DNA of 61,249 nucleotides from a virus. Both the position numbers and the translations under genes were made by a program. The stretch is taken from positions 1 through 61,249 of IMG/VR virus record IMGVR_UViG_3300050821_004166; one strand, given 5' to 3'. Below, piece after piece: positions 1-61,249 of the stretch. The notes below the pieces were generated by a model. It worked only from the letters and a program-made list of their open reading frames with translations. It had not been told where the DNA came from and ran no database searches. How positions within the stretch are numbered: the stretch's first letter is position 1; every line of letters starts with the position of its first letter.

Positions 1-97
1 CTCGCAGAGCGATGCAACAGCACATCCTGGGGCTTCAAATTAAGCTAGATGCTGCCATTGCCGCCGCCCAGCCCGTCCCGGCAGAGGGGGCGCAGGC
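1..97. repeat. Terminal direct repeat, copy 1 (identical to 61153-61249); circular-assembly overlap or terminal redundancy
   Basis: Base-by-base comparison: positions 1-97 equal 61153-61249. Confidence 0.95.
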
Positions 98-335
98 GGA
101 GTACGAACGTGGTGTAAAGGACACCACAAAATTCTATCTTGAGCGAGAGGACAAGCAGAAGGAAAGGTACGACGCACTATACGCCTTGAAACTTGGCGGT
201 AATCTTTTCGCGTTAGATTTGCAGAAACGGTTGGAACAAGTGAATGATAGCTTCAAATTAATCGTTGCCGCCATAGCATCTCCAGCTACGGCAGCGCCAG
301 CGGGCTATCCAAAGCCTACGAAGCCAGCGGAATGA
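12..335 (+). CDS. C-terminal part of the junction-spanning gene. Coiled-coil protein directly upstream of TerL; possible small terminase.
   Basis: The frame stays open back to position 3 and continues in frame from ATG 61077 through the repeat (..STRRAMQQH..). The real gene is 61077..61249 joined to 98..335, about 136 aa. Its stop overlaps the TerL start (ATGA at 332). Confidence 0.5.
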   Translation: MQQHILGLQIKLDAAIAAAQPVPAEGAQAEYERGVKDTTKFYLEREDKQKERYDALYALKLGGNLFALDLQKRLEQVNDSFKLIVAAIASPATAAPAGYPKPTKPAE

Positions 336-1051
336 GCACCGCGACCATCAGCGCCTATCGCTTCGACCGGGATACCCTCCTCCGTAGGCAGGACCTCACG
401 ATCGACTGTATGGCGCGTGGGATAGAGGGACCAGACGGCTACTGGATTCCCGGACCGTTGTTCTGGATGAACACACTAACGCAGACGTTCGACCCCCACT
501 ACCTCGACAAAGGCTTGGCGTCCCCACACCGCACCTTCCCGCAGATGCCCTATATGTCTTGGCTGTTCTCGAGGCTGCTCACGGAGTCGATCGTCTTCAT
601 TCCAAAAAGCCGCGAGATGCTTCTCTCCTGGGCGGTCATCGGCTATTGCGTGTGGCGTTGCCAGATTTTCCCCGGTACACAGGTGCTCGTTCAGTCCCAA
701 AAGCACGATAAGGCGTGCGAGCTGGTCAAAGGAACGGAACCTCCGGGGTACGCCTACACTCTCTACGACCGGCAAGACTCTTGGCTGAAGAAGCGATACC
801 CGCTGGCGATGCGAGCGGAAGACCTGCCGGCTGACAACGTGGTATGGGCGAACCATTCCGAGATTCAGGCGATCGGGAGAGGCGCCGACCAAGTTCGCCA
901 GTACCACCCCACCGTCTACGTGGTTGACGAGATGGCGTTCATGGAGGAAGCTGCGGCCAGCTTTGGGGCGGCTACGCCTGTAGCCAAGCAGATAATCTGC
1001 GTTAGCTCCGCTGGACCGGGTTTTTTCGGAGACATATGCAGCGAGGATTAG
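332..1051 (+). CDS. terL: Terminase large subunit, ATPase domain only (N-terminal half of a split TerL)
   Basis: 239 aa. P-loop-like FIPKSREMLLSW (deviant, no GK), Walker-B-like VYVVDEMAF, C-motif-like VSSAG. No nuclease domain in this ORF. Confidence 0.6.
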   Translation: MSTATISAYRFDRDTLLRRQDLTIDCMARGIEGPDGYWIPGPLFWMNTLTQTFDPHYLDKGLASPHRTFPQMPYMSWLFSRLLTESIVFIPKSREMLLSWAVIGYCVWRCQIFPGTQVLVQSQKHDKACELVKGTEPPGYAYTLYDRQDSWLKKRYPLAMRAEDLPADNVVWANHSEIQAIGRGADQVRQYHPTVYVVDEMAFMEEAAASFGAATPVAKQIICVSSAGPGFFGDICSED

Positions 1052-1884
1052 TTCAGATCGAGCAGCCGGGACCGATCATTCGGGTGTTTCCGATCCGAAC
1101 CAGCTATACGCCAAACGATGAGTGGGCGTTCGTTGGCTTCCCAACCTTGTTTCCCCCTGGCACGCGCCAAACTCCTGTTCACGTCAGCGTGGTTTTCAAA
1201 TGGTGCAGAGACCTGGCCGAGAAGATTGCTGCGTCCTGGCGCGATCATTACGACACCGTTCTAATCGGCGGGCCGGCCTACGGCGACTATGGCGACGACT
1301 TCACTCCAGGGATGTATATGAAGCACGGCTGCACCATCACAAGCCGCGGTTGCGTGAAGCATTGCGGTTGGTGCCCAGAGAAGGACCGTCCCCTCCGCGA
1401 GCTGGCCGTCAAACCAGGTTGGATAGTCCAGGATTCGAACCTCCTCGCGTGCTCTGAGCGCCACGTTCGCGCCGTCTTCGACATGCTCCGGGAGCAAGAT
1501 CGATCGATTACCTTCTCCGGAGGGCTCGACAAGCACTTCCTAAAGCCATGGCACAGGGAACTGTTCGACTCCATCAAGATCGAGGCTCTGTGGTTTGCCT
1601 GCGATATCACCAGCGACCTGCCCTGGCTCGAGAAGGCTGCCGAGATATTGGAAGGAATTCCGACCGAGAAGCTCCGCTGCTACACGATGATCGGCTATGA
1701 CGACGTGCCCGAGCCGTTAGATGTGGCCGAACATCGTATCGAGCGAGTCTTTGAACTGGGGTTCCTGCCGTTCTGCCAGCTATACAAGCCCGACGACTAC
1801 GTGAAGATTTACCCGCCAGAGTGGAAAGCCGTTCAACGCAAGTGGGCTAGGCCGGCAGCGTACCGACCTAGGAAGACGGCATGA
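1036..1884 (+). CDS. Radical SAM-type enzyme, function unknown
   Basis: 282 aa. Canonical CX3CX2C with an aromatic residue before the last Cys: SRGCVKHCGWCPE. Overlaps the TerL-N stop by 16 nt. Confidence 0.6.
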   Translation: MQRGLVQIEQPGPIIRVFPIRTSYTPNDEWAFVGFPTLFPPGTRQTPVHVSVVFKWCRDLAEKIAASWRDHYDTVLIGGPAYGDYGDDFTPGMYMKHGCTITSRGCVKHCGWCPEKDRPLRELAVKPGWIVQDSNLLACSERHVRAVFDMLREQDRSITFSGGLDKHFLKPWHRELFDSIKIEALWFACDITSDLPWLEKAAEILEGIPTEKLRCYTMIGYDDVPEPLDVAEHRIERVFELGFLPFCQLYKPDDYVKIYPPEWKAVQRKWARPAAYRPRKTA

Positions 1885-2189
1885 CTCCTCCCGCGGTCCT
1901 TATCGAGTGCCTCGACCAGTTCAAGAAGGATTGGCAATCCACGACCTGTCCCCACTGTGGCGCCGGCAAGTGGAAGAACTCCCCGTTCTGCAGGCGGTGT
2001 TCAATCCGGTTACAGCGCCGCAACCTGTTTGGACGTTTCAAACACTGGACCGGGCACCGCATGGCGGCAAACATCCGATTCTATTGCAAGGATGGATACC
2101 TCGAGCCGCTACACCGTTGGATAACCTGGTACGACCGCTGCCGAGACTATCTGGGAGTAAGCGAGAAAGATGCTCTCGTCGTTGACTGA
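1881..2189 (+). CDS. Small Cys-rich zinc-ribbon protein
   Basis: 102 aa. CPHCG...CRRC pairs. ATGA overlap with the upstream gene. Confidence 0.45.
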   Translation: MTPPAVLIECLDQFKKDWQSTTCPHCGAGKWKNSPFCRRCSIRLQRRNLFGRFKHWTGHRMAANIRFYCKDGYLEPLHRWITWYDRCRDYLGVSEKDALVVD

Positions 2190-2213
2190 GGTGGGACAAA
2201 CAGTCTTAGGCGT

Positions 2214-3218
2214 ATGGATGAGCACGTCACACTCGAGGAAGTTCGCCAGCCGATCGGCAATATGCCCATCATTCCGCGAGGGTGTGACGAATGGTCCGAA
2301 TCAGATCACGGCTATAAGATTCTCAAGGTCCACTATTCCGCTGACCCCGTGAAGACGCCGGCCTGGGCCGAAGCCCAAAAGAAGAAGAGCCCCTCCGAGA
2401 ACACCTTCCGCAGAGAATTCGAGATCGACCACTACGCCGGCAGTGGCGCGGCCATGTATCCGGAGTTTAGCCGCGGGTTGCATGTCGTCAGACCGTTTCC
2501 CATTCCGCACCTCTGGACTCGGTATATGTTCATCGACCCCCACAAACGCCGGCCGCACGCCTTCCTGTGGATGGCAGTGTCTCCGGATGGAGACCACTGG
2601 TACTACCGCGAGTATTGGCCGAGCCGCGTCTACGGCAAGAAGGGCGACACCCCGGAGGACGACAAGCTCTACAAAGTGGACGAATACGTTCAGGCACTCA
2701 AATACATGGAAGGGCCGGATATCAAACACTTCTCTTCCGGAGGCTTCGCGGACAACCAGGGGCAGACCGAGAAGATCCGCATACGGGTAATGGACACGCA
2801 CGGCAAAGCCATCTTCACCACCACGACCGCGGGGAAGGATGAACCGGAGACGTTCTGGGACCGCTACGAGAAACTTGGCATACGTTGCGTCGAGGCCATC
2901 AAGGATGTTGGTTCGGGACGTGACACGGTGGGGATGCGCCTACGACCGCGCAAGGTCATGCTTCCTTCAGGCGAAGCTGAAGAGGCAATCATTCATATAT
3001 TCGACACACTTCCGGAGTTGATTCTCGAGTTGCGGTCGGTGCGCTGGCCGAGTTTGACTCCGGAGCAGGCAGAGAAGATGGATCCCACCGACAAGGTAAT
3101 GCAGAAGCGATGCCACATGACAGACCTGATTCGGTACGGCGAGATGCTTGACCCCATTTACGTTGGACCGGCGCAGGCGCGGAGTCTCAATCCTGTGCAA
3201 GAGGGCATCAGCTATTAG
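2214..3218 (+). CDS. terL: Terminase large subunit, nuclease domain (C-terminal half of a split TerL)
   Basis: 334 aa. RNase-H-fold terminase nuclease pattern: YMFIDPHKRRPHAFLWMAV, IRVMDTHGK, HMTDLIRYG. Also the lid-like segment FRREFEIDH. Confidence 0.65.
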   Translation: MDEHVTLEEVRQPIGNMPIIPRGCDEWSESDHGYKILKVHYSADPVKTPAWAEAQKKKSPSENTFRREFEIDHYAGSGAAMYPEFSRGLHVVRPFPIPHLWTRYMFIDPHKRRPHAFLWMAVSPDGDHWYYREYWPSRVYGKKGDTPEDDKLYKVDEYVQALKYMEGPDIKHFSSGGFADNQGQTEKIRIRVMDTHGKAIFTTTTAGKDEPETFWDRYEKLGIRCVEAIKDVGSGRDTVGMRLRPRKVMLPSGEAEEAIIHIFDTLPELILELRSVRWPSLTPEQAEKMDPTDKVMQKRCHMTDLIRYGEMLDPIYVGPAQARSLNPVQEGISY

Positions 3219-3219
3219 A

Positions 3220-3250
3220 TTGACAATCCAGTGAGCCGGTAAGCTAGACT
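3220..3250 (+). promoter_or_regulatory. Promoter-like element, family 1: TTGACA-N19-TAGACT
   Basis: TTGACA at 3220-3225 and TAGACT at 3245-3250. Same hexamers and spacing as 13297 and 22384. Confidence 0.5.
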
Positions 3251-3275
3251 CTGGACGGTAGAGGAAACGGGACCT

Positions 3276-3312
3276 CGGCATCCTTCGGTTGTCATCGGTC
3301 CGAAGGTTGCCG
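3276..3312 (+). other. Strong RNA hairpin in the portal gene leader
   Basis: CGGCA-T-CCTTCGG (3276-3288) pairs with CCGAAGG-T-TGCCG (3300-3312): 12 bp with one T-T mismatch and an 11-nt loop. No U-tract follows. Confidence 0.55.
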
Positions 3313-3329
3313 GGGTGCGAATCTAAATT

Positions 3330-5582
3330 ATGGCAATATCTGCCACGGCAAACCCCACCGAGAACAAATCCGCTGCAATCATCGGCACCGGCCAAAGCGT
3401 GATGACCGAGGCCGAGCGCAACAAGGTCGAGGAAACCCGCGAGAGAATCAAAGCAAGCGCGGCGTGGCTTCACGACAACTTTTGGGGTGAGTGGCAGGAA
3501 GCCTTCCGGTCCTACGAAGTAAAGACAGAAAAGCTCATCTATCCTCCTGGGCATCCTCAAGCTGGCAAAGAAGACAAGACGCGCACGAACATCGCCATGC
3601 CTGAGATGTTTGTCGGAATTCGGAAGAAAGCCGTCCGCAAAAGCCGCCGGCCGCCCAACATCAACGTTCGATCTTCCGATCAGCAGATAGGAGACTTCCT
3701 GTCTCACATGGCAACCGTCCAGTGGGACCGCGCCGGCGAGCAGAAGTTTCAACGGCGCCACGTTCTTCAGGGAGACTTGTTCGGCATTTCGATCAAGCTC
3801 CATTACTACGACCAGGTAAGCCAGCAAAGGAGCTTGCGCTTCTCTACCGATAAGATTCTCAAAGAGCTTTACGTCAAGATCGATGAGAACGACAAGACGC
3901 GGAACAACTGGGTAATGGCCGATGAGGATGACAAGCGATCAGTCCGCGCTTCTCGGCTGAACGAGCAGGACCGGGCGAACGTGATGGCGAGTCTGGGACC
4001 GGAAGTGAGCCAGTCAAAGAACTTCACGCGGTTCGACGGGCCGGTATCGGAGTGGAAGTTTATCGGAGACTGGTACCCAGAGCCCGAGTTTGACGCCGTG
4101 CAGTCCTCGGCTTGGCATGTCTTCGAGGGCATCAAGGACGCGGAATGGCTGGCCTACATGGCAAGCCAGAAATTCACCGACCCGGAGACCGGCAAGAGGC
4201 GTCCGATCATCGATCCGAAGTTTCTAGGCGAACTCGAGACCTATCGCCCGCTGGACACCATGAACAAGAGCGAGGTATCGGGCGCCGAGCGCGACTTCAA
4301 GCAGACCCTTCGAGACGTCATCTTCAAAGCCCGGCCATCCTTCGAAGCGAGATTGATTCCTGGGCGCCGATACCTCATCCACCAGGACTACACCTTCCGC
4401 AAGGGGTTTTGCTGGATACGCTTCATCGGGAACGAGAAAGTGTTCTTAGGCGAGATGCCGCTACCATGGGACCTCGGCGGGCGCTATCCGATCAGCACCT
4501 ATTGTCCGATGCCGTCCCTGCTGCAAGGGATTGGAGACTCGACGGCACGCAAAGGCCGGCACCTCTGGAAGCTCCACAACATCACCGTCTCGCAGCGCAC
4601 CGACCTAATAACGAACGCTCTCAAGAAGCTGGTTGCGCTTCCCAAAGGCGCCGATATCCCTCCCGAGATCATGGATCTCGGCCTGTTCCGCGTCCTTTTC
4701 AGCGACAACTACCGGGAGATCATTGCGGCGTTCCAGGCTGCCGGCCCACAGGTTCCCGCGCAAGCGTTCGAGCAGGAAGCTGCAGTAATGCGAATGCTTC
4801 AAATGGTCGAGCCATCGATCATTGATTTCGGGGAGCAGAGCCAGGCTGTACCTAACACCGGAAAGACCGCAACCCTCGGCATCCTTCAGCAGCGATCGGC
4901 GGACGGCATCAGCGGGGACGAACTCGAATGCCTGAACGACTCGATTGCCGAGGAGACCGATATCAAGCTGTCCATGTGGCAGCAAGTCTTGAACGAGCGC
5001 GAACTAGAAAGCCTGGGACAGAGTTTCCAGAAGAGTACGTTCTGGACGATCAGCACCGCGGGCGGGCCGGATAAGCCTCGCCGGATGTTTGACGACCCCC
5101 TCGAGCTGCAGGTTGATTTCGAAGTAGAACCCGAGATGGGGAGCACGCTGGCGCTGGATGACGCCATCAAGAAGAACCAGGCGCAGGAGATTTACGATCG
5201 GGCAATCGCTGCCCCTACCGTTTGGAACGTCCAAGAGGCTGCTCTACGGTTGGCGCGTGCGTCCGGGGTGTCAGAGCCAGATAAGCTCATGGCACCCCCG
5301 CCGCCGCCACCGCCACCGCCACCGCCGCAAGAACCGAAGATTTCCGGCACGGTCAATGTCAAGGTCGAGGCCGACGTGGAAACGAGCCATGTCTTAATGT
5401 CCAAGGTGTTCGGCATTGCCCCGCCGTCTCCGCAAGACACGGAAGTAGCGCAGGCTCACGAAAAGCTCGCGGAAGCCGCAGAGAGCGCGAAGCACGCCAG
5501 ATTCCTCCTGGGAGAAGACCCGGACGAGGTTGCTGCCGCCCAAGGGAACAACGGCGCGGGTGGACCGCCGGCAGGCCCGTGA
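3330..5582 (+). CDS. Putative portal protein
   Basis: 750-aa ORF immediately after TerL; size and position are typical. Contains an 11-Pro run near the C-terminus. No motif-level proof. Confidence 0.55.
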   Translation: MAISATANPTENKSAAIIGTGQSVMTEAERNKVEETRERIKASAAWLHDNFWGEWQEAFRSYEVKTEKLIYPPGHPQAGKEDKTRTNIAMPEMFVGIRKKAVRKSRRPPNINVRSSDQQIGDFLSHMATVQWDRAGEQKFQRRHVLQGDLFGISIKLHYYDQVSQQRSLRFSTDKILKELYVKIDENDKTRNNWVMADEDDKRSVRASRLNEQDRANVMASLGPEVSQSKNFTRFDGPVSEWKFIGDWYPEPEFDAVQSSAWHVFEGIKDAEWLAYMASQKFTDPETGKRRPIIDPKFLGELETYRPLDTMNKSEVSGAERDFKQTLRDVIFKARPSFEARLIPGRRYLIHQDYTFRKGFCWIRFIGNEKVFLGEMPLPWDLGGRYPISTYCPMPSLLQGIGDSTARKGRHLWKLHNITVSQRTDLITNALKKLVALPKGADIPPEIMDLGLFRVLFSDNYREIIAAFQAAGPQVPAQAFEQEAAVMRMLQMVEPSIIDFGEQSQAVPNTGKTATLGILQQRSADGISGDELECLNDSIAEETDIKLSMWQQVLNERELESLGQSFQKSTFWTISTAGGPDKPRRMFDDPLELQVDFEVEPEMGSTLALDDAIKKNQAQEIYDRAIAAPTVWNVQEAALRLARASGVSEPDKLMAPPPPPPPPPPPQEPKISGTVNVKVEADVETSHVLMSKVFGIAPPSPQDTEVAQAHEKLAEAAESAKHARFLLGEDPDEVAAAQGNNGAGGPPAGP

Positions 5583-5583
5583 G

Positions 5584-5817
5584 ATGGACTTCACCGAAAC
5601 CGATCGGCTGGTTCTTGGCAGGCTGCTGGACGACCCTGAACTACTCTCCCTACTGAAATCGATCGATTCTACTCGAGCAGAATTCTATTTGAGTGAATTG
5701 CTGCACGAAACCCAGGCCGACTCGCCTAACATGAACAAAATCATCCAGCTTGCTTCGAAGTTTGCTGAGAGGCGGGAAGGTGTCCAGAGATACGGTATCG
5801 AATCAAAGAACCGGTAG
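5584..5817 (+). CDS. Hypothetical protein
   Basis: ATG lies 2 nt after the portal stop; 77 aa. Confidence 0.4.
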   Translation: MDFTETDRLVLGRLLDDPELLSLLKSIDSTRAEFYLSELLHETQADSPNMNKIIQLASKFAERREGVQRYGIESKNR

Positions 5818-5818
5818 C

Positions 5819-6034
5819 ATGGACAACGGATACCACGTAAGGATTTTCTTCAAACCAGAGGAAAACGGCGAGATCGAAGAAAAGCGATTTCGATGCTTAC
5901 TGGCGCGTTCTCCGCAGGGCGCTATCACCAAAGCGTTCGAACTGAGCCGGAAGCGGAATGGCGGGGAGCACTCCAATTATGGATGCAAAAAAATAACGAT
6001 AGAAATTACCTGCCTTGGGCCCGTCGATCAGTAG
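5819..6034 (+). CDS. Hypothetical protein
   Basis: ATG lies 2 nt after the previous stop; 71 aa. Confidence 0.4.
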   Translation: MDNGYHVRIFFKPEENGEIEEKRFRCLLARSPQGAITKAFELSRKRNGGEHSNYGCKKITIEITCLGPVDQ

Positions 6035-6089
6035 TAGAATCTCGACCAATGAAAACCATTTCCCTCACACAAGGGAAGCAGGGCAGAAA

Positions 6090-6281
6090 ATGAAGCCGCA
6101 CGAAGAGCGAGTCGTGAAAGAGAAAGAGGAATTGGACGAGAAGCTCTCGAAGCTGAGGCTGTTTTTCACCTCGGAGACGTTTGGCGAAGTCAACGCGAAC
6201 GAGCAAGCACGGCTGAAGCGGCAAGAAGAGGCTATGAACACGTACTCCGAAATTCTTGGAGAGCGCATCGCAGCGTTTTGA
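6090..6281 (+). CDS. Small coiled-coil protein
   Basis: ATG 6090 lies in frame within ORF 6015..6281; 63 aa, helical and charged. Confidence 0.4.
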   Translation: MKPHEERVVKEKEELDEKLSKLRLFFTSETFGEVNANEQARLKRQEEAMNTYSEILGERIAAF

Positions 6282-6402
6282 AACTCACTTGGCCGTATGG
6301 GTGTGCGGAGAGATTCCGTGACCGAGAACCGCGTGGATAACTCGATGAAACAAAGGCTGAGTGAGAAGTGAAAGGACGAGATTGAACACTGGCCGAATGG
6401 TA

Positions 6403-6419
6403 CGCGGGGAGACCCCGCG
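6403..6419 (+). terminator. GC-rich hairpin, possible terminator
   Basis: CGCGGGG-aga-CCCCGCG: 7-bp perfect stem with a 3-nt loop. A T-run (CTTTTG) comes only about 10 nt later. Confidence 0.3.
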
Positions 6420-6482
6420 GCAAGTCGGGCTCTTTTGCGAGGGCCAAAGGCTGGGAAACAAAGGTCAGTGAAGTAAAGTCTT

Positions 6483-6668
6483 ATGACAGGACCAACCTCT
6501 ACCACACACGTAGCCACGTGCGCCATTTGTCGTATGGACTTCTACAAGCAGGCGACCAGCTACCGCCTAATCTGCCGCAAGTGTGAATTAGCTGCGATCA
6601 AGGACAAAGCAAAAGACGATAGGGTTCCTGCCGGCCCGGCTGCCGCCCTTGGAAAGCAGCCGACGTGA
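6483..6668 (+). CDS. Small zinc-ribbon protein
   Basis: 61 aa; CAIC...CRKC. Confidence 0.35.
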   Translation: MTGPTSTTHVATCAICRMDFYKQATSYRLICRKCELAAIKDKAKDDRVPAGPAAALGKQPT

Positions 6669-7801
6669 AGGTATGCCTGATTTGGTGCGGAAGCATGACG
6701 GCGGCCTGGTCGGTCGGAGACGGGCTCGCAAACGCCTTAAATAAAGCCGGCAACCATGTTCTCCGAATTCCTCGCGGCAGGCGCGAATGTCCCCTCGTAA
6801 CAGTGGAAGCTCTGAACCTGGCCGATGTGATTATCGTCAGCGGTCCGGAGCACATCTTGCGGTCCCAGGTGAAAGGAGAATTGCCGACACCCTACGCCTT
6901 CTCGGACCGGGAAGTGTCGCTCTACGAGTGGAAGAACGAAGTGAAGCCTCCGAAAATCTTCATGTACCACGAAACAAACCGGCGCGAGGACCAGAACTTC
7001 GGCTTCGAGGACTATCTTCAGTACGGTGACTACCACTTCTTTCCGGCCATTCAGGATGCCGAGACGTTCGATCAAGAGCATTTTGCGAAAGGTCGATCGT
7101 TCTGGCTGCCGTTCGGCGTGGATACCGACGTGTTCAAGCCGCTGAAGTGCCCGCATTGCGACTACGGGTTAGGAACGATTCTCGGGGTGCGCGAACCAAA
7201 GAGCGGCGAGACGATGTTCCAGGCACAAACGAACTACTGCAAGGTTTGTCTTGGCTCGAGGACGGCACCGAGTCCCAAGGATATCGATGTGGGCTTCATC
7301 GGACTGATTTACCCGAAACGGCACCTGTACCTCGAGAGCCTTGCGCGGCACGTCAAGGACGGCGATCCCATTCCGATGACTGGCAATGTCCAGGTTTTGG
7401 ACATAGACGGGCTGGCGTACCACGATCAGGCCATGCGGCTGGCGATGAACTACCGGAGGATCAAGGTGTTCCTGAACCTGCCGGCGTACTCCGAGCTGAT
7501 AACGACCAAGGTTGTCGAGGTAATGGCGTGCGGGAGTTTCATGCTCACGCCGATGCTCGAGGGCGCAGCCGAACCTAACTGCATATTCGTGCATGGGAAG
7601 GAATTGGCCTACTACCGGCCTTCGAATCTGCCGTTCCTGGTTCAGACCTGGCGGGAGTTTGTCGATCGAGACCAGCTTCGGGAGAGCATTGCGACCGCGG
7701 GCATGATGCGCGTGCGGGAAACGCTGAGTCTCAAGAAGCAGATAGCGGAGATTTTCTACAAGACCATCATTGAGAGAGCGAAGACGGCGACCATCCAGTG
7801 A
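6665..7801 (+). CDS. Glycosyltransferase-like protein (GT1 / CgeB-like C-terminal domain)
   Basis: 378 aa. The pattern FIGLIYPKRHLYL...KVFLNLPAYSELITTKVVEVMACGSFMLT resembles GT-B C-terminal domains. GTGA overlap with the upstream gene. Confidence 0.5.
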   Translation: MKVCLIWCGSMTAAWSVGDGLANALNKAGNHVLRIPRGRRECPLVTVEALNLADVIIVSGPEHILRSQVKGELPTPYAFSDREVSLYEWKNEVKPPKIFMYHETNRREDQNFGFEDYLQYGDYHFFPAIQDAETFDQEHFAKGRSFWLPFGVDTDVFKPLKCPHCDYGLGTILGVREPKSGETMFQAQTNYCKVCLGSRTAPSPKDIDVGFIGLIYPKRHLYLESLARHVKDGDPIPMTGNVQVLDIDGLAYHDQAMRLAMNYRRIKVFLNLPAYSELITTKVVEVMACGSFMLTPMLEGAAEPNCIFVHGKELAYYRPSNLPFLVQTWREFVDRDQLRESIATAGMMRVRETLSLKKQIAEIFYKTIIERAKTATIQ

Positions 7802-7932
7802 TGTACGAGGGGGGTTCGATGAAGAAGCAATTGCCTTGGGCCGAGCGCACAGCCAAGCCGCACCGCGACGATGCTCTGTACCGCAGGACCGTCAAACGGG
7901 TACCTCGCAAGGTTAGAAAGGAAAAACGATGA
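7801..7932 (+). CDS. 43-aa basic micro-ORF that exactly bridges the GT and SDR genes
   Basis: Not in the ORF track. MYEGGSMKKQLPWAERTAKPHRDDALYRRTVKRVPRKVRKEKR. TGATG overlap at 7799-7803 and ATGA overlap at 7929-7932. Confidence 0.4.
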   Translation: MYEGGSMKKQLPWAERTAKPHRDDALYRRTVKRVPRKVRKEKR

Positions 7933-8840
7933 GAACGGCACTTGTTACCGGAGGCGCCGGCTTCCTGGGACGAGTTTTGATTCCGCGGTTGCTCGAGGCG
8001 GGTTATGAGGTTCATTCGGTGGATCCGGAGTATGGTGTCCATGGACTTAACACGGACCTTGGTTGCGGGCACGTCGTGCACCTGTACGCCGAACGCTTCG
8101 AAACCTTCCAGATCAAGGCCAAACGCTACGACCTGGTGTTCCACCTAGCGTCCTACCTCACCAAGTACGATATCGAGCAGCGCAATAAGATGGGCATGGA
8201 GGCCTTCCGGGATATTGACCTGGACCTACAGATGGCTCAATACCTCGAGAATCTCCCACCGCGGGAGCGCGTTGTCTGGTTATCCTCTTGCGCGACAGAC
8301 GCTGAGGGCGTGGAAGTGTACGCCTTCAACAAGTACGTCTCGGAACGCTTTGCTCGTTGGCTAGGAAAGCGGGAGCGCGTTCCAATATCGATTCTCAAGC
8401 CGTATGCCGGCTACGGGCCCGGCCAAAGCCTGAGTTATCCGATGACTGCGATCATCCACCGAGCTCTACGGCTAGAAGACCCGCTGTACGTTTGGGGAAG
8501 CAAGAAGACCGTGCGAGACTGGATTTACGTGGACGACATAGTAGACGCGATATTGATGGCCGCAGACGGGATTTTCCCGAAGGGTGGCGCTATTCCGATC
8601 GGGACCGGAGTGCCTACATCTTTCGGTGAACTGGCGATGCAGATAGCCTTGCAATGCGGGTATTCCCCGCAGATCACTGCCGACCTCGAGAAGCCAATCG
8701 GTTCTGAGCATCGTGTCGCAACGACTGCCGTTGCCGAGAGCTTCGGTTTCAAGGCCAAGGTGACGCTGGCCGAGGGACTTGCGCGGTGCATTGCCGTAGC
8801 TAAGGAGAAAAGCGCAACCTTCCGCGGAGTAGGAGTGTGA
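7929..8840 (+). CDS. NAD-dependent sugar epimerase/dehydratase (extended SDR)
   Basis: N-terminal Rossmann motif TGGAGFLG and catalytic YxxxK (YAFNK). Confidence 0.8.
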   Translation: MRTALVTGGAGFLGRVLIPRLLEAGYEVHSVDPEYGVHGLNTDLGCGHVVHLYAERFETFQIKAKRYDLVFHLASYLTKYDIEQRNKMGMEAFRDIDLDLQMAQYLENLPPRERVVWLSSCATDAEGVEVYAFNKYVSERFARWLGKRERVPISILKPYAGYGPGQSLSYPMTAIIHRALRLEDPLYVWGSKKTVRDWIYVDDIVDAILMAADGIFPKGGAIPIGTGVPTSFGELAMQIALQCGYSPQITADLEKPIGSEHRVATTAVAESFGFKAKVTLAEGLARCIAVAKEKSATFRGVGV

Positions 8841-9469
8841 TACGCCTGCACGAACTCGATCGACCTGCCGTCCTAAACAGGCAAGCTATGGCGCCGGCCC
8901 GCGTCTACGTCAACGACCCCACCCAGAACAATCGCATTCGCCACGCTCGAGAAGAGGTAAAGCGGATTCTCCTGATGCTGAAGAGCGATTACGTCTCGAC
9001 CGCCCACACCTTCAGGACCATCGTGGAGCTTGGCGCGAACTCCTGCGATATCTCCGGACAGTTTTCCATGGGACACCGCGTCCACGTTTGGGAGATCAGT
9101 CCGACCTGCATTGAGTACATCACCAGGAACTTCCCATGGGTGAAGGTCCACGCCGAAGACCTGGAGGACGCGCAGACGATGCCGGCAGACGTGCTAATTC
9201 TGTGCGAAGTGCTCGAACACCTGACAGATCCGGACGCACTCGTAAAAAAATGGCTTCCAGAGGCTCGCTACGCGCTTATCTCGTCCCCCTTGGAGGGAGA
9301 CCTCACCGGAGATTTGAGCGGAGGAGAGCATGTCTGGAGCTTCAAGGAGCAGGACTTCCAGAACTTCGCCAAGATCGGCGGGCATGAAGTGCAACGGCAG
9401 TTTGATTTCCAGATGGGGCAGTACCGAATCAAGATGATGTGTACCAAGCGCAAGGAGGGCAGTCCATGA
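8837..9469 (+). CDS. Class I SAM-dependent methyltransferase
   Basis: IVELGANSCD (motif I-like) and DVLILCEVLEHLTDPDALVKKW. GTGA overlap with the upstream gene. Confidence 0.6.
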   Translation: MIRLHELDRPAVLNRQAMAPARVYVNDPTQNNRIRHAREEVKRILLMLKSDYVSTAHTFRTIVELGANSCDISGQFSMGHRVHVWEISPTCIEYITRNFPWVKVHAEDLEDAQTMPADVLILCEVLEHLTDPDALVKKWLPEARYALISSPLEGDLTGDLSGGEHVWSFKEQDFQNFAKIGGHEVQRQFDFQMGQYRIKMMCTKRKEGSP

Positions 9470-9639
9470 AGAACACCGCATACGAGATAGCCGAAGACGC
9501 CTGCAAGAAGCAGCTCGAGGCCATTCACGGCACCGTCGAGGAAGGGATGACGGTTCACGGTACTCTAACCTTTGCGAAGTGGGCTGAAGCGGTCGAATCG
9601 GCTTTGGAGTCGGTATGCCGCGAGATGGAAAAGGATTAG
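9466..9639 (+). CDS. Hypothetical small protein
   Basis: ATGA overlap at 9466-9469 preceded by AAGGAGGG; 57 aa. Confidence 0.45.
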   Translation: MKNTAYEIAEDACKKQLEAIHGTVEEGMTVHGTLTFAKWAEAVESALESVCREMEKD

Positions 9640-9662
9640 ATCACACCCCCCTACGCAACGTG

Positions 9663-9693
9663 TTGACATTGCAGACAGTTCGGCTGCTATGCT
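9663..9693 (+). promoter_or_regulatory. Promoter-like element, family 1: TTGACATTGCAGACAG...TATGCT
   Basis: TTGACA at 9663-9668, N19, TATGCT at 9688-9693. Its 5' 16-mer matches the 13297 copy at 14 of 16 positions. Confidence 0.45.
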
Positions 9694-11383
9694 TGCTGCC
9701 GTGAAGTTTTGTGCCCTATTCCTGCTGGCCTTCCTCACATTGGCGAGTACCGCGACGGCCCAAGAAGTGGCTATCAGCGGGAACATCAAAGACGTTACCG
9801 GCACCAGCGTCATTTCGAACGCGCAGGTAGACTTCGAGCTTCAGAACTACGGCGGCCAGATCCCTCACGTTCTCTCGACGGGCACGATCATCGCCGTAAA
9901 GAAGACGTTCAAACCAGACTCGAGCGGGAATATCCACTGCGTAGGAGTCGGCTGCACGGATACCCTGCTGATGAATTCCGCGGTGCTGCCGTCTGGAACC
10001 TGGTACAGCATGTGCCTCATCAGCCAGGGACACACGCTGCGATGCAATAATTACATCATCAACCTGCCGTTTTCCTTGAACAACCTGCCGCCACCGCTGA
10101 ACGTCACCCCGCCGGCCGGCCCGAGCACGCTTGTCACGCAGTCCTACACCTGCCAAGTCTTCATTGCGTCCACAATTTGGACTTGCGTGCATAGATTCAA
10201 CGATGTGAACGTGGAAGCCTCGACCTACACCCTCCTCGGCGTGCGAATCTTCCCGGACACCATGACGATCACCGACCCCAACACGGTGACGTTCACCTGG
10301 CCGACCGCGCAAGCCGGCACCGCAGTTATCTTCCACGCCGCACCGCTGACCTTCGCCATCACTCAGCCGAACGCCGTGCTGCAGAATCCAACGGGTTCGC
10401 AGGTAATCTCGACATGGCCTCTGCTGATTTCCTCTCCAACGTCGTTTAGCTTCCTCCTCGGGCTTCCGACCAAGACCGATCCAGTCACGCCGGCGCCCGG
10501 CGAGGCCTGGGTGAACCTCGGGCTGCTGAAGTTTGAGGACAATGCCGTTTCGCCTGCGAAGCATGTGGTGTCGACGTCACTTCCTGGAACCTGCTCTGCC
10601 GGCCAAGTCGTCAATGCAATCACCGCGGACGCCGTTCCGGGGTGTATCCCGTTCTCGCTTGCTCTCACGGCGCTGACTACTTTGGGCGACACTCTGAGCG
10701 TAAACTCCACGCCGGCCTTAACTCGAATTCCCGGAAACACGACCGCGACAAAACTATTTTTCACGCAGACCGGGACTGGCTCTGTTTCAGCTTTGCCGGG
10801 GTGGAATCCGATCGTTGCCGGCGACGTGCCTCAGATCAACCTTGCAACTTCCGGAGCTGGAGGAGTAGGCGGGTTGCTGCCGATTGCTAATACCTGTCCA
10901 GGGACGACTGGCGCAAGCTCAACGACGTTCCTTCGAGGAGACTGCACTTGGAGCAATCCTTCAGGCGGGGTGGTGGCGGTTTTTGCTAACCAAACCATCT
11001 CAGGACAAAGCATTCCCGCAAGTACGCCAACGGCAGTCGTCGCAAAAGCGATTACGATGCCGGCGAGTGGCTGCCCATGTCGCGTGTTTATGTCCTACTC
11101 GGTCTGGTCCACTACGATTACAAGCGGGACCGGTTACGATCTTTGGATTTCGGATGGAACAAACACGATGGCCCCTTTCAGCACCGGCGCATCGAACGGG
11201 TCGGGTGGGTCCACCGGGATGAGCTATTCAGGATTCAGCCCTGTAACTTACGCCAACGGTGTAACGGTGACTTTCACGCTGATGGAAGAAGGGGACCACA
11301 GCATCATCATCCAGGCCGGAAAGATCGTTGCCGGCAGTGTTGCTCCGTGGACTTTGCAGCTTGCGGTCTTCCAGAGCAATTAA
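9689..11383 (+). CDS. Ser/Thr/Gly/Asn-rich beta-type protein with an N-terminal signal peptide (fiber-like or exported)
   Basis: The internal start gives MLAAVKFCALFLLAFLTLASTATA/QE; GTG 9701 is an alternative start. The ORF-track start at 9572 precedes the promoter-like element. Confidence 0.5.
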   Translation: MLAAVKFCALFLLAFLTLASTATAQEVAISGNIKDVTGTSVISNAQVDFELQNYGGQIPHVLSTGTIIAVKKTFKPDSSGNIHCVGVGCTDTLLMNSAVLPSGTWYSMCLISQGHTLRCNNYIINLPFSLNNLPPPLNVTPPAGPSTLVTQSYTCQVFIASTIWTCVHRFNDVNVEASTYTLLGVRIFPDTMTITDPNTVTFTWPTAQAGTAVIFHAAPLTFAITQPNAVLQNPTGSQVISTWPLLISSPTSFSFLLGLPTKTDPVTPAPGEAWVNLGLLKFEDNAVSPAKHVVSTSLPGTCSAGQVVNAITADAVPGCIPFSLALTALTTLGDTLSVNSTPALTRIPGNTTATKLFFTQTGTGSVSALPGWNPIVAGDVPQINLATSGAGGVGGLLPIANTCPGTTGASSTTFLRGDCTWSNPSGGVVAVFANQTISGQSIPASTPTAVVAKAITMPASGCPCRVFMSYSVWSTTITSGTGYDLWISDGTNTMAPFSTGASNGSGGSTGMSYSGFSPVTYANGVTVTFTLMEEGDHSIIIQAGKIVAGSVAPWTLQLAVFQSN

Positions 11384-11392
11384 TTGAGGAGT

Positions 11393-12817
11393 GTGGTGTT
11401 GAAAAGATTCGCCATATTGTTTTTGTTGTTGCTGCCGAACGTGCTTATCGGCCAAACCTCGCATGGCCGCATCAGTTCCGATCGGATAACGAACAAAACA
11501 ACCATCACGATCACGGGCGCGACTCCGGACGTATCCGTGGGAAACGTCTTCCAGACGGCTAACAGCGGAACGACGGTCATCACGAACTTCCTGAATGGCG
11601 TGGACACGCAGCTCATTACGATTGTCTGCGGGGATGCGAACACCTCCATTCTTAGCAATGTCAACATTCTGGTGCCAAGCGGAGGCTTCTCTTGCACGGT
11701 CAAGACGACGATCTCCTTCATCTACATCGCCCCGGCCCTTCAATGGATTCAAACCGCGAACGCAGCAGGAGGCAGTTTTGCTTTCCCGGTTGAGCCTCCT
11801 TTTACCGTCCTCGCCGGGCCCGGAGCGAACTCCATTACCGGAATCAATGACGGCGTAGCTTTAGCTTCGTCCTCCGGTATCTCCACCTCGCAGTCCATCA
11901 CGCTCACTCCCGGAAGCACACACGACTGGATGTTCTTGGCGCTGTCTAACGACATAAACATTAACCCCGGAGGGGTTACGACTGTTTCAGGCGGCGGAAC
12001 TTGGACAAACATCTTCAGCACCTCAAACAACGGAGGCTTATGGTCCCAGACTCTATCCAGCTCTAACCCCATCACCACGCAAGGGAACACCATAAACCCA
12101 ACAAATTGGGCAGGGATGCTGTTCTCCCTGGCTCTTAAACCGGCCACGACTCCTACAATCGTGCAGCAGCCTTCAGTCACCAGTGGAGGCATACCCAACG
12201 GAAGTACGACCAGTTTCACCGGCAACACCACGAACGGAGACGCCATTCTGGTCATTCTGATAGGTGGCGTGGTTTCTAGCGTGAATACCGATTACATCAC
12301 CGACAGTGAAGGGAACCTGTACACGCCGCTTGGATTTGCGACGAACACGGCCGGCTTCGGTGAAGTAGCTCTCGTTTTCCTCTCCGCAAACATCGCTGGC
12401 GGCACTCACGACGTAGTGAAATTCCATACGCAGGGTTCAGGAGTAAGCGGCAGTTTCCAAGCCTTGGAAGTGAACAACCTGGTCCTCGCAAATGGGTTGC
12501 CCACCTTCCGAGCAGTACAACCGGGAGACTTGCCCGCTGGCTACGTTAAATTTATTGCTGGCGGCGGGTTGGCACTTACTACTGCCTTAATCGCTTCAGG
12601 GGCTTGCGGTGCGACCGTGACCGCAGTGGCTACTGGCGTACAGACTACGGATACGATCGAGATGGCGTTCCAAAATGCAGTGACAGCAGCGGACGCAGGC
12701 TTGCTCATCCTTCACAAATGGCCGACAAACGGCGCTGTCAACTTTGCATATTGCAACCCGACCGCTGGTTCGATCACTCCGAATCCTATATCGATAAGCT
12801 GGAGCGTGCATCGATGA
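11393..12817 (+). CDS. Ser/Thr/Gly/Asn-rich protein with a signal-peptide-like N-terminus
   Basis: N-terminus ..VVLKRFAILFLLLLPNVLIGQTSHG. GAGGAG lies upstream. The start is ambiguous: TTG 11384, GTG 11393 or GTG 11396. Confidence 0.45.
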   Translation: MVLKRFAILFLLLLPNVLIGQTSHGRISSDRITNKTTITITGATPDVSVGNVFQTANSGTTVITNFLNGVDTQLITIVCGDANTSILSNVNILVPSGGFSCTVKTTISFIYIAPALQWIQTANAAGGSFAFPVEPPFTVLAGPGANSITGINDGVALASSSGISTSQSITLTPGSTHDWMFLALSNDININPGGVTTVSGGGTWTNIFSTSNNGGLWSQTLSSSNPITTQGNTINPTNWAGMLFSLALKPATTPTIVQQPSVTSGGIPNGSTTSFTGNTTNGDAILVILIGGVVSSVNTDYITDSEGNLYTPLGFATNTAGFGEVALVFLSANIAGGTHDVVKFHTQGSGVSGSFQALEVNNLVLANGLPTFRAVQPGDLPAGYVKFIAGGGLALTTALIASGACGATVTAVATGVQTTDTIEMAFQNAVTAADAGLLILHKWPTNGAVNFAYCNPTAGSITPNPISISWSVHR

Positions 12818-13083
12818 ACTCCTTTACGGAACTCATCCAAGCGCACCCAACGATCTCCGCGCTACTGGCCTACTACATCGCCAGCGCCTTCGTGGGCTCT
12901 CTGCCGGCGCCTGATGTTTCCTCGAGCATGTTCTATAGATTCGTTTTCAAATTTATGAACACGTTGGCCGCGAATCTCACTCGCGCCTATAGTTCGAAAC
13001 TTCCCCTTGCCATCGCGCAAGCCGCTGGAGTAGCTCAAGAGCAGGAGAGACAGGGACACCTTCCGGACCCGCCTAAACTATGA
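12814..13083 (+). CDS. Small membrane protein (one TM segment)
   Basis: ATGA overlap at 12814. Hydrophobic ISALLAYYIASAFVGSL. Confidence 0.45.
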   Translation: MNSFTELIQAHPTISALLAYYIASAFVGSLPAPDVSSSMFYRFVFKFMNTLAANLTRAYSSKLPLAIAQAAGVAQEQERQGHLPDPPKL

Positions 13084-13093
13084 GGAGGATGAC

Positions 13094-13300
13094 ATGATCG
13101 AATTTATGATCGAGTTTGTGGTCTTCGTGGTATGCGTGGTTATCATCGTCTTGATTGTTCAGTGGGGCATGGCTAAGGTCGGTTGGACGATCGACCCGAC
13201 CCTTAAAGCCATCATCGGGTTAATCATTTTCCTGGTTTGCTTACTCGCCTTTTTGAACATGACCGGCCATCTCACCAGCAGAGGATTCATTTGGCATTGA
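13094..13300 (+). CDS. Small two-TM membrane protein (holin-like by topology only)
   Basis: GAGGAGGA 5 nt upstream of the ATG. 68 aa with two hydrophobic helices. Confidence 0.5.
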   Translation: MIEFMIEFVVFVVCVVIIVLIVQWGMAKVGWTIDPTLKAIIGLIIFLVCLLAFLNMTGHLTSRGFIWH

Positions 13301-13327
13301 CATTACAGCCAGTCCTCACGATAGACT
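13297..13327 (+). promoter_or_regulatory. Promoter-like element, family 1: TTGACATTACAGCCAG...TAGACT
   Basis: TTGACA at 13297-13302, N19, TAGACT at 13322-13327. Lies 40 nt upstream of the scaffold ATG. Confidence 0.55.
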
Positions 13328-13366
13328 TTTCCGCAGGATATCGGCGGGACCGCCCCGCGATACACT

Positions 13367-14656
13367 ATGGACAAAACCGCAGAAGAGAACGCACTTAGCA
13401 ACATCGGCTTTACCGCAGACGCAAACGAAGAGGAAACCTCCTCCTCTGGTGGTGGCGTAGGAGTAGCGGAAGAAGAAGCCGAACACGCCGACGAAACGAC
13501 CGAAACCGAAGAGTCAGCCGAAGAAGAATCCCGCGAAGACGAAGAGGAAAGCTCTGAAGAGGGCGAGGCTGAATCTGAGGAAGAGACCGCTGCAGCCGCG
13601 GATGAGACTCCCCAAGGCTATGACCTACTGCTGCCCAACAAGCAGCAAAAAGTCTATCCGGACGAGCTCTACCAGTTGGCAGCGAAGAAGTTTGGCGTGG
13701 AACCGTCCCTCGTTCAAAACAAGTCAATCCGCAGTCTGCTGAAAGGAAAGATTGATTCCGATATCGACAACCGGAATCTCCGCGATCGACTCGATACGGG
13801 TGCAGAAGACGACACGATAGTTGATGAGGAAGCCGAGACCGAAGAAGCGCCGGCAAGACGCACCGCGGGCGCCGAGATCGAGGCTACTCCCGCAAAGCAG
13901 ATGGAGGCGACGTATAGCTTCCTGCGAGGCGGGCTCGACGGTAGGTCTCCGATAATCACGAAAGACGGCGCCAAGCTCTACTCTGACGCTAGTCTCTCGG
14001 CTTATAGCGACCTGCAGGCGGCAATCGACTCTGGCGACCCCAAGAAACTAGAAGCAGCGCAGATCAAGTACACCGAGTCACAAGCTGCGTTCGCTACCGT
14101 GATGTTCGCCAACGTGTTCCCGGCACTCCTACCCTACTTGCTCCAAGCGGTTCCTTCTCAAACCTGGGATGGGATTGTCGGCGGCAAGCTCGAGGAACGC
14201 GAGGAGATGAAGGAAGTTCACCAGTCAGCCCGCGCCGAACTAATGAAAGACCCGCGGTACTCCGACTTCAAGGAACTGGTCGAATCGAAGGCAATCTATA
14301 ACTTCGCTCGAGAGAATCCCGAAATTCTGGACAAGACTTTCGTGGATGCGAACGGGCGCCCCATCAAAGACCCTGTGAAACTGAATATGGCACGGTACCG
14401 CTATATCGTTCACCAGATCAGGGGACAGAACTACAGGCCACCGGTTGACCTTGTGAGGCGAGCAACGGAATCAGGACGTCGGCAAGCGAACGCCATAGCC
14501 GAGCGGAAAGCCGCCGGCAGGTTGAGCACCGGACGCGGGCGCGGGAATCAGGGTACCAGTGGCGACAGGTACGAAACCAAGAATTGGGCCGAGCGCATGA
14601 AGAACGCTTCGAAAATGTCCGATCCCCTTGGCTCGTTCCTCGAGGCCAACAAGTGA
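13367..14656 (+). CDS. Putative scaffolding protein
   Basis: 429 aa with a very acidic N-terminal third. Lies immediately upstream of the capsid gene and is translationally adjacent to it. Confidence 0.5.
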   Translation: MDKTAEENALSNIGFTADANEEETSSSGGGVGVAEEEAEHADETTETEESAEEESREDEEESSEEGEAESEEETAAAADETPQGYDLLLPNKQQKVYPDELYQLAAKKFGVEPSLVQNKSIRSLLKGKIDSDIDNRNLRDRLDTGAEDDTIVDEEAETEEAPARRTAGAEIEATPAKQMEATYSFLRGGLDGRSPIITKDGAKLYSDASLSAYSDLQAAIDSGDPKKLEAAQIKYTESQAAFATVMFANVFPALLPYLLQAVPSQTWDGIVGGKLEEREEMKEVHQSARAELMKDPRYSDFKELVESKAIYNFARENPEILDKTFVDANGRPIKDPVKLNMARYRYIVHQIRGQNYRPPVDLVRRATESGRRQANAIAERKAAGRLSTGRGRGNQGTSGDRYETKNWAERMKNASKMSDPLGSFLEANK

Positions 14657-14663
14657 GGAAGGA

Positions 14664-15992
14664 ATGAAGGTTTTGAGCAGCAATTCTGCTTATAACGACA
14701 AGATTTTTTGGGCTGCCTGCCTGGTTTTGGTGGTTCTTGTCTTTGCTTTTGGAGGAACGCAAGCCGGCATCTTATCGATGTTCGCCTTCGGGCTCGTCAC
14801 GACGCAGCGATCGACGAACGAGGCAATCTCTGAAACCGTCCTGGTCCGTGATGTGCCTGATGAAGTCATGGTTCTGGATGGCGATATCACGCCGCTTACG
14901 GTAATGAGCGTGAACGCCAAACGGAAGAGACCGACATTCAGTCCTCGAATTGAGAAGCTCGAGGACAACCTCCGAACCCTTTGGGGGTATATGAATGCGG
15001 CTGCCATTGCTTCCAACGTGACCTCGGTCATCGTCAACGATGGTTCGCTGTTTGCTCCCGGCGACCTGGTTTGCGTGCCTCACAACCCGGTCCAGGCCGG
15101 CGCTGATGAAGTCTTCCGCGTCACGGCCGGCGGCGGTGCGACCGCGAACGTCACCCTTACGGTAGTCCGGGGAATCGGCGGCACGGGCGCCGATACCATC
15201 GTGGTTTCCGGTTCGCTGAGGATCCTTGGCAGCGCATACGCCGAAAACGGCGCCTACGGAACACCGCGGAGCACCCTCAAGACGACCATCATCTCCTACA
15301 CCCAGATCATCCGTGAGCCGTTCCAACTCTCGGAGACGCAACGGGCGTCGAAGACCTACGGCGGTCCGGAAGAAGACTTCCAGGAACGCATGGCGCTTCT
15401 GAACTGGAAGAAGCAGTCTGAAGCAATGGCTCTGTGGGGGAAGCAGTCTGAAACCCTGGCCGCGCCGGGCACCGTGCGGACGACCATGGGCTTTAAGCCT
15501 CGCGTGCAAACGAACGTTACGAACGTCAACACCACGTTGACGCTGATCCTCTTCAACACTTTCGGGCAAACCGCCTTCCGCTACAACATGGGGAGACCGC
15601 GCTTGTTCATCGCCGCGCCAATCTACATCTCCGCGGTGAACTATTTCTCACAAAATAAATTACTTACCGAGGTCGGGCAAACGGTGTTTGGCGTTAAGGT
15701 AAAAACACTGTATTTGCCACACGGTACGCTGATGCTGGCGAACAACTTCTTGATGGAGGCTGGTGTTGCTGGTCAGTCCGGGTTCGCCACCGAGGCCTAC
15801 GCGGTAGACCTTGCCAATGTTGAGTACCGCTATCTCTCGGCAAACGGCGTAAACCGAGACGTGAAGCTGTACCGCAACGTCAAGGTGGACGGCACGGACG
15901 GCCAGAGCCATGAGTACAAGGGAGAGATCGGCTGGATCTTCACCCAGGAGCAATCTCACAGCCGTATGTATAACGGTGCCGCATACGCCTGA
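14664..15992 (+). CDS. Major capsid protein (HK97-fold type) with a hydrophobic N-terminal extension
   Basis: The pattern DVPDEVMVLDGDITPLTVMS...ERMALLNWKKQSEAMALWGK..., the size and the position after the scaffold are typical of phage MCPs. GAGGA lies 5 nt upstream of ATG 14664. Confidence 0.7.
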   Translation: MKVLSSNSAYNDKIFWAACLVLVVLVFAFGGTQAGILSMFAFGLVTTQRSTNEAISETVLVRDVPDEVMVLDGDITPLTVMSVNAKRKRPTFSPRIEKLEDNLRTLWGYMNAAAIASNVTSVIVNDGSLFAPGDLVCVPHNPVQAGADEVFRVTAGGGATANVTLTVVRGIGGTGADTIVVSGSLRILGSAYAENGAYGTPRSTLKTTIISYTQIIREPFQLSETQRASKTYGGPEEDFQERMALLNWKKQSEAMALWGKQSETLAAPGTVRTTMGFKPRVQTNVTNVNTTLTLILFNTFGQTAFRYNMGRPRLFIAAPIYISAVNYFSQNKLLTEVGQTVFGVKVKTLYLPHGTLMLANNFLMEAGVAGQSGFATEAYAVDLANVEYRYLSANGVNRDVKLYRNVKVDGTDGQSHEYKGEIGWIFTQEQSHSRMYNGAAYA

Positions 15993-16022
15993 TTCGACGT
16001 TGTTCAAGCGAGGCGCGTGGAA

Positions 16023-16055
16023 AAGGGGGGATTTCCTGCCCGGAGTCCCCTCCTT
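16023..16055 (+). terminator. Imperfect hairpin after the capsid gene, possible terminator
   Basis: AAGGGGGG (16023-16030) pairs with CCCTCCTT (16048-16055): 8 bp including one G-U, with a 17-nt loop, followed by TAATT. Confidence 0.3.
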
Positions 16056-16074
16056 TAATTCAGGGAGACGACAA

Positions 16075-16539
16075 GTGGACAAAACCTACCTCTGCGTGAA
16101 CTGCGAAAAGGAATTCAAGGCCGGCGCCTGGTACAACTGCCAAGGCAACCCCTCGAGAAAGCATGTCGTTGAGAATCGCACCTTCTACAGCGCACACGAC
16201 AAAGAGGTTGTGAACGCCGTCCCGCAGACTGCCTTTCTCGGCGCTTCCGGCGAGCGCGTGAGCGTTCCGGGAATCATCGTGACCTTCGAAGGCGGGCAGT
16301 ACCACACCACCGATCCCGAGCTGCAGGAAGTCTTGTCGCGCACTAACCCCATGCCGAAGGACGTTTACATCGAAATGAGGATGACTCCGGAACTGAAATC
16401 CGGACGCGACCGCAAGGTTATCTCCGATCAGCAGGAACTCATCAACAAGCTGAAGGAAGAGAACGAGCAACTCAAGAAATCCTCGCCACCGCCGGCGACC
16501 GATGGCAAACCCCAACGAGGGCGGCAAGCGGCTGCCTAG
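16075..16539 (+). CDS. Hypothetical protein downstream of the capsid gene
   Basis: GTG 16075 with GGGAGA 6 nt upstream. The ORF-track start at 15910 overlaps the MCP gene. Confidence 0.4.
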   Translation: MDKTYLCVNCEKEFKAGAWYNCQGNPSRKHVVENRTFYSAHDKEVVNAVPQTAFLGASGERVSVPGIIVTFEGGQYHTTDPELQEVLSRTNPMPKDVYIEMRMTPELKSGRDRKVISDQQELINKLKEENEQLKKSSPPPATDGKPQRGRQAAA

Positions 16540-16542
16540 TCC

Positions 16543-16794
16543 ATGCCGGCCTATGAGTACATTTGTCCGGACAGCCACATAACGACCAGAATTGCCCCCA
16601 TCTCCCAATGGAAGGACCGGATACGCTGCAAATGCGGCAGAATGGCCGAACAGTTCTTTACCAAGCCTCCGCACCCTCACTCGGGGAGGACGATTTGGAC
16701 GGCGACGGAAGTTCTGGGAGCGAAGAGAGCAGCCTCGGAAGAGTACGCTGCCGAGCTGGAAGAGGCGGCCATGGGAGGACGGGAGCTTCAGTAA
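16543..16794 (+). CDS. FmdB-like zinc-ribbon protein (degenerate)
   Basis: N-terminal MPAYEYICP... resembles the MPxYEYxC signature; the second Cys pair is CKCG. Confidence 0.45.
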   Translation: MPAYEYICPDSHITTRIAPISQWKDRIRCKCGRMAEQFFTKPPHPHSGRTIWTATEVLGAKRAASEEYAAELEEAAMGGRELQ

Positions 16795-16859
16795 GAGCCT
16801 GTAAACGCTGTACACACGCTGATTGCTGGCGGGCCCACTTGACCGATGCTCAGGCGTAT

Positions 16860-16967
16860 ATGGACAGCAGCGAGCCTCATGCGTGGTTTGTAGATGCGGA
16901 CGGGAAGACCTGGCGCTGTCATCACTGCGGCGACACGATCATCGGTGGAATGAAACCCTGCGACTGA
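16860..16967 (+). CDS. Possible 35-aa zinc-ribbon micro-protein
   Basis: MDSSEPHAWFVDADGKTWRCHHCGDTIIGGMKPCD. It ends 1 nt before the next ATG. Confidence 0.3.
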   Translation: MDSSEPHAWFVDADGKTWRCHHCGDTIIGGMKPCD

Positions 16968-16968
16968 C

Positions 16969-17868
16969 ATGAAAATAGATATCGCAGTCCCGACGTACCG
17001 CGGGCTTCTCAACCCCCAGGCGAAGAACGCCATGGATAGGCTTCTGGCGTATTCGAACTGCACCTGCTTCACACAGAACGCCGCGCTGGCGAGGCAGATG
17101 TTCGAAGCGATCGAGCGGGCCGGCAGGAAACCAGTCAACATCCGGCTTCCGCAACACAACCCCTTCCACAACACCGACGAGTGCCCGGTCGGCAAGCACA
17201 GCATTCACGTCATCCCCCAGGTGAACGCCTGCGTGATTCATTGGGCGCGAAACCACCTTCTTATGAACATGCGGAAGGACGCCGATAAGGTTCTGTTCTG
17301 CGATGACGATATCGTTGTGGAGCAGGACACGCTCGAGCGGCTGCTCGCGCACAAGAAGGATATCGTTGCCGGGCTCTGTACCAAGCGAATCGACCCTCCC
17401 GAGCCCGTCATGCGCCAGTGGATGGACGAGATCCAGAACTACGGAGTGATTTTGCAGTGGCAGGAGGGAAAGCTGGTCGAGGTGGACGCCTGCGGGACGG
17501 GGCTTCTCTTGATCTCGAGGAAAGTCATCGAAGACGTTGGCCGAGCCTACCACCCAAAAGAGTATGCCGACCATGGCGATGGCTTCTGGTTCGAGTTTTT
17601 GAGAGGCCCCCATGGGCAAGAGTGGGGCGAGGATTTGAGCTTCTGCTGGAAAGCTCGCCGGCTAGGCTATCAGATGTTTGTGGACACCGCGGTAACTCCC
17701 GGCCATGTAGGAGAATATCCCTACGGCGTTGCCGACTACCTGCAATACCAGGAAGCCGTCCTCGCGGCGGGCGGAATCACGGCCTACCGCAGAGGGGAAG
17801 CGCGGAAGCAGGTTGCAAATTGGGAGTTTCCGAAGCGGACAAGCGATGAATTGGTGGAGGTTCTATGA
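16969..17868 (+). CDS. Glycosyltransferase, GT-A / family-2-like
   Basis: IDIAVPTYRG, the DxD-type motif FCDDDIVV, GTGLLLISRKV, EDLSFCWKARRLG. Confidence 0.6.
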   Translation: MKIDIAVPTYRGLLNPQAKNAMDRLLAYSNCTCFTQNAALARQMFEAIERAGRKPVNIRLPQHNPFHNTDECPVGKHSIHVIPQVNACVIHWARNHLLMNMRKDADKVLFCDDDIVVEQDTLERLLAHKKDIVAGLCTKRIDPPEPVMRQWMDEIQNYGVILQWQEGKLVEVDACGTGLLLISRKVIEDVGRAYHPKEYADHGDGFWFEFLRGPHGQEWGEDLSFCWKARRLGYQMFVDTAVTPGHVGEYPYGVADYLQYQEAVLAAGGITAYRRGEARKQVANWEFPKRTSDELVEVL

Positions 17869-18635
17869 AGAAACTTATTAGCTTTCTTATTATGGTTTCG
17901 ATCGGCGCAGCAGCCGGCCAGGCCAGGGAAAGACACTTCAGCTACACCGAGTCGCGGCCCGTCATTCCTCCCCGTCCAGCGATCGAGACTCCGGAACCAC
18001 CGGAACCGCAAGGCGGCACCGTCAATTCAAACCTTCGCATCCCTTCTATCTTCGCTTTGGTTTTCGGTGACGGGCAATCCGATGATGTGTACGTCCAGAA
18101 GACTTCCTCGAACACCATCACAGTCCACGGGAACCTGACCTGCACCGGAGGGACGTGCGGAGCTGTCTCGATACCTGCGCTGTCCAGTTTAAGCGACACC
18201 ACCATCACCACGCCGGCCAACAACGACTTGCTCACTTACTCCACGGCGGATTCGAAGTGGGAGAACAAGCCGATCGGAGTGCAGCCTTACCGATTCAGCG
18301 GCTTCGTTGCGGGGACCTACACCACCTCGCAAGTCTTATTTGCGGTCCCGGTCGGGAGCACCGTCACCTTTGCGGCAAACTTCAGCGGTTCTCAGGCAGT
18401 CCTGCAGGCGGCAGCGACGGCTTCGACAGTCTTCATCATCAACAAAATTATCAGCGGGACGCCGACCCAGATCGGCAGCATCACTTGCGGAATCTCTGCC
18501 ACGGTATGCACGTTCACATCGTCCAGCGGCTTGACGCAAAGCCTAGCCTCGGGGAACGTGCTAGAGATCGTTGCCCCCGCTTCGGCTGATACCACTGCCG
18601 GCGCACTCGGATTCTTGCTCCTGGGGACAAGCTGA
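17865..18635 (+). CDS. Ser/Thr-rich protein with a signal-peptide-like N-terminus
   Basis: MKKLISFLIMVSIGAAAGQA. ATGA overlap with the GT gene. Confidence 0.45.
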   Translation: MKKLISFLIMVSIGAAAGQARERHFSYTESRPVIPPRPAIETPEPPEPQGGTVNSNLRIPSIFALVFGDGQSDDVYVQKTSSNTITVHGNLTCTGGTCGAVSIPALSSLSDTTITTPANNDLLTYSTADSKWENKPIGVQPYRFSGFVAGTYTTSQVLFAVPVGSTVTFAANFSGSQAVLQAAATASTVFIINKIISGTPTQIGSITCGISATVCTFTSSSGLTQSLASGNVLEIVAPASADTTAGALGFLLLGTS

Positions 18636-19555
18636 TGAAGAAACGGATACTCCTGGTCCTCATCCTCTTTCTGGCTCCGCTGTCCAGGGCGCAGATCACG
18701 ATTGTCCAATCCGGTCATGCTGTTGGTGGCGCGGTCTCTACCACCGCCGCTTACAATCAAGCGGCGACCCACACCATGTTTGTGTTCGCATCAGCTTACG
18801 GCACAATTCTCACCGGCAACATCTCGGACACCGCAGGAAACACCTTCACGCCAGTTTTCACGGCAGGAGACTTCGTTATCACCGCAAACAACGTTCACGT
18901 TCAGGCATGGACCGTCTTTGGCTGTCTAGGCAACGCAGCCAACGTAGTCACCATTTCGACGATGGGTAATGATTTTGGTTCCGGTGGCATCTCCGTCTAC
19001 GATATCACGGGAGTAACTGCTCTTGACTTCAAGGCAAACGGTGCGTCGGGTTCTGAAGCGATCACATTTAGCTCAGCGCACGCCAACGAAGCAATCGTGT
19101 CATTAGTCGTAAACTTTCAGAACTTCTTGAGTGGAGGAAATACGCCACCAGCCACATCGCCTACTTATACGCTCGACCCAAGTGGACCTTTAACGGGCTT
19201 TATAGTCGGAGCAACCAAGGTAGTTTCGACGCTTCTAACAACTGTCACCGAGACGTGGACAACCGCCAACTCAGCTTACGATCAGGTCTTTACGTTCGGG
19301 CTTACTGCAGCAGCGGCAGTGAATCCAAGTCAACCAGTTGTCTTTGTTACGGAGTATTTGGGCTATGAACGTCAGAATGAAAGAAGAAGAGACTCCGGTT
19401 GCCCGTCTCGCCGCGGTGGTTGTCTGGGTAACAACGAAGATCGAGAGAAATTTCGAGAAGACTGGCAACGGTCCGCGGATTCCAGACTACGCCGACTATC
19501 GCGCAGCACTCGCGCCGTACTTGAGGAGGGAAGAGCTGCTGTGGAGGATGGATGA
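18635..19555 (+). CDS. Ser/Thr-rich protein with a signal-peptide-like N-terminus; 3' end uncertain
   Basis: MKKRILLVLILFLAPLSRAQ. After about 19370 the translation becomes Arg-rich and overlaps the next gene. Confidence 0.4.
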   Translation: MKKRILLVLILFLAPLSRAQITIVQSGHAVGGAVSTTAAYNQAATHTMFVFASAYGTILTGNISDTAGNTFTPVFTAGDFVITANNVHVQAWTVFGCLGNAANVVTISTMGNDFGSGGISVYDITGVTALDFKANGASGSEAITFSSAHANEAIVSLVVNFQNFLSGGNTPPATSPTYTLDPSGPLTGFIVGATKVVSTLLTTVTETWTTANSAYDQVFTFGLTAAAAVNPSQPVVFVTEYLGYERQNERRRDSGCPSRRGGCLGNNEDREKFREDWQRSADSRLRRLSRSTRAVLEEGRAAVEDG

Positions 19556-19709
19556 AGCCCGGAGGACAGCCGAGACGGATGAACTCACAGCAAGGCTGAA
19601 ACAACTAGCCAATGAGCTTTTTGAATGTGACGTGGCAATCTCTAAAATTCAGAGCACCCTCACATCGTTCGATCGACGGATGCTCAAGGAATTGAAGATC
19701 AAAGAATGA
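19365..19709 (+). CDS. Coiled-coil protein
   Basis: ATG 19365 lies in frame within ORF 19338..19709; 114 aa. Confidence 0.4.
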   Translation: MNVRMKEEETPVARLAAVVVWVTTKIERNFEKTGNGPRIPDYADYRAALAPYLRREELLWRMDEARRTAETDELTARLKQLANELFECDVAISKIQSTLTSFDRRMLKELKIKE

Positions 19710-19987
19710 TTGAATCCTCCGGAGAGTGGCGCGACGAACGACTCTGGGTGTTGAAAACGCTAGAGAAGTTAGAGGACGAACAGCGCCGGGAAGTGGAATC
19801 GGCTGCCCTTATGTCGCAAGGGCAGCTAATAAAAGCGAGTAAGGATATCCAGGAAGCGCACATCAAAATCCGGGCTCTCGAGAAGGCCAGGAGGAATCTG
19901 AGCATCAAGTATTGGATCGTGACTGGCGTGCTCTCCGTTGCCACAGCTTTGTTGCTGAAGGTTTTAGAGAGGTACTTTCACCCATGA
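19706..19987 (+). CDS. Coiled-coil protein with a C-terminal TM anchor
   Basis: ATGA overlap with the upstream gene. C-terminal YWIVTGVLSVATALLLKVL. Confidence 0.45.
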   Translation: MIESSGEWRDERLWVLKTLEKLEDEQRREVESAALMSQGQLIKASKDIQEAHIKIRALEKARRNLSIKYWIVTGVLSVATALLLKVLERYFHP

Positions 19988-20673
19988 CCGTGCAAGAACT
20001 TGCCGAGGCCTGCCGGAATATCAGCGAGGACAGCATCAAGAAGCTGAAGATTGAATCCTGGATCTCGATGGAGCTAGGGCGCATCGTCAACCGCAAACAC
20101 TATTTTTGGAGGCGGGCGGCGATCGAGTTTGACACCGTAGCGCAGCAACCCACTTACGACCTCACCGCCGGCCCGAATGCCATTGCGGCAGACTTCATGC
20201 AGATGGGCAGCAACCTGTTCCAGTTCGACGGAACGAACAAGACCGGGGAATTGCAATTCGTGGATGACAACCTGGGATTGCTGAAGATGCGGAAGGGCAC
20301 CACGGTCACTACGCCGTCAGTCTTTAGTATCGAGCTAGGTTCGAACACCAAGACCCTTCGCCTAAGCCCCATCCCGGATACCGTCTATTCCTATGCCGGC
20401 GTCTACTACCGCGGGGCGGTCATCAACTGGAACAGCCCGGACGACGAAGAAATTCCCCTGGTCCCTCCGGAAATGCACTATGTCGTTTACCAGGCCATGG
20501 AGCGGCGAGTGTTCTTCTACCTGTACGGCCAAAAAGACCCCCGTGCGGCGATTGCCGTACAAGCCGAACAGCAGTGTCTTGGAGACCTCGACGCCTACAA
20601 GTCTGGTTCCACAATGCAAGCCTTGGAATGGCGATCAGGGGACCATAACGATTTCGTTCAAAGCACTCGTTGA
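19984..20673 (+). CDS. Putative head-tail adaptor / tail tubular protein A-like structural protein
   Basis: ATGA overlap at 19984. 229 aa, positioned just before the large nozzle-like protein as in the T7 gp11-gp12 order. Confidence 0.4.
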   Translation: MTVQELAEACRNISEDSIKKLKIESWISMELGRIVNRKHYFWRRAAIEFDTVAQQPTYDLTAGPNAIAADFMQMGSNLFQFDGTNKTGELQFVDDNLGLLKMRKGTTVTTPSVFSIELGSNTKTLRLSPIPDTVYSYAGVYYRGAVINWNSPDDEEIPLVPPEMHYVVYQAMERRVFFYLYGQKDPRAAIAVQAEQQCLGDLDAYKSGSTMQALEWRSGDHNDFVQSTR

Positions 20674-20679
20674 GGTGGT

Positions 20680-22641
20680 ATGGCCGGCAGCCGTGTAGCC
20701 TTCGAGGATTTCAGCGGAGTAGATAGTCGATCGAGTCCCCTCCGTCTTCCCCCAGGTAAAGCTCTGCGTCAGAAAAATTGGAGACCGATGCCGAACGGCA
20801 CGCTGCAGCTCCGGAACGGTTATACCCGGCCTCCCATGCTTGGAGCGACAGACGTAAATCCGATTCACTCCGCGGCTTACTACGAACTCCACGACAACAC
20901 TCAGCAGGTTCTCTATTCCCAAGGGAATGTGTTGCGGCTGTACGCCGTAGCCAACGGAAGCGTTTCAACCGTCTCCACGCTTTCGAATACGCTCTCCTGG
21001 AACGGATGCTTCGCAAACAACGCCTTCATGTTTGGGAATGGCGTCGATCAGAAAATCTACGACGGCGCCACCCTGCGGAACATCGGCATCCCGGCACCTA
21101 CGGCAGCGGAAGCTGCGGCGGTGACGGTATCCTTCTCGACCGCGACAACCGGCAGTTGGGCAACCAGTGACCCCACCCTCCTCGGCTATCAGCTCTTCAT
21201 GTGCTACTACAACCCGGTCAACGGAGCGGTCGGCAACCGTATGCAGATCGGCGCCAGGTTGCAGGTGCTCGCTGCAGGCGGTGAGATGGTCTTGACCGGC
21301 CTGCCCAATCTGGCGACGTACAGCGCGGAATGGGTGAAGCTCATCGGCCGAACCGGAGATAACGGCCTGGTTCCAAACGCGCTGATTGACGGCAGCGGAA
21401 CGTGGATTGTTGTGGGGAATACGCTGACCACCGCGACTATCCTGGATGCCGCGACAGATCCGAATTCAGAGCTCCCGACGAGAAACGGGTTTCCGCCGAA
21501 GTTCAACAAGATTTGTTGGGCTCTTGGACGCGCCTACGCGATCGATGAGAACGACCCGAGCGGCGTAATGTTTTCCGAATCTCTTGCCGATGTGCCTTCC
21601 GGGCTGTTTGTGGGAGACCCGCGGCAGTCTTGGGCGGCCTCGAGCAAAGTCTACTTTCCGACAGGTGAGCGATGTATTGCCTTGCATACGCAAGACGATC
21701 AGGCATGGGTGTGGACAAGGAACCACTTAGCCATTCTGACGGAGTACCAGGGAACCGATGCCAGCTTAGGCCGGCCCGCGGTCCAGTGGATGGGCACTTG
21801 GGTTGGCGGTATCGCTACGAACCGCGCTTTCGTCAAAACCAGGCATGGACCTTTCTGGGTGTCCTACGATATGGAACTCATGTCTCGGCCCGTCGCGGCC
21901 AGCTATCAATCCGGAGCTTCCGGACCTGTCCCGGTAAGCACCGACTACGAAGCTGCCTTGCTCGCTCGCATTGTTAACCGCGACAGCATCGAAATGGCCT
22001 ACCTGTTGGATCCGTACAAGGATATCGACTGCATCTACATTCGCGGGCTCGATATCAACGGCAACGAGGTTGTCGTCGTCCATGACTTCGGTTCTGGCGG
22101 CATCGGACGGGAGCACGTCTACAACGTGGTATGCAACACCTTCGTTCGCAACCCGGACAACGTTGTTTCCATGAGGGACACCCTCGGCCAGATGCGCCTT
22201 TGGATTGGAGACCCCAACGGACTATTCGCACAGCTCGAGGACGGCGACGTGGACGGACCGAACCAGACCTACTCAGCGGACTGCGTGATGCTGTTCAATG
22301 CCGGCGCGTCTGCACCAACGATCGGAGATATCGAGTGGTTTGGCGATGCTGATGTAGAAATCAGCATGAGTAAAGACTTGCGATTGACATTGCAGGACCT
22401 CGATGCACTAGACTCCTTAGAGGCAATTTCGGTCAATCAGAACACTTCTCTTTGGCGGGCACAGATTGAAGAGAAGCTGCAATTTATGTACCTGCGATTC
22501 CAACTCGACAGTCACCCCGCAGACGGCACGTTAGCTCGATCATCCCCAATTCCAGGACTTCCGCTTGAGACCTACGGGCGGGTGTACGCCGCAAGGCCGG
22601 CGATGGGAGTCGGGCGCACGATCGGAGGATCGAATCCGTGA
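20680..22641 (+). CDS. Putative tail tubular protein B / nozzle protein
   Basis: 653 aa. The call rests on size and gene order only. Confidence 0.45.
   Translation: MAGSRVAFEDFSGVDSRSSPLRLPPGKALRQKNWRPMPNGTLQLRNGYTRPPMLGATDVNPIHSAAYYELHDNTQQVLYSQGNVLRLYAVANGSVSTVSTLSNTLSWNGCFANNAFMFGNGVDQKIYDGATLRNIGIPAPTAAEAAAVTVSFSTATTGSWATSDPTLLGYQLFMCYYNPVNGAVGNRMQIGARLQVLAAGGEMVLTGLPNLATYSAEWVKLIGRTGDNGLVPNALIDGSGTWIVVGNTLTTATILDAATDPNSELPTRNGFPPKFNKICWALGRAYAIDENDPSGVMFSESLADVPSGLFVGDPRQSWAASSKVYFPTGERCIALHTQDDQAWVWTRNHLAILTEYQGTDASLGRPAVQWMGTWVGGIATNRAFVKTRHGPFWVSYDMELMSRPVAASYQSGASGPVPVSTDYEAALLARIVNRDSIEMAYLLDPYKDIDCIYIRGLDINGNEVVVVHDFGSGGIGREHVYNVVCNTFVRNPDNVVSMRDTLGQMRLWIGDPNGLFAQLEDGDVDGPNQTYSADCVMLFNAGASAPTIGDIEWFGDADVEISMSKDLRLTLQDLDALDSLEAISVNQNTSLWRAQIEEKLQFMYLRFQLDSHPADGTLARSSPIPGLPLETYGRVYAARPAMGVGRTIGGSNP
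22384..22414 (+). promoter_or_regulatory. Promoter-like element, family 1, inside a CDS: TTGACATTGCAGGAC...TAGACT
   Basis: TTGACA at 22384-22389, N19, TAGACT at 22409-22414. Confidence 0.45.
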
Positions 22642-23096
22642 ACATGCCCGTCGCCACGATGCAGAACCCCGTCTCGGTTGGCCTTCCAGGTTCAACGATC
22701 TTCCGAGGGCGTCCCGCAATCGTGCAAGATTTTCAGTATCGTCCGGGCACGCTCGAGGTGGTTCTCTTCTGGAACGCTCCCCAAAACATGGCCGGCGTAG
22801 ACCGCTGGCGCATTTTTCAAGGTAATGAGTCCAATCTTATTTTGGACCTGGGAGACCGAAACGCCAGGCAAGCCACGATAAAGATGGCCGCGGCGGCTTC
22901 GGCCATGTTCTACGTGTGCGCGGTTAGTAAGTTTGGCCTGGAAGGACCGAAGAAGGGTATTCGCGCAATAGCTAACGCTGACTCTGTGGTGTTATCAGGG
23001 ACAAGCGGAGCAACCGCGGGAACGACTTCCGTTCCAGATCATACCTGGCTGAACCAGACTGGCGGCGGCAGGTACATCGGTGGATCTGACCTATGA
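22638..23096 (+). CDS. Structural protein with an Ig/FN3-like region
   Basis: GTGA overlap with the upstream gene. 152 aa, beta-rich, with the segment LEVVLFWNAPQN..WRIFQG. Confidence 0.35.
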   Translation: MNMPVATMQNPVSVGLPGSTIFRGRPAIVQDFQYRPGTLEVVLFWNAPQNMAGVDRWRIFQGNESNLILDLGDRNARQATIKMAAAASAMFYVCAVSKFGLEGPKKGIRAIANADSVVLSGTSGATAGTTSVPDHTWLNQTGGGRYIGGSDL

Positions 23097-23575
23097 GGCA
23101 GACGCACATCATCAAGTTCAAGGATGGCGTTCCGGAAGAGTGCTGCTGGCCGGCATGGCATCTTCTTATTGACTACCTCGAGGAGAAGGGCGCCGGCATC
23201 CTGAAAGACGAACTGCCGAAAATGTCCAGAGTTTGGACTGAGATAGTCACGACCGAGGCAGGTTCGAAGTGTACGGGCTTTGCGACCATCGTGCAGGTGT
23301 GGGACGTGAACAACTTTCATTGCGACGATGACCGCACGCGAGCCCGGCTGATGCAGCGTATCTCGACCGTGCTTGAGGAGAGTGTTGGCGGGCGGGCTGT
23401 TGCTCTCGTATTCATCAACCCAGAGACAGAGAAAGACTGGATTCCGATGCTTGAGATCATGGGAGCGCAGCGGGCTAACCGCTGGCTAGTTCCTACCAGT
23501 CTCCCTCTTGAGAAAGGGGGAGAAAATGTGTTTCGGGCCGACTGCACCGCAAAGCAATCTTCTAAACACACTTAA
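23093..23575 (+). CDS. Hypothetical protein
   Basis: ATGA overlap with the upstream gene; 160 aa. Confidence 0.4.
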   Translation: MRQTHIIKFKDGVPEECCWPAWHLLIDYLEEKGAGILKDELPKMSRVWTEIVTTEAGSKCTGFATIVQVWDVNNFHCDDDRTRARLMQRISTVLEESVGGRAVALVFINPETEKDWIPMLEIMGAQRANRWLVPTSLPLEKGGENVFRADCTAKQSSKHT

Positions 23576-23966
23576 AAACCTCATCCCGACGATGATAACG
23601 AAGCAGGATGCGTCTCTCGATCCGTTGCAGGCGTTTGGCTTGCAAGGAATGACGCAAGGGTTGCCCGACTTCCAAGCGCAGAAAGACTTCTCGAGCGGCA
23701 CAGTAGCGCAGAGCACGGCGCCGGCAGCCGGGGGAGTTATCCGCAGACTCGCTGCTTCCGGACTGAAGACAAGCGATCCAGCTTCTCAGGGAGTCATGGG
23801 AGACTTCGCAGCTTCAAACGCCCGTTCCTACGACGCGAACCTTAATAGCCTGCTCACAGCAAACAATGCCGCGAAGCAGGCGGGCGCGAACAATCTTGCG
23901 GCAGTGGCTTCGGCGCGTAATCCGATACCGGCGCTTTCGCTGTATGGAACCGCAGCGTATTCGTGA
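23526..23966 (+). CDS. Met-Cys-initiated Gly/Ala/Pro-rich protein (putative internal virion protein), member a
   Basis: GGGGGAGAAA upstream of the ATG. Begins MCFGPTAP. Confidence 0.45.
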   Translation: MCFGPTAPQSNLLNTLKNLIPTMITKQDASLDPLQAFGLQGMTQGLPDFQAQKDFSSGTVAQSTAPAAGGVIRRLAASGLKTSDPASQGVMGDFAASNARSYDANLNSLLTANNAAKQAGANNLAAVASARNPIPALSLYGTAAYS

Positions 23967-23972
23967 GGAACG

Positions 23973-24236
23973 ATGTGTTTGAACGCAATGCCGGGAGCAG
24001 CAGGTGCAGCACCGCCAGGAGCTACGCCACCGTCGCCACCGTCAGGCGTTCCAGGGCCGACGATCGACCCCACGGCAGGCCTCGGCGGTCCGGCAGCACC
24101 GAAGCCGGGGATAGGCAGCACGCTTATGAAGACCATCCTTGGTGGTGGGCTTCTGGGACAGATTCCGGGAATGCCGGGTGGGATGGCGGGCGGGGTTATG
24201 CCGATGCTTTCTCCAATTCTTCGGATGTTCAAGTGA
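23973..24236 (+). CDS. Met-Cys-initiated Gly/Pro-rich protein, member b
   Basis: GAGGA upstream of the ATG. Begins MCLNAMPG and ends MPMLSPILRMFK. Confidence 0.45.
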   Translation: MCLNAMPGAAGAAPPGATPPSPPSGVPGPTIDPTAGLGGPAAPKPGIGSTLMKTILGGGLLGQIPGMPGGMAGGVMPMLSPILRMFK

Positions 24237-24243
24237 GGCGACT

Positions 24244-24621
24244 ATGTGCATGGATGCAATCAGTGGCGCCGTAGGACCTGACGCCAATACTGCTCCGACT
24301 ACTCCGCTGTCAGTATTGAAAGCTGGCGCAAGTGGAGCAACCTCACCGGCGCCGGCGAAGGCTACCGGAATCTCGAAGGTTGCCGAGAATCCGTTGGTGC
24401 AAGGTGGAATCTCTGCTGCCGGCATGGCTCTCGCGCCGGTATTAGGACCGTTAGCTCCCCTCCTCATTCCCTTGGCTGGAAAACTTGTTGGCGGCTTGCT
24501 TGGGAAAAAGCCGACGCCAGGTTTCAATGCCAACGTCGTCGGAGGTTCGAACGGATTAGACGCGCTGGCCGCGAAGAACGCCGCGCCGGCTGCTCCTGTG
24601 AGAAGTTTCGGAGGAATGTGA
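24244..24621 (+). CDS. Met-Cys-initiated Gly/Ala/Pro-rich protein, member c
   Basis: Internal ATG of ORF 24139..24621. Begins MCMDAISG. Confidence 0.4.
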   Translation: MCMDAISGAVGPDANTAPTTPLSVLKAGASGATSPAPAKATGISKVAENPLVQGGISAAGMALAPVLGPLAPLLIPLAGKLVGGLLGKKPTPGFNANVVGGSNGLDALAAKNAAPAAPVRSFGGM

Positions 24622-24622
24622 A

Positions 24623-25990
24623 GTGGGTTTCAATCTTCTGCAATCGGTACTCGGCCAGGGAAACAACGCGACAGACCCGAACGCGCTGATTAAGACGATT
24701 CTCGCCGCTGCTACCCCTCCGGAACCAGACCAGCCGGAACCAGATGCCGGAACAGATCCGGGCGCTGGCGGCGACATGGGGCTTGGTGGGTTGAATCCTG
24801 GTACGCCAGGGTTTGCCGATGTTGCTTCTGCGGGTACCGATGCTGCAACTCCGAGCGCGAGCCCTATCCCCGCAATTCTTGGAACTCCAGCAAACGACCC
24901 GAGCCGAGCTCCATGGGCGCCGAGCACCCCTCCGGGGACTCCTCCGAGTCTCAACGAGGCTCTTCCCCCTGGCGTAATCAAGGAAGTGCTTGCGAATCCT
25001 GGGTTGTACAAGAATCTCAACTCCGTTTTGAACCAGACCCAATCCAAGGTTCCCAAAATGAGACCGCTGGACTACCTGATAGCCGCGGGTACTCCGATAG
25101 CGTCTGCTCTTCTTCAGATGATGACCTCGAGGAAGCGCAGCGATCGAGCTGGAAACTTTGCTGCAGGGTTGGCGAGCGGCGGGTTGCAATCACTCATCGG
25201 CATAGCCGGGCGGCCGGCGGCAGCAGCGCAGGCGCAGCGGCAAGCCGATATCGAGAACATGCTTCTCTTGCACACGTTGCGCGGAAAGCCGCAGGCGAGC
25301 ATCGACTCGGCAACCGGAAAACCGACATGGGCTTTCGAGACTGGCGAGACGATGGGGACGGCGGGCCCGGTTCCGCGGCCAGGAGCGCGAGGCACGGTCG
25401 AGACGAAAGAGGTTACTGACGAATCTGGGGACACACATCAGATCGAGCGAGATCCGACACAAAAGGATTGGCAGCCTTCGATGATGGATGAACCTACGCC
25501 GGCGACGTCCTTCAACAAACAGGGCATCGACATGCCGGCAAGCACGCTGCGTGTCCCGGTCGTCAGCAAGAAGCAGCCGAAAGAGCCTAAGACAGAGGTT
25601 GGTTGGGGCAGCACCGATCCGAACGCAGAGAAGGGCGACACCGAAGAGATGATGCTGGCGCAACCAGGGAAGAAACCGGTTCATCTTGGAATCTTCCGGC
25701 CAACGGCAGGCAGAACGGAAAGCAAGGCGGAAGCGGAAAAGCGGCAAGTGAGCCACTTAGCGGTTCTTGCTCTGCAGGATGCTCATGCGCGAGCGAAGCC
25801 TAACGCCAAACCGGAGGATATCGTCAACGATGCGACAGAGGATTTCCGCAAGAAATCTAACCAGAGCCCTGTTTTGGCTGATAGAGCTAATGCAGTCTCC
25901 TCCGCAATCCGTAACATCGGGCGCAACGTCACGGACAAGAATCAACTCGGAGAGATTTTGGAGAAGTTAACTGAGGGACAAGGGAAGTGA
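24623..25990 (+). CDS. Putative internal virion / core protein
   Basis: 455 aa; Pro/Gly-rich N-terminus followed by a charged region. GTG start 2 nt after the previous stop. Confidence 0.4.
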   Translation: MGFNLLQSVLGQGNNATDPNALIKTILAAATPPEPDQPEPDAGTDPGAGGDMGLGGLNPGTPGFADVASAGTDAATPSASPIPAILGTPANDPSRAPWAPSTPPGTPPSLNEALPPGVIKEVLANPGLYKNLNSVLNQTQSKVPKMRPLDYLIAAGTPIASALLQMMTSRKRSDRAGNFAAGLASGGLQSLIGIAGRPAAAAQAQRQADIENMLLLHTLRGKPQASIDSATGKPTWAFETGETMGTAGPVPRPGARGTVETKEVTDESGDTHQIERDPTQKDWQPSMMDEPTPATSFNKQGIDMPASTLRVPVVSKKQPKEPKTEVGWGSTDPNAEKGDTEEMMLAQPGKKPVHLGIFRPTAGRTESKAEAEKRQVSHLAVLALQDAHARAKPNAKPEDIVNDATEDFRKKSNQSPVLADRANAVSSAIRNIGRNVTDKNQLGEILEKLTEGQGK

Positions 25991-25992
25991 AA

Positions 25993-27000
25993 ATGCCCTT
26001 CTTCAGATCGGTGAAGCAGGTACGGCCCGCGCAAAAGCCGCGGGGAAGCGTATCGCAGTTCATCACCGAGAACTTCCGGCATTTCAATGCTCGAGAACTC
26101 CGGGAAGCCGCCGAGGCCTACAAGCGGCTGGTCGATTCAGGCGGCAAGATGTTTGTAACCGTTGCCGGCGCAATGTCCACCGGAGAACTCGGAATCTCTC
26201 TGGCGAAGATGATTCGAGAGGAGAAGGTTCACGCCATTTGCTGCACGGGCGCCAACCTCGAGGAAGACATTTTCAACCTGGTAGCACACTCTAAATACAA
26301 GGTAATTGCAGGCTACCGGCAGTTGGACAACGACGACGAGAAGAGCATCCATGACGCCGATATGTCGCGTGTGACCGACACGCTCATTCCGGACAAGGCG
26401 GCCATGGACACCGTTTCGAAAGCCATCTTCGATATCTGGAAGCGGGCCGACAAGGAGGGCGAACGGTCGTTCCCGCACGAATACGTCTACCAGTTGTTCC
26501 ATGAGAAGACCTTAGACTTTGACGCCGACCCAGAAGACAGTTGGGTTCTCGCCGCGCACCAGAAGAACCTGCCGCTGTTTGTTCCAGGATGGGAGGATTC
26601 GACGCTAGGGAACATGCTCGCGGGGATGCGGATAAAGGGCGAGATCACTAAGCCGATCGTGAAGGACGGCATCGATTACATGATGGCTCTGGCGAAGTGG
26701 TACGAAGCGGAAAGCGGCGGGAAGGGCGTAGGGTTCTTCCAGATCGGAGGTGGAATTTCCGGCGACTTCTCGATATGCGTGGTTCCACTGCTGAAACTGG
26801 ACTTGAAAAAGACCGTCCCGTTCTGGGCCTACTTCTGCCAGATCAGTGATTCACTTGCCAGCTATGGAGGGTATTCCGGAGCGCCACCGAACGAAAAGAT
26901 CACTTGGGCGAAGATCGACAAGAGCACGCCAACATTTATGATTCAATCGGACGCTTCGATCGTTGCACCGCTTATTTTTGCCTACGTTCTCGAGGAATGA
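25993..27000 (+). CDS. Deoxyhypusine synthase-like (DHS / homospermidine-synthase family) enzyme
   Basis: VTVAGAMSTGELG..AICCTGANLEEDIFN matches the DHS signature TTAGGVEEDLIK. C-terminal NEKITWAKI...DASIVAPLIFAYV matches EAVSWGKI...DASLVFPLLV, including the catalytic Lys. Confidence 0.85.
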   Translation: MPFFRSVKQVRPAQKPRGSVSQFITENFRHFNARELREAAEAYKRLVDSGGKMFVTVAGAMSTGELGISLAKMIREEKVHAICCTGANLEEDIFNLVAHSKYKVIAGYRQLDNDDEKSIHDADMSRVTDTLIPDKAAMDTVSKAIFDIWKRADKEGERSFPHEYVYQLFHEKTLDFDADPEDSWVLAAHQKNLPLFVPGWEDSTLGNMLAGMRIKGEITKPIVKDGIDYMMALAKWYEAESGGKGVGFFQIGGGISGDFSICVVPLLKLDLKKTVPFWAYFCQISDSLASYGGYSGAPPNEKITWAKIDKSTPTFMIQSDASIVAPLIFAYVLEE

Positions 27001-27001
27001 T

Positions 27002-30000
27002 GTGCCGCCGACCGACACCGAGACGACAGAAACTCAGACGCAAGACCCGCTAGATGAGTACCTCGCGCTAAGGGATAAGACTGCGAAAAAGAAGTCTCCG
27101 AAGGAAGACCCAATCGCAGCCTACTTAGCTGCGCGGGAAGCAGACACTAAAGCCACCGACAAGCGATCGGCTGAAGTAGAAGCCAAAGCCGCAGCAACGC
27201 CGGCGGCGGTTCCCGTTGTTTCCCAGAAGATGGAGGAGTCTCCTGCCGGCAAGGGATTCGCAGCAGCAGAGACCGCAGGACAGAAGATATTCGGTGAGCA
27301 GCCGACCCCGGCAACGGTTGCAGCTCGAGGACCGTCATCTCTATTCCAGACGACTCCTCCTGCTCCCCCGCCTCTCCCTCCAGAAACAGTAACCGAGCCG
27401 GTCAAGAGCATGGAGCAGATCGGGCGGGAGTCTCCGTTTGGAAAAGGGACGGCGCCGGCAGAGCTTCCGAAAGATGTTGCCGACCTGAAAGCCTCGATCG
27501 AGGATTCCTCGACCAAGATCAAAGGCACGCAGAACAGGTATCCGAGCGGCATTCCGCAGGAAATCTACCCCTGGTACAAGGACGAGGTTGCCAATCACAA
27601 CCAGATGGTGGCGAGGTTTAACGACGCCATCAAGAAGCTGCCGCCAAGCCAGCGAGCCGAACAGAAGCAAACCCCTCTAAGCACCGCGCCGTTAAGTCTT
27701 TCGCAGCAAGCCGATCGGGTTGGTAAGCCGATGGTCCCCTTGACCGGTCCGCAGAAGCCGATAGACCTGACGAAATACCCGCGGAACATCTTCACAAACG
27801 ACTTGGCTATTCCCGAACAGACTCCCGAGCAGGTGAAAGCTCAGAACGCAGCCGAGGACGCGCAGCGAGCGCAAGACGATGCGTTGTCTCGAGGGAGGCC
27901 GGTATCCAGGACAGGCGTTCGCGGACTGCCGGTAACAAAGAAAGAGCTTGATGACGAGAAAGCGGGGATGGATGAGATCACGCGGGCACTCACGACGGGT
28001 TCGCGCAAGCTGCCGATTCCAGCGTTCACCGGTTTTCAGAAAGGGACAGGTTTGCCGACCGGCGCTAGGGTGTCCAGTGTTGGCGAACTCGAGGACCTGA
28101 CCGACGAATATCTCAGCCGTCCGGAGATCCCGAAGACTCGAGCTCAAGCGATGGCCGCGGGCATAACCTCGGACGCGGTGAAAACGCTGAATGATATGTT
28201 CCTGTCCCCTGTGGGCATCGTGGCGACGGGGACCGGGCTAGTGGCGGCGAACGCGCTGGCGAAAGCTGGACAAGCAGGAAAGGAAGCTCTCGAGCTAGGC
28301 GCCGAGTACCAGGCGATGAAGCGGGCCGGCGCGACCGCTGCGGAGCTTCTGGTACAGGAGGGAAAAATCCATCAGGCCATGCTGTCAGTGGCTAAAGCGC
28401 AAGGCGTGCTAAAGACCGCTGCAAGAGCCGGGCAAGTCGGTGGCGCGGCATTCGGCGCACAGGGCGCGAACGGGGTAATCGATGGAATCAAGGAGCAAGA
28501 CACTTCGAAGATTCTCGGCGGGTTAGGGCAGATCATACTTGCCGGCGCCGGCGAGGCTGCACTTCACCGGGCGGGCGGGCTCGAGTCTGCGGTCGGTGGA
28601 TCCGTCGAAGCGGAAGCGCACCGGCGATACCAAGAATCGTATAAACCTCCAGGGGACGACGACGACGACGAGCCACCGGGCGGGGGACCTCCTCCGGACG
28701 TACACGCGAAGCTGCTCGAGGACGAGCTGCACCGGGCGAAGGCCGAACATTCGGCCAAAATCCTGGAAGATGCGGCTGCAGAGACCAGAAAAGCGGCTGG
28801 AATCGACACAGAGCCACCAGGAGAGCCGGAAAAACCTGCAAAGCTCAAGGTGCCAGTACGCGCCAAAAAGCCCGCCCTGCCTGCCCCTGTTGAGCCAGTT
28901 GGCACAAAAGAAGAGCCGGAATCCTCAAGTGAGGGAGAAAAACAGGAAAAAGCGGTTATTCACACGTTCCCAGGCGAAGAAGGAACTCAGTACGAAGTAG
29001 CGAAGGTCGATGGAGGGTTTTCGGTTTCTCTGCGTGACACGGAAGCCGGCGAGGTATTTCCGTCGCACCGCATTTACAAGACTGAAGAACAAGCGGTAGC
29101 TGCAGCAAAGGGCTTCGGAGAAAAATCGACGGGCGAAGAGGCTAAAAGAAAAGCCGCTGAACCTGAAGCGAAGGAACCAGAACTTTCCGGCGAAGATGCC
29201 GTCACGGCCAAAATCTATCAGGATGCGATCGACCACGACAACGAACTCCTCGCAAACGAAAAGCTAACTTGGGAGAAGCGCGAGAGGATTGTCGAGCATC
29301 GAGACAACTATCAAAAGGACTTGGACAAGATTCAAGGGAGGCGGGTTGAGGATGTCGGACCTCCAGAGTCGAAGGGAGAGCGCCGAGCGATCGAACCGGA
29401 AGCGGAAGGGAGGTTAGAGGAAGCCAAGAGAAAGCGTAAAGCGAATCAAATTGAATTCGAGAAGAAGGCCGGGCAACCAGAGGAAGAAGCCGCGCCGATA
29501 AAGCCAGGCGACAAGATCAAGATGCGCGGTGGCATGAGGCGCCGAAGCATCATGTCAGGCCTGCCGTTAACGGACGAGCCTAGACACCAGCCTGAAGCCA
29601 CAGAGGCGAGCGCACAGCCGACCCCACCGCCGAGCGACCGCTGGACCGCCGACCGCGGTGCGATGCCGGGAGAACCCGAGCTATTCCTGGACGTTCCGGA
29701 GGACGGCGACACCGAGAAGGCCAAGGCTGCGATCATTCAGCGCGATCGGAAAGCGGGCCGTGCCACATGGGAACTCGTTCACATGGAGGGCGGCAAGCCA
29801 AAGAGCGGAGGGATGTTCAGCACGCCGCAAGAAGCCGCAGCTCGCGCCGAGAAACTGTACTCGCCACCAGAAAAGGAAGAACAGCCAGAGCACGTCCACA
29901 AAGAAGGCGACCGCGTAACGTGGACGGGCCCAAAGGGCGAGAAACTCAGTGGACAGATTCGGTCGATCGAACCACATCAGAAAACTGGACCGGATGACCT

Positions 30001-33000
30001 GCGGAAGCCGTTAGCGTCGATCACCGTCGATCAGCAAGCAGTGATGCGGATTCCTGGACGCAAGGGCGGCGTGCCGATCGGGCGCGTCGAGATGGTCCCT
30101 CTCGAGAAACTCAGTCCTGAAGGCGCACCGGAGAAGGCCGAGGCTGCTACCGAATCTGAAAAGAAGCCGGTCGTTCCGTTCTCAAAGCCTCGCCAGGAGG
30201 ACGAAAGAGAACGAGCAAGAGGAATCATTGAGGACTTCGTTGCTAAGTGGGATAGAGAATTCAAAGAGTGGCAAGAGAGCGGTGGACGTGGAGAACCTCC
30301 TCCAAAACCTTTCCAACTAGAGCATCCTCCGGAAGATATTGGCGTTTTCCAGTACATCAAGACGTTGCCAAAACACGTGCAGGAGTATGCCCGCAAGTTT
30401 TACAAAGCCTACAGAGATGAGGGAGTGGCGGCTGGACAGGAGGTTGACCCGAGAGACTATGGGATATCTGGCGAAGAAGCGGAGGAACTCGACGGCATAC
30501 TAAAGCAGCTCACCAAGCCAGGGAAAGCCGCGCCAGAGGAAGAGCCACCGGAGACAGAACCGGAACCAGAGAAGGCTGCCGAACCTGAAAAAAAAGCGGT
30601 CGTTCCGTTCTCGAAGCCAGCAGAAGCGGAGGCGCCGGCTAAGTTTCAAGAAGGCGACTTAGTACGGCTGACTGACGAACCGCACAAAGCTGGAACACTC
30701 ACACGTTTGAGTTTGAGCAAGACTACGGCGGTAGTCAAACTCGAAAACGGAAACACCGTCTATGTTCATCCAGACAGAATCGAACTGCGTGGGAAGCCAG
30801 CGGAGAAACAGAGGTACGTGGTTTCGAAGGCTGGAATGAAGCCGGGCATGTGGAAGATCATAGATACCACAGACGGCACTACAGTCCGTTCAGGGCTCGA
30901 GAGCAAGGCCGGCGCGGAAGCGATTGCTGCCGGCATGAAGTCTGAGGATCAACATATCTCAGGAGCAACGCCGTCAGGGGCAATCACTCCTCGCGTTCCA
31001 CTATCAACGGTAAAGCCGCAAAACAGACCGCATATGGTTGTCCGTGAGGTACGCGACCGCGACGACAAATTGCTTGGATACGAGTATTTCCCATACGACG
31101 GAACGCCAGAGGACGCGCTTGCGAAAGCAGAGTTAGTCACCACGCAGATGTGGGAGAAGTACCCGGACGCCTCCAACATGGGCAGCCGTATTCTCGCAAC
31201 AGGTAAAGACGGCAAACCGCTTTACGTTATGTCTCCCAATTTGCAACACGTCGCAGAGATGGGGACGCCGACAGCGAACTACATCCAGACTGGTGAAGGT
31301 GAACCGCCGGCTGAAATGAAGGCCAGTTACGAGGCAGCAAAGAAAGCAGGCGATGAAGCCGCCGGTAAGGCTCTTTGGTGGAGAAAGCCTCTTCCGAAGC
31401 TAGACGCAGACACCGAATACAAACTCCTGAAATTGATACACCCGAAGGAGGGACAGGTCGGAGCTGCCGAGCTAAGGAGAAGGTACAGAATTAACTACGG
31501 AGAGACGATAGATCAGGGCATTGTTGCTCAGTTCCTTAAAGAGCAAGAAGGATTGACACAAACTGGCGCAGGTGCCAAACTCCCGACCAAGAGCTTTGCT
31601 CCGCAGGTAATCGCTGACTCAAGCGGAAAATGGAGCGGGAACGCAGTCAGCTTTCCTACGGAACAGGAAGCCCAGGATTACGTCAACGACCTTAAAAGCC
31701 GTTGGATGGCCGTCCGTGACACTCGCGTAGTTGAGCAGGACGTTCCGGCTACTCATTCCTTTGCGAATGGCAAGCTGGAAATAGTCAAACCGGAGGAAGC
31801 CGATGCCGCCACCGCCGATCAAGCCGCCGACCGAGAAGGATCTGGACGAGATAGTGGTACAGCCGAGCCTGCTCGAGTCGGTCAAGAGCCATTGGAAAGA
31901 GAATCTTCCGAAGCTATACAAGGCGTACCAGAAGAGCGGGAAGCTGCAGGAGAAGGCGAAGAGGGCGGTGCAGGAGGCGAAGTATCTGGCCGCGAGCCTG
32001 GTGGCGCAGGGACAGGAATGGTCCGAGGCGTGGGTGACAGCCTCGAGGGAAAAGATGTACCTGGAACCAGAGGAAAGCCTGGACGACCAGGAATCAGCCG
32101 AGTAAACCCGTCAGACGGTCCGCAAGGCAATTTCTACCACATCACGGAATCCGACCAGCTAGGCCAGGCCGGCCTAAAGCAGAAGTTCAAAGACAACGTA
32201 ACAGCGATCAAGCTGCTGCAAAAGCTCGAAGCCGAGAACCGCCTCGCCACCACTGCGGAGCAAGCCGTTCTTGTGAAGTACGTCGGATGGGGCGGGTTAT
32301 CGGCTGTCTTCAAACCATGGGAAGACCGGCAATGGACGAAAGAATCCGATGAGCTTAGGGACCTGCTTCCTAGCGCCGAGTGGGAGGCAGCCAGCGGCAG
32401 CACGCAGTTTGCCCATTACACCTCGCTCGAAGTGATTCAAGGGATGTGGAGCGCACTCGAGCGCATGGGGTTCACTGGCGGGCGCGTTCTCGAGGATGCT
32501 GCCGGCGTGGGGCACTTCATGGGTGGCGCCCCTCTGGATGTTGCAGCGAAATCGAAGTGGGCGGCGGTCGAGATCGACCCTCTCTCAGCACGTATCACAC
32601 AGCAGCTCTACCAGCCGGTCAAGGTCTTCAACAGCCCCTTTGAGAAGGTGGCGTTCCCGAATAACTTCTTTGACGTGAACATCACGAACGTACCATTCTC
32701 CACGACCTCGCCGGCAGACCCCAAGTACGACAAGTATGGCTTGAACCTGCACAACTATTTCATCGTCCGCGGACTCGACCTGCTACGGCCGGGCGGGATT
32801 ATGGCCGTTATCACTTCCCGCGGGACGATGGATTCAGGCGGCAAGCACCGTGAACTGATGGCCGACCGCGCCGACCTCCTGGATGCCGTGCGGCTGCCCA
32901 AGACAGCGTTCAAAGGGAACGCCAATACCGAAGTGGTTGCGGACGTCCTGATATTCCGGAAGCGGGCGCCGGGAGACCCCAAGGGCGGCGAGGCCTTCCA

Positions 33001-36000
33001 GGACTCCATCCGAATGAAAGTCGAGAAGGACGGAAGCACGCACGTTGTTCCCGAGCGTGCAGATCCCTCCGACTTCAAGTTGAATGAATTCTTCCTGAAG
33101 CATCCCGAGAAGATTCTCGGCCAGCAAGGCATGACCGGGACGATGCGCGGGCCAGATCAATACTCCGTCGAACCTAACACCGCCACGACACTGAAGGAGC
33201 AAATCAGCAAGAACCTCACTCCTCCGCAAAACTCCTATCAGAAGGCCTCGGCATCGCAATCTCTCAGGATCGAAGCCGTCCTGTCCGCAGAGCGCCAGGC
33301 CGAAATCAAAGCCAAACCGGATGCTCTACACATCGAGGGCGACAAGCTCTACCAGAACACGGCAGAGAATCTGCTGACCATAACCTCGATCGGAGAAATT
33401 CTTGTAACTCCTCGTTCAGAGTGGGTGTACGCGCTGAAGCCTCTCGACGTCAGCCCGCCAGTGTTTCGCAAGATCAAGAGCGTGCTTGGCGTGCGGGATG
33501 CTGTGCGGGATGTGATGCTGGCGGAAGCTGCCGACAAACCCAAAGTAGAAGTTGACGCGCTTCGCAAGCAGCTCAACAAGACCTATGACAAGCACGTTGC
33601 GACCTACGGGCCCACTGGCGACGTTTCGAACACGAAGCAGCTCCTCATGGATCCGGACTTCCCGCTGCTGATATCTCTCGAGTCTTACGACCCGAAGACG
33701 AACACCTACGTAAAATCTGCTGACATTTTCACGAAGCCGACTGTGCGTCCGGAGATGACCGTGCGTCCGGAGAATCCTCGAGACGCCATGCTGGTTTCGA
33801 TGAACGAGAAGAATGGCATCGATATCCCGTTCATGGCGAAATCGATCGGGCAGACCGAGGATTACGTCATCAACGACCTGGTGGGTAAGGACCTCATCTA
33901 CAAAAACCCTGAAGGCGGTTGGGAGGACAGCGCGAGTTATCTGTCTGGACAGGTACGGTGGAAGCTAAAGGCAGCGCAGACCGCCGCGGAACTCGACCCA
34001 GACATGCAGCGCAACGTCGAGGCGCTAAAAGCGGTTCAGCCTCAAGACAAAACTTTGGCTAATCCTCCAGCAGTGAAGTTGGGCACGCCTTGGATGCCCG
34101 TGGGAGACATCGAGCAATTCATCAGAGAAACGCTGGATTTGGGAAGGTCTGTATCGGTATCGCACCCCAAAGGAGTGCCGCTTTGGACCGTTAGGCATCC
34201 GAACAAGGACACTTCCGTTATGAATGGCGCCAATTACGGAATCCAGGATGAATCCGGAACCCCCATTTTGTGGGGAACGGACCTTGTTGAACATGCGCTA
34301 AATCAGAAGACTCCTAGCGTTTACACCGGCAAAGGAGAGCAACGAGTGTTCAGTCTTGACCTGACCGAGAGGGCGAAGGACAAGATAAGCGATCTTCAGG
34401 ACAAGTTCAAAAAATGGATCTGGAAGGACGAGGAAAGAAGCTCACGCCTGCTCGATTACTACAACGAGAACATCAACAACATGGCGCAGCGGACCTACGA
34501 TGGTTCGCACCTGACGATTCCGAGCATGGCGCTAGGGATGACTATGCGGGCCCATGGGAAAAATGCTGTGTGGCGCATCCAGCAATCCGCTAACACGTTG
34601 CTGGCGCATGAGGTAGGCAGCGGCAAGACCATGATTCTTATAGCGTCAGCTCTAGAGGCGAAGCGTCTCGGAAAGTGGAAGAAGCCGGCATTGTTTGTTC
34701 ACAACGCCACGCTCGAGCAATACCGGATGCTGATTCCGCAGGCATTTCCGACCGCCAAGATTCTAGTAGCCAGGCCGGAAGACTTTGACAAAGAAAACCG
34801 CCGGCGCCTTCTTGCGCGAATAGCGACTGGCGATTGGGATACGGTCGTCATAGCGCACTCCCAGATACCGAAGCTGCCAGTGTCGGAAGCCGGCCTGCGT
34901 AAATTCATGGGAGACGAGATCGAGATTCTCAAAGGGTATCTGCGAAAGATACAAATGGAGGAGGCTTCAGCTTACCATGACTCCGGCGGGCGAGGAGGGA
35001 AACGGCAGAAGAGCCAAACTGTAAAACAGTTGGAAGCGACGATCGACAAAGCCGAGGCCCGCATGGAAAAGAAGATCCATGACTACAACGCTGACCCAAC
35101 GGTGTCGTTCGAAGAAACGGGCATAGACGCGATTCTGGTGGACGAGGCTGACGAGTTTAAGAATCTGATGTACCACACCAAAATGACCAGGGTGAAAGGC
35201 CTCGGCAATACCGAGGGCTCTAGCCGGGCGTTCGACCTGTACGCCAAGATCCGCGTCGTTCAGGCGATGAACAACGGCGGCGGCGTGGTATTTGCCACTG
35301 GAACGCCGGTTAGCAACACCATGGCGGAAATTTACAACCTGCAGCGGTATCTCGCTCAAGGCGACCTTGAAGCAATGGGGATTGACCACTTCGACGCTTG
35401 GGCAGCGCAATTCGGAGAGACGAAAACCGATTGGGAGACTTCTCCTAGCGATCCGACGAAAATTCAGGCAGTTACCAGGTTTGCCCGCATCCAGAACGCG
35501 CAGGAACTCTATAACCACACCGCGCCGTTTATGGATGTGGTGTTCTCGAAGGACATTCCGGGAATCAAGCTGCCCAAACACAACCAGCAGAAGATAGTGG
35601 TTCCGAGCTATAAGGAACTCGAGGACTACAACCATGAAATCATGGACCGGGCCGAGCATGTCAAAACCGGCCAGGTAGACCCCAAAGACGACAACATGCT
35701 GAAGATCACCAGCAACGGGAGTGCTGCGGCGATCGATATGCGATTCGTTAAGCCGGGCAGCGCAGTGAATCCCGCGTCCAAGCTCTACCATGTGGCGCTA
35801 GATGTTTACAAGAATTGGAAAGACTCGGCAGCCAACAAAGGTGTGCAGCTAATCTGCCTTGATTTGGGAGTGCCCGACACTAGGAGCGTGTCGGCGGGAG
35901 AACTGAAGTTTGGAGCGTATAAGTGGTTGCGCGAGCACCTTATCTCTATGGGTATTCCGGGAGATGAGATCACCTGGATACAGAAGTACAACAAGCCTGA

Positions 36001-39000
36001 AGCCAAGCAGCAGATGATTCGAGACACCAATTCCGGCAAGATCAGGGTGCTTATCGGTTCCACCGAAAAAATGGGAGTCGGGTTGAACGTCCAGGAACGA
36101 CTCATCGGCGGGCATCACGTTGACATGAAATGGCGCCCGCGGGACGCCATTCAGCGCGAAGGGCGATGGGTGCGTCAAGGTAACAGCAATTCCGAGGTGT
36201 TCACGAAGTATTGGACGGCGGAAAAGAGCATCGATTCCTACAAGTATTCGACCCTGGCCGCAAAAATTTCGTTCATCAATGACTTCCTGCAAGGCAAGAT
36301 CACCGCGTCCGATGTGGAAGATATCAGCGGAGAGGCGGTAACGTTCGCAATCATCAGCGCGGCGACCACCGGCAAGACGGAAATCTTCGAATTGGCGAAG
36401 ACCCAGGCAGAGATTCGCAAGCTCGAGCGGGCTCGTTTTGCTGCCGAGACGGAGCTTTTAGGAATCAAACAGCAGTTGGTGCACGGAAAAGCCCGTCTGA
36501 AAGCTACCCAGGAAGAGATAGAGCAAGCCAAGACCGAAGTGGAAGCCGTCAAGAAAGTCTACGATCCGGAAAACTTCCAGATCACGCTAAACGGGAAGCT
36601 CTACACCGACAAAGAAGAAGCTAAGAAGGCTTTGCAAAAAACAGTCTTAACGCTAAAAGACAGACAGACCATGGGGACACAGATCATTGGTTCCTACCTG
36701 GGAGTGCCGATCACTTTCGATGGACATGGGGCAGAGTTAGGAAAAGACGGAAAGCGCAGTTGGTACGGGTACAACGTTAAAACTCCGCGTCGGTCTGTGG
36801 CAATCGAACACACCACTACCGGAACGTTATTCGATGACCCTATAGCCAGTGTTATTCACGGAGTCGTGAGAGCGCCTGAGAACGACCTCGAGAAAGACAT
36901 TGCGGAAAAAGCCACGCTCAAGCAAGACATTCCCAAACTTGAGGAACTGTTAAACAAAACAGACTTTCCTCCAGAGAAGGCCAAAAAGCTCGAGGAATTG
37001 CAAGTGAAGGAGAGAGGACTCCTGAAGGCGCTAGGCTTGCTCGATGACGACACCCAAGCGGCGGGCGCGATTGCCAGCGGCAAAACCGATGTAACCGTCA
37101 CCGGAGCAGAAGGAGACAAGGAGGAAGACGACGAGGAGGGAGCGGTAGGCGCACCAGAAGGCGAGCCAGAACCACCAGACAAACCAGAGGTTGGCGCCGG
37201 CAATAAGCTGTTCACCAAGGAAGCCAAAGAAGCCGCAGAAAAGGACCTCAGTAAGAAGAGTCGGGAAATGCGTGCCGGCGTGGATCCCACCATGATTAAG
37301 GACCTGGTGGTAATCGGTGGCTTCTATCTCGAGGCTGGCATCCGAGACTTCGCTGGTTGGGCCGACAAGATGCGGGCGCACTTCCGCAAGACCAGAGACC
37401 CCCAGAAGTTTGAACCGCACCTGCAGCCAATCTACGAGCAGGCGATCAAGGCCATCAACAAGCAGAAGCCGGGATTCGCGGCCAACATCCGTCTTTCGAA
37501 CCTCCGGACCTCGGACCAGGTAAAGGAACTGATTCGAGAGACCGCACGCTCCGCTGCCGGCCGAATCGAGGGGCAACGCCGCGGCGAGGTGCCGTTCGCG
37601 CAAACCAAGGCCATGGCTCGAGAGCTAATCCGCGAAGGGCACATGACCGAGAAGGACCTCATCGACATGAAGAAGGGGACGGCGCTAAACGATGCCGAGC
37701 TAAAGGCTGCCCGTTCCATCCTGGTGTCGGTGAGCGAGGACCGCGCCAAAGCTCTGGATGAATTCCGGAAGGACGACAGCAAGGAGAACCTGCTCCGGGT
37801 TATGGAAGTGGTTGAACGTCAGCGGGCCGTCCAGGCTGCCGTCAGTGGCGCCACCGCGGAAGCTGGCCGAGCTCTGAACAGCATGAAGATAGCCGCCGAG
37901 GCGCTGAAGTCTCGATCGGCACGCGATAAGGCGCTGGACGAGCTAGGCGGGGACATTACCGAGGAGATGATTCGCAGGCTCGCGCAGATCCCGCCAGATG
38001 ACTTCATCGCCATGAACAAGTTTGTCCGGGACCACACCAAGTTTACGACCATTGAGAAGCTGAATTCCTACTGGATAGCGAACATCCTCTCCGGTTGGCA
38101 GACTCACGCTCGAGTCGCGTTCTCTAACATCGTGTGGGCGACCACGCAGCTAGGCATCCGTCCCCTCCGCGGGTTGATTGACGCGCCGGTATCGCGCCTG
38201 ATGGGTACCGAGCGCAAATACTATGCCGGGGAAACCCTGCCGGCCATGGTTGGATGGTTTGAGGGGATTCCTGAAGGACTGCGGAAAGCCATCTTTATCA
38301 TGCAGCACGGCTACAACCTTGACGACACCTCGGGCGAGATCGTTACCGACGTCAAGGCACCGCGGTATTACGAATTCCCTGGCGGGCTGAAGAACCCGTT
38401 CAACTATCCGGGCCGGGCGCTAATGGCCGCGCACAACCTTTTCCGCGTGACGAGTCTCGAGAGCGAACTGGCTGCGATTGCAGCTCGAAAGGCAATCCGG
38501 AGCGGCGGCGTCAGTCCGACATTGGGCCAAAGCCGTTACCAAAAGCAATATGCCCGCGAGCGAGCGAATCCGGAAGTGGAAGACGTGGAAGCAGCACAGA
38601 AGTTTGCGCGGTACACCGCGTTCCTGGATAAGCCGGATAAGTTCTCTCAGTTGATGATTCGCATACGGGAATGGCGAGTGCCCGAGAACTACGCTGCGAT
38701 CGGAGGAGTGAAGCCGCTGCGGTTTGTGGTGCCGTTCATCAATCTGCCTTGGAACGTCTTGAAGGCAGGCGTGGAGGTAACACCTGCAGGCGCACTCAAG
38801 TTCTTGTCGAAAGATGCCCGCAACCAGCCAGGCAAGGCAGCCGACATTATTTCGAAGGCGCTATTCGGTGCTGCCGTGATGGGTGCCGCGGCCATCCTGG
38901 CTATGAACGGGAAGCTAACCGGGCCTGCTCCAAAAGACCCAGGCAAGAGGGAGGAATTCTACCGGCTTGGGAAAAAGCCCTATGCCTTCCGAGTGGGCGA

Positions 39001-39790
39001 CCGCTGGTATCCCTATCTGCGATGGTCCGGGCCGTTCGGGGTGGCGATTGCGGTGACGGCGGCGTGGTACGACAAATACGACGCTGATGGCACGATACCG
39101 AGCACCGAGCGGCTGACGAACGCAGCCTCGGCGGTCGGGCGGGCGACGTTCGACCAGTCCTATTTCGTCGGAATCGCCAACATGCTCGATTCGATCAGGG
39201 AAGGGAAGGCATCCACAACGAAGTTCCTCGCGGACATAGCTACCGGCTTTGTGCCGTTCTCCGGGATGCAGCGCAACATCGTGCAGCAGACCGATATCCA
39301 GAGAATAGCTAAGTCGATTCCCGAGAAGGTTGCTTCCGGGATTCCTGTTCTTTCGAAGACTCTCTCACCGCAGCGCGATATCTTCGGCAGGACCAGCGAG
39401 CAAGGCATCACCGGGACCGCGAGTAAAGACCCCGTTGACCTCGAGCTGGAGAGAATCGGCATTCATCCTGAACCGCTGAAAGACAAGATCACCATAAAGC
39501 CGATCGAGTTTGAGCTTTCCCCGAAGGGCGAAGACTTCTACACCAGGACGACGGGCAGACTGCTTTACAAGATGCTTGCCGAGACGATGAAGAGCGAGGA
39601 ATACACTGGTGCCACCGACTTTGTGAAGCAGAAGTACGTGGAACGCGAGGTTGGCAGAGTGCGCGAGGCCGGCAGGTTGGCGATGTTGGCGCAGTTGAAG
39701 AGCCATCCGGAGTACGCCGCCAGTCCGATGTTCAAGATCAAGGTTCCGTTCGCGCACAAGGCGCCGGTATCCGCGCCAGGGAGGCAGTAA
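27002..39790 (+). CDS. Giant polyvalent protein (about 4,262 aa): N6-adenine DNA methyltransferase plus SNF2/DEAD helicase core (P1 DarB-like) with long flanking regions; probably a virion-ejected core protein
   Basis: MTase motifs AHYTSLEVIQGMW, VLEDAAGVGHF and FDVNITNVPF (about 32130-32900). Helicase motifs EVGSGKT (about 34615), LVDEADEF (about 35140), ATGTPVSN, GVGLNVQ and QREGRWVRQGN (about 36150). TM-like helices near 38860-39070. GTG 27002 follows GAGGA; TTG 26963 would overlap the DHS gene. Confidence 0.8.
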   Translation: MPPTDTETTETQTQDPLDEYLALRDKTAKKKSPKEDPIAAYLAAREADTKATDKRSAEVEAKAAATPAAVPVVSQKMEESPAGKGFAAAETAGQKIFGEQPTPATVAARGPSSLFQTTPPAPPPLPPETVTEPVKSMEQIGRESPFGKGTAPAELPKDVADLKASIEDSSTKIKGTQNRYPSGIPQEIYPWYKDEVANHNQMVARFNDAIKKLPPSQRAEQKQTPLSTAPLSLSQQADRVGKPMVPLTGPQKPIDLTKYPRNIFTNDLAIPEQTPEQVKAQNAAEDAQRAQDDALSRGRPVSRTGVRGLPVTKKELDDEKAGMDEITRALTTGSRKLPIPAFTGFQKGTGLPTGARVSSVGELEDLTDEYLSRPEIPKTRAQAMAAGITSDAVKTLNDMFLSPVGIVATGTGLVAANALAKAGQAGKEALELGAEYQAMKRAGATAAELLVQEGKIHQAMLSVAKAQGVLKTAARAGQVGGAAFGAQGANGVIDGIKEQDTSKILGGLGQIILAGAGEAALHRAGGLESAVGGSVEAEAHRRYQESYKPPGDDDDDEPPGGGPPPDVHAKLLEDELHRAKAEHSAKILEDAAAETRKAAGIDTEPPGEPEKPAKLKVPVRAKKPALPAPVEPVGTKEEPESSSEGEKQEKAVIHTFPGEEGTQYEVAKVDGGFSVSLRDTEAGEVFPSHRIYKTEEQAVAAAKGFGEKSTGEEAKRKAAEPEAKEPELSGEDAVTAKIYQDAIDHDNELLANEKLTWEKRERIVEHRDNYQKDLDKIQGRRVEDVGPPESKGERRAIEPEAEGRLEEAKRKRKANQIEFEKKAGQPEEEAAPIKPGDKIKMRGGMRRRSIMSGLPLTDEPRHQPEATEASAQPTPPPSDRWTADRGAMPGEPELFLDVPEDGDTEKAKAAIIQRDRKAGRATWELVHMEGGKPKSGGMFSTPQEAAARAEKLYSPPEKEEQPEHVHKEGDRVTWTGPKGEKLSGQIRSIEPHQKTGPDDLRKPLASITVDQQAVMRIPGRKGGVPIGRVEMVPLEKLSPEGAPEKAEAATESEKKPVVPFSKPRQEDERERARGIIEDFVAKWDREFKEWQESGGRGEPPPKPFQLEHPPEDIGVFQYIKTLPKHVQEYARKFYKAYRDEGVAAGQEVDPRDYGISGEEAEELDGILKQLTKPGKAAPEEEPPETEPEPEKAAEPEKKAVVPFSKPAEAEAPAKFQEGDLVRLTDEPHKAGTLTRLSLSKTTAVVKLENGNTVYVHPDRIELRGKPAEKQRYVVSKAGMKPGMWKIIDTTDGTTVRSGLESKAGAEAIAAGMKSEDQHISGATPSGAITPRVPLSTVKPQNRPHMVVREVRDRDDKLLGYEYFPYDGTPEDALAKAELVTTQMWEKYPDASNMGSRILATGKDGKPLYVMSPNLQHVAEMGTPTANYIQTGEGEPPAEMKASYEAAKKAGDEAAGKALWWRKPLPKLDADTEYKLLKLIHPKEGQVGAAELRRRYRINYGETIDQGIVAQFLKEQEGLTQTGAGAKLPTKSFAPQVIADSSGKWSGNAVSFPTEQEAQDYVNDLKSRWMAVRDTRVVEQDVPATHSFANGKLEIVKPEEADAATADQAADREGSGRDSGTAEPARVGQEPLERESSEAIQGVPEEREAAGEGEEGGAGGEVSGREPGGAGTGMVRGVGDSLEGKDVPGTRGKPGRPGISRVNPSDGPQGNFYHITESDQLGQAGLKQKFKDNVTAIKLLQKLEAENRLATTAEQAVLVKYVGWGGLSAVFKPWEDRQWTKESDELRDLLPSAEWEAASGSTQFAHYTSLEVIQGMWSALERMGFTGGRVLEDAAGVGHFMGGAPLDVAAKSKWAAVEIDPLSARITQQLYQPVKVFNSPFEKVAFPNNFFDVNITNVPFSTTSPADPKYDKYGLNLHNYFIVRGLDLLRPGGIMAVITSRGTMDSGGKHRELMADRADLLDAVRLPKTAFKGNANTEVVADVLIFRKRAPGDPKGGEAFQDSIRMKVEKDGSTHVVPERADPSDFKLNEFFLKHPEKILGQQGMTGTMRGPDQYSVEPNTATTLKEQISKNLTPPQNSYQKASASQSLRIEAVLSAERQAEIKAKPDALHIEGDKLYQNTAENLLTITSIGEILVTPRSEWVYALKPLDVSPPVFRKIKSVLGVRDAVRDVMLAEAADKPKVEVDALRKQLNKTYDKHVATYGPTGDVSNTKQLLMDPDFPLLISLESYDPKTNTYVKSADIFTKPTVRPEMTVRPENPRDAMLVSMNEKNGIDIPFMAKSIGQTEDYVINDLVGKDLIYKNPEGGWEDSASYLSGQVRWKLKAAQTAAELDPDMQRNVEALKAVQPQDKTLANPPAVKLGTPWMPVGDIEQFIRETLDLGRSVSVSHPKGVPLWTVRHPNKDTSVMNGANYGIQDESGTPILWGTDLVEHALNQKTPSVYTGKGEQRVFSLDLTERAKDKISDLQDKFKKWIWKDEERSSRLLDYYNENINNMAQRTYDGSHLTIPSMALGMTMRAHGKNAVWRIQQSANTLLAHEVGSGKTMILIASALEAKRLGKWKKPALFVHNATLEQYRMLIPQAFPTAKILVARPEDFDKENRRRLLARIATGDWDTVVIAHSQIPKLPVSEAGLRKFMGDEIEILKGYLRKIQMEEASAYHDSGGRGGKRQKSQTVKQLEATIDKAEARMEKKIHDYNADPTVSFEETGIDAILVDEADEFKNLMYHTKMTRVKGLGNTEGSSRAFDLYAKIRVVQAMNNGGGVVFATGTPVSNTMAEIYNLQRYLAQGDLEAMGIDHFDAWAAQFGETKTDWETSPSDPTKIQAVTRFARIQNAQELYNHTAPFMDVVFSKDIPGIKLPKHNQQKIVVPSYKELEDYNHEIMDRAEHVKTGQVDPKDDNMLKITSNGSAAAIDMRFVKPGSAVNPASKLYHVALDVYKNWKDSAANKGVQLICLDLGVPDTRSVSAGELKFGAYKWLREHLISMGIPGDEITWIQKYNKPEAKQQMIRDTNSGKIRVLIGSTEKMGVGLNVQERLIGGHHVDMKWRPRDAIQREGRWVRQGNSNSEVFTKYWTAEKSIDSYKYSTLAAKISFINDFLQGKITASDVEDISGEAVTFAIISAATTGKTEIFELAKTQAEIRKLERARFAAETELLGIKQQLVHGKARLKATQEEIEQAKTEVEAVKKVYDPENFQITLNGKLYTDKEEAKKALQKTVLTLKDRQTMGTQIIGSYLGVPITFDGHGAELGKDGKRSWYGYNVKTPRRSVAIEHTTTGTLFDDPIASVIHGVVRAPENDLEKDIAEKATLKQDIPKLEELLNKTDFPPEKAKKLEELQVKERGLLKALGLLDDDTQAAGAIASGKTDVTVTGAEGDKEEDDEEGAVGAPEGEPEPPDKPEVGAGNKLFTKEAKEAAEKDLSKKSREMRAGVDPTMIKDLVVIGGFYLEAGIRDFAGWADKMRAHFRKTRDPQKFEPHLQPIYEQAIKAINKQKPGFAANIRLSNLRTSDQVKELIRETARSAAGRIEGQRRGEVPFAQTKAMARELIREGHMTEKDLIDMKKGTALNDAELKAARSILVSVSEDRAKALDEFRKDDSKENLLRVMEVVERQRAVQAAVSGATAEAGRALNSMKIAAEALKSRSARDKALDELGGDITEEMIRRLAQIPPDDFIAMNKFVRDHTKFTTIEKLNSYWIANILSGWQTHARVAFSNIVWATTQLGIRPLRGLIDAPVSRLMGTERKYYAGETLPAMVGWFEGIPEGLRKAIFIMQHGYNLDDTSGEIVTDVKAPRYYEFPGGLKNPFNYPGRALMAAHNLFRVTSLESELAAIAARKAIRSGGVSPTLGQSRYQKQYARERANPEVEDVEAAQKFARYTAFLDKPDKFSQLMIRIREWRVPENYAAIGGVKPLRFVVPFINLPWNVLKAGVEVTPAGALKFLSKDARNQPGKAADIISKALFGAAVMGAAAILAMNGKLTGPAPKDPGKREEFYRLGKKPYAFRVGDRWYPYLRWSGPFGVAIAVTAAWYDKYDADGTIPSTERLTNAASAVGRATFDQSYFVGIANMLDSIREGKASTTKFLADIATGFVPFSGMQRNIVQQTDIQRIAKSIPEKVASGIPVLSKTLSPQRDIFGRTSEQGITGTASKDPVDLELERIGIHPEPLKDKITIKPIEFELSPKGEDFYTRTTGRLLYKMLAETMKSEEYTGATDFVKQKYVEREVGRVREAGRLAMLAQLKSHPEYAASPMFKIKVPFAHKAPVSAPGRQ

Positions 39791-40137
39791 TGTGTTTCGG
39801 TAGCGGCGGCTTTAGGACGTACCCAAACTCTGGCGGGTTGGGAGTGGAAGACAATCCCAATTTGAGCGTGCAGCCAAGCGTTAGCGCCCCTATCGCTGAT
39901 GCCGGCCTGGGAGCAACGTCCCCACCGAAAGCTGCTCTGCCGCCGATCACGGCTACGCCGCTGCCGCCGACCCCTCCCGTAGCGCCAGCCCCTCCACCTA
40001 CGCCAGTCCGACCCACCCCTCCGGGAATCACTCCGATGATGCAGTCCATTCTTGGGATTAAGGCGCCGGCCAAGGCGAACCCGGTCGGAGTCATCAACCC
40101 CAGGATGTTCTCTCCTACCATGTCTCAATCCCTTTAA
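39790..40137 (+). CDS. Met-Cys-initiated Pro-rich protein, member d
   Basis: TAATG overlap with the giant gene. Begins MCFGSGGF. PMMQSIL and RMF resemble the C-terminus of member b. Confidence 0.45.
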   Translation: MCFGSGGFRTYPNSGGLGVEDNPNLSVQPSVSAPIADAGLGATSPPKAALPPITATPLPPTPPVAPAPPPTPVRPTPPGITPMMQSILGIKAPAKANPVGVINPRMFSPTMSQSL

Positions 40138-40242
40138 GCACATCGCCGACGAATAGATCACTGGCGAACCGAGAACCTTAGTACACTCGTCACAACTGCT
40201 AGAGTTTCCTTCTGTTGCTTTGCACAACCCTCGTATGGATAG

Positions 40243-40275
40243 GCTGCTCCTTGAGACGGGAGCAGTCTGTTTTAT
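40243..40275 (+). terminator. Rho-independent terminator at the end of the late operon
   Basis: GCTGCTCC (40243-40250) pairs with GGAGCAGT (40259-40266): 7 bp plus one G-U, with an 8-nt loop, followed by CTGTTTTAT. Confidence 0.6.
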
Positions 40276-40278
40276 CCC

Positions 40279-40307
40279 TTGAAATCACTGGCATGTTTTG
40301 GCACAAT
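40279..40307 (+). promoter_or_regulatory. Sigma70-like early promoter giving a leaderless XRE transcript
   Basis: TTGAAA at 40279-40284, N17, CACAAT at 40302-40307. ATG 40314 lies 7 nt downstream and has no SD. Confidence 0.45.
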
Positions 40308-40313
40308 GCAGCC

Positions 40314-40526
40314 ATGTCCAACAAGCTAAAAGAGACGGTGAAGAGTTTCCGGGTAGGACGCGGGTGGACTCAAACGGAATTCGCGGAATTCGCCGGCGTG
40401 TCTCGCCGCACGATAGCGCGAGTGGAAGCCGACCTGCCGATCTCGGAACGTCTTGCCGGGCTCATCTCAGCGAAACTAAACAGTAGAACTAAACTCGACA
40501 AACGGCCATCTATTCGGCGGGGATGA
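40314..40526 (+). CDS. XRE-family helix-turn-helix transcriptional regulator
   Basis: RVGRGWTQTEFAEFAGVSRRTIARVE is a typical HTH_3 pattern; 70 aa. Confidence 0.7.
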   Translation: MSNKLKETVKSFRVGRGWTQTEFAEFAGVSRRTIARVEADLPISERLAGLISAKLNSRTKLDKRPSIRRG

Positions 40527-40547
40527 GATCAAGAGGCGGCAGCGCAA
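40502..40547. repeat. 46-bp perfect direct repeat, copy 1 (identical to 58620-58665)
   Basis: ACGGCCATCTATTCGGCGGGGATGAGATCAAGAGGCGGCAGCGCAA is identical at both sites; the flanks are unrelated. Confidence 0.95.
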
Positions 40548-40572
40548 AAGGTAAAAACAAAGGAGAAATGCG

Positions 40573-41268
40573 ATGGCAAAGGCGAAGCCTGCACCAGAGA
40601 CAGAACAAAAAGCGATAGTTCTACAATCAGGGCTCTCGATCGAGGACCTTGCTGTAGAACTTGGACCGTTCATGCAGAGCGTGGACGCGCAGCTCGACTC
40701 AGAAGATCCCGCCATGCAGGAGACTGCAACGCTGTTCTCGCGGGAACTGGTTGGCGCGATGCTGGAGAAGGGAGACATTCTTACCCATAGCGGGAGCAAA
40801 CAAGCAAATCCGCTTGCCGTCCGCGACCGCGTGGCCGAGCTATACTTCGCGTTCTTGGACCTGGCAGCGCGGATCCGCAGAGGCGTGCAGCAGGCTGAAC
40901 TTATGGCCCGCCGGCAGGAACGCTTCGCAGAGATCATCCGGAGCAACATCGAGGCCTGGATGCTGACCTCCTGGAACGCGAAGAAGATCACCGGGAACTA
41001 CCGGGAGTTTCGCATCAGCAAGAATCCCGACAAGGTAATGGTCATTGATGAAGCGCAGATTCCCGCGGAGTATTTCGATGACGTTCCCGCAACCAAGGTG
41101 CTCAACAAGACGCGGTTGGCCGAGGCGCTGAAAGCGCGTGAGGTCGTCAAGCAAGAAGTCATCAAGGACGAAAAGCTCACGCCAGAAGAGCGGGAACAGT
41201 CCCTAAAGCAAATCGCCATTCCCGGCGCTATCCTCGAGACTTCCAGGACCAGACTCGATATCAAGTAG
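40573..41268 (+). CDS. Siphovirus Gp157-like protein (recombination-module accessory)
   Basis: The C-terminal pattern FRISKNPDKVMVIDEAQIPAEYF...LNKTRLAEALKA...IPGAILETSRTRLDIK is typical of the Gp157 family. Confidence 0.55.
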   Translation: MAKAKPAPETEQKAIVLQSGLSIEDLAVELGPFMQSVDAQLDSEDPAMQETATLFSRELVGAMLEKGDILTHSGSKQANPLAVRDRVAELYFAFLDLAARIRRGVQQAELMARRQERFAEIIRSNIEAWMLTSWNAKKITGNYREFRISKNPDKVMVIDEAQIPAEYFDDVPATKVLNKTRLAEALKAREVVKQEVIKDEKLTPEEREQSLKQIAIPGAILETSRTRLDIK

Positions 41269-41278
41269 GGAGACCGCG

Positions 41279-41464
41279 ATGAAGGTTCACAAGGTGCAGA
41301 TCGACGCCGAACACAGCATCAAGCTGCTCGAGGGGAAGCCGGTAGCTATCCGGGTTCCTCCCGGCGTCGAAGTGCTGGAACTGAAGATCGTCCCTCAAGG
41401 CAAATACATGAGCGACTTTGCCGAGGTAATAGACCTGGTTTTTAACGGACGGAGGAAAGACTGA
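41279..41464 (+). CDS. Hypothetical small protein
   Basis: 61-aa ORF; tightly packed with its neighbours. Confidence 0.4.
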   Translation: MKVHKVQIDAEHSIKLLEGKPVAIRVPPGVEVLELKIVPQGKYMSDFAEVIDLVFNGRRKD

Positions 41465-41730
41465 TGGCCGAGCAGCTCTGTTCTGTTTGCTTCAAGCCGG
41501 TCGAGGAACACAACCATTCCTATCTTGTGATGTTCGAGAAAGACGAAATACGGTACTGGAAGTGGGCCTGCGAGCACCACCCCTGCCCGGAGGCGATCGA
41601 GCTTCTTGGTTCCGCTAGTTGTGCGATGGCCTGGTTAGGGATTCACCCTGAAGATGCCGAGTGCATAAATCAGTTGTTCCTGCAGCGGATAGAAATGATG
41701 ATGGGCAGGAGACGATCGGCCAATAATTAG
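41464..41730 (+). CDS. Hypothetical Cys-containing protein
   Basis: TGATG overlap with the upstream gene; 88 aa. Confidence 0.4.
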   Translation: MAEQLCSVCFKPVEEHNHSYLVMFEKDEIRYWKWACEHHPCPEAIELLGSASCAMAWLGIHPEDAECINQLFLQRIEMMMGRRRSANN

Positions 41731-41759
41731 GCGTCCAAAGATTGGACAAAAGGAGTACC

Positions 41760-42098
41760 ATGCCAACCCACGAACCGGACGGCACGCGCTACATCGAAGC
41801 CAGCAACTATGAAGGCCATGTCTTCACCTGTCTGTGCGGCGAGAAGCGCGAGAACCTGGACGAACTGGAAGAGCACATAGCCGAAGAAACCACCAAGGAA
41901 GCTCTTCTAGCAGGAATCAACGATTTGCGGAGTGAGGTGGAATACCTCAAGGAGAAATGCGATGAAGACGGCGGCAAAGAAGCGGAATCGAGTACGGAGC
42001 ACGAAGAGAAGGGCGGCGGCAGTGAAGCGGTTGAAGCGCCGGCGGTCAACACCGAAACCTTCACTAGCCATTGTCCCGGTTGCGCCGAAGCCTCTTGA
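41760..42098 (+). CDS. Acidic hypothetical protein with Cys pairs
   Basis: AAGGAG 5 nt upstream of ATG 41760; 112 aa. Confidence 0.4.
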   Translation: MPTHEPDGTRYIEASNYEGHVFTCLCGEKRENLDELEEHIAEETTKEALLAGINDLRSEVEYLKEKCDEDGGKEAESSTEHEEKGGGSEAVEAPAVNTETFTSHCPGCAEAS

Positions 42099-43440
42099 GG
42101 TTGATTTTCTCCGCAAGGAAGCTCTGGCGGCACCGTCGATCGAACAGACCATCCAGAAGCACAAGACCATCCGGCACTTCATCAAGAAGATGCTGAAGTC
42201 TGGAATAGACTACGACCAGATCCCCGGAACTAACGGCAAGAGCCTGCTGCAACCTGGCGCCGAGAAGATTGCCGTGTGGCTGAAGGTGCGTCCCTACTTC
42301 GAAACCGTCGAGAACGACCTCGGCAACGGGCATATAGAAGTTGTCGTCCGCGGCCATATGCTGCCCACTTTGGTTTACGACCTCATTATGCAGGTAATCG
42401 AGAAGGGCGGCCAGAACATCGAGGCAGCGGTCAACGCCATCATCCGGGCGTCCGAGCTATCGAACGCGACCGCTTCCTGCTCGACCATGGAGACGAATTT
42501 CCGCTATCGGTGGGCCGACATGCGGGACGAGGACGGTAATCCGATCTCTCCAAACAAGCTCGAGGCTGCCCGCAAGTCTGCGATCAACATGGGCCGTTGG
42601 CTGCCGGCGAAGATGGCGTTCGGCAAGATCGTGGCAATGACGCAGAAGGACAAGAAAGCCAAGATGCCCGCAGAATACTGGATCTGGCAGGAGCGCGTAG
42701 ACAACCCCAACATCTACGACGAGCGCAACAAGGTACGCCAGATGGGCGAGAAGCGCGGGTTTGTGAAAGCTATAAAGCGCATGGGCGCCTTGTCTGAAGT
42801 CTTCCAGGAAGACCCCAACGAGTGGCCGGAAACGCTGGACGTGCCCGCCGAGAAGCCTGCCGAGGAACCGTTCAAGCCTGGGGTGGTGGAGAAGGATACT
42901 CCGCAAAACTCCCCAACTCTCCCCAACTCTCCGCAGAAGAAAGGTCACATCAACGTCATTTGGCAGGACAAGGACCTGGCTCGAGTGACCGGCGACGACA
43001 CCAGGGCGATCGAGGGGCAGCTTACGAACCAGCTTATGGGCACCAAGCTGGCCGGGAAGCAGGAATTCATCCTTCAGGCGCCATATATCCCCTTGTTGTT
43101 CGAACTGTGCGCCCGGCCCGAGGTGAACATCCAGATTACCGAGACTCAGCCGGCAGAGCACAAGCCGCGGCCGGCATCGGCGTCCTGCGTCGAGGAGACC
43201 GGCCTAATCAAGAACGTGAAGAAAGGCGACGGTAAAGACCCGAAAGCCATCCAGGTGCTATTCAACGGCGCGTGGCTCTACTGCTACAGCAAGACGCTTT
43301 GGGGTTTCTTATTCGCTGGCGTGAACCAGCAAGCCACGCTGCTCATAAACCGGAAGGAAGGACGGGCGCCAACGATCGACGGAGCGCGGAAGATCGGGGC
43401 GACACCGTTCAAGGAAGACGGAAAGACTGTGGCCGCATGA
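41962..43440 (+). CDS. Conserved phage protein with a Lys/Arg-rich N-terminal tail. A DNA-binding or recombination role is possible but unproven.
   Basis: AAGGAGA 6 nt upstream of ATG 41962. Segments IDYDQIPGTNGKSLLQPGAEKIAVWL and MGEKRGFVKAIKRMGALSEVF. Lies downstream of the Gp157-like gene. Confidence 0.4.
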   Translation: MKTAAKKRNRVRSTKRRAAAVKRLKRRRSTPKPSLAIVPVAPKPLEVDFLRKEALAAPSIEQTIQKHKTIRHFIKKMLKSGIDYDQIPGTNGKSLLQPGAEKIAVWLKVRPYFETVENDLGNGHIEVVVRGHMLPTLVYDLIMQVIEKGGQNIEAAVNAIIRASELSNATASCSTMETNFRYRWADMRDEDGNPISPNKLEAARKSAINMGRWLPAKMAFGKIVAMTQKDKKAKMPAEYWIWQERVDNPNIYDERNKVRQMGEKRGFVKAIKRMGALSEVFQEDPNEWPETLDVPAEKPAEEPFKPGVVEKDTPQNSPTLPNSPQKKGHINVIWQDKDLARVTGDDTRAIEGQLTNQLMGTKLAGKQEFILQAPYIPLLFELCARPEVNIQITETQPAEHKPRPASASCVEETGLIKNVKKGDGKDPKAIQVLFNGAWLYCYSKTLWGFLFAGVNQQATLLINRKEGRAPTIDGARKIGATPFKEDGKTVAA

Positions 43441-43658
43441 CAGCCTATACCGATTGGAAACGCCGATGGGATGCGTTAAGCGATCGAGACCGCCAGATTT
43501 ACAACTTGGCGAGGAAGGCCACAAACGCGCTAGGCTTCGCTCTGCAAAATGCTCATAACGACGCCGCAGTAATCAGGTACGAAAAGCAGTCAGACGCGGC
43601 ACTCGGCGAACTGTTCGAACTGCTATCCCCCTCCGTGTCGAAGGAGTCCAAGCCATGA
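43437..43658 (+). CDS. Hypothetical protein
   Basis: ATGA overlap at 43437; 73 aa. Confidence 0.4.
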   Translation: MTAYTDWKRRWDALSDRDRQIYNLARKATNALGFALQNAHNDAAVIRYEKQSDAALGELFELLSPSVSKESKP

Positions 43659-43973
43659 CTAAGCCTTGGATGCTTCTCCTGCGGGCTCAGATTGCAGACC
43701 ATCTTGCGGCGGTTGCTGACCTATTCGACCATGCCCACCGCAAACAAACCAGAATCACCATCGTAATCCGCACGCCTAGAGAGCCAGGTTTATGGGGCTC
43801 TATGGACGCCCCGGACAGCGCACGAAATAGCGGAGAAACTCGGCCTTCCTCTAAACACTGTCAGTCCACGAACAGCCCCTCTTCAGCGGAAGGGATTCAT
43901 CAAGGATTCAGGGGCACGCCGGGAAGGCCCAAGCGGAAGGAAATCGATAGTGTGGGAGAGGGTGAAGCAATGA
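43655..43973 (+). pseudogene. Winged-helix DNA-binding protein gene interrupted by a 1-nt frame change (true frameshift or assembly indel)
   Basis: Codons from 43791 read YGALWTPRTAHEIAEKLGLPLNTVSPRTAPLQRKGFIKDSGARREGPSGRKSIVWERVKQ*, a classic wHTH. This frame has no start codon after its stop at 43764. The N-terminal part lies in the frame of ATG 43655. The stop at 43971-43973 overlaps the next ATG. Confidence 0.55.
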
Positions 43974-44146
43974 AAGTCATCGCCTACTTCAAGGACGGCA
44001 GCAAGCGCGAAGTGCCAATTTCAGAGATAGACGAGCTTCTGCAAGTAGATCATCCAGGAGAAGCGATTGCACTCGCCAAGCAGCATTTCACCGCCGAAGA
44101 GCTTGAACGGGTGAGTAGTTGGGAAGTGGAGGAGGAATTCTTGTGA
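43970..44146 (+). CDS. Hypothetical small protein
   Basis: MKVIAYFKDGSKREV... ATGA coupling to the wHTH frame; 58 aa. Confidence 0.45.
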   Translation: MKVIAYFKDGSKREVPISEIDELLQVDHPGEAIALAKQHFTAEELERVSSWEVEEEFL

Positions 44147-44754
44147 AGAAGGAAGAAATCATCGTGACGCACGGCAAGCTGGAATGGCCGGCGGGGACGC
44201 CGCGGACACGCATCAACGACCGCGACAGCAATCCTCAGTGGAAGAAAACCGCACTCTTCTACGAGCAAGCCATGCTCAAAGAGTTTGACCGCATGGGCGT
44301 GGTGTCCGTCAAGATCACCACAAACAACACCGTCCAAGACCCTGCCGTGGCTGTCTGGATCTCCCGGCAGAAGGAAGCGGACTATTCCTGGCAGGATTTG
44401 CTTGGAATCAACGACCCATCGCCTACCAAGGACGAGATTGCCAAAGCCTACAGGGAAAAGGTCGTCCCGTACCACACTGGCGGGGATGTGAAACAAGGCG
44501 CCGACCTCGAGATGTTCCTCCTACTTACCAAAGCTCGCGATCGAGCTCTCGAGTGGATTCAAATGACGGAGGGGAGCCTCCACAACTACGCCATTGCCTG
44601 CGATCGGTGGGCAGAGTCCAAGTGGAACCTGAACGCCATCAGGCTGACAGTGGGCGCCATGCGGCAGATGGAGCGGTGCGGAACATCGGCCATGATGGAA
44701 CGCGCATTTTCGGGGTTCGCGGCTATCACGGAGGGCGCAAATGCGGCTGCTTGA
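44143..44754 (+). CDS. J-domain-like protein with a degenerate HPD motif
   Basis: GTGA overlap and GGAGGAGGA upstream. DLLGINDPSPTKDEIAKAYREKVVPYHTGGD resembles a DnaJ J-domain with HPD replaced by HTG. Confidence 0.45.
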   Translation: MKKEEIIVTHGKLEWPAGTPRTRINDRDSNPQWKKTALFYEQAMLKEFDRMGVVSVKITTNNTVQDPAVAVWISRQKEADYSWQDLLGINDPSPTKDEIAKAYREKVVPYHTGGDVKQGADLEMFLLLTKARDRALEWIQMTEGSLHNYAIACDRWAESKWNLNAIRLTVGAMRQMERCGTSAMMERAFSGFAAITEGANAAA

Positions 44755-45205
44755 GAACGGAAATGAAGATGAAGGAGTCCCCGTTTTGACCGAGAGGGAT
44801 GAACTCATCCAGCAGATTGAGGACCTACAGCACCAGTTGGCCGAGGCCCGCAAGAAGGCTTTGGACCGTCAGGTAGTCCTGGTGGAAGTGCAAAACAAGC
44901 TGCTCCCGTTTTACAACCTCCTGCGTGCCATCTTCGGAGACCTGAAGGCGGCTGACCTGCAGACGGCGACCGAGCCGCTACGCTCTCACGACCATGCGCG
45001 GGAGAAGTGGGTTTCCTGGAAGCAGAAGATGCCCGGAAAGCCGGCAGAGTTTATTGACCTGCTTCTGCTCCATGGAGAAATGACTGCCGCGCAACTGAAA
45101 GCGGCAGCCCACTGCTCGAGCGATACCGTCTACCAGGTCATCTACAAACTGAACGCCGCGCAACTAATCAACAAAAACGGCGGGCGCTTCTCCCTGAAAA
45201 CGTAG
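44741..45205 (+). CDS. Coiled-coil protein with a C-terminal wHTH-like domain
   Basis: 154 aa. C-terminal MTAAQLKAAAHCSSDTVYQVIYKLNAAQLINKNG. Confidence 0.4.
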   Translation: MRLLENGNEDEGVPVLTERDELIQQIEDLQHQLAEARKKALDRQVVLVEVQNKLLPFYNLLRAIFGDLKAADLQTATEPLRSHDHAREKWVSWKQKMPGKPAEFIDLLLLHGEMTAAQLKAAAHCSSDTVYQVIYKLNAAQLINKNGGRFSLKT

Positions 45206-45222
45206 TGAAAGGAGGCACGAAA

Positions 45223-45429
45223 ATGATTTTACGTAAACAACCGGTCCCAAAGGCTATGCGCTGGATCATCGCTGCAGAGCAGAAGTATGGCATGTACTCG
45301 CCAAAGGCAAGCGCGGTTCGCAGGTATTTCATCGGCCAGTTATCACCAGAATTTAAGCAGGTTCCTGTTCCGCAAGAACTGACTGACCTTGGCTATAGCT
45401 CTGAGAGAGAGACGGAAGATGCTGACTGA
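45223..45429 (+). CDS. Hypothetical small protein
   Basis: GGAGG 7 nt upstream of ATG 45223. Confidence 0.4.
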   Translation: MILRKQPVPKAMRWIIAAEQKYGMYSPKASAVRRYFIGQLSPEFKQVPVPQELTDLGYSSERETEDAD

Positions 45430-45754
45430 AGCGCAACGCGAAGTGTTCGACGCCGTGGTATTCCTCGCGGCCAAGGAACGGAAGAGCCCCACCGCGAGCC
45501 CGGAGAGCATTGTACGGCTCTATAAACAGATTGGAGACAAGCTAGGTCTAAAGTCTCTGAGCACGGTCCACAAGCACATCAATACGCTCATCCGGAAGGG
45601 GTTTCTCCTGCGCCCGTCACCCTACGAGCTACAGATCGTGCCTGCAGCAGCCCGTAATGAGCGGGAATGGCAGACCTGCGACAAAGGCCATCCCCGAATC
45701 ATGTTCCAGGTAGCGAACTGCCCTATTTGCATCGTCCGAGAGGTGTCAATTTGA
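45419..45754 (+). CDS. LexA N-terminal-like winged-helix DNA-binding protein with a C-terminal Cys cluster and no peptidase domain
   Basis: MLTEAQREVFDAVV...IGDKLGLKSLSTVHKHINTLIRKGFLLR matches the LexA_DNA_bind pattern (LT.rQ..vl...lG..S.s.V..Hl..L..KG.l). Confidence 0.55.
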   Translation: MLTEAQREVFDAVVFLAAKERKSPTASPESIVRLYKQIGDKLGLKSLSTVHKHINTLIRKGFLLRPSPYELQIVPAAARNEREWQTCDKGHPRIMFQVANCPICIVREVSI

Positions 45755-46179
45755 GACCGCCATGCGATGAGTGCGCGTTCAGCAAGAAGGGCGCCGGAAC
45801 AGAGCCGTACAATGCTCTCCGGGCTCGCGTCTGTTCCCTCGGTCCGCTTCCGTTCGGCTGCCACCACGGGACCGACTGGCATGGTTCGAGCACCTGGTCG
45901 GCAGAGAAGACCGCACAAACGCTCCGCACGGTAGGAATCTGCGAGGGTTGGCGATCGGAAGTCAGGCGACTCAATGCCAAGGGGTGGTTCGGCAAGTACC
46001 GCGTCATCCGGAGAGCGGTGGCGAAGCAGGCTCTCTTCTGCATCGAGGTGTTCAATTCCTCAGAGCCGGGCCCGGTCAAAAAGAAATACTTGCGTGCGCT
46101 GAAACGTATGGTCAAATTCTTGGCTGAGAAGGACATTGAACGTAAGAAGATCCCGCTAATCGACTTGTACTTGCCGTGA
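45751..46179 (+). CDS. Cys-rich hypothetical protein
   Basis: TTG 45751 (TTGA overlap) is the only in-frame start after the upstream stop. Confidence 0.35.
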   Translation: MRPPCDECAFSKKGAGTEPYNALRARVCSLGPLPFGCHHGTDWHGSSTWSAEKTAQTLRTVGICEGWRSEVRRLNAKGWFGKYRVIRRAVAKQALFCIEVFNSSEPGPVKKKYLRALKRMVKFLAEKDIERKKIPLIDLYLP

Positions 46180-46232
46180 CCGAGCCGGGATATCTCACGA
46201 CGGGATGGGGCGGCTATCCGGAGGAGGAAATC

Positions 46233-46460
46233 ATGGTTTGGGTTGTCCAGTTCACTGCGGAAAATCCCCCGACGTACATCGCGGAAGGCGGTGGGTTGAC
46301 CTACCAGTTTGCAAAGGCGAAGGATTTTGGATCGAAAGTAGCAGCCGAAGAGTGGGTAAATAACCACAAAATGCCGGCGACGTGGCAGGCTATCGGACAC
46401 GCTACTCCTCCAGCGCCGGCTAAACTAGTTCGAGGGATGCCTCCTCCAAAAATGAAGTAG
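46233..46460 (+). CDS. Hypothetical protein
   Basis: GGAGGAGG 5 nt upstream of ATG 46233. Confidence 0.4.
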   Translation: MVWVVQFTAENPPTYIAEGGGLTYQFAKAKDFGSKVAAEEWVNNHKMPATWQAIGHATPPAPAKLVRGMPPPKMK

Positions 46461-46471
46461 GTGAGATAACA

Positions 46472-46669
46472 ATGCCCGATCTAATCCAAGACCTTATGCG
46501 CGAGATTCACCGCGTCGAACAACTCTATCCGTCTTTCGAGGGGGAGGCTCTAGAGAGTGTGAAGCGCAGAGTGGCCTATGCCCAACACGGCCTGGCGATG
46601 AACGCAACCAGGGTAATGAAGGAAAGCCTCCTGGATCTTCAGGACATAATCGAAAAACCGAAACCGTAA
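46472..46669 (+). CDS. Hypothetical small protein
   Basis: 65-aa ORF, helical. Confidence 0.4.
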   Translation: MPDLIQDLMREIHRVEQLYPSFEGEALESVKRRVAYAQHGLAMNATRVMKESLLDLQDIIEKPKP

Positions 46670-46691
46670 GTCGCATCCGGAGGGGAAACCA

Positions 46692-46898
46692 GTGAGTGAA
46701 ATGGTAACCGTAAGTGTGTCCAAACTGAAGTTACTGAAGCTCTTTTACGCCGCTTTCACATCGCTGATGGATGGCCGGCAGCAAATGACCGATGCGGAAC
46801 TCCTCGACAGGCTCGAAGGTTTGAGGAGATTGAGAAACGAGCGGGAGGCGCTTGAAGCGGAACTGCGGGAGGACCTGAAGTCTCGAGCGGCTTGTTAG
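46692..46898 (+). CDS. Hypothetical small protein
   Basis: 68-aa ORF with GGAGGGG upstream of the GTG start. Confidence 0.35.
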   Translation: MSEMVTVSVSKLKLLKLFYAAFTSLMDGRQQMTDAELLDRLEGLRRLRNEREALEAELREDLKSRAAC

Positions 46899-46994
46899 AC
46901 CCCCTGCGCCTGGCACCGAAGACTAGACCGTTTCCACACGCCATATTGGCAATGGGTTGCGCCGATCTTCCCCGCTTCCGCGAATCCTCGGCAC

Positions 46995-47022
46995 CAGTTA
47001 CAGCAGGAGGAAGAGGTATAAT
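46995..47022 (+). promoter_or_regulatory. CAGTTACA-N12-GGTATAAT box 1 (perfect -10)
   Basis: TATAAT at 47017-47022. Same architecture as box 2, 64 nt downstream. Confidence 0.4.
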
Positions 47023-47058
47023 CCTCCCAAAGCCCGCCATGGTCTGTTCATTTTGAGA

Positions 47059-47086
47059 CAGTTGCATGAACCTGGGACGGTATAAT
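47059..47086 (+). promoter_or_regulatory. CAGTTGCA-N12-GGTATAAT box 2 (perfect -10)
   Basis: TATAAT at 47081-47086. The distance from CAGTT to TATAAT is 22 nt in both boxes. Confidence 0.4.
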
Positions 47087-47151
47087 CGACCCTATGAGCG
47101 CCACCGCATAACGCTTGCCCCCTCCCCAAGCAATACTCTTCTGTGGCGCAT

Positions 47152-47169
47152 ACTGGCACACTCTGATAT
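47152..47169 (+). promoter_or_regulatory. Conserved 18-mer ACTGGCACACTCTGATAT, family 2 element, copy A
   Basis: Matches 53923-53940 at 17 of 18 positions. The 12 nt upstream match at 8 of 12. Confidence 0.5.
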
Positions 47170-47212
47170 AGTTTTTTGCAAATGAGCAACCCATCCGGAA
47201 ACGGAAATAAAC

Positions 47213-47407
47213 ATGCCCAGGACCATTCAGTGGAAGACCCCTCTCGAGATACAGGAGTACCTGTGGCTGGACAACGCGCTAGTGCGCCCGGAGGACCTGG
47301 CGACCGCGGAAATAATCGATTGGCGGCAGCCGGCCTTCCAGTCAACACCGGCTATGGATCTGATGTTCTCCCCGGAAAACCTGCTGTACTACCTGCGCCG
47401 GCCGTAA
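47213..47407 (+). CDS. Hypothetical small protein
   Basis: 64 aa. More protein-like than the overlapping ORF 47176..47520. Confidence 0.35.
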   Translation: MPRTIQWKTPLEIQEYLWLDNALVRPEDLATAEIIDWRQPAFQSTPAMDLMFSPENLLYYLRRP

Positions 47408-47536
47408 AACACATAGCTACATCCGATTGGCATACCTGTCTCTGCGCGAGCTGCACGGCGCACCGCGGACGGGCCAAGCTGGCTATCGGGGAATACTCTA
47501 AGAAGAAGAATCAAAAATGAACCCCCGGCAGGAACA

Positions 47537-47821
47537 ATGTTTTTCCGCATGTTAGTGGGCAGGATGATTTCCTACACTTGGGAGAAACCTGCTCCTTTTA
47601 GTAGCAAGCCATGGGTGCCGCTGGTTCACGAACAAGGTATCCCCCTCAAGACCTGCAAGCACCATCCCAAGGTTGTTTTTGATGGACAGGAGTGCCCTGG
47701 TTGCCAAGCTGAGAAAGAGATTCCCACATCCCTATCTGTGGACGCTAGTTCGTTGAGTACACACGTCAAACATCGAACCATCCACAGTTTCCACAGGACT
47801 CACAACAACAAGAATACTTAA
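47537..47821 (+). CDS. Hypothetical Cys/His-containing protein
   Basis: 94-aa ORF; CKHH...CPGC. Confidence 0.35.
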   Translation: MFFRMLVGRMISYTWEKPAPFSSKPWVPLVHEQGIPLKTCKHHPKVVFDGQECPGCQAEKEIPTSLSVDASSLSTHVKHRTIHSFHRTHNNKNT

Positions 47822-47943
47822 GATAACCCTTGTTGTGATAGAGCCTTTTTACTGTGGAAAACTTAGAGGAAATGTGGAAAAGAGGATAGTTGATTGACTC
47901 AGTTTGGCATTAGGAGTAACTTTCGAACCGTCCAAACTGTGGA
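47781..47943. repeat. Five (C/A)TGTGGA iterons: two inverted and three direct
   Basis: TCCACAG at 47781-47787 and 47790-47796 (minus orientation). CTGTGGA at 47852, ATGTGGA at 47872 and CTGTGGA at 47937. Confidence 0.6.
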
Positions 47944-47961
47944 CTGAGGAGAAAGGGGAAG

Positions 47962-48771
47962 ATGGCCGATACGATTCACTTCAAAGACCTGATAGCAGCC
48001 GGGCTTGCCGGCGCCAAGAGCAACACTCAATTTTACCTAAACGCAGAGAAGTACCGCCGAGCCGAGGCGTTCAAGAAGGACGGGTTTAAGACTTGGGAGG
48101 CCTGCCTGGCGAAGCTCATCAAGAAGATTCGGCGGTCTCGATCGGGAGTGATGGCGAAGATGGCGCAGGTACGCCTTCTCCTGGATACCAAGAAAGTCAG
48201 TTTCGCGCAGCTCGAGCAGATGGGTGACGCAAACGCGACGATGCTTTGCCGTGTTCATCGCGTCAAAGGGTTGAGTGCCGCATGGATAAAAAGAGCGTTA
48301 ACGATGGACGTGGAGAAGTTCAAAGCGGCAGTCCTCAAGGCGGTGAAGCCGAGCGAGGAACCCAAGCGTCACTTGACCTTCGTGGTGGTGCAGAGCCTAT
48401 TCGTGGAAGTGATGAGCATGATCGGCAGAATCCAGACGTTGGTAAAGCTGAACACCAAGGAGGGGGCGCTAGACTTCATAGTGGCCGATTATTTGACGAA
48501 GGACGACTCGGAAATTCTGCAGGCGGCGGGGGAGGGAAGCCAGCTAAGCGAAAGGTTGGAACGAGTCCGACAGCAAGAAGCCTCAAGCACTACAAAGGCG
48601 AAGGCTTCACGACCGCGCAAGTCGAAAGATGGAAGCCAATCCCGCGTCTCAACAAGGCCACGGGGAAAACGGACCTCTTCCCGTATGGAGTCCGCGTCGA
48701 CGTCTTCGGTTTCGGGGACCTCCTCATCTGCAAGCCAGGTTGGGGCATCGGCCTCGTCCAATGCTGCATAG
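47962..48771 (+). CDS. Hypothetical, possibly DNA-binding protein downstream of the iterons. The last ~70 codons are probably out of frame.
   Basis: The N-terminal ~190 aa look protein-like. The Ser/Arg-rich tail overlaps a nuclease-like domain in another frame. Confidence 0.4.
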   Translation: MADTIHFKDLIAAGLAGAKSNTQFYLNAEKYRRAEAFKKDGFKTWEACLAKLIKKIRRSRSGVMAKMAQVRLLLDTKKVSFAQLEQMGDANATMLCRVHRVKGLSAAWIKRALTMDVEKFKAAVLKAVKPSEEPKRHLTFVVVQSLFVEVMSMIGRIQTLVKLNTKEGALDFIVADYLTKDDSEILQAAGEGSQLSERLERVRQQEASSTTKAKASRPRKSKDGSQSRVSTRPRGKRTSSRMESASTSSVSGTSSSASQVGASASSNAA

Positions 48772-48935
48772 GCGCACACCACGCCGCGAGGCGGGTGAAG
48801 ATCAGAACGGAGTGCGTTTGGGAGTTTGACGAGTGGAGGGCAGCCGGCGGGCGCGTGTTAATCATGTCCTGGGACAAGCAAGGACCGCGGGGGCAGCGTA
48901 AGACCTGGACCTTTTGGGAGGAAGAGCTTTTGTAG
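48534..48935 (+). CDS. PD-(D/E)XK / Holliday-junction-resolvase-like nuclease domain with no start codon of its own
   Basis: KHYKGEGFTTAQVERW...DVFGFGDLLICKPGWGIGLVQCC. The only in-frame ATGs (48246, 48282) would add about 100 aa of Gly/Arg-rich junk. Confidence 0.45.
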   Translation, partial: GKPAKRKVGTSPTARSLKHYKGEGFTTAQVERWKPIPRLNKATGKTDLFPYGVRVDVFGFGDLLICKPGWGIGLVQCCIGAHHAARRVKIRTECVWEFDEWRAAGGRVLIMSWDKQGPRGQRKTWTFWEEELL

Positions 48936-49032
48936 ACTTTGTGGGCGCCTGTGATGCTGACGCGCGACTCTGGCGACAGAGTGGAAGTTTTCGGCATGGG
49001 ACGGGCGCCTTCCCTTTGAAAATGGAGGAGAG

Positions 49033-49320
49033 ATGCACTACATCGCAAACCCGGTAATAGCGGAAGCGTTCAAGATCAAGTCGATCGGCCCAATCAACAC
49101 AGACGGTGGCCGGCAACTTATCTTAGACAACGAAAGTAGAGTGACAGCTACCGCGGAGATGATGGCCCGCATGAACCCCCAGATTGACGATTTTTGGGTT
49201 ATTCAGAGCGACGGGTACATCTACCTGAACCCACAGCACGTCTTTCTCCGGAAGTACAGCGAGGCTGTCCAGGGACCTGACGGAGAGTGGAAGCGAAGGG
49301 ACAAGGCAACCTCGGCATGA
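49033..49320 (+). CDS. Hypothetical protein
   Basis: GGAGGAGAG upstream of the ATG; 95 aa. Confidence 0.4.
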   Translation: MHYIANPVIAEAFKIKSIGPINTDGGRQLILDNESRVTATAEMMARMNPQIDDFWVIQSDGYIYLNPQHVFLRKYSEAVQGPDGEWKRRDKATSA

Positions 49321-49721
49321 ACGAACTCATCGCCAAAGGTGCGGACGGTCAAACCGTTCTAATCCTCGTTCTTGAACCGGGCAACATCAACCTGCTCCGC
49401 GAGGGCAGGCCGATCGACAAGCGCATCCACGACTATTTCCCGGACGGGATTCCTCGAAAGCTCGAGCTGGTAATCCATTACAGCGAGACGCCGCTTGCCG
49501 ACAGCAAAGCATTCGCCAAAATGTCGAAGATGACGTTTGACGAGCGCAGCTCCAAGAAGGTTCGCCCGCATTGTCCGGAGTGCAAATCCACGATCGAGCA
49601 TCTAGGTGTGTGGAGAAACGAATCTCGTATGGCGTTGACGTTCTGTTCTCAATGCGGTTGTATCTTCGGAATGGTCCCTACCGAGGTTGCCAATGCGCTT
49701 TCACTCCCAAAACCTGAGTGA
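49317..49721 (+). CDS. Hypothetical protein with a C-terminal zinc ribbon
   Basis: ATGA overlap with the upstream gene. CPECK...CSQCGC. Confidence 0.4.
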   Translation: MNELIAKGADGQTVLILVLEPGNINLLREGRPIDKRIHDYFPDGIPRKLELVIHYSETPLADSKAFAKMSKMTFDERSSKKVRPHCPECKSTIEHLGVWRNESRMALTFCSQCGCIFGMVPTEVANALSLPKPE

Positions 49722-50460
49722 GAATCACGACGGCAGTACGCCGCGGAGTAAGTTCTGGAACGGGCGATGCTGGCTGCACTTCGAGACATTCACCATAGGC
49801 CTCGAGTGGAGCTTTCTGGTGTCTCGTCTGAGCATCGGTATCGGGCTCGCAGACTACGACCACGCGCTTTCTGGTCATTTCTGCATTGGCCGGGTGAATC
49901 TCTACTGGCACCTTGAATACTTCCCTCTCTACCGCTGGCTCGAACACAAGATCAAGCGCCCGGACCAGAAGTACGGAAATGGCCGAACCATCGGGTTCTA
50001 CTGGTTGGACGGAAGCCTCTCAATCGACCTGTGGCACGACCCCATGGAGCACCGCCGCGCCGATCCCAAGTGGTGGCACTTCTACATCACTCCTCGAGAC
50101 ATTCTCTTCGGGCGACCGGTCTACTCGGAACGCGTCCTGAAGACCTCCCGCGTCGAGGTTCCCATGCCGGAAGCCGTCTATCCGGCTGAAGTGAAGATCG
50201 AGGAAGCTACCTGGAAGCGCCCGCGCTGGCCTTGGCCGTTGCGCCGTATCCGCGCAAAGATCACTCCGGACACGCCGATACCATTCCCAGGCAAGGGCGA
50301 GAACTCCTGGGACTGCGGCGAGGACGCGACTCACTCAATGACCTGCAACGCGACGAACGAGCAGGAAGCGGTTGCCAAGCTGGTAGCCTCGGTCCTGAAC
50401 GATCGGTACAGGCACGGCGGAAAAAACTGGCGGCCGGCGGCGGTGAAGCATGGCCGATGA
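49693..50460 (+). CDS. Hypothetical Trp-rich protein
   Basis: 255 aa. The start is ambiguous: TTG 49687 or ATG 49693. Confidence 0.4.
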   Translation: MRFHSQNLSENHDGSTPRSKFWNGRCWLHFETFTIGLEWSFLVSRLSIGIGLADYDHALSGHFCIGRVNLYWHLEYFPLYRWLEHKIKRPDQKYGNGRTIGFYWLDGSLSIDLWHDPMEHRRADPKWWHFYITPRDILFGRPVYSERVLKTSRVEVPMPEAVYPAEVKIEEATWKRPRWPWPLRRIRAKITPDTPIPFPGKGENSWDCGEDATHSMTCNATNEQEAVAKLVASVLNDRYRHGGKNWRPAAVKHGR

Positions 50461-50788
50461 CAAGGAACACGTCCTATGGTCTCAAAGCGGTGTGAACAAG
50501 GCGGGCGAACCGTTCATCCAGCTTCTACAGGACGATCAGCCAATCTGCCAATTCACACCGGAACAGGCGCGTAGTCATGCGCGAGACCTCCTAGAATGTA
50601 CCGAAGCCGCCGAGCAGGATGCGTTTATGGTGTCCTTCATGCGGGAGAAGGTAGGCCTGGATCAGAAGGGCGCTATAGCGATGCTTGTAGACTTCCGCAA
50701 GTGGCGCGAGGAGCGAGGGAAGAAGGGACCACCATCCGACCCGCGGGAATTTTTTCGCACAGACAAGCACGAAAAACCTCCCAAATGA
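50450..50788 (+). CDS. Hypothetical protein
   Basis: 112-aa ORF. Confidence 0.4.
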   Translation: MADDKEHVLWSQSGVNKAGEPFIQLLQDDQPICQFTPEQARSHARDLLECTEAAEQDAFMVSFMREKVGLDQKGAIAMLVDFRKWREERGKKGPPSDPREFFRTDKHEKPPK

Positions 50789-51213
50789 AGCGAGCCTCTA
50801 GCCGCGCTGGCCGATGGTACTCGAGGAAGGTAAGATTTCGAGATCAGCGGACCAGAGCTATCGACCGATGCAAGGATGATGCTTGCCAGGTTTGCCACAC
50901 AAACCTAAAAGTGCCCCTCTCGCCGGGTACTTTCGTCTGGAACCGCCACGTAGACCACGTAATCCCGGAACGATTCTGCCGGCGCTTCTTCAAAGGCGCC
51001 GACCCGCACATTGACGAGAATCTCCTGGTTATCTGCATGGAGTGCCACGGGAAGAAGACCCAGGCAGAATCCTGGCTGTTTTCCGGGGACTGGCTGTCCT
51101 TTACCCGCGTCCTGAACATCATCGGTTACGACATTGAACTGGTTAAGACTGCCATGGGAGCTCTGAGTAACTCGGCAGCCGGGCGCAATTTAGAGAAGAT
51201 CAGGAAGAAATGA
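50785..51213 (+). CDS. HNH endonuclease
   Basis: CQVCH...HVDHVIPE...NLLVICMECHGKKT. ATGA overlap with the upstream gene. Confidence 0.75.
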   Translation: MKRASSRAGRWYSRKVRFRDQRTRAIDRCKDDACQVCHTNLKVPLSPGTFVWNRHVDHVIPERFCRRFFKGADPHIDENLLVICMECHGKKTQAESWLFSGDWLSFTRVLNIIGYDIELVKTAMGALSNSAAGRNLEKIRKK

Positions 51214-51299
51214 GGTATACTCCCTTCCAGATCAACAGAGTCATCCCAAGCATTTCTCCGTTCCGGGCCAGGGCTTCGCATCCTTGGCCCATTTTTCTT

Positions 51300-51329
51300 T
51301 TGACATTACAGGGTTTTGCTCACTACGCT
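51300..51329 (+). promoter_or_regulatory. Promoter-like element, family 1: TTGACATTACAGGG...TACGCT
   Basis: TTGACA at 51300-51305, N18, TACGCT at 51324-51329. Lies 54 nt upstream of the lipoprotein ATG. Confidence 0.45.
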
Positions 51330-51382
51330 TCTATTCTGTGAAGTATTCCACCCACCGCACCGCTTCCAGCCGAGGTATCAAC

Positions 51383-51808
51383 ATGACATTCCGGTTGTTC
51401 TTATGCTCGCTGATGCTCCTTGCAGGGTGTGCCGATCCCTATGGAGCTTGCGAGAAAGGGGCTCTCGACGTCGGCAACGGCATTGCTGCCGGCATGAAGA
51501 CGATCGACCAGCTACGCGCTTCCGGAGCTATCTCTATCCAGGAAGAAACGAACGTACTCGGCTATTTCGAGTTTGCCAACAAGGCTGATGGAGCTTTCGG
51601 CGCTTGTGCTCAGGCAGCGCACACGGCAGGCTCAAAATCAGGTTCCTACACCGCTTGCGTGCAGATTTTCCAGACGGCACTCGCCAGTCCGCAGCAACTC
51701 GCTTTGATTCATGTCACAAATCCCACGTCGCAGCAGCAGATTGAGGCTGTAGTGTCCGGCCTAACCATAGGCGCAACGGCTATCCTCACAGCACTCGGGG
51801 GCAAGTAA
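51383..51808 (+). CDS. Lipoprotein
   Basis: MTFRLFLCSLMLLAG|C: signal peptide plus lipobox LLAGC. Confidence 0.65.
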   Translation: MTFRLFLCSLMLLAGCADPYGACEKGALDVGNGIAAGMKTIDQLRASGAISIQEETNVLGYFEFANKADGAFGACAQAAHTAGSKSGSYTACVQIFQTALASPQQLALIHVTNPTSQQQIEAVVSGLTIGATAILTALGGK

Positions 51809-51997
51809 ATGGACCCTGTAGACGTTACTCTCGCACTCAGCCTGTTAAACACGCTTTTGGGTTTCATCGCTTCGGTCCGGGCGCAAGGCGGCGTGACGGA
51901 TGATGCTCTGGCTGACCAGGTGCAAACCGTGACGAAGGGCAACGATACGGCCTATCAGGCTTTGATGGCGGCATTGACGCCAAGCAAGCCGGCGTGA
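51809..51997 (+). CDS. Small protein with a hydrophobic N-terminal helix
   Basis: The ATG immediately follows the lipoprotein stop. VTLALSLLNTLLGFIASV. Confidence 0.4.
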   Translation: MDPVDVTLALSLLNTLLGFIASVRAQGGVTDDALADQVQTVTKGNDTAYQALMAALTPSKPA

Positions 51998-52080
51998 GTG
52001 AGTTTGTAGCTTTTGTCGGAGCGGTGGCTTTTTCGGTGTTGCTCATCGCCATACTCCGCAGGATGTTCGAAAGACGCTAA
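51994..52080 (+). CDS. 28-aa single-TM micro-protein
   Basis: Not in the ORF track. GTGA overlap with the upstream gene. VSEFVAFVGAVAFSVLLIAILRRMFERR. Confidence 0.4.
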   Translation: MSEFVAFVGAVAFSVLLIAILRRMFERR

Positions 52081-52098
52081 CAAAAAGGAGAAACGCCA

Positions 52099-52449
52099 AT
52101 GTCCTCAGCTTCAGCTTCAGGTTCAAGTTCAGCTCAAAGCCGGCATGACGCGGAAGACGCAAAACAAGACGCAAAAGACGCAAAAGCGGCGGCGGCTGCC
52201 GTACTTGCGAAGGTCTACCACGTTGAGTATCTCGTTCGCGGGCCGGCTATTCCCAAAGAAAAGCGCACGCATTTCACCGGTCCCGACCCTGTAACGCATG
52301 GGGTTGCTGTGGTTCTGGTGGAAGATCCACTGCAGATCAAGGGAGTGCTCGAGAAGCACTTCGGTCACGGCGAAGGAGAAACACTGGAGATCACCACGAC
52401 CCGCGTACTCGCGGAGAATGTCCTGACGGCGGCTACAAAGGCTGGTTAA
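52099..52449 (+). CDS. Hypothetical protein with a Ser/Ala/Lys-rich N-terminus
   Basis: AAAGGAGAA upstream of the ATG; 116 aa. Confidence 0.45.
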   Translation: MSSASASGSSSAQSRHDAEDAKQDAKDAKAAAAAVLAKVYHVEYLVRGPAIPKEKRTHFTGPDPVTHGVAVVLVEDPLQIKGVLEKHFGHGEGETLEITTTRVLAENVLTAATKAG

Positions 52450-52520
52450 GTGGGCGATTCAAAAGACGTTATTATGCCTCCATAAGCTAGAATCAATACG
52501 TTGACTCTAGCAAGGTTGGG

Positions 52521-52718
52521 TTGAGAGTGCCGGAATTCCTCGAGCGGAAGTTAAAGGCGAAGGCGGCCAAGAAGGGACTCAAAGGCCGCCGAGCCGCTAG
52601 ATACGTGTACGGCGGGCTCAATAACATGGGCGCCATGCACGGCAACAAGGAAACCGCGCACGGCAAGGCCATGCAGCGGAAGCATGAAGACCGGATTCGA
52701 TCGTTTGGGGGTGTCTGA
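52521..52718 (+). CDS. Small basic protein (KGL.GRRA.RYVYG..NNMGAMHGNKET type)
   Basis: 65 aa; ends IRSFGGV. Confidence 0.45.
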   Translation: MRVPEFLERKLKAKAAKKGLKGRRAARYVYGGLNNMGAMHGNKETAHGKAMQRKHEDRIRSFGGV

Positions 52719-53227
52719 TGCTACTCAGGAACCGTTCACTGGCGCCGAGGAGTTTCCCTCCGAAGCGCGGATTCAAAGCCTTGAAGCTCGAGGACGACAT
52801 TACCGGACGGGCCGACGACGAGCCCGGCAACACCGGCAGCAGTACGTCTTCGATCTACCCGAGTGAGAAGCTCGCCACACCTGGGAAGAGCCAGGTGCCA
52901 TTCTCACCGGAAGGAGGCGGCCGTATGTTGCGAACTCCGAAGTTTAAGGCGCGAGGCGCCGGCAGCAGCTTCGTATCCTCGAGCCGGATGGGGCAAGGCC
53001 AGGGGTTCCGGAAGGGCAAGGGGTTTGGTTCTGCTCCGCGCATCGACGCCGGCAGCGCGTCGTATGGGACTCACCGCGGCGGCGGGATACCGAAGACCAG
53101 GCAGCCCGGACCGGGCAAGAAGGTAGTTTCCGCGAAGATGCACCAAGGACAGGGGTTCAAGAAGGGCAAGCGCCCGCCTTCGCTGAACGCCCGCATTGCT
53201 TCTTTTGGTGGACTAGCCAGGATGTAA
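52718..53227 (+). CDS. Basic Gly-rich protein with an internal repeat
   Basis: TGATG overlap with the upstream gene. MGQGQGFRKGKGF and MHQGQGFKKGKRP. Ends IASFGGLARM. Confidence 0.45.
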   Translation: MLLRNRSLAPRSFPPKRGFKALKLEDDITGRADDEPGNTGSSTSSIYPSEKLATPGKSQVPFSPEGGGRMLRTPKFKARGAGSSFVSSSRMGQGQGFRKGKGFGSAPRIDAGSASYGTHRGGGIPKTRQPGPGKKVVSAKMHQGQGFKKGKRPPSLNARIASFGGLARM

Positions 53228-53258
53228 CCTGATAGACTCCCGCGGCTAGGAGGTAGTT

Positions 53259-53564
53259 ATGGAACGGGATGCCCCAACTCAGATCGGACGCCACACACTT
53301 ACTCAGTCAGGTGGCATCGGCCCGGCGGTCGAGAGAGAAACCGCTCTGGATACCGTCAATAGTCACATCCACGCTTTGCGCGAGCTCCGCGCTCGTATTG
53401 CTGCGATAAACCAAGGGTTGCGCGGTCCATTGCCGAAAGAAGGCCAAGACCGACCCGCCCCTGAAGGAATCTCCGATCTTATGGCCGGGTTGAGTGAAGA
53501 GAATCTGCTCCTCAAGGCCTGTCACAACGAATTGAACGAGACCTGCGCCGTACTCGGCGTCTGA
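53259..53564 (+). CDS. Hypothetical protein
   Basis: AGGAGG upstream of the ATG; 101 aa. Confidence 0.4.
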   Translation: MERDAPTQIGRHTLTQSGGIGPAVERETALDTVNSHIHALRELRARIAAINQGLRGPLPKEGQDRPAPEGISDLMAGLSEENLLLKACHNELNETCAVLGV

Positions 53565-53922
53565 CGCCTTACCTGAGAGGAAAAAACCACGCCGGGGGGC
53601 TACGTGGATGAAATCCCCCCAAAGTTTCGGCGGTCCGAGGGAAGCCGCCAGCCAAAATACCACGTCAAAAAAAATCCAAGTTGAGCGTTGTTTGCTTTAC
53701 CCAAGATTGATTGCCAATGCTTGGCATATCTATAGAGCCGTTCCTCGCAGTCGCCGGAGCAGTCGGGAAGGTGGAGGACGCGGCAAGAAACGGAGAGGGA
53801 AGACAAAGAGAGTGCGATGACCTACAGGGCGCCGTTTGTTCCCGCGGTGCTCCGAGAAGCGAGCTGCTGTACTCTTTGCCTTCCCCCTTGTTCTCCTCCT
53901 TCCTAAATTAGTTCTGGCTCAC

Positions 53923-53940
53923 ACTGGCACAATCTGATAT
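53923..53940 (+). promoter_or_regulatory. Conserved 18-mer ACTGGCACAATCTGATAT, family 2 element, copy B
   Basis: Matches 47152-47169 at 17 of 18 positions. Lies 26 nt upstream of ATG 53966, which has an AAGGAGA SD. Confidence 0.5.
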
Positions 53941-53965
53941 CCTCCTTCCAAGGAGAAATGCTGCT

Positions 53966-54280
53966 ATGCGAACCAGTAGAGACGTGTTCAATGTTCATGG
54001 TGTTTTACTTCACGGCTTCGATTACGAAAACCAGGCATGGGTTGAGAACGGGAAATACCTCCGCTGCGGTCATCCGGATCCGATGGATTGCGGCTGCTTT
54101 GGCAGGTTGCACGAAGGCGAATCTGTGACTCCGCGAGTGGTGTCGATCGATGTCTTAAAATTCCCGCACGGAATTTCCTGTCGAACAACAACGACAACCG
54201 ACGCGACACTATGGAGTTTTCCGAAACTCCCGCAGGGTACGATGCCCGCGATCGGTGGGCGAAGCGTTACGACGAATTGA
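53966..54280 (+). CDS. Small Cys-containing phage protein; 3' end uncertain
   Basis: QAWVENGKYLRCGHPDPMDCGCFGRLHEGE looks real. The tail after about 54130 is low quality. Confidence 0.4.
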   Translation: MRTSRDVFNVHGVLLHGFDYENQAWVENGKYLRCGHPDPMDCGCFGRLHEGESVTPRVVSIDVLKFPHGISCRTTTTTDATLWSFPKLPQGTMPAIGGRSVTTN

Positions 54281-54312
54281 ACGGTGCACCGGAAAGCGAC
54301 AACGATCAGTGA
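54211..54312 (+). CDS. Possible 33-aa acidic micro-protein
   Basis: MEFSETPAGYDARDRWAKRYDELNGAPESDNDQ. Its stop overlaps the next GTG. Confidence 0.3.
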   Translation: MEFSETPAGYDARDRWAKRYDELNGAPESDNDQ

Positions 54313-54524
54313 GTGAGCACTTCACCAAGAACACTCTAGGATGTACGGCGTGGTGCAAACGCTGCAGCGCGATGACGCAGCATCGCGTGGACTCTGGCCG
54401 GCGCGGTCCCTGCCTCGAGTGCATCAAGAAGCTGGAACTCAAGAACGAAGTGGAGAGAATCAGGAGAGGCCTCGCGGAAGAGCAGCGCCAGGACCGCGAG
54501 AGACAGAACCCGAGGTTGTTCTGA
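54309..54524 (+). CDS. Zinc-ribbon protein
   Basis: GTGA overlap with the upstream gene. CTAWCKRC...CLEC. Confidence 0.4.
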   Translation: MSEHFTKNTLGCTAWCKRCSAMTQHRVDSGRRGPCLECIKKLELKNEVERIRRGLAEEQRQDRERQNPRLF

Positions 54525-54754
54525 TGAACAATCCATTCGACAGCCGTAAAAAAACCGTTGTTATCCGGACGAAAGCGGAAGCCGAAGCAGCGTTGCGCCA
54601 ACACCGGAAAGAAGCTCATGGGACAGAAGACCTGGAAGAGTTTTTCGACTGTTCCGCTTGCGGAGTGTTGGAACGAAGGCTGTCACAAGCGTTAGACGTG
54701 TCTGGTCCGCACATGGAAGCCTACGACGACACGCCTTACTCTCCGGAGGAATGA
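54524..54754 (+). CDS. Hypothetical protein
   Basis: TGATG overlap with the upstream gene; 76 aa. Confidence 0.4.
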   Translation: MNNPFDSRKKTVVIRTKAEAEAALRQHRKEAHGTEDLEEFFDCSACGVLERRLSQALDVSGPHMEAYDDTPYSPEE

Positions 54755-54939
54755 TGAAGACCTACATCGGGGACGGTGTTTATGCGAAGTGGGAAGAGAT
54801 CGGCGCCCTTACGCTAACAACAGAGAACGGCGCCGGCGTGACAAACGTTATCGTCATCGAGCCAGAGGTTTGGGTTGCGCTGGTCGAGTACATGAAGCGT
54901 TCTGTCCCCCACATCGAAGGGAAACCGTGGGCCAGCTAA
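54751..54939 (+). CDS. Hypothetical protein
   Basis: ATGA overlap with GGAGGA upstream; 62 aa. Confidence 0.4.
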   Translation: MMKTYIGDGVYAKWEEIGALTLTTENGAGVTNVIVIEPEVWVALVEYMKRSVPHIEGKPWAS

Positions 54940-55403
54940 TCGAGGCCTGGTTCGATGCGGTAACCGAGCCCGTCAACCCAGGTGGGCACGGCGCTTGGGG
55001 GATTCTCGTCAAGGTGGACGGCAAGAAGGTTCACGAAGGCGCCGGCTACGTCGGGAACGGCCCACAAATCTCAAATAACGTCTCGGAGTATTCCGGTTTC
55101 AATGCCGCAGTAGACTGGATTCTGAACAAGAACCTCCTCGGCGTGACGATCATCCGGGGAGACTCGAAGCTAGTCATCAAGCAACTGAGCGGCGAGTGGA
55201 AGATCAACGGTGGCCTGTATCTGCCCTATTACTACAAAGCGAGTCATTTGCTGGCAGTCTTGAAGGAGCGCACCGGCAACAACGTGAGTCTGCAGTGGAT
55301 CTCTCGCAACGATAACGGAGAGTGTGACAAGTTGAGCAAGAATGTGCTGCGGAGAATGGGTATCAAGTTTCGCCTGCAGCCAGAGGCGTCAAATGATAAC
55401 TAG
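54927..55403 (+). CDS. RNase H (type 1-like)
   Basis: DEDD-type pattern: WFDAV..NPGG.GAWG, NNVSEY, IIRGDSKLVI, NGECDKLSK. GTG 54927 is the first in-frame start outside the upstream gene body. Confidence 0.7.
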   Translation: MGQLIEAWFDAVTEPVNPGGHGAWGILVKVDGKKVHEGAGYVGNGPQISNNVSEYSGFNAAVDWILNKNLLGVTIIRGDSKLVIKQLSGEWKINGGLYLPYYYKASHLLAVLKERTGNNVSLQWISRNDNGECDKLSKNVLRRMGIKFRLQPEASNDN

Positions 55404-55677
55404 GGTTAGGGTTGCGCCGGTCGAGAGATGGTGTCAGCCGATGCTTGCCTTGCTTCAGAAGGCGAAAAACGATGACGTGGAACCATCCTCTGGGTTGCTC
55501 GTTGCCATTGAGACCAGTTCGATTCGAATTGGGCGAATGTGTGGAGGCCGGGAATGGCGCCTGGTTGTCGGATTTTGTGACGATATAATCGTGTCAGACG
55601 TTGAAACAGCGGAGAACATTCACCCTGGCGAAACGACGAATGTTTGGGGTTGCGAGCACATGCTCGAGGTGGATTGA
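55393..55677 (+). CDS. Hypothetical protein
   Basis: ATGA overlap with the upstream gene; 94 aa. Confidence 0.4.
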   Translation: MITRVRVAPVERWCQPMLALLQKAKNDDVEPSSGLLVAIETSSIRIGRMCGGREWRLVVGFCDDIIVSDVETAENIHPGETTNVWGCEHMLEVD

Positions 55678-55685
55678 GGTTCACA

Positions 55686-56057
55686 ATGACTCAAGCCGAG
55701 CGGCGTGAAATCGTGCTGTCTTACGTAAAAGAAATTAAGGAGTGGAATACTCCAGCTTTCCCCACAGAGTTGACCGACGCAGTTCTCGGAGACCCGAGCT
55801 ATATCTCCTTCAACATCGATGAAGGTCCATATTTTGGACAGATATTCCGCTGCCATAGGAATGTGCGGAAGGATTGGGTGGCTTCGGCGGCAGTCTACTG
55901 CTGCGGCGGCCGGCACATGGTTTCCGGGGGAGTGGTGCTCCACACCATGCGCGGGCTGTTGTCGTTCCCAGAGTTTCCCGCAGCCTGGCATATCGAGTAT
56001 CAGCCACAGCACGGCCTATGGGACGAGATCACGATTTGTCGGCTGATACCGGAGTAG
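55686..56057 (+). CDS. Hypothetical protein
   Basis: 123 aa from the internal ATG of ORF 55644..56057. Confidence 0.4.
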   Translation: MTQAERREIVLSYVKEIKEWNTPAFPTELTDAVLGDPSYISFNIDEGPYFGQIFRCHRNVRKDWVASAAVYCCGGRHMVSGGVVLHTMRGLLSFPEFPAAWHIEYQPQHGLWDEITICRLIPE

Positions 56058-56060
56058 CTT

Positions 56061-56300
56061 ATGAATCCCTGTCCAAACTGCGGAGATCCCCTGGGGCATC
56101 ACGGCCTGATGTGCCCGTTCAAGAAGGCGCAGCCGTGCGTTATCTGCGGAGAGATGACCGTGTGGGCTTGCTCAGACTGCCAGATCAGCCGGAAAGAGAC
56201 CATTCACGTCTGCACGAAGCCGGCTTGCCGGAACGCGCATGAGAGGGAAAGACAATGCAGACCGCCGTTGCTGTGGAAAGCGAGGCACTCATGCGTTTAG
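56061..56300 (+). CDS. Cys-rich zinc-binding protein
   Basis: CPNCG..C...CVICG...CSDC. Confidence 0.4.
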   Translation: MNPCPNCGDPLGHHGLMCPFKKAQPCVICGEMTVWACSDCQISRKETIHVCTKPACRNAHERERQCRPPLLWKARHSCV

Positions 56301-56503
56301 GCCAATCTACTCTGACACTCGAGGAGCGGATTACGGAAGCGAAGCGTCACATAGCGACTCTCAAGCCGCACTTTGCCGAGATGACCGACAAAGACCTGGC
56401 TTTCGTCCAGTCTATCGATGACTCCCTGCTCCGGTATGGCGCCAAAGCCTCGATATCCCCCAATCAAATCTTCTGGCTGAGAGACCTGATTCTGAAGTAT
56501 TGA
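56255..56503 (+). CDS. Hypothetical protein
   Basis: 82 aa; overlaps the upstream ORF by 46 nt. Confidence 0.35.
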   Translation: MQTAVAVESEALMRLGQSTLTLEERITEAKRHIATLKPHFAEMTDKDLAFVQSIDDSLLRYGAKASISPNQIFWLRDLILKY

Positions 56504-56513
56504 GGAGGGAATT

Positions 56514-56702
56514 ATGAGAGTGGACCTGGAACAAGTCGCAAACGACGACCGCGATGTGTTTAGCATCATTGCTCAGTCCATCTTCACCCTAATTGGGATG
56601 GAACCGACCGACCAGGACTCCGCAACCCTGCTGCTCGTTTCCATCCGGAAGCAGTGTGAGCAGCGCGTAATAGCGATTGATGGGGCGCTGAAGGACGATT
56701 AA
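56514..56702 (+). CDS. Hypothetical small acidic protein
   Basis: GAGGAGGG upstream of the ATG; 62 aa. Confidence 0.4.
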   Translation: MRVDLEQVANDDRDVFSIIAQSIFTLIGMEPTDQDSATLLLVSIRKQCEQRVIAIDGALKDD

Positions 56703-56783
56703 GCCTCTGCTGTTATGGGGAGACATGCCAATTTGTGCTAAGATTCCACAGCTTTCAAAGTCGGAACCGCCCCGACAAGTGAA

Positions 56784-57299
56784 ATGAGAAAACAGCGTAA
56801 CGCAGCAAAACCGAAGAAACGTAAGTGGGGAGCTAGAACCGGGACCGGTAAGAAGAAGCGGAAGCTATACACTCCTCGCACAAAGCAGTTAGCCGCGGTG
56901 CAGCTATTCGTCTCCGGAAGCAAGTACGCCGAGATCAGCAGGAAGCTAGGCCTCGACCGCGAAACCGTTGTCCGCATCGTCACCCAAGAAGAAGTTCATG
57001 CCATGGTCGAGGGATTCCGGGAAGCCGTCCTCAAGATGGTTCCGAACGCCCTGGTAGCTCTGGCACGATTGATAGACATTGGAGACCGGACCGCGGTTAT
57101 CGAGTGCCTGTACGGCGCCCGCGTCTTAATCGATCGGCACGAAATTGCTCCCGAAGCCGAGGAACCTGTGCGAACCTACGACTCTACCAGGGTGCTGTTC
57201 TTCGGAAAATTCGGTAGGTGGCCGAGGGATGAGGAGTTAAAGGCGTTCGATAAGACGATTCCGACAAAGCCGATCGTCAAAGGAGAGTTTACGAATTGA
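56784..57299 (+). CDS. HTH protein with a basic N-terminus; candidate small terminase subunit or regulator
   Basis: LFVSGSKYAEISRKLGLDRETVVRIV..EEVHAMVEGFREAVLKMV..ALVALARLI resembles HTH-type TerS N-terminal regions. Confidence 0.4.
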   Translation: MRKQRNAAKPKKRKWGARTGTGKKKRKLYTPRTKQLAAVQLFVSGSKYAEISRKLGLDRETVVRIVTQEEVHAMVEGFREAVLKMVPNALVALARLIDIGDRTAVIECLYGARVLIDRHEIAPEAEEPVRTYDSTRVLFFGKFGRWPRDEELKAFDKTIPTKPIVKGEFTN

Positions 57300-58750
57300 T
57301 CCTTAGAGACCCTGATTTGGCAAAGGTTCTCGAGAAAGAGGCTTTTACGGTCGATCCATTCAAGCGAGATCCCCACGTCCTGGCCGAGCGGTGGACCGGC
57401 TGTTACGAATCCTCCCGCGGCGATATCTTCACCAAGGAGTCTAACCGGCATCCCGCGAAGATGGCAGTGGGGCTCTGCTACCGGATATTCCAGCACGGCG
57501 AGGAGATGGGTTACTGGAAGAAGGGCGACGTCATCCTCGACCCGATGGCCGGGATTGGGACGACTCTCGTTGTGGGCGCCACACTTGGCTACCGCACGAT
57601 CGGCGTGGAGCTAGAACGCCATTTCGTGGAGCTCTGCGAGCAGAATATCCAGTTCTCGGAGAACTTCTGGCACACCATGGGCTTCGCGGTAGTGATTCAG
57701 GGGGATGCGCGGTTCCTCCCGGAATGTGTGCTGTCTCCCGAGCTGACGAACGGGTTAGTTACTTCCCCGCCCTACGCCGACATGGGCATGGCCTCTGCTA
57801 TTTGCGGCAAAGCCAGAAAGCTCTACCGGGATGGCAAGGTGGACGAGGCCTTGGCGGTCCTGCGGGAGCAAGAGGAGAAGGAGATTGCAGCGGGGTGGAC
57901 GAGATCCCCGCGGAGCGAGGAGTTTCTGCTGACGCAGTTGAAGAACGACGCAGAGTGGGCTAATGGCTACTCGGGCGCCGTTTCTAGTCCACCCTACGCC
58001 GGCAACATCGGCGGGGATAGCGGCATTGACTCGGAGAAGGAGAAGAAGCTCTCAGGCGTAAACGCGCAGCACAAGATCCCGCAGCGTTACGATGGCGTGG
58101 TGAACTCCCCTCCATTCCTTATGCCGGCGGGCGGCGGCAAGGGGATAGCAAAGACCGGCCATCGATTCGACCCTGGCCTCGCCAACCGTCAGTACGTCCC
58201 CGAGCAATTCAGCAAGAACGGAGCACAGATCGGAAACCTCAGAGACCCGAAGGGAGACCTGGACGCGGTTCTCTCGAGCCCGCCGTACCAAGATCAAATG
58301 TCTTCAGCTCGAGCCCGCGGGCGCGGTCCTGCCGGCGACCGCATCATTGCCGAGAAGAAGATCGAGCACAACAAGCTAGGCGACGGGCCCGACCAGATCG
58401 GAAACCTCCACGACCAGACCTACCTCCGCGCCATGTACGCGGTTTACGAGCAGATGTACCAGGTTCTCAAACCTAACGGTGTGGTGGCTCTCGTCACCAA
58501 GAACCCGGTAAAGGACAAGCAGATCCGGCGCCTTGACCTGGACACCATTGCTCTCATGGAACACGCCGGCTTCCTGCTGATTGAGCACAAGTGCGCGATG
58601 CTCTGCGATGAGGTGCAGCACGGCCATCTATTCGGCGGGGATGAGATCAAGAGGCGGCAGCGCAAGAGCTTCTTTAAGCGGTTGTACGAGAAGAAGTTTC
58701 CGGAGCTTGCCGTCGATTTCGAGGACGTGACTTTTTATAGAAAGGTGTGA
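57296..58750 (+). CDS. DNA N4/N6 methyltransferase with four (S/N)PP(Y/F) motifs
   Basis: HPAKMAVGL, VILDPMAGIGTTLVVGATLGYRTIGVEL (motif I). Then TSPPYADM, SSPPYAGN, NSPPFLMP and SSPPYQDQ. Confidence 0.8.
   Translation: MILRDPDLAKVLEKEAFTVDPFKRDPHVLAERWTGCYESSRGDIFTKESNRHPAKMAVGLCYRIFQHGEEMGYWKKGDVILDPMAGIGTTLVVGATLGYRTIGVELERHFVELCEQNIQFSENFWHTMGFAVVIQGDARFLPECVLSPELTNGLVTSPPYADMGMASAICGKARKLYRDGKVDEALAVLREQEEKEIAAGWTRSPRSEEFLLTQLKNDAEWANGYSGAVSSPPYAGNIGGDSGIDSEKEKKLSGVNAQHKIPQRYDGVVNSPPFLMPAGGGKGIAKTGHRFDPGLANRQYVPEQFSKNGAQIGNLRDPKGDLDAVLSSPPYQDQMSSARARGRGPAGDRIIAEKKIEHNKLGDGPDQIGNLHDQTYLRAMYAVYEQMYQVLKPNGVVALVTKNPVKDKQIRRLDLDTIALMEHAGFLLIEHKCAMLCDEVQHGHLFGGDEIKRRQRKSFFKRLYEKKFPELAVDFEDVTFYRKV
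58620..58665. repeat. 46-bp perfect direct repeat, copy 2 (identical to 40502-40547), inside the MTase CDS
   Basis: Encodes HGHLFGGDEIKRRQRK in the MTase frame. Confidence 0.95.
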
Positions 58751-59169
58751 ATGCTTTGAGAGAGCAGCTAGTAGCACGAATCACGGACTGTCTCGCCAAA
58801 GGTGGTCTATTTAACATGGAAGTTATGGAAGCTGGCAAGGTGCGTGACTTATTGATTGATTGTCGCACGGAGCTGGCGCCAGCAGAAAGCAGTTCAGCGA
58901 TTGCTATGCTGAAATCTGCCATCGGAGACTGTGTTGACCAGCAGCCGCACGACGCTATTCGGGCGAAACTCTGGCAAGCGGTAGAGATTATTTATCGACT
59001 GCGGGCGCAGGCCGAGACAGCACTGAACCGTAAGCAGATAATGGAAATTTTGTACCACGGTCGCACGATGGTAAATTTCCACCACGTCCCTGAAGTCACG
59101 CGAGCAATCGACTGGCTGAGTCAGGAGTTTGCAGACGCCATCGCCGCCGACACTCGACTCGGAAGGTGA
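58747..59169 (+). CDS. Hypothetical protein
   Basis: GTGA overlap with the upstream gene; 140 aa. Confidence 0.4.
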   Translation: MNALREQLVARITDCLAKGGLFNMEVMEAGKVRDLLIDCRTELAPAESSSAIAMLKSAIGDCVDQQPHDAIRAKLWQAVEIIYRLRAQAETALNRKQIMEILYHGRTMVNFHHVPEVTRAIDWLSQEFADAIAADTRLGR

Positions 59170-59173
59170 GCGC

Positions 59174-59374
59174 GTGAGAGTTACCATCATCCTCCTGGTG
59201 ATGTTGGGGCTGCTGCTCGTAATGCGGCGAGCGATCCGATTCTGGAGGTCTTTAGGCAATGCTCCGGTCACTCGCGCTTACGACCCAATCCACAATCCGG
59301 GAGGATGGAGAACTCGCTCGAGGCCTAGCAACAGAGACGTTAAGGAGTGGGCGAAGAAACGGGGGTTGAAGTGA
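59174..59374 (+). CDS. Small membrane protein
   Basis: VRVTIILLVMLGLLLVMRRAI. Confidence 0.4.
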   Translation: MRVTIILLVMLGLLLVMRRAIRFWRSLGNAPVTRAYDPIHNPGGWRTRSRPSNRDVKEWAKKRGLK

Positions 59375-59550
59375 GAGGCACCCTCATCCTTCTGGCCTAC
59401 GGCTGGATACTGGTCTGGTGTTTCGGTGTTGGGCCTATTTGGCTCGCGTGGCTGACCTGGCGCGTGAAAGGCGAGAGAAGAAAGGACGGGGGCCAGCATG
59501 GAGGACCTCCCATGACGCCAGCCAGAGCAAGGAAGCGGGTGTGCAAATGA
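59371..59550 (+). CDS. Small membrane protein
   Basis: GTGA overlap with the upstream gene. LILLAYGWILVWCFGVGPIWLAWLTW. Confidence 0.4.
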   Translation: MRGTLILLAYGWILVWCFGVGPIWLAWLTWRVKGERRKDGGQHGGPPMTPARARKRVCK

Positions 59551-59807
59551 GCGACAAGGAACGAATCGAACAGCTGGAATGTCAGTTGGCTGGATGCATG
59601 ACAGCGGCAACTGGATGGGCCAAGGACCCTCCCGTCGAGGGCGATTGGGGATGGAGTAAAGCATTTCAAGACGTGTTGCAATTGCGGGCGCGATTCGAGA
59701 ATCAACGCAAGTCGCTAGAAAGCGGCCTCGCTTTGGTTGAATCGGCCTTTGCAGCACGTATCGCATGGCGGACCAACGCGAGCCGATGCCGAGAAGTGGA
59801 TTGCTGA
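59547..59807 (+). CDS. Hypothetical protein
   Basis: ATGA overlap with the upstream gene; 86 aa. Confidence 0.4.
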   Translation: MSDKERIEQLECQLAGCMTAATGWAKDPPVEGDWGWSKAFQDVLQLRARFENQRKSLESGLALVESAFAARIAWRTNASRCREVDC

Positions 59808-59882
59808 AGCAAGAAGCGCTCTTGATTGGACATTCGGCTTGAAGGTGAACTAGCGGGGCGGGGCGCAACAGGGAAGCGAGGG

Positions 59883-60563
59883 ATGAGCTTGAGACTGTTA
59901 GACCTGTTTTGCGGGCGGTGGGGTTGGTCGAGGGCGTTTGCCGCGCGAAATTGGGAATGCGACGGCATCGACTTGGTTTCTTCTCCGCTTCCTGCTGCCA
60001 ATGCTCACTTTACATGCGCCGACGTTTTGGATTTAACTGTGGCAATCGTGAAGCGATTCGAGCCTGACTTCATCGTGGCATCGCCGCCATGCGATGAATT
60101 CGCCTGCTTTCAAATGAAGCACTTCCGCAAAGACCCTCCTTACCCGATGAAGGGGATTGAACTCTTCAATCACACACGGGCACTTTGCGAGTTGTCTGGA
60201 ATTCCGCATGTAATTGAAAACGTAAGAGCCGCCCAGGAGTTCGTCGGGAAAGCAGATGGACACGCCGGGAGTTTTTATCTGTGGGGTAATGCGGTGCCGC
60301 CGATCCTGCCTAGAGTCTACAAGGCAAAATGGACAGCGAATGTGCGTCACGGTCGGACAGCGCCAGGTAACTTCGCACCGGAACTTAATCTGCCAAAGAG
60401 TGAGCGTAAACCTTTGCTGGCGGTGATTCCTCTTGAGCTAGCCAACTGCGTAGCCGATTATGCCGAGAGGATTCTTGAGCAGAAAGCACGAGCACGAAGT
60501 ACTGAAGCGGTAAGCCTCGATCGACCGGGCAAGAGCGATTCGTTGCCGGGAGGGACATCGTGA
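59883..60563 (+). CDS. Small DNA cytosine-C5 methyltransferase-like protein
   Basis: LLDLFCGRWGW (motif I, degenerate), ASPPCDEF (motif IV, PC), VIENV (motif VI). Confidence 0.6.
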   Translation: MSLRLLDLFCGRWGWSRAFAARNWECDGIDLVSSPLPAANAHFTCADVLDLTVAIVKRFEPDFIVASPPCDEFACFQMKHFRKDPPYPMKGIELFNHTRALCELSGIPHVIENVRAAQEFVGKADGHAGSFYLWGNAVPPILPRVYKAKWTANVRHGRTAPGNFAPELNLPKSERKPLLAVIPLELANCVADYAERILEQKARARSTEAVSLDRPGKSDSLPGGTS

Positions 60564-60796
60564 GAGACAGAACGCAACAAGAAATTGAGGAGATGGAGAC
60601 CGCTTTGGATTTACAACGTGACGAACAGGAGAAAAAAGATGCTGCCAGTATGCCCGAAGTGCGGAAGACAGATACCGCTGCTTTGCACGAAGTGCCCGAC
60701 ATGCAAGACGAGGTAGAGTTTTTCTCGCGTGGCGAAGAAGAAGCCCTGTCTGCCGAGGCTGATTACTGGGAAGGCAAGCTAAGAGGAGATGCGTGA
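60560..60796 (+). CDS. Acidic hypothetical protein
   Basis: GTGA overlap with the upstream gene; 78 aa. Confidence 0.4.
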   Translation: MRDRTQQEIEEMETALDLQRDEQEKKDAASMPEVRKTDTAALHEVPDMQDEVEFFSRGEEEALSAEADYWEGKLRGDA

Positions 60797-61023
60797 TGAA
60801 TCACCTTTACAAAGTGGAGTTTGAGGTCAAGTACTCAGGAATCAGCGAATGGATAGGCGATGAGACGGTTCATGTGATTGCTAACGGAGATGGGATGAAG
60901 GCTATCGCCAAGGCTCGTAAGATTGCGCTGAAAAAGGAATTTATCGACGGAGACGGGTCGGAGCGATGGGCAACCAACGTTCGCGTGGTGGGTTTGAAGC
61001 AATTACAGCAAATCGACGCCTGA
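60793..61023 (+). CDS. Hypothetical protein
   Basis: GTGATG overlap with the upstream gene; 76 aa. Confidence 0.4.
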   Translation: MMNHLYKVEFEVKYSGISEWIGDETVHVIANGDGMKAIAKARKIALKKEFIDGDGSERWATNVRVVGLKQLQQIDA

Positions 61024-61076
61024 TCCGTGCGGTAGCCATGGCAGTTGACGCAGCAGTTACAAGGACGGGGGCCAGC

Positions 61077-61249
61077 ATGGATGAGCAAATTCGCAGGGAT
61101 GAAGCACAAGTTATGTTTGATATTTTCGAGAACTGGCCTACTACGGCTTCTACTCGCAGAGCGATGCAACAGCACATCCTGGGGCTTCAAATTAAGCTAG
61201 ATGCTGCCATTGCCGCCGCCCAGCCCGTCCCGGCAGAGGGGGCGCAGGC
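61077..61249 (+). CDS. N-terminal part of the junction-spanning gene (continues at 98..335)
   Basis: ATG 61077 is in frame with ATG 61164, which is the repeat-copy equivalent of position 12: MDEQIRRDEAQVMFDIFENWPTTASTRRAMQQ... Confidence 0.5.
   Translation, partial: MDEQIRRDEAQVMFDIFENWPTTASTRRAMQQHILGLQIKLDAAIAAAQPVPAEGAQ
61153..61249. repeat. Terminal direct repeat, copy 2
   Basis: Identical to 1-97. Confidence 0.95.

Follow-up and report, generated by a model that had tools for sequence, protein, structure and literature searches.

To our knowledge, every large terminase (TerL) that has been characterised biochemically and structurally is a single chain. In such an enzyme, communication among ATPase core, lid and nuclease is intramolecular. 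The T4 lid comprises residues 314-357, and the Walker A arginine is described as toggling onto a lid glutamate (PMC6379665). In Jug and crAss-like phages terL is split by group I introns, and splicing was confirmed by transcript reads (PMC12880540). Cyanophage Mic1 has terL inteins (PMC7156551), and inteins and split inteins have been treated together as "fractured genes" (PMC2677866). For the cultured Parabacteroides phage phiPDS1, one sentence reports TerL domains distributed over two CDS, a possible artefact or the result of an alternative codon table (PMC10773633). That line was the only mention of a split TerL found in our literature search, and the word "split" is absent from a 2026 review of packaging machinery. 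A different phage enzyme, NrdA of Aeromonas phage Aeh1, is fragmented into NrdA-a and NrdA-b by the free-standing endonuclease mobE and is assembled without RNA or protein splicing; the endonuclease insertion made the split and was also the source of the tails through which the pieces interact (PMC3045599). Finally, HNH endonuclease genes adjoin the terminase genes of cos phages, the HK97 gp74 type (PMC3592412).

Here we describe a terL locus in the window, by which we mean the whole 61,249-nt stretch of soil-phage DNA that was analysed (IMG/VR record IMGVR_UViG_3300050821_004166), a complete circle with a 97-nt terminal overlap and an intact structural module. With a probability of about three in four, its TerL is made as two polypeptides that are never joined and the genes now between the halves are cargo parked in a pre-existing gap, the split being inherited and the cargo not its cause.

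Two terL genes in one locus

Four ORFs were verified on the plus strand: terL-N (332-1051, 239 aa), a radical-SAM-like gene (1036-1884, 282 aa), a small Zn-ribbon gene (1881-2189, 102 aa) and terL-C (2214-3218, 334 aa). A first-pass annotation made from the sequence had called two genes between the halves of terL, one radical-SAM-like and the other Zn-ribbon, and both are present as ORFs. The locus is tightly packed, with a 16-nt overlap between terL-N and the radical-SAM-like gene, an ATGA overlap between the two cargo genes and a 24-nt spacer before terL-C. Rather than sharing the one polypeptide typical of TerL, the ATPase and the nuclease are encoded by separate ORFs that lie 1162 nt apart and in different frames (332 mod 3 = 2; 2214 mod 3 = 0).

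The product of ORF 332-1051 is predicted to be the TerL ATPase core. Foldseek matched the AlphaFold model of terL-N (pLDDT 93.8, pTM 0.91) to T4 gp17 (E=3.9e-9, TMq 0.64-0.70) and to the TerLs of P74-26 (ATPase), Sf6 and D6E, as well as to the phi29 and phi28 ATPases. The terL-N sequence profile matched gp17 residues 220-275, across Walker B and the C-motif, and phrog_5989 TerL was matched with E=6e-4; structure and profile both indicate a TerL-type ASCE/RecA-like ATPase domain. The protein has no classical GxxxxGK[ST] Walker A motif. The variant KSREMLLS (nt 605-628) occupies the P-loop position of the model, where strand 87-92 is followed by helix 97-112, and in family alignments K92 and S93 are invariant and R94 nearly so. 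The Walker A of lambda gpA, KSA-R79-VGYS, has the deviant K-S......S form (PMC6379665, Table 1). As KSREMLLS shares that pattern, the missing GK[ST] to which the first-pass annotation drew attention is real but is no anomaly. Walker B and the catalytic glutamate lie in VVDEMAF (nt 920-940; D199/E200, nt 926-931), with VYVVD199-E200 aligned to MIYID255-E256 of gp17. The C-motif lies in VSSAG (nt 1001-1015; SSA, nt 1004-1012), with S225-S226-A aligned to gp17 T285-T287. E200 and S225 are invariant in the family alignment, and D199 and S226 are nearly invariant. The terL-N protein stops ~13 residues past the C-motif, i.e., where the ATPase core ends.

ORF 2214-3218 is predicted to encode the ATPase lid and the RNase-H-type nuclease of TerL. 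The AlphaFold model of terL-C (pLDDT 81.8) resembles D6E TerL (E=1.9e-10 over 270 columns) and matched the P22 nuclease domain 4dkw (TMt 0.74) in Foldseek, and in 28 phages tblastn placed terL-C on the C-terminal portion of an annotated TerL gene. The protein is laid out as a flexible N-terminal linker remnant (residues 1-20, with no conservation as far as P21), a lid-like segment (~21-95, nt 2274-2498) in which E68, within QE.EID, is invariant, and the RNase-H-type nuclease (~100-320). Alignment with gp17, together with the published lid coordinates (PMC6379665), suggests that residues ~21-95 are the ATPase lid. The nuclease has an RNase-H fold and conserved acidic residues, of which D108 (FIDPH, nt 2535-2537) and D304 (TDLIRY, nt 3123-3125) are invariant in family alignments and D194 (VMDTHGK, nt 2793-2795) is nearly so. 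The original division of ATPase motifs and nuclease motifs between these two ORFs was borne out, the motifs falling on invariant or nearly invariant alignment columns, and profile and structure comparisons matched both halves to TerL domains. Neither stand-alone half (~240 and ~330 aa) matches a Pfam model.

A full-length TerL elsewhere would have spoken against this assignment, and the genome, which is complete and circular, has no other TerL. Given this and the catalytic residues of both halves, which are invariant or nearly so, the function of the split TerL appears to be retained. It is highly improbable that terL is decaying here as a pseudogene of a defective or mis-assembled phage. The split TerL of phiPDS1 has itself come under suspicion as an assembly or codon-table artefact (PMC10773633), but here the same split architecture is repeated in independent JGI, Logan and ENA assemblies and is therefore not an assembly artefact. 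Moreover, stand-alone halves make up dozens of 50%-identity clusters, both models fold confidently into compact structures, and the genome is complete and circular with its structural module intact.

The ORF directly downstream of terL-C (3330-5582, plus strand) is a probable portal gene from its position and size only; it had no Pfam or PHROG match, and in four relatives (L003, L005, L006 and L007) an ORF of 713-728 aa comes next after the C-half. A TerS-like HTH protein is encoded at 56784-57299 (plus strand; weak HTH_23/HTH_28 matches), separated from terL-N across the circle by ~4.7 kb of other genes, DNA methyltransferases included. Its homologue in L056/L057 is the ORF that directly precedes the N-half, and in P0037, P0038, P0076 and others HTH domains of the same families form one protein with the N-half.

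The interval between the halves

One proposal of the first-pass annotation was RNA or protein splicing of an unusual intervening element. An intron search with Rfam 15 in E-value mode over positions 1-4000 of the window, both strands, gave 0 matches with E up to 1, and the 1.16 kb between the halves is fully coding, being filled by two conserved ORFs. Pfam found no Hint/intein domain in the four ORFs. Because terL-N ends exactly at the end of the ATPase core, it has no room for an N-intein of ~100 aa, and there is no intein block at the start of terL-C. Read-through and ribosomal bypass fare no better, given the differing frames, the 1162-nt gap occupied by ORFs and the many stops between the halves; a tRNA search found none, hence no suppressor tRNA. 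We give hardly any credence to a single TerL restored by RNA splicing, protein trans-splicing, bypass or stop-codon read-through. Intron-split terL genes with confirmed splicing do exist (PMC12880540), inteins occur in the present family (P0031 has Hint domains) and the halves are in frame in short-gap relatives, but the 84-120-nt gaps of such relatives are too short for self-splicing introns and the in-frame relatives have up to three stop codons of mixed types. With both halves identified as TerL, no route found for joining them and no second TerL, the two-chain terminase is the one option among the three first offered that the evidence supports. Neither a promoter-like site nor a convincing terminator was found between the halves.

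The first cargo gene matches phrog_9298 "radical SAM domain protein" (E=3.2e-14) and encodes a CxxxCxxC motif (nt 1351-1374) in which C106, C110 and C113 are invariant, although searches against Pfam Radical_SAM, NCBIfam and PDB profiles gave no match. A GGAG lies 4 nt before its ATG. The best 120 of its 1789 homologues are all at least 63% identical, and at 71-75% identity the gene is found in phages with unrelated TerL, where it lies outside terL. These distributions indicate that the gene is clearly horizontally mobile. Within the inter-terL gap it is present only in the window and the near-identical L001/L002/L009 and in no other relative; L017 and L102 have an unrelated 67-aa ORF in its place. 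The second cargo gene encodes CxxC...CxxC (nt 1947-2000), and its Pfam Zn-ribbon matches are weak and below threshold. L001, L017 and L102/L010 have homologues of it between their terL halves. The two genes do not travel as a pair elsewhere. On the neighbour-joining (NJ) tree the Zn-ribbon gene is limited to a subclade and the radical-SAM-like gene to the window/L001 tip, and the former is the longer-standing occupant of the gap.

In L001/L002 the window's 59 nt at 2165-2223 are replaced by 506 nt that contain a free-standing HNH endonuclease gene (phrog_99, E=2.6e-24) abutting the terL-C start codon. The window carries the empty site, without an endonuclease gene between its terL pieces, and its blastn blocks against L001 are 280-2164 and 2224-4416. 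Surrounding this site is a 444-nt tract (1935-2378) having 93 differences from L001, whereas 280-1934 and 2379-4416 have 0 differences. The HNH indel and the divergent tract within otherwise identical DNA show that mobile DNA has been active at the Zn-ribbon/terL-C site, the tract being of a co-conversion-like or homing-like kind. Endonuclease genes (HNH or endonuclease VII) are found in the gap of several lineages (L001, L121 and L128), and in these sequence comparisons the gap between the terL genes behaves as an insertion hot spot for HNH homing endonucleases, methyltransferases and other accessory genes.

Origin of the split among relatives

Related phages with an uninterrupted terL were sought, as the first-pass annotation had advised, and found: P0010 (577 aa, 100% coverage), P0012, P0015 and others. 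The concatenated N and C halves of the window are colinear with these proteins and align end to end, the split point falling in a variable, non-conserved linker of ~20 aa. In an NJ tree of the concatenated domains, which is crude and has no support values, every relative in the window's own clade is split. The domain-to-domain gap is 84-120 nt, with no gene in it, in L005, L006 and L023, all of which are closer to the window than is any fused TerL. It is 45-120 nt across L005, L006, L013/L023 and L029, 225-384 nt in L003 and L007, and 0.6-4.5 kb with different genes in others; the cargo (0.4-4.5 kb) varies between loci. In all seven close-clade short-gap loci (7/7) the N and C halves are in the same frame. 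In L029, a member of the fused clade, two TAA codons interrupt the linker in frame, and there is a new ATG but no insertion. As judged from its sequence, L029 is an independent split by point mutation alone and the one demonstrably recent split.

Homologues of the N-half, among the 120 listed of 330, are nearly all either 195-265 aa or ~350 aa with an N-terminal HTH, and only two of those listed are of ~600 aa. The best 150 C-half representatives (50%-identity clusters) include 50 stand-alone proteins, 57 fused proteins and 37 fragments. The linkage and order of the two genes are kept across the family. Seven Terriglobia loci have an N-half with no C-half within 5-8 kb, indicating that adjacency of the two genes is not obligatory, and in some cases the N-half might work without terL-C.

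The claim that a 1.16-kb insertion split terL does not hold, since cargo-free close relatives are already split with gaps of 84-120 nt and other relatives carry other cargo. We regard as very unlikely the invasion of an intact terL by a mobile cassette composed of the radical SAM and Zn-ribbon genes. The cargo does sit exactly at the junction, the radical-SAM-like gene is clearly mobile, being at least 63% identical in more than 120 clusters and found in phages with unrelated TerL, and Aeh1 nrdA, fragmented by mobE, provides a precedent (PMC3045599). However, the nearest clade outgroups (L006, L003, L005, L023 and L007) are split without the cassette, the radical-SAM-like gene is restricted to one tip, with the 67-aa ORF of L017 and L102 in its stead, the two genes are unpaired elsewhere, and nonsense mutations suffice to make a split, as in L029. 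That close relatives are split without an insert and that the radical-SAM-like gene is found at one tip argue that the cargo entered a pre-existing gap. What survives of the suggested mobile cassette is the activity at the site, where an HNH gene was inserted in a near-identical relative with a co-conversion-like tract; the present cargo did not cause the split.

Although the present cargo is not the cause, the ancestral split of the clade could stem from a mobile element since lost. A first split made by a homing endonuclease or other mobile insertion that was later lost or replaced, with the present cargo as later tenants, is possible but on the whole rather unlikely. It is favoured by the HNH/endonuclease VII genes in the gap of L001, L121 and L128, by the homing-like tract at the very same site and by the Aeh1 NrdA-a/NrdA-b precedent (PMC3045599). 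In contrast, the recent L029 split consists of in-frame stops without insertion, and the shared frame of all seven close-clade short-gap loci fits a nonsense-mutated continuous ORF better than the scar of an insertion.

A probable two-chain terminase and its relation to known systems

In a TerL made as two unjoined polypeptides, chain 1 (332-1051) would provide the RecA-like ATPase core with Walker A, Walker B and C-motif, and chain 2 (2214-3218) would provide the ATPase lid subdomain plus the RNase-H-type nuclease. The break would fall in the naturally variable linker just past the C-motif helix, at about gp17 residue 300 and before the lid start at 314. Most likely both chains are made from one transcript and, as the conservation of both halves suggests, associate non-covalently. 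The lid of chain 2 would then act in trans to close and regulate the ATP site of chain 1, a proposal that derives from the T4 lid coordinates and the arginine toggle onto the lid glutamate (PMC6379665). The heterodimer would be the TerL protomer on the portal. The split would be inherited within the window's clade, with repeated gains or reversions across the wider family, and the radical-SAM-like and Zn-ribbon genes would be accessory cargo in an intergenic gap.

In a phi29-type motor an ATPase without a nuclease can package DNA. The chains might likewise be independent, chain 1 alone being a phi29-gp16-like packaging ATPase and chain 2 a free nuclease used for cutting only. This we find doubtful. 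The phi29 and phi28 ATPases are among the Foldseek matches and N-half-only loci exist, but chain 2 retains ~75 conserved residues before its nuclease, E68 included, that align to the ATPase-proximal part of fused TerLs. Moreover, characterised TerLs require their lid for ATP closure and for coupling (PMC6379665), and the family keeps the two genes linked and in order.

The two-chain reading could be carried further, although we hold the extension only tentatively and think it improbable. The split may not be neutral but may make the motor modular, with an ATPase core (often HTH-fused or HTH-preceded) and a lid-nuclease that are exchangeable and an interface that completes the ATP site in trans. 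If so, the expressed gap would be a favoured site of entry for cargo and homing endonucleases, and Avs-type sensors of the intact TerL fold might be evaded. The chromosomal Terriglobia elements with nothing but the HTH protein and the N-half (L055-L063, L067) could then be satellites that provide recognition and the ATPase chain themselves and rely on a helper phage for the lid-nuclease chain.

A family naturally split between core and lid would be a ready complementation system for the lid and the "arginine toggle" that couple ATP hydrolysis to translocation and cutting. terL serves as the standard marker for phages. Virus-detection and completeness tools will overlook or mis-score separate halves of ~240 and ~330 aa without a Pfam match, above all in phages of soil Acidobacteriota. 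The gap between the halves also offers a defined, variable and probably co-transcribed cargo site in which to find new phage accessory genes, one candidate being the very widespread radical SAM family.

Among described systems, phiPDS1 likewise has "two large terminase genes", and its report gives no family-wide analysis, cargo or break-point mapping of the kind given here (PMC10773633). An HNH gene beside terminase genes recalls the HK97 gp74 type (PMC3592412), although in our case the gene is in L001/L002 and not in the window. Its presence or absence between near-identical genomes and the divergent tract around it are the behaviour of a homing element and not of a fixed packaging cofactor. 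The intron- and intein-containing terL genes of Jug, crAss-like phages and Mic1 also comprise several ORFs with mobile endonucleases nearby, but those are restored to one polypeptide, whereas here there is no intron match, no Hint domain and the frames are incompatible. As with Aeh1 nrdA, an essential phage enzyme is encoded in pieces that would be assembled without RNA or protein splicing, and some relatives have a free-standing endonuclease gene at the split (the L001 HNH). Unlike in Aeh1, the split occurs where no insert is present, stop codons can produce it (L029), and terL-C, whose N terminus is unconserved up to P21, showed no conserved tail. Compared with single-chain TerLs (T4 gp17, D6E, P74-26, Sf6 gp2 and lambda gpA), the locus shares the folds and the set of catalytic motifs, the Walker A is of the lambda-type K-S......S form and the genes likewise lie beside a probable portal gene (by position only). 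The differences are that two genes encode two polypeptides, with up to 4.5 kb of unrelated genes between the halves, and that the break separates the ATPase core from the lid instead of falling at the ATPase/nuclease hinge.

Identity and layout of the two terminase ORFs

The two halves of the large terminase (TerL), the N-half encoded by terL-N (332-1051, 239 aa) and the C-half encoded by terL-C (2214-3218, 334 aa), go almost undetected in curated family libraries. Neither Pfam nor NCBIfam matched either half, PADLOC gave no match and the sole PHROGs match of the two was that of the N-half to phrog_5989 'terminase large subunit' (E=6e-4). No match to the N-half was found by tblastn against 50,697 phage records, and the C-half matched the C-terminal parts of annotated TerL genes in 28 phages, including those of the HMO-2011 type, Rhizobium RHph_N3 and Bacillus PK1. 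The N-half family profile matched T4 gp17, placing VYVVD199-E200-MAF on MIYID255-E256-CAF and SSAGPGFF on T285-T287-PNGLNHF. The C-half gave no match in the PDB sequence-profile search and was recognised there only by fold comparison.

AlphaFold models built from family alignments had a pLDDT of 93.8 and a pTM of 0.91 for the N-half and a pLDDT of 81.8 for the C-half. Foldseek searches of the PDB returned T4 gp17 as the top match of the N-half (E=3.9e-9, TMq up to 0.70), followed by the P74-26, T7, Sf6 and D6E TerLs. The top match of the C-half was D6E TerL, with 270 columns aligned (E=1.9e-10); the nuclease domain of P22 TerL was also matched (TMt 0.74). Residues K92/S93, D199/E200 and S225/S226 of the N-half and D108, D194 and D304 of the C-half occupy invariant or nearly invariant columns of the family alignments. 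The first-pass annotation had read TerL motifs in both ORFs and proposed profile and fold comparisons; with the motif residues on conserved columns, a profile match to gp17 and folds matching gp17, D6E TerL and the P22 nuclease, sequence and predicted structure agree that both ORFs are TerL halves. The P-loop indeed lacks GK[ST], as had been remarked, but is no anomaly: KSREMLLS shares the K-S......S pattern with the lambda gpA Walker A motif, KSA-R79-VGYS (Table 1 of PMC6379665), and on this sequence likeness is a known deviant Walker A type rather than a defect.

The window ends (1-97 and 61153-61249) are identical over 97 nt, which closes the circle and gives a complete genome of ~61,152 bp. 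The genome encodes an SU10-type major capsid protein, and its long ORFs are on the + strand throughout. No second TerL was found in this complete genome, the family HMMs matching once each and the other large ORFs having no terminase match, which leaves the reading of the two halves standing.

Four ORFs are closely packed on the + strand: terL-N, a radical SAM ORF (1036-1884, 282 aa) preceded by GGAG and starting within the end of terL-N, a Zn-ribbon ORF (1881-2189, 102 aa) and terL-C, the reading frame of which differs from that of terL-N. Between terL-N and terL-C, a scan for consensus sites gave neither a sigma-70-like promoter nor a convincing terminator and, as the radical SAM start lies inside terL-N, the four genes (332-3218) look co-transcribed. 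The cargo genes probably share the expression of the late packaging operon. Downstream, a 750-aa ORF (3330-5582, + strand) lies where relatives carry a 713-728-aa gene and, judged only by position, is probably the portal gene.

Just 5' of terL-N is a 107-aa ORF (12-335; ATGA overlap at 332-335) with a weak match to an Rz-like spanin PHROG (E=0.03). Across the circle junction, ~4.7 kb 5' of terL-N, a TerS-like HTH protein is encoded (56784-57299), with DNA methyltransferase genes and other ORFs between the two (57296-58750 and 59826-60563). A homologous HTH ORF is found directly 5' of the N-half at three related loci (L056, L057 and L007), and the HTH is fused to the N-half in ~350-aa proteins (P0037, P0038, P0076 and others). 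The 775-aa protein P0013 is a full-length TerL with a fused N-terminal Terminase_2 (TerS) domain. Elsewhere in the window genome lies a giant ORF (26963-39790, 4275 aa), with an N6-adenine methyltransferase region of Eco57I type at about aa 1870-2000 and SNF2-helicase/Helicase_C regions at about aa 2780-3070; its product presumably resembles P1 DarB and other large injected anti-restriction proteins.

Position and origin of the break

Uninterrupted relatives, a search for which had been proposed, were found: the concatenated halves are colinear with P0010 (577 aa), P0012 and P0015 at 100% coverage. The junction, …GDICSED followed by MDEHVTLEEVRQPIGNMPIIPRGC…, falls in a stretch of ~20 residues that is unconserved among the fused proteins. 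The N-half ends at about gp17 residue 300, one helix past the C-motif, and the gp17 lid subdomain begins at residue 314 (PMC6379665); hence the C-half opens with ~75 conserved residues that precede the nuclease. This segment is composed of a beta-hairpin (24-39) and two helices (49-58 and 62-69), with an invariant E68 in QE.EID, and we interpret it as the ATPase lid. With 270 columns, the Foldseek alignment to full-length D6E TerL is longer than would be expected from the nuclease domain alone, consistent with the lid reading. The split would then part the ATPase core from the lid, rather than falling at the ATPase/nuclease hinge.

Related loci (139) were collected from viral, metagenome and genome collections, and every stop-to-stop ORF was scanned with HMMs of both halves, the gap being the distance from the N-half match to the C-half match (domain to domain). 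In the clade of the window the split is present in every member and gap widths vary greatly: 84 nt (L013/L023), 87 nt (L005), 120 nt (L006), 225 nt (L007), 384 nt (L003), 702 nt (L104), 1.2 kb (window), 1.65 kb (L001 and L017), 3.9 kb (L012/L105) and 4.5 kb (L010/L102). Locus L029 lies within a fused clade (L008, L028, L030 and L062) and has two in-frame TAA codons, five codons apart, in the linker (800-850) followed by a new ATG; its linker reads ELP*ESNR*RTIQM-EVPHGC versus ELPQDADRSRTIHI-EVPRGC in P0014. The sequence of L029 thus reads as fission through point mutation alone.

The two halves are in the same frame at all seven short-gap loci of close clades (L029, L003, L005, L006, L007, L013/L023 and L070), the gaps holding one to three stop codons of mixed type, and at none of five more distant short-gap loci (L071, L095, L106, L127 and L135). 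Programmed read-through was considered for the in-frame gaps and rejected, given the one to three mixed stops, the absence of in-frame gaps at the distant loci and a window gap that cannot be read through. The in-frame pattern fits better with descent from nonsense-mutated continuous genes than with selection for read-through.

Among the 120 N-half homologs listed of 330, almost all are either 195-265 aa long or ~350 aa with an N-terminal HTH, and only two are proteins of ~600 aa. For C-half relatives, 1.84 billion cluster representatives were searched exhaustively; of the best 150 relatives, 50 are stand-alone C-halves, 57 are fused TerLs and 37 are fragments. The close relatives are assigned to Terriglobia/Acidobacteriota MAGs, including Candidatus Angelobacter, and the more distant ones, from Alphaproteobacteria, KSB1 and others, are of the usual fused form (450-560 aa). 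These comparisons of sequences and models suggest that the two-gene TerL is clade-wide and recurrently evolved, with its break between ATPase core and lid.

Seven loci (L055, L056, L058, L060, L061, L063 and L067) have an N-half, but no C-half could be detected in the flanking 5-8 kb on each side. All are Terriglobia MAG contigs, that of L056 being 2.6 Mb long; an HTH ORF precedes the N-half in L056 and L057, and PHROG annotation of downstream and neighbouring ORFs was uninformative. The C-half may have been moved elsewhere or lie beyond a very large insert, or these loci may be satellite-like or domesticated elements. On the 132.7-kb contig WNGI01000009.1 (L020/L021) the N-half is on the opposite strand, ~2.3 kb upstream of a C-half truncated to profile positions 3-217, and this is probably a rearranged, decaying prophage.

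Cargo and probable homing in the gap

L001/L002 and the window are the same phage species, with zero nucleotide differences in the N-half, the radical SAM gene and >1 kb of the portal gene. All 93 differences between the window and L001 fall within 1935-2378, a tract with 20-31% divergence on both sides of a clean indel, in which window 2165-2223 (59 nt) is replaced by 506 nt in L001. The latter encode an HNH endonuclease (phrog_99, E=2.6e-24), the stop codon of which overlaps the C-half start codon. Indel and divergent tract together bear the sequence signature of a homing-type insertion with flank co-conversion, and the terL gap seems to serve as a hot spot for cargo and homing. The proposal of a mobile cassette within terL was therefore right as to the site and wrong as to the origin of the split.

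A neighbor-joining (NJ) tree of the concatenated N and C domains places the radical SAM gene only at the window/L001 tip and the Zn-ribbon gene in the subclade of the window, L001, L017 and L102, with the short-gap loci branching outside. The simplest history is that the spacer of an already two-gene terL gained the Zn-ribbon gene and then, most recently, the radical SAM gene. The first-pass annotation had a 1.16-kb insertion splitting terL, which is contradicted by short-gap relatives that are split without the cassette and by the confinement of the radical SAM gene to one tip.

Gap cargo is heterogeneous across the family and comprises HNH and endonuclease VII genes, SAM-dependent methyltransferases, RNA ligase, histidine phosphatase, glycosyltransferase and a DUF3800 protein. 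A ~210-aa family without Pfam or PHROG match occupies the terL gap of nine sister-clade loci (L121:9748-10383, L014, L107, L111, L113, L119, L122, L123 and L124). The radical SAM protein had no match in Pfam, NCBIfam or the PDB sequence-profile search, and its family has 1789 homologs, the best 120 with identities of 63% or more, a degree of conservation well above that of the TerL halves. Homologs at 71-75% identity occur in phages with unrelated TerLs, where the gene lies upstream of the packaging genes, outside terL and without the Zn-ribbon gene. By distribution and conservation, the family behaves as a mobile accessory gene. One such unrelated phage (L140) has an Acb2/Tad1-hairpin (anti-CBASS/anti-Thoeris sponge-like) gene (11305-11523) in the same small-gene block, upstream of a Terminase_3 TerL, a hint that counter-defence cargo may move together with the radical SAM gene. 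The Zn-ribbon protein was considered as a universal split-TerL partner and rejected, since it is confined to one subclade and absent where the radical SAM gene occurs elsewhere. It has marginal similarity to a Cys-rich ORF in the L003 gap (pairwise E=0.002).

A probable two-chain terminase and its precedents

RNA or protein splicing, raised earlier as a means of joining the halves, is disfavored on several grounds. Rfam 15 in a permissive E-value mode found no family in window 1-4000, the interval between the halves is wholly filled by two conserved ORFs, the frames of the halves differ and the 84-120-nt domain-to-domain gaps of relatives could not accommodate a self-splicing intron. No Hint domain is present in any of the four ORFs, and the N-half ends with the ATPase core, leaving no room for an N-intein. 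No tRNA genes were found in the window genome, and hence no suppressor tRNA. In short, no route was found by which the halves would be joined into one polypeptide.

The remaining option of the three originally listed, a two-chain terminase, is the one that the data favor: the ATPase-core and lid-nuclease genes are separate, linked, both conserved and colinear with the fused relatives, and their catalytic residues are intact. The two chains would associate non-covalently to form the TerL protomer, and the lid of chain 2 (the C-half) may close the ATP site of chain 1 (the N-half) in trans. The latter idea derives from lambda, T4, P74-26 and Sf6, in which the arginine of Walker A has been proposed to switch between a glutamate of the lid and the catalytic one (PMC6379665). 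Candidate toggle residues in the window are R94, E200 and E68.

The closest mechanistic precedent is Aeh1 NrdA-a/NrdA-b, an essential enzyme fragmented by the endonuclease mobE and reassembled without splicing; however, in Aeh1 the endonuclease created the split and provided the interaction tails, neither of which is true of the window TerL (PMC3045599). In Jug and crAss-like phages a split terL is restored via group I introns (PMC12880540). The TerL of one cyanophage bears inteins (PMC7156551), and a 635-aa C-half-type protein, P0031, has an intein (Hint_2/Intein_splicing) right behind the third catalytic Asp motif (HLTDC|L). The TerL of the cultured phage phiPDS1 is in two CDS, which its authors suspected to be an artefact (PMC10773633). 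The intron-split cases and the phiPDS1 remark are all that we found in the literature on a two-gene TerL, and the word 'split' is absent from a 2026 review of packaging machinery. Actinobacteriophage annotation uses separate terminase labels, 'ATPase domain' and 'nuclease domain', and thus split TerL annotations are probably already present in databases without analysis. A two-gene TerL will surprise packaging specialists. Relative to these systems, what sequence and predicted structure suggest to be new here is a clade-wide, recurrent two-gene TerL that would be broken between core and lid, with the gap as a hot spot for cargo and homing.

Follow-up and report, generated by a model that had tools for sequence, protein, structure and literature searches.

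A radical-SAM gene lying between the two pieces of a large terminase gene raises two questions: whether its position says something about packaging, and what the enzyme acts upon. We analysed such a gene in a virus genome of the IMG/VR collection (record IMGVR_UViG_3300050821_004166), taken at its whole length of 61,249 nucleotides and referred to here as the window. The reading that we favour, with a probability of about 60 %, is that of a predicted compact radical-SAM enzyme carried as cargo, which belongs to an uncharacterised and mostly viral family and acts on a macromolecule, possibly phage DNA.

Organization of the locus

Open reading frames on the plus strand follow one another tightly at this locus. 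The N-terminal piece of the split large terminase (TerL-N, 239 residues) occupies positions 332-1051 and shows a weak match to the terminase family phrog_5989. The 282-residue radical-SAM protein, assigned from phrog_9298, a family alignment and an AlphaFold2 model, is encoded at 1036-1884, and is followed at 1881-2189 by a basic Zn-ribbon protein of 102 residues (C23, C26, C37 and C40 in a CPHCG...CRRC arrangement), for which Pfam Zn-ribbon matches stay below threshold. The C-terminal piece of the terminase (TerL-C, 334 residues, 41 homologues) lies at 2214-3218; after it, the list of open reading frames has a portal-sized frame of 750 residues starting at 3330. Elsewhere, a single open reading frame of 4275 residues at 26963-39790 takes up one fifth of the genome.

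A sequence-only reading of the window had described the radical-SAM gene as overlapping the frame upstream and as joined to the Zn-ribbon gene by an ATGA, and both junctions are as described: the ATG at 1036, preceded by GGAG, lies 16 nt inside the TerL-N frame, and the TGA of the radical-SAM gene overlaps the ATG of the Zn-ribbon gene. Within positions 1-3400, no sigma-70-type promoter was found by a consensus scan and no convincing terminator was seen, a weak hairpin at 1132-1145 being within the number expected from shuffled sequences. From the tight packing of the frames and the lack of an internal promoter or terminator, the radical-SAM gene is predicted to be co-transcribed with the terminase pieces, and it is probably translationally coupled to them as well; since it would be expressed along with the terminase pieces in this way, the protein would be made late. 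An intron of group I or group II that would rejoin terL was looked for with Rfam, which detected none in positions 1-4000. A recent foreign origin of the gene was rejected on composition, its GC and GC3 matching those of the flanking genes.

Assignment of the 282-residue protein to the radical-SAM enzymes

The AlphaFold2 model, built from an alignment of 65 sequences, has a pLDDT of 91.8 and shows a small Rossmann-like domain of about 80 residues (approximately residues 14-95, four strands and one helix) followed by a radical-SAM partial barrel (approximately residues 98-280). The best matches in the VIA search were AprD4, TsrM, MgmA, MiaB, RimO, CysS, TokK and OxsB, with Z-scores from 14.9 (AprD4) down to 11 and with 239-263 of the 282 residues aligned; in all eight, a Rossmann-like domain at the N-terminus precedes the radical-SAM core. 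Radical-SAM enzymes account for 45 of the 50 matches listed, including all of the top 42, and Foldseek returned the same structural relatives. The structural model had been proposed as the check on the TIM-barrel radical-SAM fold, and the fold is present. Together with an invariant cysteine triad, the partial barrel and its best Z-score of 14.9 bear out the identification as a radical-SAM enzyme that had been made from the letters of the sequence.

Generic sequence models miss this protein. Only PHROGs names it, through phrog_9298 ('radical SAM domain protein', E 3.2e-14, residues 99-266), whereas searches of Pfam (E 0.1), NCBIfam, PADLOC and, with the single sequence, the PDB gave nothing, and even with the threshold relaxed to E 1 no part of the genome matched PF04055. 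A PDB search with the family profile gave weak matches to RimO, MiaB and MgmA, located in the cluster loop and in the strand that carries the GxIxGxxE-like motif. Because the motif and fold features of the class are present, we read the failure of PF04055 as insensitivity of that model, and the frame at 1036-1884 is assigned, on motifs and the predicted fold, as a minimal two-domain radical-SAM enzyme.

The CX3CX2C motif with an aromatic residue before its last cysteine, as noted earlier, reads R-G-C106-V-K-H-C110-G-W112-C113; its codons at 1351-1374 (plus strand) mark the predicted [4Fe-4S] site. Conservation of the triad among homologues had been set beforehand as a test, and C106, C110 and C113 proved invariant in 176 aligned homologues, as are R104, G105, G162, G163 and D190. 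G162 and G163 (G-G-L-D) form the GGE-like SAM-binding motif, and the segment 'M-I-G-Y-D..E' aligns to 'IVGFPGET' of RimO, a GxIxGxxE-like motif.

Outside the triad, the sole conserved cysteines are C139 and C215, each kept in 98 % of the 176 homologues. An auxiliary Fe-S cluster on C139, C189 and C215 was considered and rejected: in 13 % of the family sequences, Tyr, Phe or Ala takes the place of C189 with no compensating change, which makes a second cluster in the barrel unlikely. The alignment favours a catalytic role for C139 and C215. The N-terminal residues 1-98 contain no conserved cysteine, C57 being kept in only 8 % of the same homologues, and no cysteine occurs beyond C247, the chain ending at residue 282 directly after the core.

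A protein missed by generic models, at a site that a homing endonuclease has visited (see below), might be taken for a degenerate or wholly selfish passenger that lacks any enzymatic function. However, about 55 positions are conserved in at least 95 % of the 176 homologues, all cofactor motifs among them, the best 120 homologues are 63-83 % identical, and GC3 is that of the flanking genes; we regard such a passenger as very improbable.

A split large terminase with a cargo gap

The frames on either side of the radical-SAM gene had been taken for the two pieces of a large terminase, and this placement is upheld by a fused homologue. Pfam and PDB profile searches did not recognise the terminase pieces, and fold search alone did so. 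The fused homologue (P0149, 577 residues) is 43 % identical to TerL-N over its N-terminal part and 49 % identical to TerL-C over its C-terminal part, and its model, obtained from an alignment of fused and split forms, has a pLDDT of 88.6. The model matches the D6E TerL (E 5.6e-14), T4 gp17, Sf6 gp2 and HK97 TerL, as well as the terminase nuclease domains of P22 and SPP1, and we therefore take the flanking frames to be a true large terminase. The ATPase core in TerL-N includes Walker B (VYVVDE) and the strand of motif III; the final strands of the ATPase domain are found in TerL-C, along with the lid and the nuclease domain. The break comes after the helix that follows the strand of motif III and ahead of those final strands, inside the ATPase domain and not at the linker between ATPase and nuclease.

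Such an arrangement is not peculiar to the window. Most of the 41 homologues of TerL-C are stand-alone proteins of about 330 residues, and a few are fused with a TerL-N-like N-terminal part. The two pieces lie between 25 nt and 5.4 kb apart in about 50 related loci (L088-L141); most of the short gaps, too, separate the pieces genuinely, by a change of frame or an in-frame stop, and only L124 and L129 are fused. The comparison of these loci indicates that the split is old and lineage-wide, with the same point used throughout. In two loci (L127:479-2122 and L130:4233-5876) the pieces share a frame and are separated by a single in-frame stop, which could be due to readthrough, recoding or a recent split.

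The gaps contain varied genes. A PCMT-like methyltransferase is present in 20 loci; histidine phosphatase, glycosyltransferases, a class I methyltransferase, a protein with an M15-like peptidase motif, an HNH endonuclease and many unknowns are found as well. One sub-lineage of about 20 loci keeps the PCMT-like methyltransferase, the histidine phosphatase and two unknown genes in its gap. In another locus (L019:9929-10336) a short gap holds a fragment bearing the SPPY motif of N4/N6 DNA methyltransferases, which looks like the remnant of an earlier cargo. A radical-SAM gene in the gap is seen only in the window and in a sister phage (L001). The terminase gap is therefore a general cargo site in this lineage, and this accounts for the position of the radical-SAM gene.

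The DNA of the sister phage is identical to the window outside positions 1935-2378 (plus strand) and about 80 % identical within this tract. It carries 447 extra bp near 2166-2213 of the window, between the Zn-ribbon gene and TerL-C, which encode an HNH endonuclease of 166 residues (L001:1834-2334) with a match to phrog_99 (E 2.6e-24) and an AP2-like C-terminus. As judged from the DNA alignment, divergence confined to such a tract is what one would expect close to a homing endonuclease.

The Zn-ribbon gene had been proposed as a partner of the radical-SAM enzyme, and this proposal did not survive comparison with other loci. It belongs to a small family, with some 50 representatives of about 100 residues, and of the 168 loci searched with the family HMM, L001, L088 and L089 alone gave a copy. 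The profile finds none beside the other 86 radical-SAM loci, and the Zn-ribbon gene is present without a radical-SAM gene in the gaps of L088 and L089, which rules the partnership out. A motif scan of 88 open reading frames downstream of radical-SAM genes flagged nine, of which seven are unrelated small CxxC proteins and two are the copies of the window and of L001. By its sequence distribution, the Zn-ribbon gene is best described as another resident of the terminase gap.

Distribution and genomic neighbours of the radical-SAM family

A large protein search returned at least 1789 homologous sequence clusters, the Atlas clusters being mostly viral. The best 120 of them, to which the identities of 63-83 % given above refer, include none with a Pfam assignment; the closest in the database (P0001 and P0003) are 80-83 % identical. 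Annotated phage and plasmid matches are distant or truncated, members from Bacteroides phage BKO1-TP3 and Marinitoga camini virus 1 being 25-29 % identical over about half the length, and no paper on the family was found in the literature. The only longer homologue, a metagenomic protein of 531 residues (P0162), carries a C-terminal DUF3849 (E 4.7e-30) and scores 18 bits against PF04055, for which the cut-off is 29.5; as the sole case of a domain fusion, it offers too little to build on as a clue to function.

Genomic context was compared in 80 viral and seven genomic loci, the latter from Acidobacteria, Proteobacteria, Chloroflexi and a Nitrosotalea MAG. With tblastn, the flanking genes of the window recur only in L001, which is the same phage, and weakly in L019; in 85 of the 87 loci the flanks are unrelated to those of the window. 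Clustering of 1374 neighbouring open reading frames revealed no conserved neighbour gene. The closest copy with known neighbours (L002, 79 % amino acid identity) adjoins RusA, and its DNA similarity to the window ends inside the radical-SAM frame. These comparisons indicate that the family moves as a single gene between unrelated phage backbones. In L019 the radical-SAM gene lies 3.5 kb upstream of terL and adjoins an open reading frame that clusters with C5 DNA methyltransferases.

This distribution bears on a functional tie to packaging, which had been suggested by the position of the gene. One such explanation is a protein modifier linked to packaging, which would act on a terminase piece, the portal or a virion protein, or would aid the assembly of the terminase halves, so that the position itself would be functional. 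Several features are in its favour: the tight operon with its overlapping start and stop codons, the PCMT-like protein methyltransferase and the phosphatase among the other gap cargo, and the structural relatives RimO, MgmA and Mmp10, which modify proteins. Additionally, an unrelated lineage has an intact TerL (phrog_9), the radical-SAM gene and the portal in this order (L012:1546-4645 and L013:1196-4949), which is a second, independent placement of the gene in a packaging module. However, no packaging gene adjoins the radical-SAM gene in most loci, the closest homologue with known context is the one beside RusA, and about 50 relatives have the split terminase without the radical-SAM gene, so that the split terminase does not need it. 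With the gap being a general cargo site, the functional tie to packaging finds no support, and a packaging-linked protein modifier appears unlikely.

DNA methyltransferase genes are enriched close to the gene. Among 131 immediate neighbours, the commonest named ones are N6/N4 DNA methylases (9) and C5 DNA methylases (6); MT-A70, D12, T1-type Dam, Mom (2), RusA, helicases, portals and terminases also occur. DNA methyltransferases make up 19 of the 260 genes at the first and second positions on either side but 8 of the 429 genes further out in the same loci, an odds ratio of 4.1 (p 8e-4) for loci that are not phylogenetically independent. A methyltransferase is present within 5 kb in only 21 of 71 radical-SAM loci. 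The association is modest, and it may stem from nothing more than a common location at the early/late boundary. The window itself encodes an N6/N4 DNA methyltransferase at 57296-58750 (plus strand, PF01555 above cut-off); on the circular map this gene precedes terL by about 2.7 kb. The Pfam match of this methyltransferase is permuted, profile positions 159-220 preceding positions 2-83.

Candidate substrates and chemistry

A large substrate is favoured for the enzyme because the barrel is short and open and because the relatives RimO, MgmA and MiaB act on proteins or tRNA. A small-molecule or nucleotide-pool enzyme would be the opposite reading: the product of an auxiliary metabolic gene, a dehydratase like AprD4, or an enzyme that produces a modified nucleotide precursor or a signalling molecule. 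AprD4 is the top structural match, and radical-SAM genes are often counted among viral auxiliary metabolic genes. Nevertheless, no conserved pathway partners accompany the gene, neither NrdD nor QueC is encoded in the complete genome, PADLOC gives no match, and the very short barrel would favour large substrates; we consider a small-molecule function rather improbable.

Amongst macromolecules, RNA deserves consideration. The enzyme might modify tRNA or rRNA for host takeover in the manner of MiaB or of RlmN/Cfr, and so tune translation or escape anticodon nucleases. The fold similarity to MiaB (Z 13.2) and the basic character of the family (median pI 8.7) agree with this. RlmN and Cfr use a two-cysteine chemistry, which the two extra conserved cysteines recall. 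However, the protein has no TRAM or other RNA-binding domain, its N-terminal domain lacks conserved cysteines for an auxiliary cluster, Cfr is a weak match (Z 6.8), and no tRNA-related genes are found among the neighbours of the family, all of which leaves RNA with a low probability as the substrate.

For the macromolecule-modifying enzyme that we prefer, phage DNA is our best-guess substrate, a tentative choice made because of the predicted late co-expression, the neighbourhood of methyltransferases and Mom, and the basic pI of the family; the copy in the window is near neutral, at 6.7. None of the top structural relatives acts on DNA: RimO and MgmA act on protein, MiaB on tRNA, TsrM on free tryptophan and AprD4 on small molecules. 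In the chemistry that we envisage, the reduced [4Fe-4S] cluster would cleave SAM to give a 5'-deoxyadenosyl radical, which would abstract hydrogen from the large substrate, with C139 and C215 acting as hydrogen-donor or resolving residues. If phage DNA were this substrate, the modification would take place between replication and packaging and might protect the DNA against host restriction. Going further, the family might represent a new class of radical-SAM enzymes modifying phage DNA, which would introduce an undescribed base or backbone modification late, in step with packaging, and thereby evade restriction, with C139 and C215 taking part in the chemistry; this we regard as possible but doubtful.

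Implications

A well-conserved, mostly viral radical-SAM enzyme without assigned function, present in at least 1789 clusters, thus escapes the models of Pfam, NCBIfam and PADLOC. Its association at close range with orphan DNA methyltransferases and Mom makes its members candidates that can be tested for a new nucleic-acid modification or for counter-defence. The locus also indicates that a gene indispensable for packaging can be maintained as two pieces, with the space between them receiving accessory genes, and it advises caution, since function should not be read from a position inside a packaging module.

Comparison with known systems

The best family match, phrog_9298, supplies a name alone and no tested function, and comparison with known enzymes is more informative. 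B12-binding, SPASM, QueE-like and viperin-like enzymes had been suggested as possible subfamilies; the layout is nearest to the B12 type, while the other three are unsupported by domain, partner or PADLOC searches. A C-terminal Cys-rich domain of the SPASM/twitch kind is absent from the protein. QueE matches the core only (Z 9.0), and QueC (PF06508) was not found in the complete 61-kb genome. Viperin similarly matches the core only (Z 9.9), and PADLOC, which we take to include the pVip models, gave no match of the protein to viperin-type defence models at E 1. PflA, again a match to the core only (Z 10.2), would go with a glycyl-radical partner, and NRDD (PF13597) was not found in the same genome.

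From the model, the protein most resembles enzymes with an N-terminal Rossmann-like domain, namely the B12-type class and the methylthiotransferases. MiaB and RimO match its fold with Z-scores of 12.5-13.2, but it lacks their three-cysteine auxiliary-cluster site and their TRAM domain; because no cysteine is conserved in the N-terminal domain, the auxiliary cluster of the methylthiotransferases is not expected. The B12-type enzymes TsrM, MgmA, TokK, CysS and OxsB, together with AprD4, share the two-domain layout over 250-263 aligned residues (Z 11-14.9) as well as the cluster loop 'T-S-R-G-C...C..C'. In contrast to these, the protein is about half their size, has no C-terminal domain, and confines its N-terminal domain to some 80 residues. 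This domain superposes on the corresponding domains of TsrM and MgmA; it is truncated and without a Pfam match, and unlike the B12-type class the protein shows neither a PF02310 match nor a DxHxxG motif. The corresponding Rossmann-like domain of AprD4 is not known to bind B12.

For the split gene, the closest known parallel is nrdA of phage Aeh1, which is split by the free-standing homing endonuclease mobE. In both systems an essential gene is found in two pieces, and in the sister phage of the window the split likewise contains an HNH endonuclease, surrounded by diverged sequence. The terminase differs from nrdA, however, in that its split is old and lineage-wide, and the gap has by now become a cargo site of several genes, extending up to 5.4 kb.

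What the first reader, a model, noticed from the sequence alone, without database searches (positions are those of the whole stretch)
25993..27000. Phage-encoded deoxyhypusine-synthase-family enzyme inside the ejected-core-protein block
The 335-aa protein aligns by eye with eukaryotic and archaeal DHS across its hallmark segments. CTGANLEEDIFN matches TTAGGVEEDLIK. ITWAKI...DASIVAPLIFAYV matches VSWGKI...DASLVFPLLV, including the catalytic Lys that forms the enzyme-butylimine intermediate. It lies between internal virion protein genes and ends 2 nt before the start of the giant polyvalent protein gene (TGA then GTG). Possible roles:
- aminobutylation (hypusine-like modification) of a Lys on a phage or host protein;
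- homospermidine or polyamine synthesis to neutralise packaged DNA;
- manipulation of the host translation factor.

Polyamine enzymes are known in giant algal viruses. A DHS homologue in a tailed-phage structural operon appears unusual.
Basis: partly seen in the sequence, partly recalled or inferred. Interest (0 to 1): 0.8.

Follow-up and report, generated by a model that had tools for sequence, protein, structure and literature searches.

The report
Phage-encoded SpeY-type polyamine synthase gene
A complete 61-kb tailed-phage genome carries an intact enzyme of the deoxyhypusine-synthase superfamily, most likely a bacterial-type (SpeY-like) homospermidine-pathway polyamine synthase rather than a protein-modifying hypusine enzyme; this enzyme type is absent from deposited phage genomes but recurs in several uncultured phage lineages.

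Summary
ORF 25993-27000 (+) encodes a 335-aa protein of the deoxyhypusine synthase (DHS) superfamily: Pfam DS E=3.6e-41, and an AlphaFold model matches DHS structures at TM 0.7-0.78. The catalytic Lys (K307), W305, E301 and the NAD motifs are conserved.

It is probably not a true DHS. His288 is replaced by Asp258, and the spermidine-anchoring Asp243 and Asp316 by Asn207 and Tyr294. It misses every NCBIfam DHS and SpeY cut-off.

It is about 60% identical to a large cellular clade found in at least 598 species, rich in Bacteroidota. That clade is tied to agmatine-based homospermidine synthesis in three ways:
- Flavobacteriaceae place an arginine decarboxylase directly upstream.
- SpeD-like::DHS fusion proteins exist.
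- Some large phages pair it with a SpeD homologue.

Published SpeY enzymes couple two agmatines into bis-guanidino-homospermidine.

The gene is translationally coupled into the late virion operon, just upstream of a 4262-aa DarB-like giant virion protein. A second phage lineage repeats this arrangement. Virion packaging is not shown.

No homologue exists in 50,697 deposited phage genomes or in BFVD. IMG/VR holds 50 loci.

Verdict: a new phage member of a known enzyme kind, of moderate interest.

The parts
25993..27000 (+). Gene for a 335-aa DHS-superfamily (SpeY-like) enzyme
   Evidence: Pfam DS E=3.6e-41. AF2 pLDDT 86, and the top 50 PDB fold matches are all DHS. About 60% identical to a large cellular 'DHS family protein' clade.
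25982..25987 (+). Shine-Dalgarno-like GGGAAG, 5 nt before the ATG; it overlaps the end of the upstream ORF (stop at 25988-25990)
   Evidence: Sequence read. It implies translational coupling with the upstream gene.
25993..26037 (+). Phage-specific N-terminal extension (aa 1-15, MPFFRSVKQVRPAQK), predicted disordered
   Evidence: Cellular homologues have 12-18 residues before the HFN motif; the window protein has 29, and phage groups A, B and E have 25-51. pLDDT is below 50 for residues 1-15.
26245..26268 (+). TGANLEED motif (aa 85-92), the NAD/substrate-site loop; E90, E91 and D92 correspond to human E136, E137 and D138
   Evidence: Alignment. Invariant in 166 family sequences. The TGAN form is shared with bacterial SpeY/CdmS, not with eukaryotic DHS (TAGG).
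26611..26613 (+). Asn207 at the position of human Asp243 (spermidine anchor)
   Evidence: CdmS has Phe and CsSpeY has Met here. Asn in 164 of 166 family sequences.
26746..26766 (+). GGGISGD (aa 252-258): the dinucleotide-binding GGG, then Gly257-Asp258 in place of human Lys287-His288
   Evidence: Asp258 is invariant in the family; SpeY and CdmS have Lys-Asn here.
26872..26874 (+). Tyr294 at the position of human Asp316 (spermidine anchor)
   Evidence: SpeY and CdmS have Leu here. Tyr in 163 of 166 family sequences. It lies in the low-confidence loop 289-296 of the model.
26893..26913 (+). EKITWAK (aa 301-307): Glu301, Trp305 and the catalytic Lys307 correspond to human Glu323, Trp327 and Lys329
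   Evidence: Lys is present in 165 of 166 family sequences.
24623..25990 (+). Upstream 455-aa ORF of unknown function, Gly/Pro/Ala-rich at its N-terminus, in the slot held by virion structural proteins in related podophages
   Evidence: No Pfam, PHROG or phage tblastn hit. One homologue only. The analogy to PEp14 and JC1 gene order is inference.
27002..39790 (+). 4262-aa DarB-like polyvalent virion protein (Eco57I-type methylase, SNF2 helicase, C-terminal internal-virion-protein segment); its start abuts the DHS stop
   Evidence: Pfam. phrog_10089 at 1397 bits and phrog_6651 at aa 3953-4093. 33-34% identical over about 1600 aa to the giant proteins of PEp14, LASTA, Itty13, Ralstonia and Bcep22-like phages. 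The JC1 homologue was detected in virions by MS.

Best explanation
The gene encodes a catalytically competent NAD-dependent aminoalkyl transferase. It belongs to the bacterial SpeY branch of the DHS superfamily and acts as a phage auxiliary metabolic enzyme for polyamine synthesis.

Inferred mechanism:
1. Bound NAD oxidises a 4-carbon amine donor, most likely agmatine made by the host arginine decarboxylase.
2. The (guanidino)butyl moiety is carried as an imine on Lys307.
3. It is passed to the primary amine of a second molecule and re-reduced. The product is N1,N9-bis(guanidino)homospermidine (G44G).
4. Host agmatinase can trim G44G to homospermidine.

The gene is translationally coupled inside the late virion operon, so the polycation would be made when DNA is packaged. 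Its likely benefit is charge neutralisation and condensation of the genome, or support of late translation and replication.

Shown: family membership, an intact catalytic and NAD apparatus, loss of the DHS-specific spermidine anchors, late-operon position, and recurrence in phages. Inferred: the substrate (agmatine), the product, and the physiological role.
For: Enzyme integrity:
- K307, W305, E301, E90/E91/D92, D202, GGG252-254 and D320 are conserved and invariant across 166 family sequences.
- The model is confident (pLDDT 86) with the DHS fold.
- GC content and codon usage are typical of the genome.

SpeY-like rather than DHS:
- It has the TGAN motif.
- Asp243 and Asp316 are lost, as in CdmS and SpeY. 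Published work names exactly these two positions as the CdmS/DHS difference.
- An acidic residue sits at the N173 position, as in CdmS.
- The family is a 100%-bootstrap clade lying beside CdmS/CsSpeY and away from eukaryotic DHS.

Links of the family to agmatine and polyamine metabolism:
- In 7 Flavobacteriaceae loci a 465-aa decarboxylase lies directly upstream on the same strand.
- That decarboxylase matches biosynthetic arginine decarboxylases in two stretches that skip the ~100-aa insert. This is the 'ancestral AR-fold ADC + SpeY' cluster described for the flavobacterium Winogradskyella algicola, whose SpeY makes G44G.
- Three representative clusters are fusions of a SpeD/AdoMetDC-like pyruvoyl domain with this DHS family. 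The literature reports SpeD-derived ADCs clustered with speY in Planctomycetota and DPANN, both of which are represented in this family.

In phages:
- Seven IMG/VR loci of large phages carry a SpeD homologue 0-4 kb from the DHS-family gene.
- A marine group has an NMN-adenylyltransferase-like gene 2 kb away.

Background: polyamines are packaged in phage virions and are needed for phage replication.
Against: - The protein and its cellular relatives score only 96-137 bits against the NCBIfam SpeY and homospermidine equivalogs, whose cut-offs are 450-500.
- The pocket residues (Asn207, Tyr294, Asp258) differ from the two SpeY sequences available for comparison (Phe/Met, Leu, Asn), so substrate specificity could differ.
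- I could not obtain the W. algicola SpeY sequence, so I could not prove it belongs to this clade.
- Most cellular members are stand-alone genes with no conserved neighbour.
- The window phage encodes no recognisable ADC, SpeD or agmatinase. The pathway would therefore depend on the unknown host.
- The position next to virion proteins, and the N-terminal extension, are not explained by a purely metabolic role.
Confidence: 0.6

Rival explanations
1. Protein-modifying enzyme. The phage protein transfers an aminobutyl or guanidinobutyl group onto a lysine of a phage virion protein (for example the DarB-like giant or the 455-aa neighbour) or of host EF-P. This would be a hypusine-like modification.
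For: - The catalytic Lys-imine chemistry is that of DHS.
- The gene abuts the giant virion protein in the window.
- In 10 of 11 group-B phage loci with downstream sequence, a 1000-1400-aa ORF starts within about 100 nt of the DHS stop; the L034 member hits DarB-like phrog_10089.
- In group E a giant ORF lies 2.3-3 kb downstream.
- The giant protein's N-terminal 1500 aa are Lys/Glu/Pro-rich.
Against: - No eIF5A- or EF-P-like acceptor loop occurs in any window protein.
- Phage copies keep about 60% identity and all invariant residues with cellular enzymes that are linked to ADC and SpeD.
- In other phages the gene sits elsewhere: between portal and capsid genes, after adaptor plus HNH, or in metabolic gene clusters with SpeD or NMNAT.
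- The group-B large protein and the window giant share no detectable homology with each other.
- Tested SpeY enzymes act on small molecules.
Confidence: 0.12
2. Packaged and ejected enzyme. The protein is incorporated into the capsid through its phage-specific N-terminal extension and delivered with the DNA and the DarB-like protein, so that it acts at the start of infection.
For: - It occupies the slot immediately upstream of the giant protein. In PEp14 and JC1 that slot holds virion-associated proteins, confirmed by MS in JC1.
- Disordered N-terminal extensions of +12 to +38 aa occur in three phage groups but not in cellular homologues.
- The gene is translationally coupled to both neighbours.
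Against: - There is no direct evidence.
- The extensions are not similar between groups, and marine group C has none.
- The gene's position is not conserved across phage lineages.
- A tetrameric NAD enzyme needing millimolar substrate is an odd ejected cargo (inference).
Confidence: 0.12
3. Host-manipulation or counter-defence role. The enzyme drains or converts host agmatine, putrescine or spermidine, or makes an unusual polyamine, to interfere with host polyamine-dependent responses rather than to supply the phage.
For: - Phages are known to encode polyamine-inactivating as well as polyamine-synthesising enzymes.
- It lies next to an anti-restriction-type protein.
- Its pocket residues are unlike those of characterised SpeY.
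Against: - No specific evidence supports it.
- Late-operon placement argues against an early takeover function (inference).
- Pairing with SpeD and ADC in relatives points to synthesis.
Confidence: 0.08
4. Bona fide deoxyhypusine synthase, orthologous to archaeal or eukaryotic DHS and acting on an IF5A-type factor.
For: The Pfam DS hit, the fold match to DHS-eIF5A complex structures, and the conserved Lys. Close homologues occur in DPANN archaea, one of them next to an aEF-1beta gene.
Against: - TIGR00321 scores 100.8 bits against a 304-bit cut-off, and all DHS equivalogs are missed.
- His288 becomes Asp, Lys287 becomes Gly, and Asp243 and Asp316 are lost.
- It falls in a separate clade with 100% bootstrap.
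- A bacteriophage host has EF-P, not IF5A (established knowledge).
Confidence: 0.03

Closest known systems
Bacterial SpeY / CdmS (N1,N9-bis(guanidino)-5-aza-nonane, 'diagmatine', synthase; DHS homologue in homospermidine biosynthesis; PMC10981699, PMC13625781)
   Same: - Same superfamily and fold, with the catalytic Lys, Trp and Glu.
- The TGAN motif.
- Loss of the two Asp residues that anchor spermidine in DHS.
- Cellular relatives sit next to arginine decarboxylase or are fused to SpeD-like domains, like published speY clusters.
   Different: - About 30% or lower similarity to the CdmS and CsSpeY sequences.
- Below the NF002699 and NF001980 cut-offs.
- Pocket residues are Asn, Tyr and Asp instead of Phe/Met, Leu and Asn.
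- Encoded by a phage, alone, with no ADC or agmatinase partner, and carrying an N-terminal extension.
Eukaryotic and archaeal deoxyhypusine synthase (EC 2.5.1.46; PDB 6XXJ, 8A0E, 7CMC, 8PUT)
   Same: Fold (TM 0.67-0.78), NAD-binding motifs, and a Lys329-equivalent imine chemistry.
   Different: His288, Lys287, Asp243 and Asp316 are replaced. Sequence identity is 16-20%. No IF5A substrate is available in bacteria. It forms a separate clade.
Virus-encoded homospermidine synthase (HSS) of Ralstonia phage phiRSL1, Achromobacter phage Motura, PBCV-1 and Imitervirales (PMC9992855)
   Same: A virus-encoded route to homospermidine-type polyamines; the concept of a polyamine auxiliary metabolic gene.
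   Different: HSS belongs to the unrelated carboxyspermidine-dehydrogenase-like family and uses putrescine. The present enzyme belongs to the DHS/SpeY family, which that survey did not find in any virus.
Phage SpeD/AdoMetDC homologues, including neofunctionalised pyruvoyl ADC and ODC (PMC9992855, PMC10407285)
   Same: The commonest phage polyamine genes. Here SpeD homologues lie beside the DHS-family gene in seven large-phage loci and are fused to it in three protein clusters.
   Different: A different enzyme and reaction. The window phage has no SpeD homologue.
Bcep22-, PEp14- and LASTA-type ~60-kb podophages with a DarB-like giant virion protein
   Same: Genome size of about 61 kb. The virion module ends in a >4000-aa DarB-like protein preceded by virion-associated proteins.
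   Different: None of these cultured phages encodes a DHS-family protein. The window phage's capsid and adaptor are SU10-type, and there is no nucleotide similarity.

Membership tests
DHS superfamily (Pfam PF01916, DS) | Profile match above the curated gathering score over the whole domain | tested here: met
   141.8 bits against a 27-bit cut-off; residues 30-331 match profile positions 10-287 of 288.
DHS superfamily (Pfam PF01916, DS) | DHS Rossmann-type fold | tested here: met
   AF2 pLDDT 86, pTM 0.86. The top 50 Foldseek PDB hits are all DHS, probability 1.0, TM 0.67-0.78.
DHS superfamily (Pfam PF01916, DS) | Catalytic lysine that forms the enzyme-imine intermediate (human Lys329), with flanking Trp327 and Glu323 | tested here: met
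   K307, W305 and E301 align in HMMER and MAFFT alignments.
DHS superfamily (Pfam PF01916, DS) | NAD-binding motifs (GGG282-284, Asp238, Glu137/Asp138, Asp342) | tested here: met
   G252-254, D202, E91/D92 and D320 are conserved and invariant in 166 sequences. Actual NAD binding was not tested.
Bona fide deoxyhypusine synthase (EC 2.5.1.46) | Score above the equivalog cut-offs (TIGR00321, NF002006, NF002630, NF002294, NF003052) | tested here: not met
   72-101 bits against cut-offs of 304-434.
Bona fide deoxyhypusine synthase (EC 2.5.1.46) | Catalytic base His288, preceded by Lys287 | tested here: not met
   Gly257-Asp258 instead; invariant in the family.
Bona fide deoxyhypusine synthase (EC 2.5.1.46) | Asp243 and Asp316 anchoring the aminopropyl end of spermidine | tested here: not met
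   Asn207 and Tyr294.
Bona fide deoxyhypusine synthase (EC 2.5.1.46) | Transfer of aminobutyl to a specific Lys of an IF5A-type protein | not testable with these tools
   Only an indirect check was possible: no eIF5A- or EF-P-like loop motif in window proteins.
SpeY / CdmS (G44G synthase, homospermidine biosynthesis protein) | Score above the NCBIfam equivalog cut-offs NF002699 (500) and NF001980 (450) | tested here: not met
   95.7 and 131 bits. Nine cellular and phage relatives also score only 70-137 bits.
SpeY / CdmS (G44G synthase, homospermidine biosynthesis protein) | Non-acidic replacements at the DHS Asp243 and Asp316 positions, plus the bacterial TGAN motif | tested here: met
   Asn207, Tyr294 and T85-G-A-N88. 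The residues differ from the Phe/Leu of CdmS and the Met/Leu of CsSpeY.
SpeY / CdmS (G44G synthase, homospermidine biosynthesis protein) | Genomic association with an agmatine-producing decarboxylase and/or agmatinase | tested here: inconclusive
   Not present in the window phage. Present in cellular and viral relatives of the same clade: ADC upstream in 7 Flavobacteriaceae loci, SpeD fusions, and SpeD neighbours in 7 phage loci.
SpeY / CdmS (G44G synthase, homospermidine biosynthesis protein) | Couples two agmatine molecules into G44G | not testable with these tools
   Needs expression in E. coli BL21 speB and LC-MS, as in PMC13625781.
Bacterial/viral homospermidine synthase HSS (carboxyspermidine dehydrogenase-like) | Homology to the HSS / saccharopine-dehydrogenase-like family | tested here: not met
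   The only significant Pfam hit is DS. The PDB hits below E=0.01 are all DHS-family proteins.
Virion internal / ejected proteins | Detected in virions, or homologous to a known internal virion protein | tested here: not met
   No PHROG hit and no phage homologue. Only positional analogy supports it. Presence in virions is not testable here.

The most novel reading that the evidence does not exclude
The DHS-family enzyme is a virion-associated partner of the DarB-like giant protein. Its phage-specific N-terminal extension targets it to the capsid. It either installs cationic (guanidino/amino)butyl-lysines on the giant or core proteins, or is ejected with them. This would be the first hypusine-like protein modification system in a bacteriophage.
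Probability: 0.1. Interest if true: 0.85.

Novelty: new member of a known kind. Interest (0 to 1): 0.5.

Why it matters
A systematic survey of virus-encoded polyamine metabolism (PNAS 2023) reported neither DHS nor SpeY homologues in any virus. This window, plus 50 IMG/VR loci from at least four or five phage lineages, shows that SpeY-type enzymes are a recurrent phage gene. Curated collections miss it. Some of these phages pair it with SpeD, which would give a possible arginine-to-G44G module.

This has three consequences:
- It extends the agmatine-dependent homospermidine pathway, defined only in 2024-2026, to the virosphere.
- It provides compact, highly conserved enzymes for testing the substrate range of an uncharacterised SpeY subclade (Asn/Tyr/Asp pocket) that is present in at least 598 bacterial species.
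- The late-operon placement next to a giant anti-restriction protein gives a concrete, testable link between polyamine supply and genome packaging or delivery.

Tried and rejected
- Nucleotide and protein searches of the INPHARED phage collection with the gene and its 20-kb surroundings found nothing. There is no cultured relative to borrow annotation from.
- PHROGs has no family for the protein.
- Cellular gene context at three long contigs was uninformative.
- I tried to confirm that the characterised Winogradskyella algicola SpeY belongs to this clade. The paper has no held supplement or accession. A database search with a Flavobacterium orthologue returned only Flavobacterium proteins at 92% identity or more. 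The link therefore rests on the matching ADC-SpeY operon.
- I tested whether the ~1100-aa protein after the gene in group-B phages is homologous to the window's giant protein. No HMM hit was found. The two match only different parts of phrog_10089.
- I looked for a shared N-terminal targeting motif (PGHxxGGxP) in other proteins of group-A phages. There was one weak extra match, which I judged to be chance.
- The conserved 163-aa partner upstream in group A has no PDB relative and is not a pyruvoyl ADC.
- The upstream 455-aa ORF has no Pfam, PHROG or phage hit and only one homologue, so I did not model its structure.
- The promoter and terminator scan around the gene found nothing above shuffled expectation.
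- A look-up of the window's own 337-aa gene call found no exact record.
- I considered a pseudo-enzyme or decoy and rejected it, because every catalytic and NAD residue is conserved.
Full report
**1. The observation**

The window is a complete phage genome. Its first 97 nt recur at the 3' end, nearly all plausible genes are on the + strand, and there are no tRNAs. An independent ENA assembly of 61,180 bp has the same gene order around the finding.

ORF 25993-27000 encodes 335 aa.
- The ATG at 25993 is preceded by GGGAAG at a 5-nt spacing and follows the upstream ORF's TGA by 2 nt.
- The stop TGA (26998-27000) is followed after 1 nt by the GTG of a 4262-codon ORF, itself preceded by GAGGA.
- The gene is therefore translationally coupled on both sides.
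- No promoter or terminator signal exceeds shuffled expectation.
- GC (0.55), GC3 (0.71) and codon usage are typical of the genome.

**2. Family assignment**

- Pfam DS (PF01916) matches at E=3.6e-41 over the whole domain.
- The best PDB sequence hits are archaeal and human DHS.
- An AlphaFold2 model built from a 32-sequence alignment has pLDDT 86 and pTM 0.86.
- Its top 50 Foldseek PDB matches are all DHS, with TM 0.67-0.78.

**3. It is not a canonical DHS**

I took the human, Arabidopsis, Thermus CdmS and Cylindrospermum SpeY sequences from the supplement of PMC10981699. I aligned them with 166 members of the window protein's family.

Conserved positions (window = human):
- K307 = K329, the catalytic Lys
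- W305 = W327
- E301 = E323
- E90/E91/D92 = E136/E137/D138
- D202 = D238
- GGG252-254 = GGG282-284
- D320 = D342

Replaced positions, each invariant or nearly so within the family:

| Human DHS | Window | SpeY / CdmS |
|---|---|---|
| His288 | Asp258 | Asn |
| Lys287 | Gly257 | Lys |
| Asp243 | Asn207 | Phe (CdmS), Met (CsSpeY) |
| Asp316 | Tyr294 | Leu |

- The HMMER profile alignment to human and archaeal DHS agrees on these positions.
- The caldomycin paper singles out exactly Asp243 and Asp316 as the differences between the agmatine-coupling CdmS and human DHS.
- The window protein, and nine cellular and phage relatives, are far below every NCBIfam equivalog cut-off, whether DHS or SpeY.
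- In NJ trees the family is a 100%-bootstrap clade lying beside CdmS/CsSpeY and away from eukaryotic DHS.

**4. What the family does in cells**

The window protein is 56-64% identical to thousands of proteins of about 322 aa annotated only as 'deoxyhypusine synthase family protein'.
- There are 245 clusters at E<=1e-30 in a 50%-identity representative library.
- At least 598 GTDB species carry it. They are rich in Bacteroidota (Flavobacterium, Chitinophaga, Sphingobacterium), Acidobacteriota and Verrucomicrobiota, and also include Planctomycetota, CPR and DPANN.
- Most copies are stand-alone genes.

Three independent links point to agmatine-based polyamine synthesis.

(a) In seven Flavobacteriaceae loci a 465-aa PLP decarboxylase lies directly upstream on the same strand.
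- It matches biosynthetic arginine decarboxylases in two stretches that skip the ~100-aa insert.
- This is the 'ancestral AR-fold ADC' that Li et al. (2026) describe clustered with speY in the flavobacterium Winogradskyella algicola.
- Expression of that SpeY in E. coli gave G44G, as did every other SpeY they tested.

(b) Three representative clusters (P0243, P0244, P0257) fuse an N-terminal SpeD/AdoMetDC-like pyruvoyl domain to this DHS family. The ESH processing site is present and the domain matches PDB 1TLU at E=1e-8. SpeD-derived arginine decarboxylases clustered with speY are reported in Planctomycetota and DPANN archaea.

(c) Flavobacterium orthologues are at least 92% identical across species, which fits a core metabolic enzyme.

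I could not retrieve the W. algicola sequence itself. Identifying this clade with the characterised SpeY is therefore a strong inference, not a demonstration.

**5. Distribution in phages**

- tblastn against 50,697 deposited phage genomes finds nothing.
- Foldseek against BFVD finds no viral structure at E<=1e-3.
- Li et al. (2023) state they could detect neither SpeY nor DHS homologues in viruses.
- A pattern scan of IMG/VR nevertheless returns 50 loci.

Gene-content clustering and annotation separate these loci into groups.

| Group | Phage type | Position of the DHS gene |
|---|---|---|
| A | SU10-like, ~60 kb, related to the window phage | Between portal and capsid genes, beside a glycosyltransferase, a radical-SAM/SPASM protein and a methyltransferase |
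| Closest relative (P0003, 64% identical) | SU10-like | After the SU10-type adaptor and an HNH endonuclease |
| B | Another podophage lineage, ~12 loci; family-A DNA polymerase, primase | Last-but-one gene of the structural block (see below) |
| E | — | A 1155-aa and a >=2885-aa ORF lie 2.3-3 kb downstream |
| C | Nine marine loci | No N-terminal extension; an NMN-adenylyltransferase-like gene 2 kb away |
| D | Seven loci of large phages | A SpeD homologue 0-4 kb from the DHS gene |

- In group B, 10 of the 11 loci with downstream sequence have a 1000-1400-aa ORF starting within about 100 nt of the DHS stop. The L034 member matches DarB-like phrog_10089.
- In group D, the SpeD homologue is 55% identical to Microcystis phage MaAM05 SpeD. 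Together with the DHS gene it forms a plausible arginine-to-G44G module.
- Bootstrap support is good for each phage group (A 98, C 92, E 91). There is none for a single phage clade (12%), so the number of acquisitions is unresolved.

**6. Context in the window**

The phage has the following features, in order:
- an SU10-type capsid (14628-15992) and adaptor (19912-20670)
- a glycosyltransferase, NAD-epimerase and methyltransferase cassette between portal and capsid
- small unknown ORFs after a 653-aa tail protein
- the 455-aa ORF
- the DHS-family gene
- a 4262-aa protein

The 4262-aa protein carries Eco57I-type methylase and SNF2 helicase domains. It matches phrog_10089 (DarB-like antirestriction) at 1397 bits and has a C-terminal 'internal virion protein' segment. 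Its relatives are the giant proteins of ~60-kb podophages: PEp14, Pavtok, LASTA, Itty13, Ralstonia phages and Bcep22-like phages.

In JC1 and PEp14 the genes just upstream of the giant protein encode virion-associated proteins, and the giant itself is found in virions by MS. The 455-aa neighbour, however, is essentially an ORFan, and nothing shows that the enzyme is packaged.

Phage copies in groups A, B and E and in the window carry N-terminal extensions. They are group-specific and, in the window protein's model, disordered; cellular homologues lack them. This is unexplained. It could be a capsid-targeting peptide, or a regulatory 'ball-and-chain' of the kind known in human DHS (my own knowledge).

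**7. Mechanism and role**

The best-supported reading (about 0.6) is a SpeY-type polyamine synthase. NAD oxidises agmatine (or a related 4-carbon amine). The (guanidino)butyl group is held as an imine on Lys307 and transferred to a second amine, giving G44G. Host agmatinases can convert G44G to homospermidine; any SpeB tested does so.

Late co-expression with virion genes fits a need for polycations during DNA packaging. Polyamines are packaged by some phages, neutralise nucleic-acid charge, and support phage replication and translation.

The window phage has no recognisable ADC, SpeD or agmatinase, so it would rely on host agmatine.

Rivals:
- hypusine-like modification of a virion protein or EF-P (0.12)
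- a packaged and ejected enzyme (0.12; compatible with either chemistry)
- host polyamine manipulation or counter-defence (0.08)
- true DHS (0.03)

Weighing against protein modification:
- there are no acceptor-loop motifs
- the gene's position varies among phages
- it is paired with SpeD, NMNAT and ADC in relatives
- it retains about 60% identity to cellular enzymes

The recurrent placement directly upstream of large DarB-like proteins in two or three lineages keeps that reading alive.

**8. Novelty and score**

The enzyme family and the concept of phage polyamine genes are both known. New here are:
- the first documentation of DHS/SpeY-family genes in phages, where a dedicated survey found none
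- their recurrence in several lineages, in some cases paired with SpeD
- the unusual late-operon location next to a giant anti-restriction protein

I rate it a new member of a known kind, interest 0.5. A 10% tail covers the much more surprising virion-associated, protein-modifying reading.

Noticed in passing
window 1-97 and 61153-61249: The first 97 nt are repeated exactly at the end of the window, so the contig is a circularly closed, complete genome of about 61.15 kb. The same phage was assembled independently in ENA sample ERZ27253773 (61,180 bp).
   Followed up: partly
window 6665-9469: Between the portal candidate (3330-5582) and the capsid gene lies a cassette of a Glyco_trans_1_2 glycosyltransferase (6665-7801), an NAD-dependent epimerase/dehydratase (7929-8840) and a SAM methyltransferase (8837-9469). 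A further GT2-like glycosyltransferase sits at 16969-17868 among the tail genes. This suggests virion or DNA sugar modification. Related phages have a radical-SAM/SPASM enzyme, and the DHS gene itself, in the same hot-spot.
   Followed up: partly
window 27002-39790: The 4262-aa giant protein has a Lys/Glu/Pro-rich, low-complexity N-terminal stretch of about 1500 aa. This is followed by an Eco57I-like methylase (around aa 1860-1990), an SNF2 helicase (around aa 2770-3060) and an internal-virion-protein-like segment (aa 3953-4093). An alternative TTG start at 26963 would overlap the DHS gene by 38 nt.
   Followed up: partly
L006, L014, L022, L023, L025, L054, L057 (IMG/VR large-phage contigs): A 123-147-aa SpeD/AdoMetDC homologue (AESHISxHSFEE...FIDIFSCK) lies 0-4 kb from the DHS-family gene. 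This is a possible two-gene viral arginine-to-G44G module that has not been described.
   Followed up: partly
P0243, P0244, P0257 (proteins from the representative library): These are natural fusions of a SpeD-like pyruvoyl decarboxylase domain to the DHS-family domain. P0244 (756 aa) also has a central methyltransferase-like segment (LLEVGGGPT).
   Followed up: partly
L139 2381-4454 (contig of P0003, the closest homologue): An HNH endonuclease gene lies immediately upstream of the DHS-family gene, right after the SU10-type adaptor gene. This hints that the gene moves as part of a mobile cassette within structural modules.
   Followed up: no
L039 10289-11293 (marine group C phage loci): About 2 kb downstream of the DHS-family gene lies an ORF whose N-terminal third resembles the NMN adenylyltransferase of Flavobacterium phages. 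That enzyme acts in the biosynthesis of NAD, the DHS cofactor.
   Followed up: no
L001 9509-10000, L003 9516-10004, L004 15-503: A conserved protein of about 162 aa and unknown function overlaps the start of the DHS-family gene in group-A phages. It has no PDB relative.
   Followed up: partly
window 54789-55403 and 57296-58750: An RNase H-like protein (54789-55403) matches archaeal and bacterial RNase HI in PDB at E=4e-19. A DNA N6/N4 methyltransferase (57296-58750) lies in the replication and early region.
   Followed up: no
window 14628-15992: The longest ORF for the SU10-type major capsid protein starts with a hydrophobic, TM-like segment and overlaps the preceding ORF by 29 nt. The Pfam match begins at residue 66, so the true start is probably further downstream.
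   Followed up: no
window 26915-26942: A sigma-70-like site (TCGACA-16-TATGAT, 10 of 12 matches) lies inside the 3' end of the DHS gene, about 60 nt upstream of the giant ORF. The count of such sites in the region equals the shuffled expectation, so it is probably chance.
   Followed up: no
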